49,168 nucleotides of DNA from Flavisolibacter sp. (GTDB taxonomy: Bacteria > Bacteroidota > Bacteroidia > Chitinophagales > Chitinophagaceae). A model generated the notes under the pieces. It was not told the DNA's origin. It saw only the letters and a list, made by a program, of their open reading frames with translations, and searched no databases. The first letter of the stretch is position 1; each line of letters starts with the position of its first letter. Both the position numbers and the translations under genes were made by a program. Where the stretch lies: positions 1 through 49,168 of the forward strand of contig JBJMLT010000455.1 of the NCBI GenBank assembly GCA_045805165.1, given 5' to 3'. Of this stretch, positions 1 to 49,168 are shown one piece after another.

Positions 1-291
1 CCAATGCTTCCGAACTTAAAATAAGTAAAGAAATTGTACAATTGAAATAAAACGAAGAACTCTATATATTATACATGGTAATTATTTTTAAATATTAATC
101 CCTTGTAGCGTTTAAATTTCAAACAATATTACTACTTCATAAATGCACAAATTAGAAGAAAAAAATAAAATCTTCTTCTAAATCTTATATTGGTTTCTGA
201 GATTATTTAAAGATTAATTCAAATATTCCAAATTAATTTATTTAAATTATAATTATAATTATATACAACTTAACTTAAGTAAAACTCTCAT

Positions 292-774
292 TTATCTATG
301 AAGGTATAATGTATCGATATAAGAAGTGGTGTCTTTCCCCAGTCTCGATTGACGTACAACCATATAACTGTTTTTATGATTTGACAATTCATTTTTAGAA
401 ATCGTGAGATATCCAAAATAGCAAGTGGCCCCTAATGCAATTACAAAAAGTATTATTTGAAATTTTGCTGTGAAAGTAACATTGCTACTTGTGATAGTTA
501 AAACTGGTGGAACCTGTACCGCGACACCTGAATTTTTTTTGGATAGGGGATCTAAATTACCAGTTAATGCCATTAATGTAAGGATTCCAAAAATAATTGA
601 TAATAGAAACAGTATCCAAATGAAAATGAGCAAATAGCGGTCAAACGTTTTGATATTTTCAGTAATATCTTTTAAAAATCCTACAGAAAGGGTTAGTATC
701 GCCGTAGCTAACGTGATTAATTGCTTCGTTAAATCCGCAGCAAATTCAAAAGCTTTATTTTGTTCATCTGTCAT
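292..774 (-). CDS. Membrane protein (3 predicted hydrophobic segments), probably translationally coupled to the upstream small gene
   Basis: ORF-track protein with hydrophobic stretches (LITLATAILTLSVGF, LLIFIWILFLLSIIFGILTLMAL, FQIILFVIALGATCYFGYL). ATG at 774 lies 2 nt after the upstream stop and is preferred to the track start at 801. Confidence 0.7.
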   Translation of the reverse strand: MTDEQNKAFEFAADLTKQLITLATAILTLSVGFLKDITENIKTFDRYLLIFIWILFLLSIIFGILTLMALTGNLDPLSKKNSGVAVQVPPVLTITSSNVTFTAKFQIILFVIALGATCYFGYLTISKNELSNHKNSYMVVRQSRLGKDTTSYIDTLYLHR

Positions 775-776
775 AT

Positions 777-1088
777 TTAGCAAAATGGAAATCTTGGACA
801 AAAGTTACCTAAAATATCTTTCCATGTTAGTCTGGTTCCTGTAAAATTAAAATGGGTATAATTGTCTCTTATTTGATAAATTAAATCTCTTAAATTATTT
901 TCTGCTTCTTGCAATATACTGTCCGATTGAAGTTCAAAATCAGTCATATTATTAACTCCAGACCTAATTAAAATTTCTAAGTTTGAAAACATTTCTTCAT
1001 AATCAGATTCACTGATATTTTCAGACTTTAAGATATTTAAAGTTTGCAGTTCATTAAGTAATAGTGAAGTAAATGCAGCTCTGGTCAT
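777..1088 (-). CDS. Small helical protein ending in CPRFPFC (possible histone-fold variant)
   Basis: 103-aa ORF with amphipathic helices and a C-terminal CPxxPFC motif. The fold assignment is tentative. Confidence 0.6.
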   Translation of the reverse strand: MTRAAFTSLLLNELQTLNILKSENISESDYEEMFSNLEILIRSGVNNMTDFELQSDSILQEAENNLRDLIYQIRDNYTHFNFTGTRLTWKDILGNFCPRFPFC

Positions 1089-1208
1089 AAATAATGAAAT
1101 AGAAAATTCGATGTTGAAATTCCATACTCTTGTAATTCTAATGTTAGATTAGGGAGTACGATTTCTCGTTAAGAATCTACTAGGTAGTAAATAGACATGT
1201 AATTAACA

Positions 1209-1224
1209 ACTGTATTTTTACAGT
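1209..1224. promoter_or_regulatory. Palindromic operator candidate ACTGTA-N4-TACAGT
   Basis: Perfect palindrome between the divergent genes at 1088(-) and 1526(+). Related copies at 1432, 3792, 9112 and 9235. Confidence 0.55.
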
Positions 1225-1525
1225 ATTTTTTTATTATCGATTTTAATAAATATAAAATATTTAAAATTTCTAAGTAAAATACTTCACTGTAATGTATCGT
1301 ATTTTGCAAATTTACTAAATATATTAAATGATAAGGTTTATCATAAACATTTAAATAAACCTGGATGCTTCTATAAAACATTCAGACCCAGGTTTTAAAT
1401 AAACCAATTAAAATTTTGTATTTGCCTCCAACTGTATTAATACGAATAATTTATTCAAATAAATTTCTTTGATTTACATGAAAAATTGCTTTTTAGATTA
1501 TCTATTTTATTTCGTTTAACCATTC

Positions 1526-2188
1526 ATGAACCGAAAAATAAAAATATTACTTGCTGAAGACAATGTTCTATTTGCAGATGGCTTCCGCCAACTGATCCTG
1601 TCCAGACGGAAAAAGGATTTTACAGTGGTAGAGACTGTTGCCAAAGAATCTGAATTGCTTCCAAATGTAAAAAAGCTTCAACCTGATCTTGTAGTGATTT
1701 CTCCTACTTTACATCAGGTAAAACTATACAAAGCCATTACTATTATAAAAAGAGTATTCCCTTCCGTACGTATTTTACTTTTTATTGAACCCAAGCAAGA
1801 AACAAGTTTGGCAGATATTGTGCAAGCTGGAGCTCATGGGATGATTTCTAAAAATGCCCCGAAAGATCAAATTTTGCAAGCCCTTTTAGAAGTAGGCAGT
1901 GGATCTTCTCATTTTTCCCCAACAGTGAGTGACAATATTATTCAATGGTTATCCCAATACCCCATTACTAAACGTAAAAATAAAATTAGTTTATTTACAG
2001 ACAAGGAAGTTTGGATTATTCGTCTGGTCTGTCAGCAGTTGAAGACTCGGGAAATTGCAGAAACACTTCACTTATCCATTCGAACTGTAGAGGATTATCG
2101 TTATAAGATTTATAAAAAAATAGGGATTAAAAATACCGCCGGATTGGTTTTCTACGCTTCACAGCATAAACATCTTCTAAAGGAATAA
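1526..2188 (+). CDS. NarL/FixJ-family response regulator (REC + LuxR HTH) with atypical receiver
   Basis: IKILLAEDN N-terminus and LuxR HTH (TREIAETLHLSIRTVEDYRYKIYKK). The phosphoacceptor position reads PDLVVIS rather than ...D. Confidence 0.9.
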   Translation: MNRKIKILLAEDNVLFADGFRQLILSRRKKDFTVVETVAKESELLPNVKKLQPDLVVISPTLHQVKLYKAITIIKRVFPSVRILLFIEPKQETSLADIVQAGAHGMISKNAPKDQILQALLEVGSGSSHFSPTVSDNIIQWLSQYPITKRKNKISLFTDKEVWIIRLVCQQLKTREIAETLHLSIRTVEDYRYKIYKKIGIKNTAGLVFYASQHKHLLKE

Positions 2189-2683
2189 GAATTGATCCTC
2201 TATTAAAAAGCTATGGTAACTTTATTTTAAGAATACATCAAAGAATTGTCATTTGTAGTTACCCAGATGACCCCTATGATAAAAGAGTAAACAGTTCAAT
2301 AATGTGTATTAGCTTTCTTACATTTTAGTTTTACCCTCCCAAATCCACTGAACATAACAATTGAATCCACCTGAGTGGAAAGCTGAAGTCAAAAAATTGC
2401 TCCGATCGTTACAGGAAACGAGAGCGGCATTTGCATGAATGAATGAGAAAAGTTTTAGTTTGGCATACTAACGAAAATATTTTTTAAAATAAAAGTATTA
2501 GAGAATCCATTGGATCAATTATTTGAACATTTAGAAAAACAGAAGACCATAAAATGATTCTTTTTAATACGCACTTTATCCTAAGGTAAATAGTTACCTT
2601 AGCTTTTTAGTAGAAATCCGATATTCGACATTGTAAACAGTTACGATCCTATAAAACTTTATATTCCTATTAAAATTTCTAAT

Positions 2684-3355
2684 ATGTCGAAAACGCAGCA
2701 ATTAAACCAACTTTTTGATAAATGGGAACATCGAATTCCAGAATGCAGAGGACTATTGGTGCGGGACGGAATTATCAATGAAGACATGTGGAATCTAACC
2801 AATCCCAAGATTTTATTTATTGCCAAAGAACCCAATCAATATGGAAATTCCAAAAGCGGCGATTTCAGGTCAGATTGGAATTCAGGAAATTGCAATTATC
2901 CATTTGCTAAAACGATCTCTGAATGTGCGTTCGGTATTCTTGAAGGATTTAAGGTATACACAGAAATCGGGGGTAACAGAAATAGACATCAGGAATATCT
3001 TCAAAAGATTGCGTTTCTCAATATTAAAAAAACTGGCGGGCTATCCCAATGTGATGAGGTCGCTTTATGGAATCATTTGCAACTTCAAGGCCAGGTGGAA
3101 TTGATTCAAAAAGAAATAGAGATCATTAACCCGGAAATTATTGTACTGGGACTTTCTTTTCAAAACCGCATTACAGAATTGATTTTTCCAGGGATCCTGG
3201 AAGAAATGGAGCAATGCGGGTATATGATCGAAGTCGCCAACTATAACAATCGGAAAATAATTGATTTTTATCACCCCAGTTCCAGAAATACAGGACCAGC
3301 TACTTATTCATTATTACAGAATGTGATGCATTCAGAAGTTTACCAGTCCTTGTAG
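2684..3355 (+). CDS. Hypothetical protein, possibly uracil-DNA glycosylase-like fold
   Basis: Motifs KILFIAKEP, IAFLNIKK, EIEIINPEIIVLG and IIDFYHPS resemble UDG-superfamily proteins. Confidence 0.55.
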   Translation: MSKTQQLNQLFDKWEHRIPECRGLLVRDGIINEDMWNLTNPKILFIAKEPNQYGNSKSGDFRSDWNSGNCNYPFAKTISECAFGILEGFKVYTEIGGNRNRHQEYLQKIAFLNIKKTGGLSQCDEVALWNHLQLQGQVELIQKEIEIINPEIIVLGLSFQNRITELIFPGILEEMEQCGYMIEVANYNNRKIIDFYHPSSRNTGPATYSLLQNVMHSEVYQSL

Positions 3356-3791
3356 AAATTCTGAAACTGCAAACAACGATCCACGAGACTTAAAATCAAT
3401 CAACATTCAATATAATACCTATTTGCATCTTGAAATTAATCGCATACTAGTTTTCGCATTCAGATGATGCAGTTTCAAATACTCCACCATGACCAATTGT
3501 AACTAAGCTGGAAAATAAAGTGAAAACTGAATAATAGGAATATTTGACTCTATACAATTTTCTTACTATAAAACATCAATATTGGCAAAAAAGAAATAAT
3601 ATAGAATGTTCTTCAATGAATCTTCTTTGAATATAAAATATTAGTTTTTAACTATCATTGAGGCCTTGAACGATCTCCAGTTGGAAACGCTTGAATATTT
3701 AAAAATGGGTATCGGTCTATTTACACAATAACATCGCTTTATGCAACTGGATAAACTATAGTTTATGATCTGTATAAATTTTATATCATTC

Positions 3792-3805
3792 CTGTATAAA
3801 TACAG
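3792..3805. promoter_or_regulatory. CTGTA-N4-TACAG operator candidate
   Basis: CTGTATAAATACAG, about 120 nt upstream of the 3927 operon. Confidence 0.5.
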
Positions 3806-3926
3806 TACCTGCAATTCAATGATTTTGCTTTAATTCGTAGTGGCTTTCTTTTGCCTGAATAAGTATTTGATCCTTTTGAAACACTTGGCTCTATGAGGAT
3901 ACTCTTCTCATCAAAACTTACTTATT

Positions 3927-4904
3927 ATGAAATGCCTACTTATTTTTCTTTTCAGCGCACTTTTTTCTATTTATTGTGATGCCCAGATTACGATTGAACT
4001 TCGTAAGTCATTTATCGATTCCTTTAGAAATAAAATCACGATCGAAACCGATTATCAGATCTTTTATGCCCATAAGTCTCCAAACCCTGGCTCCAAAGAT
4101 GGCGACCTGCACTTTGCTGGCTACTCTTCCACCATAGGACTATCCATGGTAGCGGAGATCATGAATGCCAAAGACCAAAAAAAAGGTGTTCAACTGGTGC
4201 ATCAAAAAGAAGGTAAAGGAGAACCCTCTGAAATGATCCATCTGCGGGGAGTTTGGCGCATCTGGTGCGAGCATCCTGGGGAAACTCAAGGGTTTTTGCA
4301 AGGAGCCAATGACATATCCATCGAAAATACCAACCCTCCACACGTATTTGAGATTCATCCGGTTCTACAACTCGATGATATCGATGTGTCTTCTTCCCTG
4401 AAAGGCATTACAGGCTTTAGTTATAAAGACGCCCAGGATGCCTTCAACCGCTATTCCAATATACGGTGCCTACTGATAGATCACGATCCCTTTGTCCGGA
4501 TTGAAACAAACGGTATTGGCTATAACTATGTAGATTTCTGGCTCCAGCCCAATTCCCTTCAATTTGAACAGGTTGATGATGGCCTCTTTGCTTTTTGTAC
4601 GATTTATGATTCTAAGTTTGTCCCTGCCAATGGAGATGAAGATAACCTGATCTTACACAAGTTGCGGGTAGCTTTTGTTAGGGACAGTCCCGCCTACAAT
4701 AAATTAATCTCACTTAAAAAAGGTCAATACTTGCATGTAGTAGGGATTCCAAGAATTGACCTGAACCTGGTGAGGTGGCGCATGGATCATGCACATGACC
4801 GCCCTGAGGTTCTACAATGGAATCTTCCGATCGAAATGGTAGCCGTTGCCATTTTATCAAATAGTACTACAAATACTAACAGCCATGCGCATTCGAATAA
4901 TTAG
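3927..4904 (+). CDS. Secreted hypothetical protein with DGDLH and FEIHPV motifs
   Basis: N-terminal signal peptide (MKCLLIFLFSALFSIYCDA) on a 325-aa ORF. Confidence 0.75.
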   Translation: MKCLLIFLFSALFSIYCDAQITIELRKSFIDSFRNKITIETDYQIFYAHKSPNPGSKDGDLHFAGYSSTIGLSMVAEIMNAKDQKKGVQLVHQKEGKGEPSEMIHLRGVWRIWCEHPGETQGFLQGANDISIENTNPPHVFEIHPVLQLDDIDVSSSLKGITGFSYKDAQDAFNRYSNIRCLLIDHDPFVRIETNGIGYNYVDFWLQPNSLQFEQVDDGLFAFCTIYDSKFVPANGDEDNLILHKLRVAFVRDSPAYNKLISLKKGQYLHVVGIPRIDLNLVRWRMDHAHDRPEVLQWNLPIEMVAVAILSNSTTNTNSHAHSNN

Positions 4905-5490
4905 ATGCATAAATATTACATTTTTGATGCTTTGGGGATGTTCTCCCAATGTTATACTATTTCATGTTACACCCCAAGGAGTGGCGATGGGGGATACTGT
5001 GAAAGTAAACTGGTTAGTGAATGGAACACCATCCATGAAAATCGATGAACGCATGATTGCAACCGGTCTTGGAGACAGTATACGTACTCTTGAGATCACT
5101 TTATACGCTCATAAAAACAATAAAGATTCATCTCGGACTAAACAAATCTATTTTTTTACTGATGGATCAATAGAGCCTATTGCCTTCGAAACCGAGTTTA
5201 AATCCGATACTGCCATTGCTTCCGGCATTAAGGATAGCACCGACCAAATGAAAAATTTTGAAATTGGTGAAATTTCCAGTGATCTGGGTCGTAGGATCTT
5301 GGTTCGCCATCAGGGCCGAACAGTGCTACTGGACAGTGCTGGTACTTATTCTAATGAATTATCTCATACTTCGATTACAGGCAGATGGGAACTGAGCTCA
5401 CATTTGAATGCAAAGGACACAGTTTCCAATTATGAGAACGCACCGAATATTTTACAACTCCACGCCAGGATTTATATTAAAAAACAATGA
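4885..5490 (+). CDS. Putative lipoprotein
   Basis: In-frame ATG at 4885 gives MRIRIIRCINITFLMLWGC, a lipobox-like sequence. It overlaps the upstream gene end. Confidence 0.65.
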   Translation: MRIRIIRCINITFLMLWGCSPNVILFHVTPQGVAMGDTVKVNWLVNGTPSMKIDERMIATGLGDSIRTLEITLYAHKNNKDSSRTKQIYFFTDGSIEPIAFETEFKSDTAIASGIKDSTDQMKNFEIGEISSDLGRRILVRHQGRTVLLDSAGTYSNELSHTSITGRWELSSHLNAKDTVSNYENAPNILQLHARIYIKKQ

Positions 5491-5493
5491 ACT

Positions 5494-6858
5494 ATGGCTG
5501 TAGATACCAATCAAATAAAAACAGTAATCCTGGTCATGATGGAAAATCGTTCCTTTGATCACCTGCTCGGTCACTTAAGCCTTACTGTACCAGCCTTTCC
5601 CGTGAATGGATTGAAGGCACCCGTTATCCAATACAATAATATTTATAACGGAACCCCTTATCCGCCTTTTTCGCTACCTAATGATGATTACCTCACTACC
5701 GATGTTCCTCATGAGTATAATTTTGTTGCGACCCAACTGGATGCACAGCCTCAAACAGGCCGTTTTCGTATGCGTGGTTTTGTAAAAGCCTATGCTGATG
5801 CTATAGGTGAACCACCGAACCTTCAATGTGATCCTATGAAATATTTTACTGCACGTCAGGTTCCCATGAGCCATTTCTTAGCGACCCGATTTTGCACCTG
5901 CGACCGGTGGTTTTCTCCCTTACCTACCAGTACACAACCCAATCGAACAATCGCATTTTGCGGAGATAGCCCAATATACCGCACAGAAACAAAACTGATC
6001 GATGTAGAGCAAAGCATTTTTAAGTGGATGGAACAGCAAGGAATATCCTGGAGAGTATACCATGAAGCTTTTTCTTTTTTTACCCTTTATCCATCAATGT
6101 GGAAATATGTACTATCGAAAAATTTTAAGCGCTTCCCTTATTTTATGGCTGACATGCAAAGAGAAGTAGTTGCTAATACTCCACAAGTAATCATTGTTGA
6201 ACCCTGCTATCAGGATGCTCCCCATTTTACTTCAATTCATGCCAATGATAACCACGCTCCCCTCTCTATTAACTGGGGAGAGCAATTTCTGAGAAATGTT
6301 TATCTCGGTGCTACTGTCAATCCTGAAAAGTGGGCACATACTGTAATGGTTATTTATTATGATGAGCATGGTGGTTTTTATGATCATGAACCCCCACCTA
6401 AAATTCCATATTCAGTAAATGGAAATGATCCCCATGAATTTAATAGCATGGGCCCGCGCATTCCTGGAATCATTGTCTCTCCTTTTGTTTCCCCAGGAAA
6501 ACCTTATTCAGGTTTATTGGATCATACATCAGTGCTGCAATTTCTAGCGGAAGTGTTTAAAAAAGACCCGATTTCTAAAACAGTTACGAATAGAAAAAAA
6601 TTAAATGTTACCAGTATTCTGGAGGCTCTTCAAGAAGTTGGACCTTTAATAGTTCCTCCTATACCTCCTTCCATTCCTCTTCCTGCCATGACCAGTCTTG
6701 GAGCAAGCATGGTCAAACAACCCGATTCAGCGATGATGATCAGCTTTGAAGAAGCCGGTAACCAAATCATGGCAATGGAACCGGATAAGGTGTATGAATG
6801 TTATCCTGAACTTTATAACTGGAAAGTTTCTACGGAAAAATTAAGACCCCTGCAGTAG
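5494..6858 (+). CDS. Phosphoesterase / phospholipase C family (alkaline phosphatase superfamily)
   Basis: IKTVILVMMENRSFDHLLG, TQPNR, YYDEHGGFYDH, GPRIPGIIVSP and DHTSVL motifs. No obvious signal peptide. Confidence 0.9.
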   Translation: MAVDTNQIKTVILVMMENRSFDHLLGHLSLTVPAFPVNGLKAPVIQYNNIYNGTPYPPFSLPNDDYLTTDVPHEYNFVATQLDAQPQTGRFRMRGFVKAYADAIGEPPNLQCDPMKYFTARQVPMSHFLATRFCTCDRWFSPLPTSTQPNRTIAFCGDSPIYRTETKLIDVEQSIFKWMEQQGISWRVYHEAFSFFTLYPSMWKYVLSKNFKRFPYFMADMQREVVANTPQVIIVEPCYQDAPHFTSIHANDNHAPLSINWGEQFLRNVYLGATVNPEKWAHTVMVIYYDEHGGFYDHEPPPKIPYSVNGNDPHEFNSMGPRIPGIIVSPFVSPGKPYSGLLDHTSVLQFLAEVFKKDPISKTVTNRKKLNVTSILEALQEVGPLIVPPIPPSIPLPAMTSLGASMVKQPDSAMMISFEEAGNQIMAMEPDKVYECYPELYNWKVSTEKLRPLQ

Positions 6859-6917
6859 TCATATAATTTACTTTCTCTTATAAGAATGATTTATAAACTA
6901 AAAACTCTTTCTAATAG

Positions 6918-8138
6918 TTATCCTAAAGTGTCTGTTTTTTTCAAAGATATTTGAACCTTCATATCCGAATCAGTCACATTCACTGATAGCTCTCCTGCCA
7001 GATTTACTACATCCGTACCTAGTTTTTTAGTGCACAGAGCTTTGACCTTGTATTTACCAACCGCTAATTCGCCAACATTAAATAAGCCTGTCTGGTCCTG
7101 GTCTGATTTTGTCGCAGAGATGGTTTCTTCCTTTTCATTGATCAGTACTACTGTTGCATCGTCCAATCCCAGATCTGCAATTTCAGTTTGCATGGGAACG
7201 GCAATAGTGGTGTTATCCAGGTCCAGTTGAATGGAAAAATTTTTAACAGTTGAGGATCCTGAAGGCTGAGTCGGAGGTAAGTTAGCCATACCGCTATTGG
7301 GTAATATTATTTCTTTTAACCTGTCTAAAAAAGCGATAAGCCGGCTGCTGAAAAATCCACCTATAAAAGCAAATACGATGACTCCCTTACTAGAATTAAT
7401 ATCTACCACATTTTGGCCATTAAAAAAATTATATCCCAGTACAATCACTAAAACACAAAGGGGAGCATAGAGCATTTTCGCTACCTGGTGGGGAATTTCA
7501 GTTGGATCAAAACGAGTATGGGGATCATTGGGATCTGTAGTACTACTTCTAGACACAATTCCAAGGCTAAATAATAAGGAACTCAATACACCAAAAATAG
7601 CCCAGAAGATAATTTCAACATAAACAGCTGGACCCGTAAGCCAGAAATAGGATTCCACCTGCAATCGAACACTTGCTAAAAAATTGGTGGCTTCAAAAGA
7701 GGTAGACCGGATTAGATAATCCTGAATCAGGACCAGCTGCGTCGTATCAATTTTATTGTTGAATTCATTTTTTAAAAAAGCAATTGTTTTATGTGCGGAA
7801 AGGGCATCACCATTGTTTTTTTTGACTTCAGCTTTAATATTAATACCATTACTATCGGAAGAAAGCTGATCTTTTTTTTCGCCGGTCGTATCAAAATATA
7901 TACGGTTGATTTGTTGTAGTTGCAGGTTATCCAGGCGTGCATATTCAAAACCTGGTTTGGGTTTGAACCAATTTTTTTTGGAGGCCGTTTCCCCATTGAC
8001 AATAGCATGTGAAATTATATACAAAGCCCCAATGACCAGGAGATTGATCACCAAAAGACGAAACCATTGATAGTCTTTATAAGTTTTAAAATCCCATACA
8101 CTGGTTTTTTCAGTATCGGTAAAACCTTGATTTGACAT
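6918..8138 (-). CDS. Multi-pass membrane protein with C-terminal beta-rich domain
   Basis: 406-aa ORF with about 4 hydrophobic segments, directly downstream of the amidase. Confidence 0.7.
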   Translation of the reverse strand: MSNQGFTDTEKTSVWDFKTYKDYQWFRLLVINLLVIGALYIISHAIVNGETASKKNWFKPKPGFEYARLDNLQLQQINRIYFDTTGEKKDQLSSDSNGINIKAEVKKNNGDALSAHKTIAFLKNEFNNKIDTTQLVLIQDYLIRSTSFEATNFLASVRLQVESYFWLTGPAVYVEIIFWAIFGVLSSLLFSLGIVSRSSTTDPNDPHTRFDPTEIPHQVAKMLYAPLCVLVIVLGYNFFNGQNVVDINSSKGVIVFAFIGGFFSSRLIAFLDRLKEIILPNSGMANLPPTQPSGSSTVKNFSIQLDLDNTTIAVPMQTEIADLGLDDATVVLINEKEETISATKSDQDQTGLFNVGELAVGKYKVKALCTKKLGTDVVNLAGELSVNVTDSDMKVQISLKKTDTLG

Positions 8139-8153
8139 ATAAATTATTTCGAA

Positions 8154-9008
8154 TTAAGAAAGATTGATTAAATAAATTAAGCTCACCCATTGTTCCGGGT
8201 TTTGATTGACCTTAGCCCACCCGTCCTGAACATCCCATACCTGGACAACATTTCCCAGATATAAGGATCCTATAGCTAGAAACGAAGTACCTTTTCCTGT
8301 GCGGATAAAAAGTTTATTGACCGTTACTTTCATGGAATAGGAAGGATGATTGTGATCCGCTTTTTTTAATTCTTCCATAGCTACTAAGATTTTTGGGTAA
8401 AAATTTTCCTGGGCTGCTGTAATGGTATCACCTGCGTATGAAGCTCCTTCAGTAGGAAAAAAATTTGTACCCGGACAGGTTTTCTGGAGTTGTTGCTGCA
8501 ATACTTTACCGGAATTAATATCATCATCCGAAAAACGCTTTCCCTTTATATCAAACCAATGGTGGTATACTACTTGTTTATCGTTTGGAATTAAGCCAAA
8601 CTTCAGGCACAATAGTGCATTTAACTTAATAATTAGTTTATTTTGTTCATCTGTCATCACATCTTTATCCTTATCAAAATTGCCAAGGTTCTCGATGCAA
8701 ATAGCTCCTGTATTGGCTCCATAAATACCAGCAGGTGTAATATCCATGGCACGGCAAAGTCCAATCAATCCATTGGGGAAGGTGGTGAGGTTTTGACCTA
8801 TATCGTTCCAACCCCTAGCCTGTATATGATCCCTTCTCATATTTTCAAGGAGCATCATAGGTGTGGTACCGGGCCGGTTGTATTCTTTATAATCCGGGAG
8901 CCAGGTATGATGATTCTGTAGGAACTGGATCTTGCGTGAAAAATTCGTGGCCCAGATATATTGCGCAAAACCATCAAAATCATAAATCTGAAAGGTGCTG
9001 GTTGGCAT
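8154..9008 (-). CDS. N-acetylmuramoyl-L-alanine amidase (Amidase_2-like) with C-terminal SH3b domain
   Basis: QNHHTW, RGWNDIGQN, ICIENLGNFD, YHHWF and KTCPG motifs, plus an SH3b-like tail (LFIRTGKGTSF...GWAKV...WVS). Start at ATG 9008 preferred. Confidence 0.85.
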   Translation of the reverse strand: MPTSTFQIYDFDGFAQYIWATNFSRKIQFLQNHHTWLPDYKEYNRPGTTPMMLLENMRRDHIQARGWNDIGQNLTTFPNGLIGLCRAMDITPAGIYGANTGAICIENLGNFDKDKDVMTDEQNKLIIKLNALLCLKFGLIPNDKQVVYHHWFDIKGKRFSDDDINSGKVLQQQLQKTCPGTNFFPTEGASYAGDTITAAQENFYPKILVAMEELKKADHNHPSYSMKVTVNKLFIRTGKGTSFLAIGSLYLGNVVQVWDVQDGWAKVNQNPEQWVSLIYLINLS

Positions 9009-9111
9009 AATCAAATCTTTTTTACTGGATATCTCGAGAATTTGGATGGACTTGTTATCAGAGGGAAAGAAGAAGAAGTACATAGTTAAAACATTCGCCT
9101 AATAAATACAA

Positions 9112-9248
9112 CTGTATTTCTACTGCATTCTTATAGAAGAATGAAAAGCATAGATTTTGACAGTTGTATGCTTCTGTTGACATTTCCCTAATCACTCAAG
9201 GGAACAGGGATTGAGAAAAATTGAAGCAAAGGCACTGTATTTCTACAA
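9112..9248. promoter_or_regulatory. Two CTGTA-TTTC-TAC operator candidates
   Basis: CTGTATTTCTACTG (9112-9125) and CTGTATTTCTACAA (9235-9248), upstream of the amidase operon. Confidence 0.45.
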
Positions 9249-9822
9249 GTAAAATATCTTTCTATTCTGACTAACTTGAAAAGTTTTTCAATTTTTTCTA
9301 ATATACCGATTCACTCTTCATTATAATATACATTGACAACTTTTAAAGTCGTTTTAAGTTTATTAGTTATGTTTTCTTTAAAGAAGTAAGTCTTTTGTCT
9401 CAAAACCGCAATCAGTTGACTCCAGCACATACAAGGCAATAACCATCATTTCAGAAAAAAATGTCATTATTGATCTAATGACAACTCATTAAAAGTCTAG
9501 AAAAATAAAGGAAATAATTTCAGAAGATAATGAGCCCTTTCAAAATCGGATTCATTATATGAGATTGCACCTGGTAAATCTCAGGAATAAAATCAACTTA
9601 CTCGCTAATAAGTCATCAGGAGACTGATGAATACTACCTTATCCAAGATTAAATACTGTGGATGGAAAATAATGGGAATTCGTGATAAAAACGTCCTTAT
9701 TAGGGTATATAAATTGCTTATAAAATTATTAACAGAATTAATTCAAATTTTCTTTATTTTCAAATTATTCAGAACTTCTATTCCCCCGCCGTATTTTCAA
9801 TTACTAATTAACTATCTAAATC

Positions 9823-10029
9823 ATGGGGAAAATTCAATTAAACGAAATTGAAATAAAAATTATTAAATTGATTTGCAGGCAATTTACTGCAAAGGAAATC
9901 GCAGAAAAACTAGGGTATAGCTTCCGCACAGTTGAAGATTACAGAAATAAAATTGAAAAGAAAATTGCCGCAAGAAACGTTGTTGGCATCGCCCTATACG
10001 CGATTAAACATGGGATCTATAAATTATAA
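9823..10029 (+). CDS. Stand-alone LuxR C-terminal HTH regulator
   Basis: AKEIAEKLGYSFRTVEDYRNKIEKK is very similar to the HTH of 1526..2188. Confidence 0.85.
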   Translation: MGKIQLNEIEIKIIKLICRQFTAKEIAEKLGYSFRTVEDYRNKIEKKIAARNVVGIALYAIKHGIYKL

Positions 10030-10770
10030 TAAAATAGGGCATTAATGGACTTACCTGTCTCTTTCGTTCTTTTCTATTTACTTAATAGCAGTTACCTCAT
10101 CATTTTTATTATTTTAAAAGCCGGTAAAAAAGTCAAGTAGTTGGAGAATTGGAAAACAGATAAAGGTTAAATATATTTAAATGACGGATGAAAAGCTTAA
10201 TTAGAATCTTATAAAGAAGCTTAAATAACTTCCCTTTTTTTTTGCCTATTAATTCAATATACCTTAATCTTCCTTCGCTATTCTTAACAGTTTTTTCAAA
10301 GCGTTCCTTATACTTAATTCTCTTGAATTAGAATGTGATGCATTCGTCGAAATAAAATAGTAAATGCTAAGATTATATTATAATAGGTACCATAAATATT
10401 ACATTTTAAATCGATCCAAAATCCTTCTATTGAGTTTGTTTGGTTAGTGCCAACTACATACTCTTCAATTTTGTGCCGATAACATTGCGTCCTTATATAA
10501 TGCCAGCATTTTAAAGATTTAAAAACTTAGAACCTTTGATATTTTCACCATTGCCTATAAATAATAACCAGGTGTGAAAACACCCGGCCAACATGAGAAT
10601 ACAGATTGAATTATCACTTTGCAAGACTTAACAGGCGTACCGCATTCTATCCGTCAGCTTAACTAACACTTTTAAAAAAGCAAAAGGTATTTGTCAAACT
10701 CTAAAATATTTATATCCTTGAAAAAATAAGAACCGGTAAGCCGGCTTTTCTATTATGGTTTTGTATCATC

Positions 10771-10969
10771 AAGGGAAAAAAGTGCAGCGAAGTTTGCGGC
10801 CAGGTAAGCCCCTTATTTCCTTAGCTTACTACTATAGGTCCAAATAACTAAGATCAATAGCCAAAAGCTTACGGCATAAACCTCGTTTCGCGGGACACAA
10901 CGCTATCCTTTATTCCGTTTCCTTTTGGCTGTAAAGGGCCGCACTTCCGATAGCTTTCTTTTTTCCCTT
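10771..10969 (+). promoter_or_regulatory. Long nested stem-loop, candidate ssDNA promoter (Frpo/ssi-like)
   Basis: AAGGGAAAAAAG(10771)/CTTTTTTCCCTT(10958), TGCGGCC/GGCCGCA, AGCCAAAAG/CTTTTGGCT and inner CGGCATAAA/TTTATTCCG arms. Confidence 0.55.
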
Positions 10970-11019
10970 TTTCTTTTACAAAACATTTATTTCAGTAACA
11001 GATTTAAACTTAATAAAGT

Positions 11020-11232
11020 ATGAAACACAGAACCCGCCTTTCCTATCTCATGGTGCTGAGTTGGCAGATACAACGGAAGAAAAAACCTACGCGTAGACAA
11101 TCGCTACATGCCGCCTGGGCTATTACATTAAACGAAGATATTACCGTGTACTGCCTGGTTAAGCGCCATAGTAACAGAAACATTCAAATGAAAACAAAAA
11201 ACAACGATCTGGCATTGTTCAGTTTTCAATAA
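11020..11232 (+). CDS. Small basic hypothetical protein, first gene of the leading-region operon
   Basis: 70-aa ORF with an A-rich initiation context, directly before ssb. Confidence 0.6.
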   Translation: MKHRTRLSYLMVLSWQIQRKKKPTRRQSLHAAWAITLNEDITVYCLVKRHSNRNIQMKTKNNDLALFSFQ

Positions 11233-11266
11233 ATCACATCGTTTATTTAATCAAAAAATAACAGTT

Positions 11267-11659
11267 ATGGAAATCACAGCAAGATTAACAGCAGATGCAA
11301 AACTAAAAACTCTGAAAGATGAAAGAAAGGTAGTGAACTTCAATGTAGCTATTAATGATAGTTACAAGTTGAAATACAGTAAAGAATTCAAGAAGGTGGT
11401 TACTTTTATTCAATGCGACTATTGGATGAATCCCTCTATTGCCCAACACCTGACAAAAGGAACCTTGGTGGAATTACAAGGTCGTATTGGTGTTAATACC
11501 TTCAAAGATTTGCAAGGAGAGCCAAAAGCTATCCTGACCTTTCATGTAAATACCATAAAGCTACACGGCAAAGGCAGGAAAGTCGGAAAGGAAAATCTTA
11601 TAGCGCCTTCAGTTTCCACTACCGGTTATAAAGAACCTTTGGAGGATTTACCATTTTAA
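11267..11659 (+). CDS. ssb: Single-stranded DNA-binding protein (mobile-element type)
   Basis: MEITARLTADA...VVNFNVAIND...LTKGTLVELQGRI and an acidic EDLPF C-terminal tip. Confidence 0.92.
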   Translation: MEITARLTADAKLKTLKDERKVVNFNVAINDSYKLKYSKEFKKVVTFIQCDYWMNPSIAQHLTKGTLVELQGRIGVNTFKDLQGEPKAILTFHVNTIKLHGKGRKVGKENLIAPSVSTTGYKEPLEDLPF

Positions 11660-11731
11660 TCAAACTACAATCATTCACAAAAACCGCAGTAGTACCTCCT
11701 GTGGGATATAAATAAAAGCTGGTTAACCAAT

Positions 11732-12799
11732 ATGGCACATAATATCAATTTTAACGATCAAACCGGAAAACACAGTTTCTTTTCGGTAAAAGAAAAAGCC
11801 TGGCACAGCCTTGGACAGATTGTCAATGAATATCCAACCAGTGCAGAAGCTTTGAAATTTGCAGGATTGGATTATATGGTGGAAAAACGAAAACTGTTTA
11901 CTTATGATAACAAAAACCAAAACGGAAACCCGGATACAGATATTATCATTCCTGAAATTGAAGTATCAAACTTTTTCGCCACGCTCAGAACGGATAACGA
12001 AATGGTTTTGGGAGTAGTAGGAAAAGATTATGAGGTGGTGCAAAATATAGATGCTTTTAGTTTTTTTGATGCGATTGTGGGCGGTGACGGCATCCAATAT
12101 GAAACCGCAGGAGCATTAGGCAAGGGTGAACGCATTTTTATTACCGCTAAACTGCCGGATTATATTAAGGTCGGTAAAAATGATCTGATAGAACAATATT
12201 TGTTTTTAACTACTTCTCATGATGGCTTTGGTAGTATTTCAGCAGCTTTTACACCCGTTCGTATTGTTTGCCAGAATACCCTGAACGTGGCCCTTCGCAA
12301 TCATAATAATTCGATAAAGATCAGGCATACCGTCAATGCAAAAGAAAGACTGGAACAGGCACATAAAGTAATAGGGATTTCTAATCAGTTGGCACCTCAG
12401 TTGGAAGAGATTTTTAATAGTTGGTCAAAGATCAGGATGACAGATCACGAAGTACAAAATCTGATACAACTTGCCTTGGTTCCAAATAAAGAAGTATTAC
12501 ATAACCTGCAAACAGAAAAGCAGGATGAACTATCAACCTGCTTTAAAAATATGTGTGATGCTGCTTTTGAATATACTATGACTCATCCCTCCCAGCAGCT
12601 GGAAACCACAAAAGGTACGCTGTTCGGGGCTTATAACGCGGTTACCGGATATTTTCAAAATGTGCGAACATACAAGGATAAGGAAGCCAAAGTAAAATCC
12701 ATTTTATTTGGTGGTACTGCCCAAACGAGAATGCAGAAAGCATTTAATCTATGTGAAGATTTTGGAGCTAAAGGCAAAAAATCTTTTACATTAAACTAA
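11732..12799 (+). CDS. DUF932 / phage-plasmid-like protein
   Basis: MAHNINFN...AWHSLG, YEVVQN, YETAGAL, SHDG, TPVRIVCQNTL and IRHT motifs. Confidence 0.88.
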   Translation: MAHNINFNDQTGKHSFFSVKEKAWHSLGQIVNEYPTSAEALKFAGLDYMVEKRKLFTYDNKNQNGNPDTDIIIPEIEVSNFFATLRTDNEMVLGVVGKDYEVVQNIDAFSFFDAIVGGDGIQYETAGALGKGERIFITAKLPDYIKVGKNDLIEQYLFLTTSHDGFGSISAAFTPVRIVCQNTLNVALRNHNNSIKIRHTVNAKERLEQAHKVIGISNQLAPQLEEIFNSWSKIRMTDHEVQNLIQLALVPNKEVLHNLQTEKQDELSTCFKNMCDAAFEYTMTHPSQQLETTKGTLFGAYNAVTGYFQNVRTYKDKEAKVKSILFGGTAQTRMQKAFNLCEDFGAKGKKSFTLN

Positions 12800-12831
12800 G
12801 AACAGTCCGGGTCTGCCCGGCTGTTCCTTTT
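12800..12831 (+). terminator. Intrinsic terminator after DUF932
   Basis: GAACAGtCCGGG-tctg-CCCGGCTGTTC followed by a short T-run. Confidence 0.65.
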
Positions 12832-12875
12832 ATACAAGGTCTACTTTCATAAAGTTTTGACTAGTTATTAATTCT

Positions 12876-12929
12876 AAAAAAGCTGCTGCCCTTCAGAATG
12901 ACAGATATTATAAAATGGGGCAGCAGCTT
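12876..12929 (-). terminator. 12-bp inverted repeat with 26-nt loop, likely terminator of the minus-strand gene
   Basis: AAGCTGCTGCCC(12880)/GGGCAGCAGCTT(12918), with an A-run on the left (U-run on minus). Confidence 0.5.
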
Positions 12930-12942
12930 GAAATTTCTTTGA

Positions 12943-13968
12943 TTAATTGGAATTGAAATAATTAAGAATGTCGTGATTCCAAACGTAAAAACTTGTAATA
13001 AGGTCTATAAAATGCTGATGGGTTATAGGCTTTTCCAATAACTGAACTTTAGGTACATCGATTTGAAAAATCTTAATGCGTCTACCGATTCGTGTTACTT
13101 CGTTTGCTTTAAGATGATTACTAAGCCTTTTGTCATATTCTTCATTGGTATAAAATCGAATAGCTGCATCACAATGTTTTAATATTCCACTCTGTTTTTG
13201 AAATATCGCATGAAAATATCGACTCCCTCTGAATTCTAACAGGTCAGATTTTGGCATTTCTTCACAGGTAAAATGAATTTCATCGTCTATGGGTTTCCAA
13301 ACAAGATCTGTTCTGTCAATTGAACTACCTGAAGGAAATGTGGCAATAAACTGGGTATGTTCCGCATCCTTGAGATTCTTTATTTTGTTCCAGTTTAATG
13401 ATGTACCGTAGACTTGCATTCTGTACATCATTGGGTTAAATGTCTCTATTGGTTCATGTACTAATGGATCAAGTCGAACCCGAATGAGGTCATTCCGATT
13501 TATAGAAAAAAGGGCCGCAAACAGCCAATAAGAAGAATTGCTAGCATTAGTGCCTGGTAGCAAGGTAAAAGCTCGGCGATGCCTACAAATTCCTCCAGAA
13601 ATTATTTCAAACTCTGAACTGCTTGCCAAATAATTGTTGTCAAGTTCGACATTTGATAGTTCCGGTTGGTTATAAGGTAAAGGAGGTTGAACACTTCTTT
13701 CTAACAGACATTTAATGCGCAACTTATCAATCTCCTTTGATACCAGATCAATAAATACAAGCAACTTCTTATCAACTAAAGTTTTACATCTTCCGAAAAG
13801 ATGCTTGATTGTGCTCTCATGCTCATAAAAAAATACTTGATTTTCGGTAATTCCATCAATATCTTTCAACAAGGCCACATATGCTTCATTACTCTTATCA
13901 TCATACACTTTATAGACCTCAAACATAGGGGCCTTTGTAGATGCTGCAAAATGTAATAATGAATGCAT
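12943..13968 (-). CDS. Hypothetical cargo protein inserted antisense between DUF932 and radC
   Basis: 341-aa ORF with no recognised family. Its 3' end is duplicated at 49066. Confidence 0.75.
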   Translation of the reverse strand: MHSLLHFAASTKAPMFEVYKVYDDKSNEAYVALLKDIDGITENQVFFYEHESTIKHLFGRCKTLVDKKLLVFIDLVSKEIDKLRIKCLLERSVQPPLPYNQPELSNVELDNNYLASSSEFEIISGGICRHRRAFTLLPGTNASNSSYWLFAALFSINRNDLIRVRLDPLVHEPIETFNPMMYRMQVYGTSLNWNKIKNLKDAEHTQFIATFPSGSSIDRTDLVWKPIDDEIHFTCEEMPKSDLLEFRGSRYFHAIFQKQSGILKHCDAAIRFYTNEEYDKRLSNHLKANEVTRIGRRIKIFQIDVPKVQLLEKPITHQHFIDLITSFYVWNHDILNYFNSN

Positions 13969-14024
13969 GTTTTTAATTGATTTAAAAAGTTAATAATTAA
14001 TCTCTATTGATTCTGCACAAAGTT

Positions 14025-14135
14025 CGCTTTTAGGCGGCTGAAGCGACAAGGAAATTCCGGCATAAAGAAGATTTTCCTCAACTAAATCAGCTATTATTTA
14101 TTCCGTTGCTTCCTTGTCTTGGTTGCCTAAAAGCG
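14025..14135 (+). promoter_or_regulatory. Second long stem-loop, related to 10771-10969
   Basis: CGCTTTTAGGC/GCCTAAAAGCG, GACAAGGAA/TTCCTTGTC and the same inner CGGCATAAA/TTTATTCCG arms. Upstream of radC. Confidence 0.55.
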
Positions 14136-14179
14136 GAAACCACTCCATAATCAATTTATAAACTCAAAAAACATGAATT

Positions 14180-14656
14180 ATGGAAAAGAATCTGAGCCTG
14201 GAAGTATTGAACAATGTTTCAGAAATAGACATTATTTATAAAAGAAAAGTTCATTGTAAAGTTTCCGAGAGGCCTTTAATTACATCTTCCGCTGATGGCT
14301 ATGAAGTGTGCTTGCATTATTGGAACTTAGATAAAATAGAATTACTCGAAGAATTTAAAGTCTTATTCCTTAATAGGTCAAATCGCGTGCTTCAGATCCT
14401 TCCTATTTCGCAAGGCGGTATTACCGGAACTGTAGCCGACCCAAGATTGATATTGGCAGCAGCTATTAAAGTAGCGGCCTGCTCTATGATCCTGGTGCAT
14501 AACCACCCATCCGGTAATTTAAAACCTTCAAGATCTGATGAAGAATTAACCAATAAAATCAAAGAAGCAGCAAATTATTTTGATATTAAGGTTTTGGATC
14601 ATTTACTTATTTCTTCCGAAGGATATTATTCTTTCGCAGATGAAGGGCTTTTATAG
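14180..14656 (+). CDS. radC: RadC-like JAB domain protein
   Basis: EEFKVLFLNR, GGITGTVADPR, HNHPSGNLKPSRSD and LDHLLI motifs. Confidence 0.92.
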   Translation: MEKNLSLEVLNNVSEIDIIYKRKVHCKVSERPLITSSADGYEVCLHYWNLDKIELLEEFKVLFLNRSNRVLQILPISQGGITGTVADPRLILAAAIKVAACSMILVHNHPSGNLKPSRSDEELTNKIKEAANYFDIKVLDHLLISSEGYYSFADEGLL

Positions 14657-14666
14657 CCCTTTTTTT
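14643..14666 (+). terminator. Intrinsic terminator overlapping the radC stop
   Basis: AAGGGCT/AGCCCTT stem plus T7. Confidence 0.6.
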
Positions 14667-14751
14667 ATTTCAAAATATAAATTGCCGAGGAGAAAATCCT
14701 AAATAAACTGAGCATCTCAATTTATTACTTTGTAGCTGAAACTCATTAGTA

Positions 14752-15360
14752 ATGAAAAAAGCGATAAGGCAAGAATTTAAAGATGAAAGTTGAGCAATAG
14801 CTCAGATCCTTATGACCGCCCTGGAATCTTTTAAAATATTATTATGTCTAACTAAATCTGAAAAGTTTGAGGAAAGGTCCTTTGTAAAATTTAAAAACCC
14901 ATTTTTTGTCTATGAAGCACAAATACATTGGAGAATAATTGTTCTTGAACTATGCAAACTTTTTTCAGATAAGGAGAACGAACATTATAATCTCAATAAG
15001 TTTATTTCCAGACTAAAAAAAGGAGGTCATTTTGCAGACGCAGAAATTAACGATAGTTCGATTGAAGTATGGAAAGCCCAGTTACGGAAAGAAAATAAAA
15101 AAATTGGAAATTTAATCTTACAACGAGATAAATTGTTTGCACATACTGACAGAAGTAAAGGTAAAGTTGCAAACAATGTCACTATTGGAAAAACAAGAGA
15201 ATTGGTTAAGATGGTACAACAAATTATAAAAGAAATTTATTTGACAGTATTTAAATCTTCTATTCTTATTGATGAACCGATAAGTTCACCAGTTGAAAAT
15301 CTTGAGCAAATCATAGACATCCTTGCCACATGGTTGTGTAAATATTATATAACTTATTGA
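14752..15360 (+). pseudogene. HEPN (AbiU2-like) protein with an in-frame TGA at codon 14
   Basis: RDKLFAH is an Rx5H HEPN motif. ATG 14752 is in frame with the track ORF at 14812 but is interrupted by TGA at 14791-14793. Confidence 0.6.
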
Positions 15361-15402
15361 ATTCTAATTCATTATTGAAATAAAAAAGTAAAATGATATA
15401 TA

Positions 15403-15498
15403 AAATAATACAACATAATAATATATAAATAATACAACATAATATTATACAAATAATACAACATAATATTATACAATTAATACATCATAATAATATAA
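15403..15498 (+). repeat. Four tandem 24-bp repeats (AAATAATACAACATAATAwTATAy)
   Basis: Units start at 15403, 15427, 15451 and 15475. Units 2 and 3 are identical. The array ends 19 nt before the Fic ATG. Confidence 0.9.
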
Positions 15499-15517
15499 TT
15501 TTGGCACAAACTTGTAT

Positions 15518-17065
15518 ATGGCTAAGCCAGCTGAGAAATTAGCAGAATCCTTAGAATTACTTAAAGAGGTACAGGAAAAAGGAATAGTTGCCATTAAAGC
15601 TGAAGACTTTACACGAACACACCGCGAACGACTTTTGGAAAATGGATTCCTTCATGAAGTATACAAGGGTATGTATATCATGACATCTCCTCATGAATCC
15701 AAAGGATCCAGCACCTCCTGGTATAGTAATTTTTGGGCTTTTTGCGCTCAAATTCTGGAAGATAAATTTGGAAAAAATTGGTGTGTCTCCCCGGAACAAT
15801 CATTGATACTGCATGCTGGTAACTGGTCAATACCTACACAATTGATTATAAAATCACCCAACGCGAATGGCTATAAACAGGATTTAATACATGAAACCTC
15901 CATTTTTTACATGAAATCTCCTCTTCCCAAAAATGCAGAAACAGAAGTGTTGAATGGAATTCGTGTATTGACATTGCCTGCGGCATTGATACAGTCAGCC
16001 GCTAATACTTTTACTCAAAACCCTATTGATGCCCGCACGTCACTGTCCATGATCCGTGATTCTTCTGAACTATTAAATCCTCTTCTTGAGGGAGGACATA
16101 GCACCGTAGCAGGTCGGCTTGCAGGCGCTTTTCGGAATATGGGTCGATCTCGGATCGCAGAAGATATCATAAAAACCATGGAAAAAGCAGGCTATGATAT
16201 AAGGGAAGCAGATCCGTTTCAGACGAAATTAATCATACCCTTATCTGGCAGACAACATTCCCCTTATGTAAACCGCATTAAACTCATGTGGCAGGAAATG
16301 AGGGAGAAAGTATTACCTCATTTTCCACCTGCCCCCGGTATTCCCTCAGATATAAAAGCTTATTTGCAAAAAGTAGAAAAAATATATGTGACCGATGCCT
16401 ATCATTCCTTATCTATAGAAAAGTATAAAGTAACTCCTGAATTGATTGATAAAGTGCGGACAGGGAATTGGGATTCTATAGAAAATGAAGAAGATCGCAA
16501 ACAACGGGATGCCATAGCAGCTAAAGGTTACTGGGATGCTTTCCAATCCGTAGAAAAAAGCATTGAGCGAATATTAAAGCAGGAGAATTCGGGTACGGTC
16601 GTTTACGAAGATCATGGCAACTGGTACCGAGAACTATTTGGTCCGAGTGTAACAGCTGGACTGTTAAAACCTTCAGACCTGGCCGGTTACAGAAATCACC
16701 AGGTTTATATTGGTCATTCCAAACATACACCTCTCAACAGGGAAGCAATTCGTGATGCAATGCCCACCCTATTTGAATTAATAGAAAAAGAACCGGAGGC
16801 ATCTGTTAGAACTATTCTAGGCCATTTTATTTTTGTTTTTATTCACCCTTATATGGATGGTAATGGTAGAATGGGTCGATTTTTAATGAACGCTATGTTG
16901 GCTTCTGGAGGATATCCCTGGACCGTAATCCCGGTAGAAAAAAGAGATGACTATATGAATACACTTGAAAAAGCAAGTGTAGAAATGAATATAGAACCAT
17001 TTGCTGCATTCATCGGATATTTAGTGAGTCAGGGATTAAAAGGTAAACCAGTAGCGAAAATTTAA
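15518..17065 (+). CDS. Fic family protein with a large N-terminal region
   Basis: Canonical Fic motif HPYMDGNGRMGR. Confidence 0.92.
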   Translation: MAKPAEKLAESLELLKEVQEKGIVAIKAEDFTRTHRERLLENGFLHEVYKGMYIMTSPHESKGSSTSWYSNFWAFCAQILEDKFGKNWCVSPEQSLILHAGNWSIPTQLIIKSPNANGYKQDLIHETSIFYMKSPLPKNAETEVLNGIRVLTLPAALIQSAANTFTQNPIDARTSLSMIRDSSELLNPLLEGGHSTVAGRLAGAFRNMGRSRIAEDIIKTMEKAGYDIREADPFQTKLIIPLSGRQHSPYVNRIKLMWQEMREKVLPHFPPAPGIPSDIKAYLQKVEKIYVTDAYHSLSIEKYKVTPELIDKVRTGNWDSIENEEDRKQRDAIAAKGYWDAFQSVEKSIERILKQENSGTVVYEDHGNWYRELFGPSVTAGLLKPSDLAGYRNHQVYIGHSKHTPLNREAIRDAMPTLFELIEKEPEASVRTILGHFIFVFIHPYMDGNGRMGRFLMNAMLASGGYPWTVIPVEKRDDYMNTLEKASVEMNIEPFAAFIGYLVSQGLKGKPVAKI

Positions 17066-17163
17066 ATAATCTATAATTTAAAAATATTCTAATAATATTT
17101 AAGAGTTTATTTCTATATTAATGTAATACTTCAATTAAACTAGCAAGCTGGCATTTTTTTAAA

Positions 17164-18879
17164 TTATCTATATGACTGTTTGGAAATCGCAATAAGTTTT
17201 AAATAAATACTATGGAGTTCATCATAGTCAGGAAAAAGTTCACTTTCAACTAGCTCAAATCCTCCTTTATATTTTTCCAATTCAGTGAACTTTAGATTAA
17301 AATAATCATCTTCATTTCTTCTTCGATACAAGAATCTTCCCATAGGCGCAAATTCTAAATTTATTTTCTTTAAAAACATTAAAGAATTAATAATTTCAAA
17401 ATAATCAAAGGCATCATCATAATCTGATGACGCAGTTATTAAATTATTAAAATATGGTTTTAGTTCGTTATAGAGCCATTCACTCATAGGTACAAATTGC
17501 TTATTGCTAAAAACTTCATTTAATAATTTAGGATCCAGTAAGTAAGGATGAATATTGGTTTGAAAAGGTTCCATCCTTTCTGAATGGATATTTCTTGGTG
17601 TCAGATTGTAAATATGTAAAAGCAACTTAAAATCTCTTCTTAAAATCGCAGAAACACCTAATGCATATAATAGATATAGAGAAGGATAATAGAGTAAATT
17701 GTTCCATACTTCATAACTCCCTAAGGCCTGTTTCAAAGGATGGGATAATTTTTTTAAGATCCGGATCCAATGCTTATGATGGAATGCCCTGCCCCAATAA
17801 ACTCCTTGAATACATAAAACAGTAATTGTATCTAATGACTTGGTATCATTTTTTATTTTATAAAGGATTTTGGGTATGTCAGGTACACTAGAATTAACAC
17901 TATTCACCAATTGAAATGCAGATTCAAGTTGTGCATTTATTAAATCATGTAACTGAATTTCATATTCTGCTTTTGTAATATATTTCTTTAACCTGGCTAA
18001 TGCTAGCTCCTTCGTCAATGGCGGTTCTGAGATATTTTTAGATAATGCATCTAAGTTTTCAGTTAATTCATCAAAAAAAAGATCTGCGTTTTTAATTTGA
18101 ATTAGTTTGGCATTCCGAAATTCCGCTAATTCCTGCATCTTATCACTTACAGTATTTAAATAGGTAAAAAAAGTAGAAAAGCGGAACTTATGACTGGATC
18201 TCAATAATTCAACTAAAGCTATATCCCATTGTCCTGACCATCCAACACTGATTAATCCAAAATTTTCAAATATTTCTTTAAGAAGATTTTCCATTCTATT
18301 ATCATATCCGCTCAGCTCCGATTTTAAATTCAAAAATTTAGTATCCAGGTAATCGCCATTGATTTTAATGATAGTACAATTGCTATGTATTAGAGGTATG
18401 GCGCTTTCAATTTGATTTGGATTTGATATAATGGTAGGCTCAATTCCTAGTTCTCGTACTGCGGATTCCAAAAGCCGGTCAAAATTTGTTGTAATTATGA
18501 CTTTAATATAACCCTGCTGAATAAGCAAGGCAATTTTACGATGTGCTATGGTAGGTCGCTTTAATTCTTGATCCTTTTCATCTTCTGTAGGTTCAAAAAA
18601 AGGTTTAAGTAAATTAAGTCGCTCTTCTGATGTAAGCGTTAAATGCTGTAATATGTTAGAATAATCAGGCTCTTCTTTAAAATAATCAACAAACCATTTT
18701 GCAGGGTCAGTTCCTGGATCTTTCTTTTCCAATAAAGCAATCCTTCGAATTAAAGTAAGTGTCAAATCCCAGCCTGTAGCAATTCCGGCAGGTCTGGAAA
18801 TACCTGAACCTAACAATAGCGCATAAACTTTCTGATTGCTAAATAATGAATGAATTAACACAATTTCATTCCCCAACAT
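17164..18879 (-). CDS. SIR2-family (SIR2_2) protein, candidate NADase defence effector
   Basis: YALLLGSGISRPAGIATGW, IITTNFDRLLE, IKINGD and GWSGQWD motifs. Confidence 0.88.
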   Translation of the reverse strand: MLGNEIVLIHSLFSNQKVYALLLGSGISRPAGIATGWDLTLTLIRRIALLEKKDPGTDPAKWFVDYFKEEPDYSNILQHLTLTSEERLNLLKPFFEPTEDEKDQELKRPTIAHRKIALLIQQGYIKVIITTNFDRLLESAVRELGIEPTIISNPNQIESAIPLIHSNCTIIKINGDYLDTKFLNLKSELSGYDNRMENLLKEIFENFGLISVGWSGQWDIALVELLRSSHKFRFSTFFTYLNTVSDKMQELAEFRNAKLIQIKNADLFFDELTENLDALSKNISEPPLTKELALARLKKYITKAEYEIQLHDLINAQLESAFQLVNSVNSSVPDIPKILYKIKNDTKSLDTITVLCIQGVYWGRAFHHKHWIRILKKLSHPLKQALGSYEVWNNLLYYPSLYLLYALGVSAILRRDFKLLLHIYNLTPRNIHSERMEPFQTNIHPYLLDPKLLNEVFSNKQFVPMSEWLYNELKPYFNNLITASSDYDDAFDYFEIINSLMFLKKINLEFAPMGRFLYRRRNEDDYFNLKFTELEKYKGGFELVESELFPDYDELHSIYLKLIAISKQSYR

Positions 18880-19113
18880 ATTTAATTATTTAAAGATCCT
18901 TAATGATCGAAAAATTCCTTTTATTTTAAATCTATGTAAGTCAAAACTAAATTTCTTGCAGTAAATAAATGAAAAATTAAGGAACAAAATCTTTACTTTC
19001 TACATAAATTGTTATCAGTATTAAGTATTTGACTAGAATAATTTAAAATCATTCTAAAACTTAGAAATAAGCAAAACATAATACAAATCATTCATTTCTT
19101 AATTCGATAATTC

Positions 19114-20348
19114 GTGAACTATACTGTATTTTATTCCTGGCAATCAGATTTGAACCCTAAACAGAATAGATCATTTATTCAAAATGTTCTAGGAAAAGCC
19201 GTAAAAAAATTTTTCAAAAATGAAGAATTTGATATTGATGCTGTTATTGACATACTTATGGAATGCCTGGAAGTCCATCAATTGTAGAATCAATTACAGG
19301 AAAGATTGCTAAATCAGATGTTTTTGTCTGCGACATATCTATAATTAATCCGGAGTCTTCTGGCAGGCAAACACCCAACCCAAATGTATTATATGAATTG
19401 GGTTTTGCAACTGCAATTCTAGGTTGGGATCGTATTATTATGGTTCTAAACACAGCTTTTGGGGAGTTGGACAAATTGCCTTTTGATCTAAGAGGTCGGC
19501 GCATTCTTCCTTATCACCTGGATTCAAATCTACTAAATAAAGTGGATGAGAAAATTAAGCTAGAGGAAAAACTAATAGATACATTCAAAAATGCTTTAGC
19601 CTATTATAGTAACATTTATAATACGAAAGAAAAAATCGTTTGGTGGGGAATTTGGGAAATGGAATCAAAAGCAAAAGTACGAGGAGGTCAACTTCATATT
19701 AATCGGTTGTCTTCAGATGCATTTTTCTTTGATATAAGTATATATGATGGAGCCCGATCTGGAAACGTCGCATGAAAAGCTCTCCTTACTACACCCCACT
19801 CTGCTTATGCAAGAATAAATACTTTTGATAACAAACCTTGCGAAATTATATTTAGAAGACATATTGATAGAGATGTGTGGTATATAGATATCGAACAAGG
19901 AATTAATTGCTCATTTTTTCATGGAATGGGTGCACCATTTTCAGGAAGTTATAAACATAAATCAGAATTAGTAATTGATAGAGGATACCTGAATGAAATT
20001 GATTTGATCGAAATTGAACGGTTAACTGGAAAATACCTGCCCAATTTTTTAGATAATTTTCAACAAGTATTTTCCTCACAAGATGTCAATGATAAGTCCT
20101 TAACAGTAATTGATGCTGGTGTGAAAGGCATGTAAACTATCATGGAATCAATTGTAGTAATAAATGCCACTGGAATGTTATGGTGTGGATTTATAGATAT
20201 TGTTAATAGTGCTGTTCGTTATTATACAAATGATCTGGGAACACTTCAATCAATACCTAAACCTATGCAAGATTGGCTTTCTAAATTCCCAGGCCGGAAG
20301 AAAATCCTTAATAATATAGAAACAACAGAAATACAATCGAATCAATAA
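19114..20348 (+). pseudogene. TIR-like / nucleoside deoxyribosyltransferase-like protein, disrupted
   Basis: GTG 19114 gives VFYSWQSD. A frameshift near 19250 leads into PGSP..KIAKSDVFVCD..PNPNVLYELGFA..LPFDL. In-frame stops at 19773 (TGA) and 20133 (TAA) separate three same-frame track ORFs. Confidence 0.75.
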
Positions 20349-22447
20349 CTTTTATAATAGTTATATTTCAAACAAGAATTTAATAGACCAATCGAATCAA
20401 TTAATTATTAATTTTATAATGAGGCAGTTTTTGAAATTTTTGCATTTCATTTTCTATATCCAATAATTCTTTAAAAGGAATTTCGCCAATTTTGTGAGTA
20501 AAAATTCACTTAAACCCAAAGGACCTGCGGCTTTATTTAATCCAGGGACAATCACATACACGATCCCTTCACCAATTTTCTCTCCATTGTTCTGGTTCAT
20601 ATGAAATCTGGATGACTGAGCTATTCCCTTCATAAAAACTGGAATACAATAATAAAATCTCTCTTGTTTCTATAATAGCGAATAAATGTCCACCATTCCA
20701 TAAAAAATATTGATCCAGGTGTTGACGGTCCTCTTTATTAAATAACAAATTACTCCCCATAATAGGTACTTTTTTCCTATTATCGCTGTTCTTCTCTCAT
20801 AAAGCTTTGCGAAGTAAGTCCACAGACTCACTTAATTTAAATCGTTCCCCTAATACTACTGATCCAATTCCAAGCGAAAGCTTGCAGAAAAATCGATCTA
20901 CAGAATTTGTGCTTAAAGAGACACTTACACTTTGTTCTTTATTGACATTAGACTTCAAATTGAAATACAATTGCTCCAAGTCTTTTGGAATTACATAAAA
21001 ACCCTTGTGGTTAATTCGTCCATTCCCAATAAAAAAGAGTTGGGAAAATTCTGAATTACAGAATTAATAATAGCTGGATGCCATAGGGATTGTTTGAGGT
21101 ACGGCCTCTAAAGAATTCCAGAAGCTGCTTACCGAACGAAACGAATGGGTAGAGGAAATTGATATTGATAAATTCATTAAGAAAGCCCCTTGCCGAGTTG
21201 GAACTTTTATTATCAATGAATTTAAATTTAGTCACTATTTTAAAAGAGGTCACTCACTTTATTTCTTTAAAGATCAATTAATGGAATTGGCCCGGCAATT
21301 AAAAACCCGGAATGTGGATTTGGAACGGTATATAGAATTAAAACAGGACCAGGAAAAGTTTGAACAGTTGGTATCCGGAATTTTTAAACCCACTTCCGGC
21401 AAATAAAAAAAGAAACATTTTCACCTTCCTTCCTACTTAAAAAATGTCACTTCCAATCCTGTTCCTTTACCGCTAGTTGAAATCGTTAGGGAAGACCTTA
21501 AACAATTAAAAGAAGAATTTTTTAAATTTAAACTGTTTACCTACATCGATATTTACAAAGGCAACCACGCTATGATGAAATATATCTATTATGTAGAACA
21601 TTACATCGACTCAGAAACCAAGAAAAGGGCTCGTAAATGGTGTGAAAGCTTCAATATTGCCAGTCATGTGTTGCACAAATCACCCGAAAAAAAGAAAATT
21701 TCATTCCTGTACCGGAAAATGAATTGATTCAACTTTAGTTCGAAGTTTATTTTCGTTTTCCTTTTTCAATTTTCAATACTTCAGATTCCAAGTACATGGC
21801 TTTCGTTCTACCCTTTATTAATTGAGGCTTAACGATTCCTATCTGGATGGCCTGCAATAAAAGGGTTTCCATATATTATATAGTTTAAATGATAAATTCA
21901 AATAGATAAAATAGAAAATGATAATTAAAGGAGCATAGAAATTACTATTAAATCATTTGATGTTGTTCACATAAAAAGCAGGGTAACTAAATAGAAACCC
22001 TGGTGGCCTGCCTTAAATGGTTGCAAGCAATCGTTAGCCGCCTGGATAGGAATTTACTTAAAACTAAATACAATCTCCTTTTAATTAAAAAGAACAGGAT
22101 GTAAAGACATCCCGTTAACATGAGAAAAATCGAATCTCTTGAATCTGAACTCGCCATTTTAAATTCATCGACCCAACCATTTAAAATAATCTATTCAAAT
22201 ATTATCATTAATTCCTTACTTACACGGATAAACGGAATTTATTTACTATTCTACTTTATATAATTTTATTGGCTCCATTCAAAAATCAATAGCTATATTT
22301 TTTTTCTAATCAAACGTTTTTTAAGTTTTACTTGCCTGGATCTTCGAAAAGAATAGTTCTGTTTTTAAAATTCGTGGAGAAAAAGAGGCGCGACATTATT
22401 TAACCATCTATTAAACAAGATAAGCATCAATTCTTGAATTATTCTTG

Positions 22448-22455
22448 TAGGTTTG
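22448..22455 (+). promoter_or_regulatory. Bacteroidota -7 box (TAGGTTTG) of small ORF copy 1
   Basis: Matches TAnnTTTG and lies 5 nt before the ATG, the same spacing as in copies 2 and 3. Confidence 0.7.
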
Positions 22456-22460
22456 TAAAA

Positions 22461-22625
22461 ATGCCAAGTAAAATAAATCATATTCTTATTTCCCATTCCT
22501 CTAAGTGTGTCATACTTGACATGAGTGATTGTTATACCTGGTCATTTCCTGAATTTGTACCTTTTTGTCTCCATCTTTATTACTTCTCCAACTTCAAAGA
22601 CTTTAAAAAGCTAGCCCAAGCCTAA
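22461..22625 (+). CDS. 54-aa small protein / leader peptide, copy 1
   Basis: MPSKINHILISHSSKCVILDMSDCYTWSFPEFVPFCLHLYYFSNFKDFKKLAQA. Paralogous to 26731 and 35469. Confidence 0.8.
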   Translation: MPSKINHILISHSSKCVILDMSDCYTWSFPEFVPFCLHLYYFSNFKDFKKLAQA

Positions 22626-22643
22626 CCTGTTTTAGGGCTTGGG
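22615..22643 (+). terminator. Hairpin overlapping the stop of small ORF copy 1
   Basis: CCCAAGCCTAA/TTAGgGCTTGGG stem, weak U-tract. Confidence 0.55.
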
Positions 22644-22958
22644 GTTTCACAAGTAATCATTTCGCCCTTAACGAAGTGCAGGATTGCACTATACTGAATG
22701 AAGATGAGTTTCTTCAGAAATTAGTTGGCCTGGTTACATATTGACCAGTGCGATCCTTATGCGATACGGTGTAGTGTAGTATCGAAAATAGCGCGGCTGA
22801 AATTATACCAAGAATTTAGCCGGTCTCCGAAAATATAGAGCTGCAGTTTCGGTATTGAGCTTGCACTTAAATTCATCAGGGGGGAATAAATTAATTGTTG
22901 AATGAAACTTATACAAAACAGTTTGCAATTCTATAAACCTTCATTAATCATAATTATA

Positions 22959-23363
22959 ATGAAAAAAATAAAAAATAAGCTTGTACTTCGAAAAGATGAC
23001 TTCGAACTACTGATTGCTTATGTAAAAGGGCGCTTCAATAGAAGCTCATTCGACAGACGAAATGCCGAAGACCTCGAAGCAGAGCTAAAAAAAGCCACGC
23101 TGGTAAACATAGAGGATTTTCCTCCCGATGTAATAAGATTGAATTCCAGAGTAAAAGTAAAAGAAGAAAAAAAAGACAAAATAATGGAGATAACATTAGT
23201 TACTCCAGAAAAAGCTGACATAAAAGAAAGAAAAATTTCCATCCTGGCCCCTATCGGCACAGCGCTCATAGGGTTTCGAAAAGGACAGAAAGTACAATGG
23301 AGAGTTCCTTACGGCAAAACAACATTTACCATAATGGATGTTCAAAACCAATTTGGCTTATAA
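22959..23363 (+). CDS. GreA/GreB family, Rnk-like regulator
   Basis: LEAELKKA..PPDVIRLNSRV..TLVTPEKADI..ISILAPIGTALIG. The short N-terminus is typical of Rnk-type proteins. Confidence 0.85.
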   Translation: MKKIKNKLVLRKDDFELLIAYVKGRFNRSSFDRRNAEDLEAELKKATLVNIEDFPPDVIRLNSRVKVKEEKKDKIMEITLVTPEKADIKERKISILAPIGTALIGFRKGQKVQWRVPYGKTTFTIMDVQNQFGL

Positions 23364-23383
23364 TTCAACTAAACTATTAAGTC

Positions 23384-23893
23384 ATGACACAATATATAAT
23401 TGGAGCATTAATAATAGGGTTTATGGCTATTCCGCTTCGTAAAAAAATTCTTGAAAAAAGGAAAATTAGAAAAAAAGAACTTGGCATAGTAAACACGTAT
23501 GATCGCCTTGTACGAGAGTATAAACTAATTATCGAACAATACGACACTATCAATCACAAGCTAATAGGGTTAGATAGAAAAAACAAGAAGCTCTTGATTA
23601 TTGATCATAGCGACAACAACAGGCAAGAGGTATGTGTTCCTTTACTTCAAATAAGTAATTGCAAAATTGTCCAAGTCCGAAATGAAGCTGAAAGATGTAT
23701 TAAGTCCATTTACCTGGAGTTACTGAACAAAAGAAATCCCACCGACAAGGTAAGGCTTTCCTTTTATGATGAAGAGCAAGATAAGCTACGTGAGTTGCCA
23801 GCTTTAGCAAGAAAAGCTTTGCATTGGAAAAATACAGTTGACGTCCATAAATATCCAGGCAATATTTATATAGAGTCTGGGTACCTTTTATAG
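23384..23893 (+). CDS. Single-pass membrane hypothetical protein (paralog of 27019)
   Basis: N-terminal TM segment. IGLDRKNKKLLI motif shared with 27019. Confidence 0.75.
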   Translation: MTQYIIGALIIGFMAIPLRKKILEKRKIRKKELGIVNTYDRLVREYKLIIEQYDTINHKLIGLDRKNKKLLIIDHSDNNRQEVCVPLLQISNCKIVQVRNEAERCIKSIYLELLNKRNPTDKVRLSFYDEEQDKLRELPALARKALHWKNTVDVHKYPGNIYIESGYLL

Positions 23894-24037
23894 GTGCGTT
23901 TGAAAGACAATTTCCAAGATCATGGGCGCACATATAAAGCATTTAAGGCCGTTGGTTAGTAGCCCTTGCCACCGTTCAAACAAGCTGCAATACAATGTAT
24001 ATCACAGCATGATCTACTCACCAAAAAACAATTTGTT

Positions 24038-24244
24038 ATGCGTAACATTCACACCGATATATTGATCCTTGCCAAAGAGAACTGTGAATTTTTGATAGAT
24101 GTCCTTAATAAAAATATAGGTGTCCTCAACGAGAAAAAATTTCATTGCTTTTTGGATAAAATTGAAGAAGCTGATCATCTCGATACATTTGCTCGACTCA
24201 ATTATTCATATACGATAGTGCTTCCCGAATTAAGCGGACCATAG
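24038..24244 (+). CDS. Small hypothetical protein
   Basis: In-frame ATG within track ORF 23966..24244. Confidence 0.4.
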   Translation: MRNIHTDILILAKENCEFLIDVLNKNIGVLNEKKFHCFLDKIEEADHLDTFARLNYSYTIVLPELSGP

Positions 24245-24415
24245 AAAATGTAAGGTTTCAGTATTATTTCCTATTGGAAGGTCTTTATTTGGTTGCAACC
24301 TGGGAGACAATATTTTCTGGCGAACATCTGGCGGAAAAAGGTTTTTCATGATTATGGCAGTTTCTCAATTTGCTTTTTGATCATAAGTGTTTATTATGGA
24401 GAACACAGCTAAATC

Positions 24416-24480
24416 AAAAAAGTGCCCGCTGTTGAAACAGCGGGCACAACCAAAACTAACTGCTATATGTAGTTACATAT
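24416..24480 (-). ncRNA. Candidate ~65-nt small RNA
   Basis: Minus-strand TACTTTTG box (24486-24493), a 5' ATATGTA/TACATAT hairpin, and a perfect 11-bp GC-rich terminator stem (24422-24447) with U6. No ORF. Confidence 0.55.
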
Positions 24481-24496
24481 CAAAACAAAAGTACAA

Positions 24497-24524
24497 TAAT
24501 AGAAGATAAATTTGTCCTCTATTA
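24497..24524. promoter_or_regulatory. Palindromic operator, degenerate copy of 32851-32884
   Basis: TAATAGAAGATAAA|TTTGTCCTCTATTA, 12 of 14 positions symmetric. Confidence 0.65.
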
Positions 24525-24789
24525 CAAAACAAACTTACTTTGTTCTTAAATAATGAAAAACAACCATAAATATTTTAAAAGAACCCCGTAGCTTTTAGAA
24601 AGGAAAGATTGTTTCGAATGACATTCTACTTCCGTAAAGACTTAACGCAGGATGGAGGTTTCAATGATTACCTTGAGCTTGGCGTAATGTCAACTTAAAG
24701 GCAAAGTATTACGGTGTCGATGAATTCGCCACTGATAAGTAAATAAAGCAATGCAGGCCTGCGCTGCAGCCAAATAATTCAACGTAGAT

Positions 24790-26613
24790 ATGGATCAATC
24801 ATATAAACCTGAAAACATTCCATTCGAACAAGAAAACATCTTTACGCAAGTTCCTATGCATACAGATCATCACCAACATAAAAAGGAAAGCTTTATCGGA
24901 AAATATATTTTCAGTAAGGACCATAAGATGATTGCGAAGCAATTTCTAATTACAGGGATCATCTGGGCGATAATAGGCGCTTTTTTTTCCGTTGTTTTTC
25001 GGCTGCAGTTGGCCTACCCTCAACAAACATTTCCTTTTCTTGAAACTATTTTCGGAAATGCTGCACACGGGGGGAGAATAACGCCGGAATTATATTATTC
25101 CCTTCTAACGCTGCACGGCACTATCATGGTTTTTTTTGTGCTTACCGCAGGCATGAGCGGCACCTTTGCAAACTTCCTCATTCCACTTCAGGTGGGGGCG
25201 CGTGATATGGCCTCTCCATTTCTCAACATGCTCTCCTATTGGTTCTTCTTTCTTTCAAGTATCGTGATGTTTTCCTCTTTATTTGTTGCCACAGGGCCAG
25301 CAGCAGGGGGATGGACATCTTATCCTCCGCTCAGCGCACTAGGCCAGGCATCTCAAGGTTCAAAAGTCGGCATGGATCTCTGGCTCACCAGCATGTGTCT
25401 GTTTATTGTTTCCCAATTGCTTGGAGGCATTAATTACGTTACTACTATTCTGAATTTGAGAACAAAAGGTATGAGCATAAATAGACTCCCTCTAAGCATT
25501 TGGGGTCTATTCTTTACTGCAATACTCGGAGTGTTGTCGTTCCCGGTTTTATTATCCGCATTTATCTTATTGGTATTTGACCGCCACCTTGGAACTAGCT
25601 TTTATCTCTCTGATATTGTAATAAACGGTGAAATACTTTCCAATGAGGGTGGTAGCGCCATTCTTTACCAGCACTTGTTCTGGTTCTTGGGACATCCCGA
25701 AGTTTATATAGCTATTCTTCCTGCAATGGGGATTGTTTCAGAAGTTATGAGCGTCAATTCCCGCAAACCAATTTTCGGTTACGTAGCCATGATAGGCTCT
25801 CTTTTTGCAATTTGCGTTCTTGCTTTGCTTGTTTGGGCACACCATATGTTTGTTAGTGGCATGAATCCATTTGTAGGATCTGTGTTCGTCCTACTTACCT
25901 TGTTGATTGCCATACCTTCAGCGATAAAGGTTTTTAACTGGATCACAACTATTTGGCGGGGAAACATCCGCTTTACTCCAGCAATGCTGTTTTGCATCGG
26001 TTTTGTAAGTGTATTTATTTCAGGTGGTCTGACTGGTATATGGATGGGAAATTCAACAATTGACATACATATTCACGACACCTATTTTATTATTGCGCAT
26101 TTTCATTTGGTAATGGGCGTTGCTTCATTCTTTGGTCTTTTTGCAGGCGTATATCATTGGTTTCCGAAAATGTTTGGGCGGTATTTGAATACTACTCTCA
26201 GTTATATCCATTTCTGGGTGAGCCTGATAGGAGCTTATCTGATTTTTTGGCCCATGCATTACATGGGACTTGCGGGTGTTCCGCGTCGTTATCTTGATTT
26301 CAGCGTATGGACCTCATTTAATAAGTTCAACGACCTGAATAAAATGATCACCATCGTAACCATCATTGTTTTTGCTACAAACCTCATGTTTGTTTTTAAT
26401 TTCTTTTATTCGATTTTTAAAGGAATAAAGGTGACAAATGCCAATCCGTGGAACTCTAACACTCTTGAATGGACTACCCCCATTATTCCAGTCCATGGCA
26501 ATTGGCCTGGCGACATCCCTGAAGTCCATAGGTGGCCTTATGACTACAGTAAAAATGGTAAGGATTTTACGCCCCAGACAGAACCCACTACCCTTAATGA
26601 ATCAACACTTTAA
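24790..26613 (+). CDS. ctaD: Cytochrome c oxidase subunit I (heme-copper oxidase, A-type)
   Basis: DHKMIA, LHGTIM, GGWTSYPPL, FWFLGHPEVY, WAHHMF, HDTYFIIAHFH and GVPRRY motifs. Confidence 0.93.
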   Translation: MDQSYKPENIPFEQENIFTQVPMHTDHHQHKKESFIGKYIFSKDHKMIAKQFLITGIIWAIIGAFFSVVFRLQLAYPQQTFPFLETIFGNAAHGGRITPELYYSLLTLHGTIMVFFVLTAGMSGTFANFLIPLQVGARDMASPFLNMLSYWFFFLSSIVMFSSLFVATGPAAGGWTSYPPLSALGQASQGSKVGMDLWLTSMCLFIVSQLLGGINYVTTILNLRTKGMSINRLPLSIWGLFFTAILGVLSFPVLLSAFILLVFDRHLGTSFYLSDIVINGEILSNEGGSAILYQHLFWFLGHPEVYIAILPAMGIVSEVMSVNSRKPIFGYVAMIGSLFAICVLALLVWAHHMFVSGMNPFVGSVFVLLTLLIAIPSAIKVFNWITTIWRGNIRFTPAMLFCIGFVSVFISGGLTGIWMGNSTIDIHIHDTYFIIAHFHLVMGVASFFGLFAGVYHWFPKMFGRYLNTTLSYIHFWVSLIGAYLIFWPMHYMGLAGVPRRYLDFSVWTSFNKFNDLNKMITIVTIIVFATNLMFVFNFFYSIFKGIKVTNANPWNSNTLEWTTPIIPVHGNWPGDIPEVHRWPYDYSKNGKDFTPQTEPTTLNESTL

Positions 26614-26730
26614 TTTTGATATACAAAAGGCTTTTGATGGCACTAGCCAAAAAGTAGGGAGAAAAAATGTTTTAACCAACTATTAATCGCATACACGAAA
26701 CATCTGAGTTTAAATTGTAATTTTGTATAA

Positions 26731-26895
26731 ATGACAGGTAAAATAAAATATACTGCAATCACTCCTTCTATTGAATATCTCATACTTGACATGAGCGACA
26801 GTTATACCTGGTCATTTCCTGAATTTATTCCTTTTTGTGTCCAGCTTTTTTATTACTCCAATTTCAAAGATTTTAATACTTCGACCCAAGCCTGA
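26731..26895 (+). CDS. 54-aa small protein / leader peptide, copy 2 (absent from the ORF track)
   Basis: MTGKIKYTAITPSIEYLILDMSDSYTWSFPEFIPFCVQLFYYSNFKDFNTSTQA. TAATTTTG at 26718-26725; hairpin at 26885-26910. Confidence 0.8.
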   Translation: MTGKIKYTAITPSIEYLILDMSDSYTWSFPEFIPFCVQLFYYSNFKDFNTSTQA

Positions 26896-27018
26896 TTTAG
26901 AGGACTTGGGATTTGCGCTTTCCCTATTTTACTCATTTATGTTTGTTAGTCAGGACGTAATGGTTTTGTCTAAAACACTAAATACTTTACCGCATTTATC
27001 ATTCTAAAACTCGTCGTT

Positions 27019-27543
27019 ATGTCAACAGTATCCATTGCCTTGATTATAATAGGTTCGATTGCTGCTATCATATTAGTGTTAGTTTATATCAGCAATAACG
27101 ACCAAAAGAACAAAAAAGAAAAAATATTGAGCCAGTTTAACCATGCGGGCACTGAAAGCAATATGTCATTCATAAGTCAGGAATTACTCCATGATAGAAT
27201 CATCGGGCTCGATGGGCTAAATAAAAAACTCTTGATCCTGGAAAGCAACGAGGATGATTATGACCATACAATCATCAATCTTCAAGATGTCAAAGCTTGC
27301 AATGTTAAAAAAATATATCAGGCTACTAATATTGGAACTTCAAGAAAGCCGGTAATCGAACAGCACCTTGAAAAAGTTGTACTCCTATTTGAATTTAAAG
27401 ATGAAAAGAGAAAAATAGAAATGCCTTTTTTTGATTTTAGCAAAAACCACATCTACCAATTAGCAGAGATGGAACAAAAAGCAAAGTTTTGGGAGGCAAG
27501 CCTTTCTAAATTTATTACTAGCAGCGTAAAAAAAATTGCTTAA
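27019..27543 (+). CDS. Single-pass membrane hypothetical protein (paralog of 23384)
   Basis: N-terminal TM segment, IGLDGLNKKLLI and C-terminal KAKFW. Confidence 0.78.
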   Translation: MSTVSIALIIIGSIAAIILVLVYISNNDQKNKKEKILSQFNHAGTESNMSFISQELLHDRIIGLDGLNKKLLILESNEDDYDHTIINLQDVKACNVKKIYQATNIGTSRKPVIEQHLEKVVLLFEFKDEKRKIEMPFFDFSKNHIYQLAEMEQKAKFWEASLSKFITSSVKKIA

Positions 27544-27987
27544 ATAAATTGTTCAATATGATGGATAAGCACCTCGAGCGAAGTAGGCAAAGGCAACATA
27601 TCAGCATATTACCCGGTTGATTAGTATTTGAATCATCACGCTAATCTCGTAAATACTGTGCGTTATTTTGAAAACATTCGATTTAGGAAATACTGCACCC
27701 CCGATCAAGATTCTTCAAGTACGCAACTAGTTTTGTAAGTCACATAAATCAAAAGCTTACTTCCCTTAGACATTAACAAGGTGCATTTGATGATCTCATC
27801 CGGATTTAAAATCCGACTTAAAATTTTCCAGAATAGTATTGCAATAATGTCGACTAGCGCCAAGGTAAATTATGAAACTTACGGGTTTATCTTCCATTTT
27901 TCCACTCCAAAAATATTTATTTGTGGTAGTCCCCCCACGTAATTGAAGCGGCAAATAATCAAGGATCTTAAAAAAAGAAGGACGGGA

Positions 27988-28015
27988 TGTAACCTTTATG
28001 TTGTTTGTTACTCTA
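27988..28015 (+). promoter_or_regulatory. ECF-type promoter TGTAACC-N16-CTCTA
   Basis: Same motif upstream of gap and of the ECF sigma gene. Confidence 0.65.
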
Positions 28016-28056
28016 TTGAAATGTGAACGCTATTAATTTATTCTAAAATAACTAAA

Positions 28057-28593
28057 ATGGAAACAAGGAAATATTTTCAAAAGTGCATTTGCATAATCAT
28101 GTGCTGCGGCCTGTTTTTGGTGTCTGCTATTGCTCAAGACAAACCTAAACTCTCTGATGCTGAGATAGCTTCTGTTGCTGTTGTCGCGAACCAGATTGAT
28201 ATTAACTACGCGCAAATAGCAAAGCAGAAATCCAGGGACTCAGCAGTCATAAAATTTGCTGAAACAATGGATCGTGATCACAAGGCAGTAATTGCTCAGG
28301 CGGTAGCGCTGGTCAAAAAGCTGGGTATAACCCCGCAAGATAATGCTGTAAGTAAAAGTTTATTGGTTGATGCCGAAAAGACAAAAAAGATATTACGTTC
28401 AAAATCTGGAAAAGCATTTAACAAGGCCTATATAGATAATGAAGTAGCCTATCACAAGGCAGTAATCAGCGCTGTGGATGGTCTTTTGATACCTCAAAGT
28501 AAAAACCAGGAGTTAAAAGGGCTTTTACAAAACGTGTTGCCTGCATTGAAAGCCCATCTCATGCATGCAGAAATGCTACAAAAAAATTATTAA
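28057..28593 (+). CDS. DUF4142 secreted protein (ferritin-like)
   Basis: Signal peptide; LSDAEIA..ANQIDI..FAETMDRDH..FNKAYIDNEVAYH..HLMHA. Confidence 0.85.
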   Translation: METRKYFQKCICIIMCCGLFLVSAIAQDKPKLSDAEIASVAVVANQIDINYAQIAKQKSRDSAVIKFAETMDRDHKAVIAQAVALVKKLGITPQDNAVSKSLLVDAEKTKKILRSKSGKAFNKAYIDNEVAYHKAVISAVDGLLIPQSKNQELKGLLQNVLPALKAHLMHAEMLQKNY

Positions 28594-28595
28594 AA

Positions 28596-28940
28596 ATGAA
28601 GAACCGTTTATCAATAATCAAAAATGGGGTCCTTCTATTGTTTTCCATAATTCTTTTGGAAAACTGTTCCCAAGCTCCGGAAAACGCAAATCCAAAGTCG
28701 TATTTGGTTGAGATAAAAGCAATGCAATTTCAACCTTCGGAGCTTATAGTACATCGAGGGGATACAATAGTCTTTATAAACAGAGATATACTTGTGCATG
28801 ATGTAACTGAAGAAACTAATAAGGCCTGGACCTCATCCCCCTTGTCCACCGGCCAATCTTTTAGTCTGGTAGTAAGTGAGAACGCAGACTATTATTGTTC
28901 AATTCACCCTGTCATGAAAGGCAAACTACTTGTCCAATGA
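28596..28940 (+). CDS. Plastocyanin/azurin-like cupredoxin (putative lipoprotein)
   Basis: MQFQP..GDTIVFIN.D..HDV and YYCSIHPVMKG type-1 copper ligands. Confidence 0.88.
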   Translation: MKNRLSIIKNGVLLLFSIILLENCSQAPENANPKSYLVEIKAMQFQPSELIVHRGDTIVFINRDILVHDVTEETNKAWTSSPLSTGQSFSLVVSENADYYCSIHPVMKGKLLVQ

Positions 28941-29182
28941 GTTTGTTATCCGGCATGCATTTCTTTTATGGGTGCTTTTAAAGATAGTCATACTGATCAT
29001 TCGGCAAGGTTTTCAAATTGAATAGTTTAGATAAAAGATTTATAAAGATGAACCATCATGAAGAGCGAATATTGATTGTTGAATGTAGTATCTAAAAGAG
29101 CTAATAAGGACTACAACTTTCAAAGAGTGTACTACGAGAACATCCTAGAAATGAAGTCCTAATTTATAAATCATGCACCAAT

Positions 29183-29851
29183 TCAAAACGTACCGATTAT
29201 TTCAAAAACTCTACGCACAATAGCATCACAATAAATAAGGTTAAAAGGATAGAGTTCGGTACGTGAATAGGATTGTTCTATCTGATTTTTAAGCATCACT
29301 TTAGCACGATTTAACCTGACCTTTACATTAATGTCGGTAATATTTAAAATGTCGGCAGTTTCTGCTACCGAGAATCCCTCAACTTCTCTTAATACAAAGA
29401 CGGTCCGATAAGTTAAAGGAATATCACTGAGGCTCTTTTCCAAAATATCAGTAAATTCATGAGAGAGTAACATTTTATCAGTGTTATTTCCAGTTGCTTT
29501 TAAATACATAGTCGGATTATTAAATTCATGGACTTGCTCGGTAGAGATTTCATTCTTATGGTATCCATATTTCAGTTTATACAGGCAATTATTAATCATG
29601 ATTCTGGAAATCCATGTTTTATACGAGGAACGACCTTCAAACTTGCTAAGAGCCATATAAGCAGCAACATGTGTATCCTGCATCAAATCCTCAGCATCAT
29701 GATGGCGAAAGCCATAACTTCTGGCAATTTTATACAGAAGCGAATTGTATCTCTTTACTAAAATCTCAAATGAAGTGACGTTTCCACTTAATATTTTCGC
29801 TATTATCCAATATTCTGATTCCACTTCTACATGTTCAACTACGTTCTGCAT
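29183..29851 (-). CDS. ECF sigma-70 factor with a C-terminal Cys-containing extension
   Basis: AEDLMQDT..FEGRSSYKTWISRI, YRTVFVLREVEGFSVAETA..VKVRLNRAK and C-terminal YPFNLIYCDAIV. Start uncertain (29851 or 29884). Confidence 0.9.
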   Translation of the reverse strand: MQNVVEHVEVESEYWIIAKILSGNVTSFEILVKRYNSLLYKIARSYGFRHHDAEDLMQDTHVAAYMALSKFEGRSSYKTWISRIMINNCLYKLKYGYHKNEISTEQVHEFNNPTMYLKATGNNTDKMLLSHEFTDILEKSLSDIPLTYRTVFVLREVEGFSVAETADILNITDINVKVRLNRAKVMLKNQIEQSYSRTELYPFNLIYCDAIVRRVFEIIGTF

Positions 29852-29918
29852 ATGTAAATATTTATCGGTTATAAAATTATTCAAGGCAACCTAATCATAA
29901 TTAGATGAGGTTCTCCTT

Positions 29919-29945
29919 TAGAGCAGGTAGTGCTTATAGGTTACA
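29919..29945 (-). promoter_or_regulatory. Candidate autoregulatory ECF promoter TGTAACC-N15-CTCTA
   Basis: Reverse complement of TAGAG-N15-GGTTACA, directly upstream of the sigma gene. Confidence 0.55.
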
Positions 29946-30254
29946 TTTCATTCCAGAGATTTTATCACTCCGCATATTCAGTTAAAAAAAATCTTTTACA
30001 GCAACAATCGTCTTAAGCGCTATTTTCGATTCATCTTCCATCTCAACAGATGGATATTACGATGAGTTTGTATTAATCTTATCATCTTTTCGCACGACTT
30101 ATTCCTCCGTCATCCAGCAACAAGTTTACTTATCCTCTGAACTCAGGCAATTTTCAAGTAATTCCAAAAAATTTTCATTTTTTTTCAATGTAACTCGACA
30201 ATCCATAATACTACCTAAATTTAGAAACACTAACAAGGAGATTCATTGCTCGCT

Positions 30255-30584
30255 TTAAGACCCAGAAATGCTGATGGTGATATCGTTAAGATCATTATTA
30301 ACATGCATGTGACAGGATAGTCTAACGTCCGACTCGAAAATGCCCAATTTCTTAAGGGTAGTTTCTTCGTTTCCAAACTGTACTACATTTTTGTTATATC
30401 CTGAAACCCTCACCATACAAGTTCCGCACCTTCCCATTCCTCCGCATTGGCCAAAGTCATCAGGTCCGATTTTATCCTTAAGTAACACCATCAGGTTCCG
30501 GTATTCATTTTCAAAGGTTCTCAGCGTGTAGTCCCTGTCGTCGTAAGTGCCTACAAATTGTATTGTGTATGATCTTGAAAGCAT
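30255..30584 (-). CDS. 2Fe-2S ferredoxin
   Basis: CGGMGRCGTC...RLSC motif. Confidence 0.88.
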   Translation of the reverse strand: MLSRSYTIQFVGTYDDRDYTLRTFENEYRNLMVLLKDKIGPDDFGQCGGMGRCGTCMVRVSGYNKNVVQFGNEETTLKKLGIFESDVRLSCHMHVNNDLNDITISISGS

Positions 30585-30633
30585 AAATTTCGTTTTATAA
30601 TCTTACATGTTTCCAGGTTGGCTAAAGATTAGG

Positions 30634-31065
30634 TCATCTCTTTAAATACCTCAGACCCTGGGTCAAACCCTCATTGAACTCTCCAACTGTTTTTGATTTC
30701 AGCATATCGTGAATTTGCTTTCGTATAACCTTGAATTCATCATGAAGAGGGCATGGTTTTTTTTCCGAACAATTTTTCAGACCCATTCCACAACCAATAA
30801 ATAATTTATCGCCATCGATTGCACTTACAATATCCGCCACAGTGTGCTTTTTTGATAATTCATCCAGGAAAAACCCACCATTAGGGCCTTTAGTAGACTG
30901 TACAAGGCCCTTCTTGTTTAGCTGCTGCAAAATTTTTGCAATAAATTGTTCTGGGGCAACGATTCCCTTAGAAATCTCCTTTACTCCTACCTTAAGTCCA
31001 GTATCAGATTTCTGGGCAATAAACATCATTGCCCGCATCGCATATTCACAGGTCTTTGAAAACAT
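30634..31065 (-). CDS. Rrf2 family transcriptional regulator (Fe-S ligands present)
   Basis: MFSKTCEYAMRA, STKGPNGGF and CGMGLKNCSEKKPCPLH motifs. Confidence 0.93.
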   Translation of the reverse strand: MFSKTCEYAMRAMMFIAQKSDTGLKVGVKEISKGIVAPEQFIAKILQQLNKKGLVQSTKGPNGGFFLDELSKKHTVADIVSAIDGDKLFIGCGMGLKNCSEKKPCPLHDEFKVIRKQIHDMLKSKTVGEFNEGLTQGLRYLKR

Positions 31066-31102
31066 GAATTCGTTTATAAATTAAAAATTTGGCCATAATC
31101 AT

Positions 31103-31370
31103 TTACAGAATATTGACTGTTTTATTTGCCAGTTCGTCATCTAACTGAATCTCACAAGATAAAACGAATTTCCTGGTGTTAGTGTGGGCCTCGCGAATCT
31201 CTACACCGCAAGTCCCACAACTTTCTCCGCCGTAGCAAATTCCAAATCCTCGAACCGGTAAATGCTCTGAAATTAAGCACATTAATGAGCCATGCTGGCT
31301 TGCACTCGGCAACATATAGGTTTTCCTTCATAGTAAAAGCAACTATAATCGTATTGTTCTCAGATTGCAT
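31103..31370 (-). pseudogene. Second 2Fe-2S ferredoxin-like gene, apparently frameshifted
   Basis: ATG 31370 (MQSENNTIIVAF) is out of frame with the CYGGESCGTC...LSC part; the span is 268 nt. Confidence 0.55.
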
Positions 31371-31722
31371 AATACACACCTTCCAAAAATTGTTTTAGCA
31401 CCAACGCATGAGTTAATTTGTCATATTTTGTGCTATACAAAAATGTTATTATTTGCTTGCGTTTATGACGTTCTATAAAATCATCCATCTCCTTGTTGCG
31501 TTTTAGTTCTGCTAAATATTTCTTTTTGAATTCCTCCCAGTAAAAGGGATCAAAGTCAAACCAGTTTCCTAGCACTTCTGTCGGAGCCAAATCTTTCGCC
31601 CATTCATTTATCATTGCCTCGTTTCTGGTGAGTCCTCTTGGCCAAAATCTATCTACCAATATCCTATAACCATCACCCTTTGATGGACAGTCATAAGCCC
31701 TTTTTAGTTTTATAATCGACAT
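31360..31722 (-). CDS. DUF488 (YeaO-like) protein
   Basis: IKLKRAYD..DGYRILVDRFWPRGL..WAKDLAP. Confidence 0.88.
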   Translation of the reverse strand: MSIIKLKRAYDCPSKGDGYRILVDRFWPRGLTRNEAMINEWAKDLAPTEVLGNWFDFDPFYWEEFKKKYLAELKRNKEMDDFIERHKRKQIITFLYSTKYDKLTHALVLKQFLEGVYYAI

Positions 31723-31780
31723 ACTAAGAAAAATTAAGTTTGTCAGCAAAGCTTCGTGACACAAATAGGAACAGCTATGC

Positions 31781-32248
31781 CTAAATATTTTTTACTGGAA
31801 TGATTAGCAATGGTATTGAACTGTGATGCAAAACCTCTTCTGCGACGCTTCCCAATAACATTTTTTTTAATCCTCCTCTCCCATGAGTACCCATTACAAT
31901 CATATCGACACCTGATTCAGATGATACCATGAGGATGTTTTCAGCACAACGTCCATTTTCCACAACTAGATAAGTGTTTCTTTCATCGAAGCTCTTCTGA
32001 ATGTTTTTCAGAAAATTGATAGCGATTTTTTTTAGTTCGACTACTGTATCCTTTTCCACTAAATCCTCATTGCTAAAAATACCAAAGCCGGTTATCGGTG
32101 AATAGTTAAATGATGAATAATAGCTCGCCTCGGAAGTCACATGCAATAAGATGACCTCTGCTTTCATAGCTGCAGCCAAAGCATATCCGATTTCCGCTAT
32201 TTTGTGAGCAGAGGAGTCAAAATCCAGAGCAATAAGTATTTTCTTCAT
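31781..32248 (-). CDS. Universal stress protein
   Basis: KKILIALDF...DMIVMGTHGRGG..LLGSVAEEVL. Confidence 0.93.
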   Translation of the reverse strand: MKKILIALDFDSSAHKIAEIGYALAAAMKAEVILLHVTSEASYYSSFNYSPITGFGIFSNEDLVEKDTVVELKKIAINFLKNIQKSFDERNTYLVVENGRCAENILMVSSESGVDMIVMGTHGRGGLKKMLLGSVAEEVLHHSSIPLLIIPVKNI

Positions 32249-32318
32249 AATGATATGTTTTAGCGTACATCAATTGTTTAATGATTCATTCTGATGTCTA
32301 TGAGTAAAATCTATTCAT

Positions 32319-32747
32319 TTAAGCCATTAATTGCATTGGAAACACAAAATCATGAAATATGTTGTTGTTCGCTCTTTTTACATGTTTGGCGTACTTCTCA
32401 AGACTAGTATGCAATCTTTTGCCATACTTTATGTCAAGTTTGTTAATAATAAAATTTAATTTTTTTATTTCTTCCTTCAACTCATTTCGGTTCTTTTCAT
32501 CGAATGGTGAATATTCAGCTATAATGTCCCCAAACATTTTTTGAAATTTCTCTTCTACTTCGATGTAATAAAGGGTAAGTAAAAGAAGCGCAGCGTATTT
32601 TTTTAAATGTGTTAACTTGATTGCATCTGCCTTTTGTTTCTCATTTATCGAATTAAAAGAACATGAAGCCAATACTGATACAAAAACGGCCGCTTTGTAT
32701 AACAATACATGTTCACCAATCGTTAATTTCTCTAATTGCTTAATCAT
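32319..32747 (-). CDS. Hypothetical protein
   Basis: First ORF of the minus-strand operon. Start at MIKQLEKL preferred. Confidence 0.6.
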   Translation of the reverse strand: MIKQLEKLTIGEHVLLYKAAVFVSVLASCSFNSINEKQKADAIKLTHLKKYAALLLLTLYYIEVEEKFQKMFGDIIAEYSPFDEKNRNELKEEIKKLNFIINKLDIKYGKRLHTSLEKYAKHVKRANNNIFHDFVFPMQLMA

Positions 32748-32850
32748 AAATTCAGCATTAAATGACAAATAAGTGATACGACCTACCATTTACCACTTAG
32801 CCTAGTAAGTGCATCGGCTACTCCGATATTGCATGCAATTTACTAAAATA

Positions 32851-32884
32851 AAATAATAAAGGACAAATTTGTCCTTTATTATTT
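32851..32884. promoter_or_regulatory. Perfect 34-bp palindrome, candidate Rrf2 operator
   Basis: AAATAATAAAGGACAAA|TTTGTCCTTTATTATTT between divergent operons. Confidence 0.8.
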
Positions 32885-32972
32885 ATTTCTTAAGTAACTT
32901 CGCTGTAAAAAAAGTCGCAGCTCTTTAAACACAGGCTTCATCAAATATTTAAAACTCTAAAACCTCAAAGAA

Positions 32973-33284
32973 ATGAAGATCATTATCCAAACAATAAATT
33001 TCAGAATAAGTTCTGCACTAAAATCTTTTATAAATGAAAAGATAGCCAAACTCTACCGACAAAATGAAACTATTGAAAATGCCAGCGTGACTCTTCGCAA
33101 AGAAGACGAACGTAGAAATGCAAATAGGTCATGTGAAATCAGATTAGCTATACAAGGCAATGATCCACTCGTGAAAAAGAATAGTAAGGTTTACGAAAAG
33201 TCAATTTCCCAAGCCGTACAGGCGTTGCAAAAAATACTGCGGAGAAAAAAGTCAAAACAACTTGCAAAGAGACATTTTAGTTAG
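32973..33284 (+). CDS. Ribosome hibernation factor HPF/RaiA family
   Basis: MKIIIQTINF..ALKSFINEKIAKL..CEIRLAIQGND. Confidence 0.82.
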   Translation: MKIIIQTINFRISSALKSFINEKIAKLYRQNETIENASVTLRKEDERRNANRSCEIRLAIQGNDPLVKKNSKVYEKSISQAVQALQKILRRKKSKQLAKRHFS

Positions 33285-33395
33285 CCTTTGAATTACCGGA
33301 AACCCTACTAAGGGTTTCAACAAAAAAGCTAGATTAATTGACCCGATGCCTCATTAATGATTTGGGCTATTCAAAGCTACATAAAACCATAGACC

Positions 33396-34778
33396 ATGCA
33401 TTCAAAACAAAATCTTTCATTTCGCAAAAATCCTATGTTCTTTATCCTATGCCTAAATAGTTTAAACTTTATTGTGGGGCTTGCATACAAAAACCTTCTT
33501 CCGTCTTTGACTATAGGTTTACTCCAGATAATAATTTATATTTTACTTCAATCCTTTCGGAGTAGACGCATAAAAAATCAAAACCAAACATTTAATATTT
33601 CCTTTATCCGAACTCGATCAGAGCGGAATGGCTCAATCACCTTGAACAAAGCGCTTGAAGAGAGCCTCAAAATTACTATTGGAAACAGTCAATGCAAACT
33701 ACCATTTCAAACAGGAGTTTTTGATATTGCATTCCCTCTTACAAATGCAAATGCAAATGCGATATCCGATTTTACCAGTTCCAACTATAAACAACCGGAC
33801 AATTTGTATGAAAGCAGTATTCGCTTTTATGAGTTTTTCGATGGTGGGTTGCTTTTGCAGCTTGAACCCGCAGGCATGAGTAGCACTAATCCAGAACAGA
33901 AAAGCTTCGACGCTAAGGAATTTTCAACACAGGCACGGAAGTCCGAGACAAAATTGATAGTCCTCAATCTTACTTCTAACAAACAGATGGAGGGTATTAT
34001 GGTATCAGACTATTGTTCAACGATAAAGTCAGAAAATATAGGTTCACAAAACAGCTTTCTTCACAGGTTTTCAACTTTTTATGATGCAGACGGAATGATT
34101 TCTTTTCTTTCGACATTGAGAAAACTATCAGGAGGAAAACCAATAGGACTTCGCACATTAATACATGATGACAGTGAATTTAATAAAATATGCTTTGCAA
34201 TTAAAAAATCCGAAATATATCCAGATTTCATTATTGTGGAAGGCGAGGATTACGAAAATAAACCTGTCCAGATAAACAAAAGTTCTAAGAAATGTTTGCC
34301 CATGTACGAAGCATTACAAACTAGTTCAAAAACGCTGCAACATTATAGGCTGAATAAGCATATTTTAATCATTGGAGAGCAAAAAATCACTTCTGGGTTT
34401 GACCTGCTTAAAGCATTTGCTTTTGGGGCTCAAATGGTTCACTCAACTGTTCCGAATGCGATCAATCATTCAATGCATTTAAGAAGGAATATTTTTCTAA
34501 AGAAAGATCTGAGGAAATTTCAAGAACACATTATACATGAGCTAGCAAGAATTATGCAGGCATTCAAATTTGAAAACATTAAAGATATCACATGCGCAAG
34601 GTTTATGAGAAGCCTGATTTGTTTTAACGAACACTTTGGAGTATTAAATGATGAATTTAAGTCAACATATGAACAAATCTATAATAAGTATAAATCGAAC
34701 GATCACCTACAACTCGGTGAAAGGGAGGCTAAAAAAATGGATATTTTGAAAATCAATACTAGTAATAATGAAAAATAA
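33396..34778 (+). CDS. Highly diverged FMN-binding glutamate synthase family protein
   Basis: LRKLSGGKPIG, YPDFIIVEGE and ITSGFDLLKAFAFGA are recognisable, but other conserved motifs are eroded. Confidence 0.65.
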   Translation: MHSKQNLSFRKNPMFFILCLNSLNFIVGLAYKNLLPSLTIGLLQIIIYILLQSFRSRRIKNQNQTFNISFIRTRSERNGSITLNKALEESLKITIGNSQCKLPFQTGVFDIAFPLTNANANAISDFTSSNYKQPDNLYESSIRFYEFFDGGLLLQLEPAGMSSTNPEQKSFDAKEFSTQARKSETKLIVLNLTSNKQMEGIMVSDYCSTIKSENIGSQNSFLHRFSTFYDADGMISFLSTLRKLSGGKPIGLRTLIHDDSEFNKICFAIKKSEIYPDFIIVEGEDYENKPVQINKSSKKCLPMYEALQTSSKTLQHYRLNKHILIIGEQKITSGFDLLKAFAFGAQMVHSTVPNAINHSMHLRRNIFLKKDLRKFQEHIIHELARIMQAFKFENIKDITCARFMRSLICFNEHFGVLNDEFKSTYEQIYNKYKSNDHLQLGEREAKKMDILKINTSNNEK

Positions 34779-34901
34779 AAAAGATTGGCAAGTATATAAA
34801 GTTGAGGAGGTTGCAACAAACGCAACCATCTCTCATATTACTAACTCGAAAGGAAACAAAAATTATGCAGATACTTGCTGCATTTTAAGCAAACTATTAA
34901 T

Positions 34902-35294
34902 ATGGAACCGACGCAAGATATAATGACAGTGGAAGATATTAAACTCTTCGTGGATGGCTTTTATGAAAAGGTAAGGCAAGATGAATTACTTGCCCCTGTC
35001 TTCAACGAAAAAATTCAAAACTGGCCTCAGCATCTTGAAAAAATGTACGCATTCTGGCAAACCGTTTTATTTGGCAAGCCCGCCTATAAAGGAAGTCCCT
35101 TCCCCCCACATGCGAAGCTTCCAATAAATTATATTCATTTCACAAAATGGATTGAACTATTTGTTTCCACTATTGACAAACTTTTTATAGGTAATAAGGC
35201 AAGGGAGACAAAATGGAGAGCAGAAAAAATGGCCGAAATGTTTCAAAATAAGATTGAATATTACCGTACTCAGGGATCAAGTCCTTTGGTCTAA
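34902..35294 (+). CDS. Group III truncated hemoglobin
   Basis: DIKLFVDGFYEKVRQDELLAPVF..WPQHLEKMYAFW..PFPPH..HFTKWIELF. Confidence 0.9.
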   Translation: MEPTQDIMTVEDIKLFVDGFYEKVRQDELLAPVFNEKIQNWPQHLEKMYAFWQTVLFGKPAYKGSPFPPHAKLPINYIHFTKWIELFVSTIDKLFIGNKARETKWRAEKMAEMFQNKIEYYRTQGSSPLV

Positions 35295-35468
35295 ATGTAA
35301 GAAGGCAAAACATTCATGTTAGATGAAATTAGTAACGGTACAAAGTTCTTTGACAATATATCTGATGCTGAGACGCGGTGACGTCAAAAGGCTAATTGAA
35401 ATCAAAAAACTATAACAATGTTTCAACTTCCCGGAAGTTAATCAAAGATTCGTAGTACATTTGAGTAA

Positions 35469-35633
35469 ATGAATGGTATTGTTTCAAATAATTTTTTAAG
35501 TTCCTTCGAGAAGCACCTTGTACTTAATACCAGGGACTGCTACACCTGTTCATTTACAGAATTTTTCCCTTTTTGCATTAAATTATACTACTTCTCGACT
35601 TTCAAAGACTTTAATACTCTCACCCAAGGCTAA
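35469..35633 (+). CDS. 54-aa small protein / leader peptide, copy 3 (absent from the ORF track)
   Basis: MNGIVSNNFLSSFEKHLVLNTRDCYTCSFTEFFPFCIKLYYFSTFKDFNTLTQG. TACATTTG at 35456-35463. Confidence 0.8.
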   Translation: MNGIVSNNFLSSFEKHLVLNTRDCYTCSFTEFFPFCIKLYYFSTFKDFNTLTQG

Positions 35634-35658
35634 CCTTCAAAGTCTTGGGTTATTTTTT
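35622..35658 (+). terminator. Hairpin with U-tract overlapping the stop of small ORF copy 3
   Basis: ACCCAAGGCT/AGTCTTGGGT (one G-U pair) followed by TATTTTTT. Confidence 0.65.
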
Positions 35659-35936
35659 ACCAAATGTTTTGGTAGTTCCTAATATTTCAATTGCATTTTA
35701 ATTAATCACATTAGGCGGTAACTACTCTTTTAGTTCTGCGAATTCGTTTTGAGGAACCGCATTCAACTAGGTGGATTATTATGAATAGGCCACCTTACTA
35801 TTAACGCTTTTCGATTAGGAATTCATAGCCGGTTTATCTATAAACTTTTGGTACAAAAAAAGTAGATATTCATTTTCCCATTCGGTAACTAAGTCAATGC
35901 AATTCTATTTCAATTTTAATAATTAATAAAATATTT

Positions 35937-36656
35937 ATGGATATAATACCAATCGTCCCACAAAATTATTTCAACGAAGGAATATTTAGAAATTTCGGAA
36001 TTGGCTGTTGCTATGAGGATAGCACTCTTGAGCAACACATTGGATGTGAAATAAATATTGAAACTGCACATTCGAAAATGGAGCAAACGAGCGAAGCAAA
36101 CATCGAAAAGTTCGAAAAATTGGATGAATGGAAACTTGATTCACTTATTGAATACATGGTCACAAACTATCACAAAAGTGCAAAAGACAACATTATCACT
36201 ATTTATGATCTGGCAGAAAAAATTTCATTCAAGCATGGAGCAAAGCATCCAGAATTACAAAAATTAACTGCATTTCTTTTTTTGCTTTTTGATGATTTAT
36301 TATCTCACTTTAAAATGGAGGAGGATATTCTGTTTAAAAATATTCTGCAATTGCTTGAACTACCAAAAGCGAGTGATCTAACAACTAATTCCGGATTTTG
36401 GTCTATAAAAAAGTCAATAACTGCAATGAAGAAAGATCATGAAGCAACATTTAAAGATTTGAGATTCCTTCGCGTTCTTACAAGTAATTACATGATTCCT
36501 GTGGATGGCTGCGTGTCCTACAAATTCCTGTTTGAAATAATGAGACAATTCGAAGATGACTTAATAAGGCACATTTGCATTGAGAATAATATTTTGTTCG
36601 TGAAGGCGATAGAGCTGGATGAAAAGGTTGAGGAACAGAAATTACAAGTGTTATAA
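35937..36656 (+). CDS. Repair of iron centres (RIC/YtfE/ScdA-like) hemerythrin-domain protein
   Basis: HGAKHPEL, HFKMEEDILF, DHE and HICIENNILF motifs. The N-terminal DFCCGG motif is degenerate (GCCYE). Confidence 0.82.
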   Translation: MDIIPIVPQNYFNEGIFRNFGIGCCYEDSTLEQHIGCEINIETAHSKMEQTSEANIEKFEKLDEWKLDSLIEYMVTNYHKSAKDNIITIYDLAEKISFKHGAKHPELQKLTAFLFLLFDDLLSHFKMEEDILFKNILQLLELPKASDLTTNSGFWSIKKSITAMKKDHEATFKDLRFLRVLTSNYMIPVDGCVSYKFLFEIMRQFEDDLIRHICIENNILFVKAIELDEKVEEQKLQVL

Positions 36657-36750
36657 AATTAAAGTAAAGACGATGATATTTAAACCTAAACCACATGGCT
36701 CATGCAACGATATGGGATAAATCTGTTAATTCTTCGAAAGCAAAAGTAAT

Positions 36751-36778
36751 TGTAACCTTTTCCAGATTAAATACTCTA
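36751..36778 (+). promoter_or_regulatory. ECF-type promoter TGTAACC-N16-CTCTA
   Basis: About 90 nt upstream of gap. Confidence 0.65.
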
Positions 36779-36869
36779 CTATTTAATAACCTTAGTAAAC
36801 AAAAAGATGAAAACAAATCATAACAATTAACATAGGATCACGTGAGTCAGTAACATAAAAGCGCACAAA

Positions 36870-37868
36870 ATGAAACGAATTGCAATAAATGGCTTCGGTA
36901 GGATCGGTAGAGCCGCATTGAAAATAATTATGGATACTCCCAGCCTGGAACTAGTCGCTATCAATGATCTGATGAGTATTGAAAATGCAGCCTATTTACT
37001 CCGCTATGACAGTGCATATGGAAAGTACAAAAACGAAATAACGATTTCCGGCGATGTTCTATATGTTGGCTATGACGAAATTTCATTTATTTCAGAAAAG
37101 GATCCGGCAAAACTTCCCTGGAAAAAACTGGATATTGATATCGTCATAGAAAGTACTGGTATTTTTACAAATAGAGAAGATGCAGAAAAGCATATATATG
37201 CAGGCGCAAAAACTGTCGTAATATCAGGACCCACAAAAAGCAAAAACACTCCTACAGTAATACATGGAGTAAATACCGCTGACGGTAACACTTCCATTTT
37301 TTCCTGTGCCAGTTGTACTACAAACAATGTTGTTCCGATCATGGAAATAATGCATCGTCGCATTGGCGTAAAAAAAGCCATACTAAATACAATTCATGCA
37401 TACACTGCTTCTCAAACTTTGGTGGACGCCCCTTCAAAAAGAGATCCGAGAATGGGACGTGCTGCCGGAATCAATCTGGTACCTACCTCCACTGGTGCTG
37501 CAAGTGCCACCTCTAAGGCATTACCTGATTTAGAGGGCAAGTTTGATGGGATTGCGGTGCGGACACCAATAACTGTGGGATCTATTTCCGATATTACTTT
37601 TTTAGCGGCGAAAAATACTTCCCCTGACGAAATCAATAACATCTTAATACAGGAATCAAAAACGAGCAGATATAGGTTAGTGATAGCTGTTTCAAACGCC
37701 CCACTAGTTTCTACGGACATCATCCAAAGCCCTTTTGCTTCCATTGTCGATACAAACATGACCAGGGTAGTAGACGGCGACCTTGTAAAAATCATGGTGT
37801 GGTATGATAATGAATGGGGGTTTACAAATCAAATGATCAGGCAAATTGGAGAAATAAGATATCTGTAA
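36870..37868 (+). CDS. gap: Type I glyceraldehyde-3-phosphate dehydrogenase
   Basis: IAINGFGRIGR, ASCTTN and WYDNEWGF motifs. Confidence 0.96.
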   Translation: MKRIAINGFGRIGRAALKIIMDTPSLELVAINDLMSIENAAYLLRYDSAYGKYKNEITISGDVLYVGYDEISFISEKDPAKLPWKKLDIDIVIESTGIFTNREDAEKHIYAGAKTVVISGPTKSKNTPTVIHGVNTADGNTSIFSCASCTTNNVVPIMEIMHRRIGVKKAILNTIHAYTASQTLVDAPSKRDPRMGRAAGINLVPTSTGAASATSKALPDLEGKFDGIAVRTPITVGSISDITFLAAKNTSPDEINNILIQESKTSRYRLVIAVSNAPLVSTDIIQSPFASIVDTNMTRVVDGDLVKIMVWYDNEWGFTNQMIRQIGEIRYL

Positions 37869-37941
37869 TAGTAAGACAAAATCGATATTAAACAGCTAAA
37901 TGAATATAAGTCTATAGGATAAGGAAATAAAAAAATTAAGT

Positions 37942-39042
37942 ATGACACACAGCAACATAAATAAAATCCGAGATTTAGGTCAAAGCATCTGGCTCGACTT
38001 TTTCGACCGTGATATTATGGATTCAGAAAAATTAAAAACACTAATTGAAGAGACTGGCATCAGTGGCGTTACTTCCAACCCTTCCATTTTTGAAAAGGCA
38101 ATCAGCACAAGTTCAGATTTTGACGAGGACATTTCAGCTCTTTCTCAAACGCAAACAGACGATGGAGAAATTTTCTTTAGTCTTGCGGTCAAAGATATTC
38201 AACGAGCTGCGGACCTGTTAAAAAAAGTTTACGATAATACGGAAGGAGAAGATGGTTTTGTAAGTCTTGAAGTTTCACCCTATCTCGCACATGACACCGA
38301 AGGAACAATGAAACAAGCAAGAAAACTATGGCAGAAAATCGGCAAACAAAATGCAATGGTCAAAATTCCAGCAACTCAGGAGGGATTACCAGCTATCAGA
38401 AAATGTATAAGCGAAGGTATTAACATCAACATTACGCTGCTATTTGGTCTACCCCGTTACCAACAAGTGGTTAATGCCTATATATCTGGTCTTGAAGACC
38501 GACTTAGAGTAGGTAAGCCGATTAAGCAAATTGCTTCGGTCGCCAGCTTTTTCCTCAGCCGAATAGATGTTATGGTTGATCCACTGTTAGAAAAAAGAGG
38601 GCTTAGCCGATTACAAGGACAGGTAGCTATTGCTTCTGCTAAAAGGGCTTATGAGATGTACAAAAATGCTTTTACCAACCCACGATTTAAATCCCTGGAA
38701 GATAATGGTGCGAAACGACAACATCTTTTATGGGCAAGCACCAGCAGTAAGAACCCAGCTTTTAGTGACGTAAAATATGTAGATGCCCTGGTAGGAGCCG
38801 AAACTATAAACACCATTACGCTGGAAACTTTGGCCGCGTTTCAGGATCATGGTACGGCTCAAAACTCTTTAGGAGATAATATAGATAACGCAAATGAAAC
38901 CTTAGAAAGTTTAAAAAAGGCAAGTATTGATCTTGATGAGATTACCCAAAAGTTGGAAAATGATGGAATTGAAAAATTTAATGTGGCTTATCAGGCGATC
39001 ATGAAAGCTATAGAAAGGAAAAAAAATAACCACAAGCTATGA
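37942..39042 (+). CDS. tal: Transaldolase
   Basis: GQSIWLD, GVTSNPSIF, VSLEVSP, MVKIPAT, SVASFFLSRID and LWAST motifs. Confidence 0.95.
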   Translation: MTHSNINKIRDLGQSIWLDFFDRDIMDSEKLKTLIEETGISGVTSNPSIFEKAISTSSDFDEDISALSQTQTDDGEIFFSLAVKDIQRAADLLKKVYDNTEGEDGFVSLEVSPYLAHDTEGTMKQARKLWQKIGKQNAMVKIPATQEGLPAIRKCISEGININITLLFGLPRYQQVVNAYISGLEDRLRVGKPIKQIASVASFFLSRIDVMVDPLLEKRGLSRLQGQVAIASAKRAYEMYKNAFTNPRFKSLEDNGAKRQHLLWASTSSKNPAFSDVKYVDALVGAETINTITLETLAAFQDHGTAQNSLGDNIDNANETLESLKKASIDLDEITQKLENDGIEKFNVAYQAIMKAIERKKNNHKL

Positions 39043-39170
39043 TTAATACATTTTGGGCAAAAGGAGATCTTACCACAACCGACAAGCATTCACTGAGGCT
39101 CAGTAGAGGTCTGCCATAGAATTTGAGATTTGCTTTGATTTTTATTTGTAAAACAATTTAATTGAAAAGT

Positions 39171-39575
39171 ATGGAAGGGAAACATAATGATTCAACGCCA
39201 CAACGCCCCAAGGGCAATCGAACAATTGATGCACAGCAAGTGGAAGTTGACTTGAAACGTCTTTTGAAACAGATTAAAGAAGAGAGTTCTTGGGAAGACA
39301 GCAAACGAAATGCGATTACGATTTTCAAAACTGACGGCCTCAGAATTGTCCTAATTGCTTTGCATAAAGGAACTGAAATGGCAAGGCATACTGCCAATGG
39401 CGTTATTAGCGTGCAAGTATTGGAAGGGCACATGCAATTTAAGACAGACCGTCAAACAACTGAACTATTTGAGAGTCAGATATTGGTTTTGCATGAACAA
39501 ATTCCACATAGTGTATTAGCTATTAAGGAGACGGTTTTTTTATTGACAATCACCAGTTCAATTGTAAAGCGCTGA
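39171..39575 (+). CDS. Cupin-fold protein
   Basis: HTANGVISVQVLEG...IPHSVLA. Confidence 0.8.
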   Translation: MEGKHNDSTPQRPKGNRTIDAQQVEVDLKRLLKQIKEESSWEDSKRNAITIFKTDGLRIVLIALHKGTEMARHTANGVISVQVLEGHMQFKTDRQTTELFESQILVLHEQIPHSVLAIKETVFLLTITSSIVKR

Positions 39576-39591
39576 ATTCAAAAAAAATGAA

Positions 39592-40263
39592 ATGTCGAAT
39601 AATCCTGTAAAAGTAAAGTCAATTGATAATGTTACACATGATGTATTAAAAATTGTAACTGAAAAACCTGCTGGGTATTCTTTTAGCCCTGGTCAGGCTA
39701 CTGAAGTTTCTATAAATAAAAATGGATGGGATAATAAACCAAGACCTTTTACTTTCACTTGTCTACCGGAGGATCAATATTTGGAGTTCACCATTAAAAC
39801 CTATCCTTCCCATAGGGGAGTTACTAATGAGCTTTTGAACTTGAAACGAAACGACGAACTGATTTTACACGAAGTTTTCGGATCCATTGGCTACCGGGGC
39901 GAAGGTGTTTTTATTGCGGGAGGAGCAGGCGTTACACCTTTTATTTCCATTTTCAGGTTTCTAAAATTGAAACATGAAGTTGGTAACAACACGTTACTCT
40001 TTGCAAACAAGACTAAAGCCGATATAATTCTCGAAGAGGAATTCCAAAATCTATTAGGCAATCACTTTATTAAAGTTCTTTCAGAGGAAAATGTGAAAGG
40101 TTATGGGCACGGACATATTACGCTGGATTTACTGAGAGAAAATATTTCGGACAATGGAAAGAAGATATACTTATGCGGGCCCGAACCTATGATGCAAGCA
40201 ATTGAAAATTATTTGAAAAAATTAAGTATTGATACCAACATGGTTATAAAAGAAAAGTTCTAA
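39592..40263 (+). CDS. FAD-binding ferredoxin/flavodoxin reductase family oxidoreductase
   Basis: FSPGQA, RPFTF, FIAGGAGVTPF and YLCGP motifs. Confidence 0.9.
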   Translation: MSNNPVKVKSIDNVTHDVLKIVTEKPAGYSFSPGQATEVSINKNGWDNKPRPFTFTCLPEDQYLEFTIKTYPSHRGVTNELLNLKRNDELILHEVFGSIGYRGEGVFIAGGAGVTPFISIFRFLKLKHEVGNNTLLFANKTKADIILEEEFQNLLGNHFIKVLSEENVKGYGHGHITLDLLRENISDNGKKIYLCGPEPMMQAIENYLKKLSIDTNMVIKEKF

Positions 40264-40311
40264 ACAGAACAGATCATTCACAATTGCCATAAGCAATTTT
40301 AAAAAAATAAC

Positions 40312-41223
40312 ATGGAAACACAAATTCTATTAATTAGTAGCGTAGTAGCCCTCATCCTGTTCTTTCTCGGCATTAAAATCGTCAGGCCTACTCATCGCGG
40401 TCTGATTGAAAGGCTTGGTAGATATTACAAATTTGCTAACCCAGGATTCCACTGGGTAATTCCGTTCATAGATAAGATTTATGTAGTAAATATAACGGAG
40501 CAAATGGTTGATGCCCAACCCCAAGAGATCATTACAAACGACAACTTGAATGGTAGTGTGGATGCTCAGGTCTATTTCAGAGTTATCGAAACAGAGGCAA
40601 GTGTAAAGAGCTCCCAGTACAATGTGAACAATTACAAATTGCAGATTGTTAACCTTGCCCGTACCACACTTCGAAATATTATTGGAACACTAACATTGCG
40701 ATCTGCAAATAGTGAAAGAGGGAAAATAAATTCTGAACCCCACAACACCCTTAAAAATGAAACAGCAAGTTGGGGCATAGTGATCGTAAGAACTGAATTA
40801 AAAGAGATCGATCCTCCAAGGGATGTGCAGGAAACCATGAATAAGGTCGTCAAAGCGGAAAACGAAAAGATTGCCGCTATTGACTATGCTACAGCTGCTG
40901 AAACTGTGGCCGATGGAGTTAAGCGCGCAAAAATCAAAGAAGCTGAAGGTTCTAAACGGGCAAAGGTGCTTCATGCCGAGGGAGAAGCGGAAGGGATTAT
41001 GTTAGTGAATGAAGCAGCAGATAAGTACTTTACAGGAAATGCTCAATTATTAAAAAAATTAGAAACTGTAGAAGCATCTTTAAGCTCAAATGCTAAAATT
41101 GTTATCCCGGCAGGTACAGAATTGGTGAATATAATTGGAGAAATGGCAGGGGTTTTACCTATACATATAAAGAAGGGTGAAAACGGGAAAACTAAAGATT
41201 TACCTCATTATAAACCGGTATAA
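40312..41223 (+). CDS. SPFH/Band 7 domain membrane protein
   Basis: N-terminal TM segment, LIERLGRY, QEIITNDN and ARTTLRNIIG. Confidence 0.9.
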   Translation: METQILLISSVVALILFFLGIKIVRPTHRGLIERLGRYYKFANPGFHWVIPFIDKIYVVNITEQMVDAQPQEIITNDNLNGSVDAQVYFRVIETEASVKSSQYNVNNYKLQIVNLARTTLRNIIGTLTLRSANSERGKINSEPHNTLKNETASWGIVIVRTELKEIDPPRDVQETMNKVVKAENEKIAAIDYATAAETVADGVKRAKIKEAEGSKRAKVLHAEGEAEGIMLVNEAADKYFTGNAQLLKKLETVEASLSSNAKIVIPAGTELVNIIGEMAGVLPIHIKKGENGKTKDLPHYKPV

Positions 41224-41511
41224 AAACGGAAACCAGTGTCATTAAAATGGAAGCGAATCCTCAAATAGACTTGTAATAATTATATCCAATATTGAGTTAA
41301 ACGAAGAAACGAATTGTACACGGATCTGGTTACAGGAGATTGCTCTGCCCTATTATATTTTTAAAAAATGCAGAGGAGTAGATTACATTTTCTTCTTTTA
41401 GCCTATGCTTTTAACAAAAAACTGAGGACGCAAAAAAACTGGCTTGGCTGGGTTAGTAAAAATCAATTGCAAATAATGTATCAAATTTTATTTTAAAAAT
41501 AAAGCATCAAA

Positions 41512-42063
41512 ATGGAAAAGAATAGGCTTTCAAAAGACCTTCGGGTAGCTCTCAATGCTCAAATGACGAAAGAAGCCCATGCTTCTCAAATTTATCTTTC
41601 ATATGCAGGCTGGGCAGCGGATCAGGGATATGGAGGCATTTCCAATTTTCTGTTCCGACATGCGAATGAAGAACGAAACCATATGATGAAATTGTTGGAA
41701 TTTATTCTGGAAAGAGGCGCAAAAGTAAAAATAGAAGCTATACCTGCACCTTCCGAAGATCCATCAAATATCGAAAATTGCTTTGAGCAAATATTTAACC
41801 ATGAAGTTGATAATACCCGAGGTATATATAAAATCGTAAAAATTAGTTTTGAAGAAGAAGATTGGGCTACGTGGCATTTTATGCAATGGTTTGTGAAAGA
41901 ACAAACTGAAGAAGAAGCAATGGCGTTAAATCTTCTGAATAAAATAAAAATTGCCGGCGGCGCAAATGCAAGCGGAGAAGCAATATATGTTCTTGATAAA
42001 GATTTGCAAAATAAGTCTTATGATGAAGTGTTAGCGGAAGATAAAACGGCATTGAAACCCTGA
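41512..42063 (+). CDS. Ferritin
   Basis: LNAQMTKE..YLS..EERNHMMK..HE..FMQWFVKEQTEEE ferroxidase residues. Confidence 0.92.
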   Translation: MEKNRLSKDLRVALNAQMTKEAHASQIYLSYAGWAADQGYGGISNFLFRHANEERNHMMKLLEFILERGAKVKIEAIPAPSEDPSNIENCFEQIFNHEVDNTRGIYKIVKISFEEEDWATWHFMQWFVKEQTEEEAMALNLLNKIKIAGGANASGEAIYVLDKDLQNKSYDEVLAEDKTALKP

Positions 42064-42126
42064 ACTTTAATGTTCATTGTAAGTTTTTGACATTCAAACT
42101 TTAAAAAATTAACCTGTTACAACGTC

Positions 42127-42471
42127 ATGGAAGTTAAGCTCAAAAGAGTATACGAAAAACGAGCAAAGGAAGACGGCTTGCGTATTCTCGTAGACAGACT
42201 GTGGCCACGTGGCTTAACAAAAGAAAAAGCTGATATAGACTTATGGCTGAAGGATATTGCCCCCAGCACAGAACTTCGTAAATGGTTTCATCACGATCCG
42301 GAAAAATGGGAGGAATTCAAAAAACGGTATCGGTTTGAGCTTAAAGACAAGAAAGAAAAAATAAAACTTTTGAAAAAGGAACTAAAAGATGCAACTGTTA
42401 CATTGGTTTATGGCGCAAAAGATGAAGAACATAACGAAGCAATTGTTATCAAAGAGGTATTGAGATTCTAA
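42127..42471 (+). CDS. DUF488 (YeaO-like) protein
   Basis: [36 protein letters not shown]. Confidence 0.92.
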
Positions 42472-42546
42472 CGATAAAAAACATCCTTTAAGATCTTCTA
42501 ATTAATATCAAACCGTTCTTATCCGGCAAAAAACGAAATATCTATC

Positions 42547-45324
42547 ATGTCGAACGATCTATACAAAATCAAAAAGTTATTAAGTACTAAAAATGGCACG
42601 TTCACATATTATAGCCTTGGGGAACTTCAGACACAAGGTTATGATATTGATAAGCTGCCTTTTTCTATTCGTATCTTATTAGAGAATGCATTGCGGAACT
42701 TTGATGATTTTGTAGTGACCATAGAAAATATTGAGACCCTTCTCAGATGGAAACCTTCAGGCTCAACCAAAGATATTCCATTCAAGCCTGCCCGGGTATT
42801 GATGCAGGATTTTACCGGCGTTCCTGCTGTGGTTGATATTGCTTCACTTCGGGCCGAAATGGCGCGAAAGGGAAAAAACCCGGATGAAATAAACCCATTG
42901 ATACCGGTTGATCTTATTATTGATCACTCTGTGCAGGTGGATTATTTCGGAACACAATATGCCTACGGTCGTAACATGGATGAAGAATATAAGCGGAATA
43001 AAGAACGCTATCAATTCCTTAAATGGGCGCAAAAATCATTCACTAATTTTAAAGTAGTCCCACCTGGGATGGGTATCTGCCACCAAGTTAATCTTGAATA
43101 CCTTTCGAAAGGGGTTATTGAACGCAACGGAGAGGTTTTCCCTGATACATTGGTTGGCACAGACAGCCATACCCCAATGGTAAATGGTATTGGCGTAGTG
43201 GGATGGGGTGTTGGAGGAATAGAGGCCGAAGCTGCCATTTTAGGACAGCCCATTTATTTTATTATGCCAGAAGTAATAGGACTGAAGTTAACTGGCAAGC
43301 TTCCATTGGGTTCTACGGCTACAGATTTGGTACTGACAATTGCAGAACTTTTAAGAAAGTACGGAGTGGTTGGAAAATTTGTGGAAGTATTTGGTCCGGG
43401 TCTTGGTCATCTTTCTGTACCCGACCGGGCAACTATTAGCAATATGTCCCCCGAATTTGGTTGCACCATTACCTATTTTCCTGTTGATGACATGACATTG
43501 GAATATATGCGTAAAAGCAATCGCTCTGAAGAACACGTCAAATTAGTGGAAGATTATTGCAAAACTAACATGTTATGGCGAACCGGAGCTGAGCGTATTG
43601 ATTATACCGATACTGTAACGCTGGATATTTCTGCAATTGAACCGACCATTGCCGGGCCAAAAAGACCACAGGATAAAATTCTTTTGAAAAATTTTAAAAA
43701 AACATTCATCGCACTTTTAGACCAGTCATTTGGCCGAAAATATAGTCAACCGGAAGAACAATTGACCCGTTGGTACGCTGAAGGTGGAAGTCAGCCTGTT
43801 CAGCCACCCTTGCCAATGCCTCCCGAAACAAAAATTGAGGAGAAACTAATCAACGGAATGAAAACGGTTTGGGTAAATGTTGGACATGAAAAATTTATGG
43901 TGGCAGACGGTGCAGTTGTTATAGCTGCTATCACTTCATGTACAAACACGTCAAATCCATTTGCTATGATTGGCGCTGGATTGGTAGCCAGGAAAGCCCG
44001 TGAACATGGTTTGGATATAAAACCTTGGGTAAAACCTTCGCTGGCTCCGGGCTCTAAGGTGGTTACAGATTATCTTGAAAAGGCAGACCTTCTTGATGAC
44101 CTCGAGGCCTTGCAATTTCACCTTGTTGGATATGGTTGTACTTCCTGCATTGGCAATTCAGGACCACTACCTCCTTATATTGCCAAGGCAATTGAAGAAC
44201 ATGACCTGGCGGTAGCTTCTGTGCTTTCCGGGAACCGCAATTTTGAAGCGCGAATTCATCCACAGGTAAAAATGAATTTCCTGATGTCGCCAATGCTTGT
44301 AGTTGCTTATGCTATTGCTGGCAGGGTTGATGTAGATCTGCTAAATGATCCGATCAGCTTCGATCCTAATCAGCAGCCTGTTTATTTAAAAGATATTTGG
44401 CCGACAGACAATGAAATTTATACGATAATGAATGACGTACTTTCTGCCGAATATTTTGGGAAGAATTATGGAGAAATATTTGAAGGGAATGATATATGGA
44501 AGAATCTTGCTTTTTCGGAAGGCAGGTTATATGAATGGAAAAAAACATCTACCTACATTAAAGAGGCGCCATTTTTTTACAATATCTCAGATAATGCTGC
44601 GCCATTGAAAGATATCCACCATGCACGGGCTTTATTGGTGTTGGGCGATAGTATTACAACAGATCATATTTCTCCTGCAGGGCAGTTTAATGAATTTTCT
44701 TCAGCTGGTGAATATTTAATTGACAAAGGCGTTAAAATAGAAAATTTTAATTCTTACGGTTCCAGGAGAGGGAATGATGACGTAATGGTTCGGGGCACTT
44801 TCGCCAATGTGAGAATTAAAAATAAGCTGATGCAGAAAGAGGGCGGCTATACCAAATATTTACCATCGGGTAAGGAAATGTCAGTTTATGATGCAGCCCT
44901 GAAATACAAACAAGCGCACATTCCTTTATTGGTATTAGCTGGCAAAGAATACGGAAGCGGCTCGTCTAGAGACTGGGCGGCGAAGGGTACATTCTTATTA
45001 GGTATCAAAGCAATATTGGCAGAAAGTTATGAACGCATACACAGAAGCAATTTGATAGGAATGGGTGTATTACCCCTTCAATATAATAAAGGAGATACAG
45101 CAGAAATCCTGGGGCTTACGGGTAATGAGCTTTTCACAATAACTGGCATTGCAGAAAATATAAAGCCCGTAAATCAGGTAAATATTATTGCAAAAAGGGA
45201 AGATGGATTTGAAATTAAGTTCCAGGCAGCTGCGCGGATAGATTCAAAAATTGAAATTGAATATTACAGGCATGGAGGAATCTTGCAATATGTGCTACGT
45301 CACTTTTTGGAAAAGCAAAATTAA
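42547..45324 (+). CDS. acnA: Aconitate hydratase A
   Basis: RVLMQDFTGVP, DHSVQVD, GTDSHT, AAITSCTNTSNP, GYGCTSCIGNSG and GSGSSRDWAAKG motifs. Confidence 0.97.
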   Translation: MSNDLYKIKKLLSTKNGTFTYYSLGELQTQGYDIDKLPFSIRILLENALRNFDDFVVTIENIETLLRWKPSGSTKDIPFKPARVLMQDFTGVPAVVDIASLRAEMARKGKNPDEINPLIPVDLIIDHSVQVDYFGTQYAYGRNMDEEYKRNKERYQFLKWAQKSFTNFKVVPPGMGICHQVNLEYLSKGVIERNGEVFPDTLVGTDSHTPMVNGIGVVGWGVGGIEAEAAILGQPIYFIMPEVIGLKLTGKLPLGSTATDLVLTIAELLRKYGVVGKFVEVFGPGLGHLSVPDRATISNMSPEFGCTITYFPVDDMTLEYMRKSNRSEEHVKLVEDYCKTNMLWRTGAERIDYTDTVTLDISAIEPTIAGPKRPQDKILLKNFKKTFIALLDQSFGRKYSQPEEQLTRWYAEGGSQPVQPPLPMPPETKIEEKLINGMKTVWVNVGHEKFMVADGAVVIAAITSCTNTSNPFAMIGAGLVARKAREHGLDIKPWVKPSLAPGSKVVTDYLEKADLLDDLEALQFHLVGYGCTSCIGNSGPLPPYIAKAIEEHDLAVASVLSGNRNFEARIHPQVKMNFLMSPMLVVAYAIAGRVDVDLLNDPISFDPNQQPVYLKDIWPTDNEIYTIMNDVLSAEYFGKNYGEIFEGNDIWKNLAFSEGRLYEWKKTSTYIKEAPFFYNISDNAAPLKDIHHARALLVLGDSITTDHISPAGQFNEFSSAGEYLIDKGVKIENFNSYGSRRGNDDVMVRGTFANVRIKNKLMQKEGGYTKYLPSGKEMSVYDAALKYKQAHIPLLVLAGKEYGSGSSRDWAAKGTFLLGIKAILAESYERIHRSNLIGMGVLPLQYNKGDTAEILGLTGNELFTITGIAENIKPVNQVNIIAKREDGFEIKFQAAARIDSKIEIEYYRHGGILQYVLRHFLEKQN

Positions 45325-45343
45325 TAATCCCTTAAATTATTAT

Positions 45344-45493
45344 ATGGAAAAGCAAAATTTATATCCTGCCGCAACAAAGGAACTGACTGATAAAAGATCT
45401 GCCTTAGCCCCGAAAACCTTCGAAGCATGGCGAAATTTTAACAAGCTTGTATTTGAATCTGGCGCCCTTCCGGAGAAAACAAAACGTGAGTGA
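45344..45493 (+). pseudogene. N-terminal fragment of a carboxymuconolactone decarboxylase/AhpD-like protein
   Basis: LAPKTFEAWRNFNKLVFESGALPEKTK ends just before the region where the CxxC-containing helix would be expected. Confidence 0.6.
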
Positions 45494-45704
45494 GAAATTT
45501 AAGATTGGTGATTATGTAACCTGGAATTCAGAAGCTGGCAATATTTCAGGTACGGTAGTGAAAATACACAAAAAAGATTTTCATTTCAAAGGCTATACTC
45601 ACCATGCCAGCAAAGAAGATCCACAATATGAAATAAGGAGTGATAAAACAGACCACATTGCTGTATATAAAGCCGGGGCACTTCAAAAAAAACGAAAAAA
45701 CTGA
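45486..45704 (+). CDS. DUF2945 / HVA1-like small protein
   Basis: GTG start; FKIGDYVTWNSEAG..ASKEDPQYEIRSDKT. Confidence 0.8.
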   Translation: MSEKFKIGDYVTWNSEAGNISGTVVKIHKKDFHFKGYTHHASKEDPQYEIRSDKTDHIAVYKAGALQKKRKN

Positions 45705-45719
45705 TTTAATAAACGGAAA

Positions 45720-46247
45720 ATGAAAACCATACTCATATTTGTTTCAACACTTGACGGGAAGGTAACAAAATGGGGTGAAAAACAAGTTAGTGCTTGGTCA
45801 TCGCATCAGGATCAGGATTATTATAGGGAAGTGTTGAGTGATTCACAGCTTATTGTTATGGGAATCAACACATTTAAGGCTGATACATTTAAAGCTTCAC
45901 CGAATCATCAGTTTATTATAATGACGCGGCATCGCGACAAGTACAAAAATTTGGAAATTCCGGGCCAGATGGAATTTACAAACGAATCGCCCAGGGAATT
46001 AACCACCCGTTTTATTGGCACTCCCTATAAGCAAATACTGGTAATTGGAGGGGCGCAAGTTGCTACATCCTTTTTAAAAGAGCAACTGATAGACGAACTA
46101 TGGCTAACCCTGGAGCCCAAGATATTTGGAACAGGGGGAAATTTTGTGACAGATGTCAATCTGGATATTGATTTACAATTGCTACAATGTGAGAAAGTAA
46201 ATGATCAGGGCACCTTGATTACTAAATATTCTGTATTGAAAAAATGA
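45720..46247 (+). CDS. RibD C-terminal / dihydrofolate reductase family protein
   Basis: STLDGK, IVMG..TF, VIGGAQV and LIDELWLTLEPKIFG motifs. Confidence 0.85.
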   Translation: MKTILIFVSTLDGKVTKWGEKQVSAWSSHQDQDYYREVLSDSQLIVMGINTFKADTFKASPNHQFIIMTRHRDKYKNLEIPGQMEFTNESPRELTTRFIGTPYKQILVIGGAQVATSFLKEQLIDELWLTLEPKIFGTGGNFVTDVNLDIDLQLLQCEKVNDQGTLITKYSVLKK

Positions 46248-46316
46248 AAAATATTGCAAACCATCAATATCCTTTAAGGTATTTGGAATGATTGTTCATA
46301 AAACCAACTATAGTTA

Positions 46317-48962
46317 ATGCCGCATAATATAACCAAAGAGCAGAAAAGACTGAAAGAAAATTATTCCCAGGTTAAGAACTGGTTGAAATGGGGGCCTTAC
46401 TTGGCAGAAAGGGAGTGGGCTACTGTCCGTGAAGACTATAGTGCAAATGGCGACGCATGGAATTATTGTACGCATGAAATTTCCCGGTCAAAAGCGTATC
46501 GATGGGGGGAAGATGGAATAGCCGGAATTTCTGACAACCTGCAGCGGCTATGTTTTGCAATTGCACTATGGAATGGCAAGGACGAAATTTTAAAGGAAAG
46601 ATTATTTGGTCTTACTCCCACCTGTGGCAACCATGGTGAAGATGTTAAAGAATTGTATTACCATCTTGATAATACACCTACGCATTCATACATGAAATAT
46701 TTGTACAAATATCCACAGGCAGCTTTTCCTTATACGGATCTCGAACAAACTAATAAAAGGCGTAACAAATATGATGGTGAATATGAGATTGCCGATACGG
46801 GGGTATTTGATGACAACCTATATTTCGATGTATACATTGAGTATGCAAAAAATGATGTAGAAGATATTTGCATAAAGGTCACCATCTGTAATCGTTCTGA
46901 GGATACTGCACCTATTACAGTATTGCCGACCGTGTGGATGCGTAACCTATGGTCTTACGATCCGGCCAGAAAGAGGCCGGTTATCGAATGGAGAGGTAAA
47001 AATGAATTTCACGATGAATTAAAAATAACCTATTCCCAAATAGATGAATATTCATTTTATTTTCAAAATGCAACAACTATTTTGTTTACAGAAAATGAGA
47101 CAAACACAGAACGTTTATATAACATTCCAAATGAAAGCCCTTTTGTAAAAGATGCTTTTCATAGCGCCGTTTTGAACAATCAGGTTAAGTTGTTTAACAG
47201 CAAAAAAAAAGGAACTAAATGTGCACCTGTTTTTTACTTTACCATAGAACCGGGAGGATCCGCCGTTATCAAAATGCGTTTAAGTAAACAACCGTTATTG
47301 AATCCTTTGAGCAGTGAATTTGATGAAGTGTTTGCCAAACGAATACAAGAAGCAGATGAATTTTACAGCGAACTTCTTAAATCAGAAAATGACGATTTTA
47401 AAAATATACAACGGCAGGCTTTTGCCGGAATGTTATGGAACAAGCAGTTTTATTATTTTGATATCCCCTCTTGGTTAAACGGGGACAAAGGCCAGCAAGT
47501 GCCTCCCCAACAGCGAAAATCAGGTCGCAATAGTGAGTGGCCGACATTAAATAATGAAGATATTATTTCGATGCCAGACAAATGGGAATACCCCTGGTAT
47601 GCTACATGGGATCTGGCTTTTCACTGTATTCCACTTGCCATGCTGGATCCGCAATTTGCAAAAGATCAACTAGTGCTTTTATTAAGGGAATGGTATATGA
47701 GCCCAAACGGTCAGTTACCCGCCTATGAATGGTCATTTAACGATGTAAATCCGCCTGTTCATGCATGGGCATGCATCCAGGTTTACAAAATTGACAAAGA
47801 ACGGACCGGCATTGCAGACACCCTGTTTTTAGAAAAGGTTTTTCAAAAGTTACTGATAAATTTCACCTGGTGGGTAAACCGAAAAGATAGGTTTAATAAT
47901 AATGTATTTGAAGGTGGTTTTCTAGGCCTTGATAATATCGGGCTATTTGATAGAAATAATGTACCCGGCGGAGGGATTCTGGAACAGGCCGATGGCACAG
48001 CATGGATGGGAATGTATTGCCTTAATATGCTGGAAATAGCGCTGGTGCTTGCACAATCCAATATAGCATATGAAGACCTCGCAACTAAATTTTTTGAACA
48101 TTTCACTTACATTGCGAGCTCTTTAAATCGAATTAGTGTTGATTTTCCCGGATCATGGGATGAAGAAGAAGGTTTTTTTTATGACATTTTGAAAATGCCA
48201 ACCGGAGAATTTATTCCACTCAAGGTTAGGTCGCTTGTTGGTCTGACAACATTGTTCTCGGTGTATGTTGTCGACAAAGAGTTGTTGGAAAAAGTTCCGG
48301 AATTTCACCGCCGTTTAAAATGGTTTGTGCGCTACCGGCAAAAAAATAACCAGTACCAGGTTATAGAGGACATTGACGAAAAGGCAGGCATCTTACTTTC
48401 TTTGGTGCCCTATTCCAGATTAAAAAAGATCTTACCGGCATTGCTTGATGAAAAGGAATTCCTATCACCTTTTGGCATACGGTCAGTTTCAAAAATCCAT
48501 CAAAATCCATACAAAATCATTATTGATGGAATAGAGTTTAATCTTACTTATGAACCGGGCGAATCGAATTCCAACTTATTTGGCGGTAACTCTAACTGGC
48601 GTGGACCTGTTTGGATGCCGATGAATTATCTGATAATAATAGCCTTGGAGAAGTACTACGACTATTTTCATAATGAACTGCTCGCTGAGTTGCCGAATCA
48701 TTCAGGAAACATGGTTAATCTTAAAACAATAGCAGATGAATTACGGAGGCGCTTGACGGGAATTTTTTTCATCAATTCAGAAGGAAACCGACCCCTGAAT
48801 GGCCAGAAAACTTTATTTAATCATGATAAGTTTTTTAAGGACCTGGTGCTGTTTTATGAATGTTTTCATGGTGATAACGGTAGAGGAATAGGTGCATCAC
48901 ATCAAACAGGTTGGACCGGCCTGATTGCAGAAATCATTGGGAAACTGGAGCGTAAAAATTGA
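46317..48962 (+). CDS. MGH1-like / GH63 glucosidase
   Basis: WGPYLAEREW, SMPDKWEYPWYATWDLAFH, GGFLGLDNI, NSNWRGPVW and GASHQTGWT motifs. Confidence 0.9.
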   Translation: MPHNITKEQKRLKENYSQVKNWLKWGPYLAEREWATVREDYSANGDAWNYCTHEISRSKAYRWGEDGIAGISDNLQRLCFAIALWNGKDEILKERLFGLTPTCGNHGEDVKELYYHLDNTPTHSYMKYLYKYPQAAFPYTDLEQTNKRRNKYDGEYEIADTGVFDDNLYFDVYIEYAKNDVEDICIKVTICNRSEDTAPITVLPTVWMRNLWSYDPARKRPVIEWRGKNEFHDELKITYSQIDEYSFYFQNATTILFTENETNTERLYNIPNESPFVKDAFHSAVLNNQVKLFNSKKKGTKCAPVFYFTIEPGGSAVIKMRLSKQPLLNPLSSEFDEVFAKRIQEADEFYSELLKSENDDFKNIQRQAFAGMLWNKQFYYFDIPSWLNGDKGQQVPPQQRKSGRNSEWPTLNNEDIISMPDKWEYPWYATWDLAFHCIPLAMLDPQFAKDQLVLLLREWYMSPNGQLPAYEWSFNDVNPPVHAWACIQVYKIDKERTGIADTLFLEKVFQKLLINFTWWVNRKDRFNNNVFEGGFLGLDNIGLFDRNNVPGGGILEQADGTAWMGMYCLNMLEIALVLAQSNIAYEDLATKFFEHFTYIASSLNRISVDFPGSWDEEEGFFYDILKMPTGEFIPLKVRSLVGLTTLFSVYVVDKELLEKVPEFHRRLKWFVRYRQKNNQYQVIEDIDEKAGILLSLVPYSRLKKILPALLDEKEFLSPFGIRSVSKIHQNPYKIIIDGIEFNLTYEPGESNSNLFGGNSNWRGPVWMPMNYLIIIALEKYYDYFHNELLAELPNHSGNMVNLKTIADELRRRLTGIFFINSEGNRPLNGQKTLFNHDKFFKDLVLFYECFHGDNGRGIGASHQTGWTGLIAEIIGKLERKN

Positions 48963-49065
48963 CACTGTTCTGCAGTTCGTCGGTTTATTGAAAACCCGTA
49001 GATCTTAATTAGTCTAATACCAATGATCTTCTTGAGGTTTTGAATACGAAGTGTGTTTTTATTGG

Positions 49066-49168
49066 TTAATTGGAATTGAAATAATTAAGAATGTCGTGAT
49101 TCCAAACGTAAAAACTTGTAATAAGGTCTATAAAATGCTGATGGGTTATAGGCTTTTCCAATAACTGA
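49066..49168 (+). repeat. Exact direct repeat of 12943-13045 (3' end of a second copy of the 341-aa gene), running off the window
   Basis: 103 nt identical on reading; identity starts at the gene's stop codon. Confidence 0.92.

What the first reader, a model, noticed from the sequence alone, without database searches (positions are those of the whole stretch)
22448..35658. Three copies of a leaderless 54-codon small ORF fused to a conserved stop-codon hairpin: candidate new leader-peptide or small-protein system
Seen in sequence: ORFs at 22461-22625, 26731-26895 and 35469-35633 are all exactly 54 aa. Their N-terminal ~16 aa differ, but they share [VI]L[DN]xxD[CS]YT[WC]SF[PT]EFxPFCxxLxYxSxFKDFxxxxQ[AG]* with no indels. 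Several differences are synonymous (GAT/GAC, TAT/TAC, TGT/TGC, AAC/AAT), which suggests selection on the peptide. Each ATG lies exactly 5 nt after a TAnnTTTG box, and each stop sits inside a CCCAAG...CTTGGG hairpin. Established: TAnnTTTG is the Bacteroidota -7 element, so the ATG falls at about +1. Inference: fixed length, C-terminal conservation anchored to the stop, and an overlapping hairpin fit a ribosome-arrest or attenuation leader. It would control the downstream stress genes (Rnk-like operon, membrane paralog, RIC), and the invariant Cys and Phe/Tyr richness could serve in sensing. An independently acting small protein with its own terminator is the alternative. I do not recognise the family.
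Basis: partly seen in the sequence, partly recalled or inferred. Interest (0 to 1): 0.88.

Follow-up and report, generated by a model that had tools for sequence, protein, structure and literature searches.

The report
Leaderless KDF leader-peptide attenuator family
Three short genes in this window belong to a conserved family of soil Chitinophagaceae mini-genes, unmatched in the libraries searched, that start at the predicted first base of their transcript and likely stall the ribosome beside an RNA hairpin to decide whether the genes behind them are transcribed.

Summary
Confirmed: three 54-codon ORFs, each with ATG 5 nt after a TAnnTTTG box and the stop inside a hairpin; a fourth copy lies on another contig. 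The family is common in Chitinophagaceae (43 of 150 genomes by RNA model) and under peptide-level selection (omega 0.07 in codons 17-48). No Pfam, NCBIfam, Rfam or PDB match. Length, the cysteines and the stop position vary, down to 17-20 codons. What is kept is the leaderless start, a C-terminal aromatic...K-[DAV]-F motif and a covarying hairpin 13 nt after the Phe codon. In 140 of 149 loci the leader heads one cassette (two-helix membrane protein, PH-fold membrane protein, Rnk), almost never with a promoter box in between. The hairpin lacks a U-run. Best reading (0.6): a cis-acting arrest peptide that likely controls read-through, probably through Rho. Stalling, signal and polarity are untested. 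Outside Chitinophagales, homologs of the PH gene sit behind a different leaderless uORF ending PFHxFW-stop.

The parts
22397..22416 (+). Operator-like repeat (TTTAAC-n5-ATTAA) upstream of the copy 1 promoter; binding protein unknown
22448..22455 (+). -7 promoter element TAnnTTTG, copy 1
   Evidence: spacing to start site from passages of PMC6847099
22461..22625 (+). Leaderless 54-codon leader ORF, copy 1; putative arrest motif in codons 39-48 at 22575-22604
22615..22643 (+). Conserved hairpin, 5' arm 13 nt after the first base of the Phe48 codon
22902..23363 (+). Rnk-like gene (GreA/GreB C-terminal domain; real start probably 22959)
23384..23893 (+). Single-pass membrane protein of the PH-fold family, paralog a
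   Evidence: fold predicted for paralog b
26669..26688 (+). Operator-like repeat upstream of the copy 2 promoter
26718..26725 (+). -7 promoter element, copy 2
26731..26895 (+). Leaderless 54-codon leader ORF, copy 2; motif codons 39-48 at 26845-26874
26885..26910 (+). Conserved hairpin, copy 2
26938..26945 (+). Extra TATGTTTG box, not conserved in the family; possible internal promoter of this copy
27019..27543 (+). Single-pass membrane protein with predicted PH-fold domain, paralog b
   Evidence: AlphaFold2 pLDDT 92; best match 7dti_B, Z 10.3, rmsd 3.3, 102 aligned
35456..35463 (+). -7 promoter element, copy 3 (no strong operator-like site)
35469..35633 (+). Leaderless 54-codon leader ORF, copy 3; motif codons 39-48 at 35583-35612
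35623..35649 (+). Conserved hairpin, copy 3
35937..36656 (+). RIC/ScdA-like hemerythrin-domain gene, first gene after copy 3
   Evidence: TIGR03652 E 4.5e-39, below its cut-off

Best explanation
Each unit is a conserved, purifying-selected short ORF with a fixed hairpin at the head of one gene cassette, and it likely works as a cis-acting leader whose nascent aromatic...K-[DAV]-F motif would stall the ribosome and so likely set transcriptional read-through. SHOWN BY SEQUENCE COMPARISON: promoter box 4-6 nt before an in-frame start; peptide-level selection; a covarying hairpin 13 nt after the Phe codon; the same cassette behind it, almost never with its own promoter box. INFERRED: transcription starts on or 1 nt before the AUG, so a ribosome loads at the 5' end and follows RNA polymerase. 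Under an unknown condition the peptide arrests elongation with Asp47 or Phe48 in the P site. Termination arrest is unlikely because the stop position varies. The stalled ribosome would cover about 15 nt each side, that is the C-rich, G-poor codons 42-51, and abut the hairpin without melting it. I commit to TnaC/SpeFL/CruR-type logic: the stalled ribosome masks a rut-like stretch from Rho, the hairpin is an RNA polymerase pause, and the cassette is transcribed; without a stall Rho would stop transcription in the pyrimidine-rich 41-57 nt before the next gene (about 0.4 for this polarity, 0.6 for cis attenuation of either polarity). In 54-codon forms, residues 20-36 would be a tunnel sensor segment that short forms lack.
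For: Selection: omega 0.07 for codons 17-48 (90 sequences) against 0.57 for codons 2-16 (91); invariant residues use all synonymous codons, e.g. Pro34 43/27/15/13 and Lys46 52/46. Frame: exact box plus start is in frame with the motif in 111 of 151 loci, only out of frame in 3, absent in 37. In 25 divergent members found by the RNA model, not by peptide, the K-x-F frame is open for 25 or more codons in 25 of 25 (other frames 16 of 50), with a leaderless start in 22. Minimal forms of 17-20 aa in several genera keep box, motif, hairpin and cassette (L163, L168-L171). Hairpin: 6 or more contiguous pairs from Phe48+13 in 65 of 98, against 3-14 of 98 at eleven offsets away from the stem; 66 double-change cells against 22+-10 shuffled, 0 of 500. 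Cassette within 900 nt downstream in 140 of 149 loci, against 1 upstream and 1 on the other strand; conversely 30 of 30 Chitinophagaceae loci picked by the two-helix gene have the leader. Promoter boxes behind the hairpin in 4 of 151 loci. Not an intrinsic terminator: median loop 15 against 6 nt, TTT in the first 5 nt in 18 of 107 against 43 of 104 control hairpins. C-ending codons are enriched only in codons 40-48 (0.55 against 0.38 expected; 108 of 129 loci). Rho is present. AlphaFold2 gives no fold (pTM 0.12, 62 sequences). Homologs of the PH gene outside the order follow a different leaderless uORF in 25 of 27 loci.
Against: No RNA, ribosome-profiling or reporter data: transcription, translation, stalling and Rho action are all unobserved. 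No conserved alternative (antiterminator) pairing was found: the consensus fold has only the hairpin, and 3' arm plus downstream sequence has median z -0.07. The C>G skew after the hairpin (81 of 111) is only modestly above control 5' regions (39 of 65). The C-richness of the motif codons follows partly from the amino acids. The hairpin is weak or missing in about a quarter of loci (stem of 6 or more in 114 of 151). The covariation set (84 rows) was chosen from loci that already had a stem, which inflates it. Close homologs were found by peptide patterns, so part of the core conservation is by construction, and related genomes are not independent. Residues 20-36 are as conserved as the motif in the main subfamily, which also fits a binding surface in trans. 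Copy 2 has a possible internal promoter (26938), and the usual first cassette gene was not detected after any of the four copies in this genome.
Confidence: 0.6

Rival explanations
1. Same cis leader, opposite polarity (counted inside the 0.6 above): the hairpin is a weak, factor-assisted terminator. A ribosome that runs to the stop codon covers the 5' arm and allows read-through; a stall at K-x-F or loss of coupling lets it fold and shuts the cassette off.
For: In most members the stop lies from just before the 5' arm to the loop, so a terminating ribosome would cover the arm. The tail is 42% T, and some copies have fair U-tracts (copy 3, L014).
Against: Long loops and poor U-runs; none of the three window hairpins is called a terminator; the stop lies well past the hairpin in some members (11-23 codons after the Phe).
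Confidence: 0.2
2. The peptide is a trans-acting small protein made as the first cistron; its aromatic C-terminal motif binds a partner (the PH-fold protein, Rnk/RNA polymerase or the ribosome), and the hairpin only stabilises or ends its short mRNA.
For: A 30-residue conserved core in the main subfamily. The neighbour has a PH fold, whose best structural match is a peptide-bound PH domain. Gene callers annotate many members as proteins.
Against: The core can shrink to about 10 residues with only two residues in front. The motif-to-hairpin distance is fixed to the base while the stop moves. Every paralog heads its own transcription unit. No predicted fold.
Confidence: 0.2
3. Cis control at the level of translation or mRNA decay: the stalled or terminating ribosome and the hairpin change initiation at the next gene or protect the downstream mRNA.
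For: The hairpin-to-next-ATG distance is held at 41-57 nt in 44 of 59 loci with a two-helix-type first ORF.
Against: The hairpin does not include the downstream start, and no conserved alternative pairing reaches it.
Confidence: 0.12
4. A type I toxin-antitoxin locus, or a non-coding RNA/DNA element with an incidental ORF.
For: Small multi-copy ORF with a hairpin; some nucleotide-level constraint (Asp47 GAC 86% against 36% background).
Against: Antisense promoter boxes at below-background density (9 of 149 loci, 0.16 against 0.34 per kb); a membrane-grade hydrophobic window in 1 of 139; no 5' UTR; omega 0.07 and kept frame; no Rfam hit.
Confidence: 0.04

Closest known systems
TnaC, SpeFL and CruR (uORF-dependent attenuation by Rho)
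   Same: Short uORF at the head of an operon with a conserved C-terminal motif; in these systems a stalled ribosome masks a rut site next to or inside the uORF (passages of PMC12360218). C-rich, G-poor motif codons here.
   Different: No sequence match. Those stall at the stop codon; here the stop position varies. This family is leaderless, multi-copy, carries a fixed hairpin and has no known ligand.
MsrDL (macrolide-sensing leader over an intrinsic terminator)
   Same: Very short aromatic leader whose ribosome overlaps a hairpin that gates transcription (abstract and passages of 10.1101/2021.11.29.470318).
   Different: MsrDL stalls at termination and has a U-tract terminator and a resistance gene behind it; none of these was found here.
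Sec/YidC monitoring arrest peptides (SecM, MifM, ApdA/P, RQH family, uC_KYxIW, Bacteroidota NSP/NAP-stop)
   Same: Variable N-terminus with a short conserved C-terminal motif; uC_KYxIW has its essential motif 7-11 residues from the stall site (passages of PMC10987492).
   Different: No signal or membrane segment, no RAPP-like motif, not upstream of secA/secDF/yidC. The motif strings were absent from 12 supplementary files, one of them cut when stored. The PFHxFW uORF seen in passing fits this class better.
Rnk / GreA-family operons
   Same: The cassette encodes an Rnk-like factor (NF004396 at or just under cut-off; PDB 2pn0, 3bmb), which allows feedback on RNA polymerase pausing.
   Different: I found no report of a peptide leader before rnk (listing only). 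A terminator in the E. coli greA leader is recalled, not checked.

Membership tests
Ribosome-arrest leader peptides (class) | Translated uORF at the 5' end of the regulated transcription unit | tested here: met
   By sequence only: box, in-frame start, selection and cassette; translation itself not observed
Ribosome-arrest leader peptides (class) | Short conserved C-terminal motif with dispensable N-terminus | tested here: met
Ribosome-arrest leader peptides (class) | Ribosome stalls at a defined codon in a peptide-dependent way | not testable with these tools
   needs toeprinting or ribosome profiling
TnaC/SpeFL/CruR Rho-dependent attenuators | Sequence homology to the known peptides | tested here: not met
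   no Pfam, NCBIfam or PDB-sequence hit
TnaC/SpeFL/CruR Rho-dependent attenuators | Stall at the stop codon at a fixed distance from the motif | tested here: not met
   1-23 residues follow the Phe
TnaC/SpeFL/CruR Rho-dependent attenuators | C-rich, G-poor rut site under or beside the stalled ribosome | tested here: inconclusive
   C-ending codon excess in codons 40-48; weak skew after the hairpin; Rho present
Intrinsic-terminator attenuators (trpL, MsrDL type) | GC-rich hairpin followed by a U-run | tested here: not met
Intrinsic-terminator attenuators (trpL, MsrDL type) | Alternative antiterminator pairing or tandem control codons | tested here: not met
   none found; no run of one amino acid
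Sec/YidC monitoring substrates | N-terminal signal or membrane segment and a sec/yidC gene downstream | tested here: not met
Type I toxin-antitoxin | Hydrophobic helix, repressing 5' UTR, antisense promoter | tested here: not met
   start codon at the predicted +1/+2

The most novel reading that the evidence does not exclude
A leaderless, multi-copy arrest-peptide attenuator of Bacteroidota with a new motif (aromatic run plus K-[DAV]-F) that stalls elongation at a fixed distance from an RNA polymerase pause hairpin. It would report ribosome state to an operon encoding an Rnk-like RNA polymerase factor and a membrane PH-fold protein, closing a feedback loop on transcription-translation coupling. 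It has replaced, or parallels, a class-wide secretion-monitoring uORF (signal peptide plus PFHxFW-stop) in front of the same PH gene, so two undescribed arrest-peptide families would control one gene family.
Probability: 0.3. Interest if true: 0.85.

Novelty: new variant of a known kind. Interest (0 to 1): 0.7.

Why it matters
Arrest peptides are found one family at a time, and each has shown a new way to silence the ribosome or a new ligand. Few are known from Bacteroidota, where leaderless mRNAs are rare (5.5% and about 3.7% in passages of PMC9723704 and PMC7366714). This family gives a testable minimal unit of 17-20 codons in natural variants, type strains that carry it (Chitinophaga, Niastella, Flavisolibacter), and exact predictions for stall codon and hairpin. 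It would also test whether Bacteroidota couple transcription and translation, and give a first regulatory handle on Rnk-like and bacterial PH-fold proteins.

Tried and rejected
Library searches with no family hit for the peptide: Pfam, NCBIfam (one weak CwrA hit for P0092, far below cut-off), PADLOC, Rfam at gathering threshold (10), PDB sequences. ESM Atlas gave no usable hit for homolog P0030, which shows neither absence nor novelty (136). Literature: ten searches listed no paper on this family; most subscription papers and bioRxiv supplements are not covered, so a listing in an unseen uORF or small-protein supplement is possible. Expression: no RNA holder listed (44); two DNA runs covered the stretch only in patches (126); neither is evidence. 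Complex prediction of peptide with the PH domain: no verdict (135). Foldseek gave no match at E<=0.001 for the PH protein (91). Programmed frameshift: no X XXY YYZ site seen in the codon table (31). DNA palindrome in the K-D-F codons: Lys46 wobbles freely (52 AAA, 46 AAG), rejected. Homology between the KDF and PFHxFW leaders: profile comparison probability 0.1 (101). KDF leader near 27 out-of-order PH loci: none (85). Weak RNA-model hits: 6 of 29 inspected rows (L211, L212, L237, L241, L243, L244) lacked the cassette and were dropped (64), as was protein hit L173 (48); the other weak phylum hits were not inspected. Viral contigs: 1 weak locus, not examined (118). Outputs were cut in the middle; counts come from later scripts.
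Full report
OBSERVATION. The three ORFs are at the stated coordinates, give 54 aa each and align without indels. Each ATG lies 5 nt after a TAnnTTTG box, and these are the only three such sites among 18 plus-strand boxes in the window. Published start-site mapping in Flavobacterium puts 4 or 5 nt between this box and +1 (passages of PMC6847099; -12 to -5 in PMC9723704), so the AUG would be at +1 or +2. In this genome, box-to-ATG spacing over 2307 ORFs has a first peak at 4-5 nt. A fourth copy lies on contig C61, and an RNA model finds exactly these four at E<1e-12.

DISTRIBUTION. The peptide matched 12 of 24 congeners and 0 of 16 genomes of other families, 76 of 400 family genomes at E<=0.01, some by chance, and 166 stretches in GTDB, of which the best 80 were kept and are mostly named Chitinophagaceae. 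The RNA model hit 43 of 150 family genomes. In a phylum draw of 150 it gave one strong hit outside the order, G698, with the full anatomy. No Pfam, NCBIfam, Rfam, PADLOC or PDB-sequence match was found.

IT IS CODING. Among 98 distinct close copies, 90 start with ATG and 8 with GTG; the exact box lies 5 nt upstream in 62 and 4-6 nt in 74; none of 97 has an SD-like motif. Omega is 0.07 for codons 17-48 and 0.57 for codons 2-16. Invariant residues use their synonymous codons freely. Lys46, Phe48 and Asp20 lay outside the peptide patterns and are still kept in 98, 96 and 95 of 98. In a wider set of 151 loci, box plus start is in frame with the motif in 111, only out of frame in 3 and absent in 37.

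WHAT IS REALLY CONSERVED. Weak hits proved to be true, divergent members. Their N-terminal parts are unrelated and vary from 10 to 49 codons before the motif Phe. Forms of 17-20 aa (L163, L168-L171) keep box, motif, hairpin and cassette; in L163 an in-frame stop lies directly before the Met. In 25 members found by the RNA model rather than by peptide, the K-[DAV]-[FL] frame is open for at least 25 codons in all 25 (other frames 16 of 50), 22 have a leaderless start, and 11 stop two codons after the Phe, before the hairpin. So neither the 54-codon length, the cysteines nor the stop position defines the family. The short aromatic...K-x-F motif does.

THE HAIRPIN. Its 5' arm starts 13 nt after the first base of the Phe codon: 65 of 98 have 6 or more contiguous pairs from there, against 3-14 at eleven offsets away from the stem. 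It covaries (A-U to C-G and G-C at two positions; 66 double-change cells against 22+-10), with the caveat that those 84 rows were chosen from 114 loci that had a stem. It is not a standard terminator: median loop 15 nt against 6, TTT in the first five bases in 18 of 107 against 43 of 104 hairpins between convergent genes, and no call by the terminator scan. No conserved alternative structure was found. C-ending codons are enriched only in codons 40-48 (0.55 against 0.38; 108 of 129 loci). Rho is encoded.

THE CASSETTE. Behind the hairpin the family carries a 55-60 aa two-helix membrane protein (alone or fused to an FMN glutamate-synthase-like domain), a single-pass protein with a predicted PH fold (pLDDT 92; Z 10.3, rmsd 3.3, 102 aligned) and an Rnk-like factor. 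At least one of these lies within 900 nt downstream in 140 of 149 loci, against 1 upstream and 1 on the other strand. The two-helix gene starts 41-57 nt after the hairpin in 44 of 59 cases. All 30 Chitinophagaceae loci fetched by that gene have the leader; 1 of 3 outside the family does. Promoter boxes behind the hairpin occur in 4 of 151 loci, so the cassette appears to depend on read-through. In this window copy 1 precedes rnk and a PH paralog, copy 2 a PH paralog and copy 3 a RIC-like gene, inside a cluster of oxidase, globin, Usp, hibernation-factor, Rrf2 and ferritin genes; the two-helix gene was not detected after any copy here. An operator-like repeat lies about 63-44 nt before the start (10 bits or more in 56 of 132 promoters, 0 of 132 shuffled); the three best sites in this genome are the promoters of copies 1, 2 and 4.

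MECHANISM. A motif of about ten residues that can be preceded by two residues, is followed by a movable stop and is fixed to the base against an RNA hairpin is the anatomy of a nascent-chain arrest peptide, not of a folded protein (AlphaFold2 pTM 0.12, weak evidence alone). From general ribosome geometry (my knowledge, not a call), a ribosome with Asp47 or Phe48 in the P site covers the C-biased codons and abuts the stem, and one or two more codons would melt it. I therefore propose elongation arrest that masks a rut-like stretch and lets RNA polymerase, paused at the hairpin, read into the cassette, as described for TnaC, SpeFL and CruR (passages of PMC12360218). I put 0.6 on cis attenuation, about 0.4 on this polarity and 0.2 on the reverse. 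A trans-acting small protein keeps 0.2, because residues 20-36 are strongly conserved in the main subfamily and nothing here was measured in cells. The signal is unknown; the neighbourhood suggests low oxygen, nitrosative or stationary-phase stress, which is inference.

A SECOND LEADER. Outside Chitinophagales the PH gene has homologs in many families (28 of 300 genomes). In 25 of 27 such loci it follows a different ORF of about 113-127 aa, usually leaderless, with an N-terminal hydrophobic segment and a C-terminal [FY]-P-F-H-x-F-W-stop motif. It has no family match and no detectable homology to the KDF leader. In Niastella both units sit back to back. That the same gene family follows two unrelated uORF types supports leader control.

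COMPARISON AND VERDICT. It likely works like the known uORF attenuators but is not a member of any named family: no homology, no stall-at-stop geometry, no U-tract terminator, no signal peptide. Ten literature searches listed nothing on it, and the motif strings were absent from the readable supplements of PMC10987492; coverage is incomplete. New variant of a known kind; interest 0.7.

Noticed in passing
L248-L274 (e.g. L257:1029-1388 +); L063:366-707 -: A second unannotated uORF family across Bacteroidia: usually leaderless, about 113-127 aa, N-terminal signal or membrane segment, C-terminal PFHxFW-stop motif, 80-130 nt before the PH-fold gene (25 of 27 loci). It looks like a SecM/ApdA-type monitoring arrest peptide and deserves its own study.
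   Followed up: partly
window 22397-22416 and 26669-26688; G000:C61 about 1444-1463: Operator-like direct repeat TTTAAC-n5-ATTAA with 11-nt period before many leader promoters; the three best sites in the genome are leader promoters; binding factor unknown.
   Followed up: partly
L168, L169 (L169:1541-1776): Two leaders in tandem, each with motif and hairpin, in front of rnk; the first is a 20-codon leaderless form.
   Followed up: partly
window 24038-24377: Apparently broken second rnk paralog after the PH gene of copy 1 (tblastn 24195-24377).
   Followed up: no
window 33396-34778: Diverged FMN glutamate-synthase-like gene (Pfam E 1.5e-07) upstream of copy 3, related to the fused cassette gene of other loci.
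   Followed up: no
window 24790-26613: Stand-alone cytochrome c oxidase subunit I gene between copies 1 and 2, without neighbouring oxidase subunits in the ORF list.
   Followed up: no
family codon 7 (window 22479-22481): His7 is always CAT (58 of 58, background 60%), suggesting a nucleotide-level constraint about 20 nt after the start.
   Followed up: no
window 19114-20135: CAP12/Pycsar-type TIR-domain ORF (Pfam PF10137, E 4.8e-05, 19263-19775) that appears split over several frames.
   Followed up: no
L309 (IMG/VR contig): One weak match to the leader in a viral contig; context not examined.
   Followed up: no
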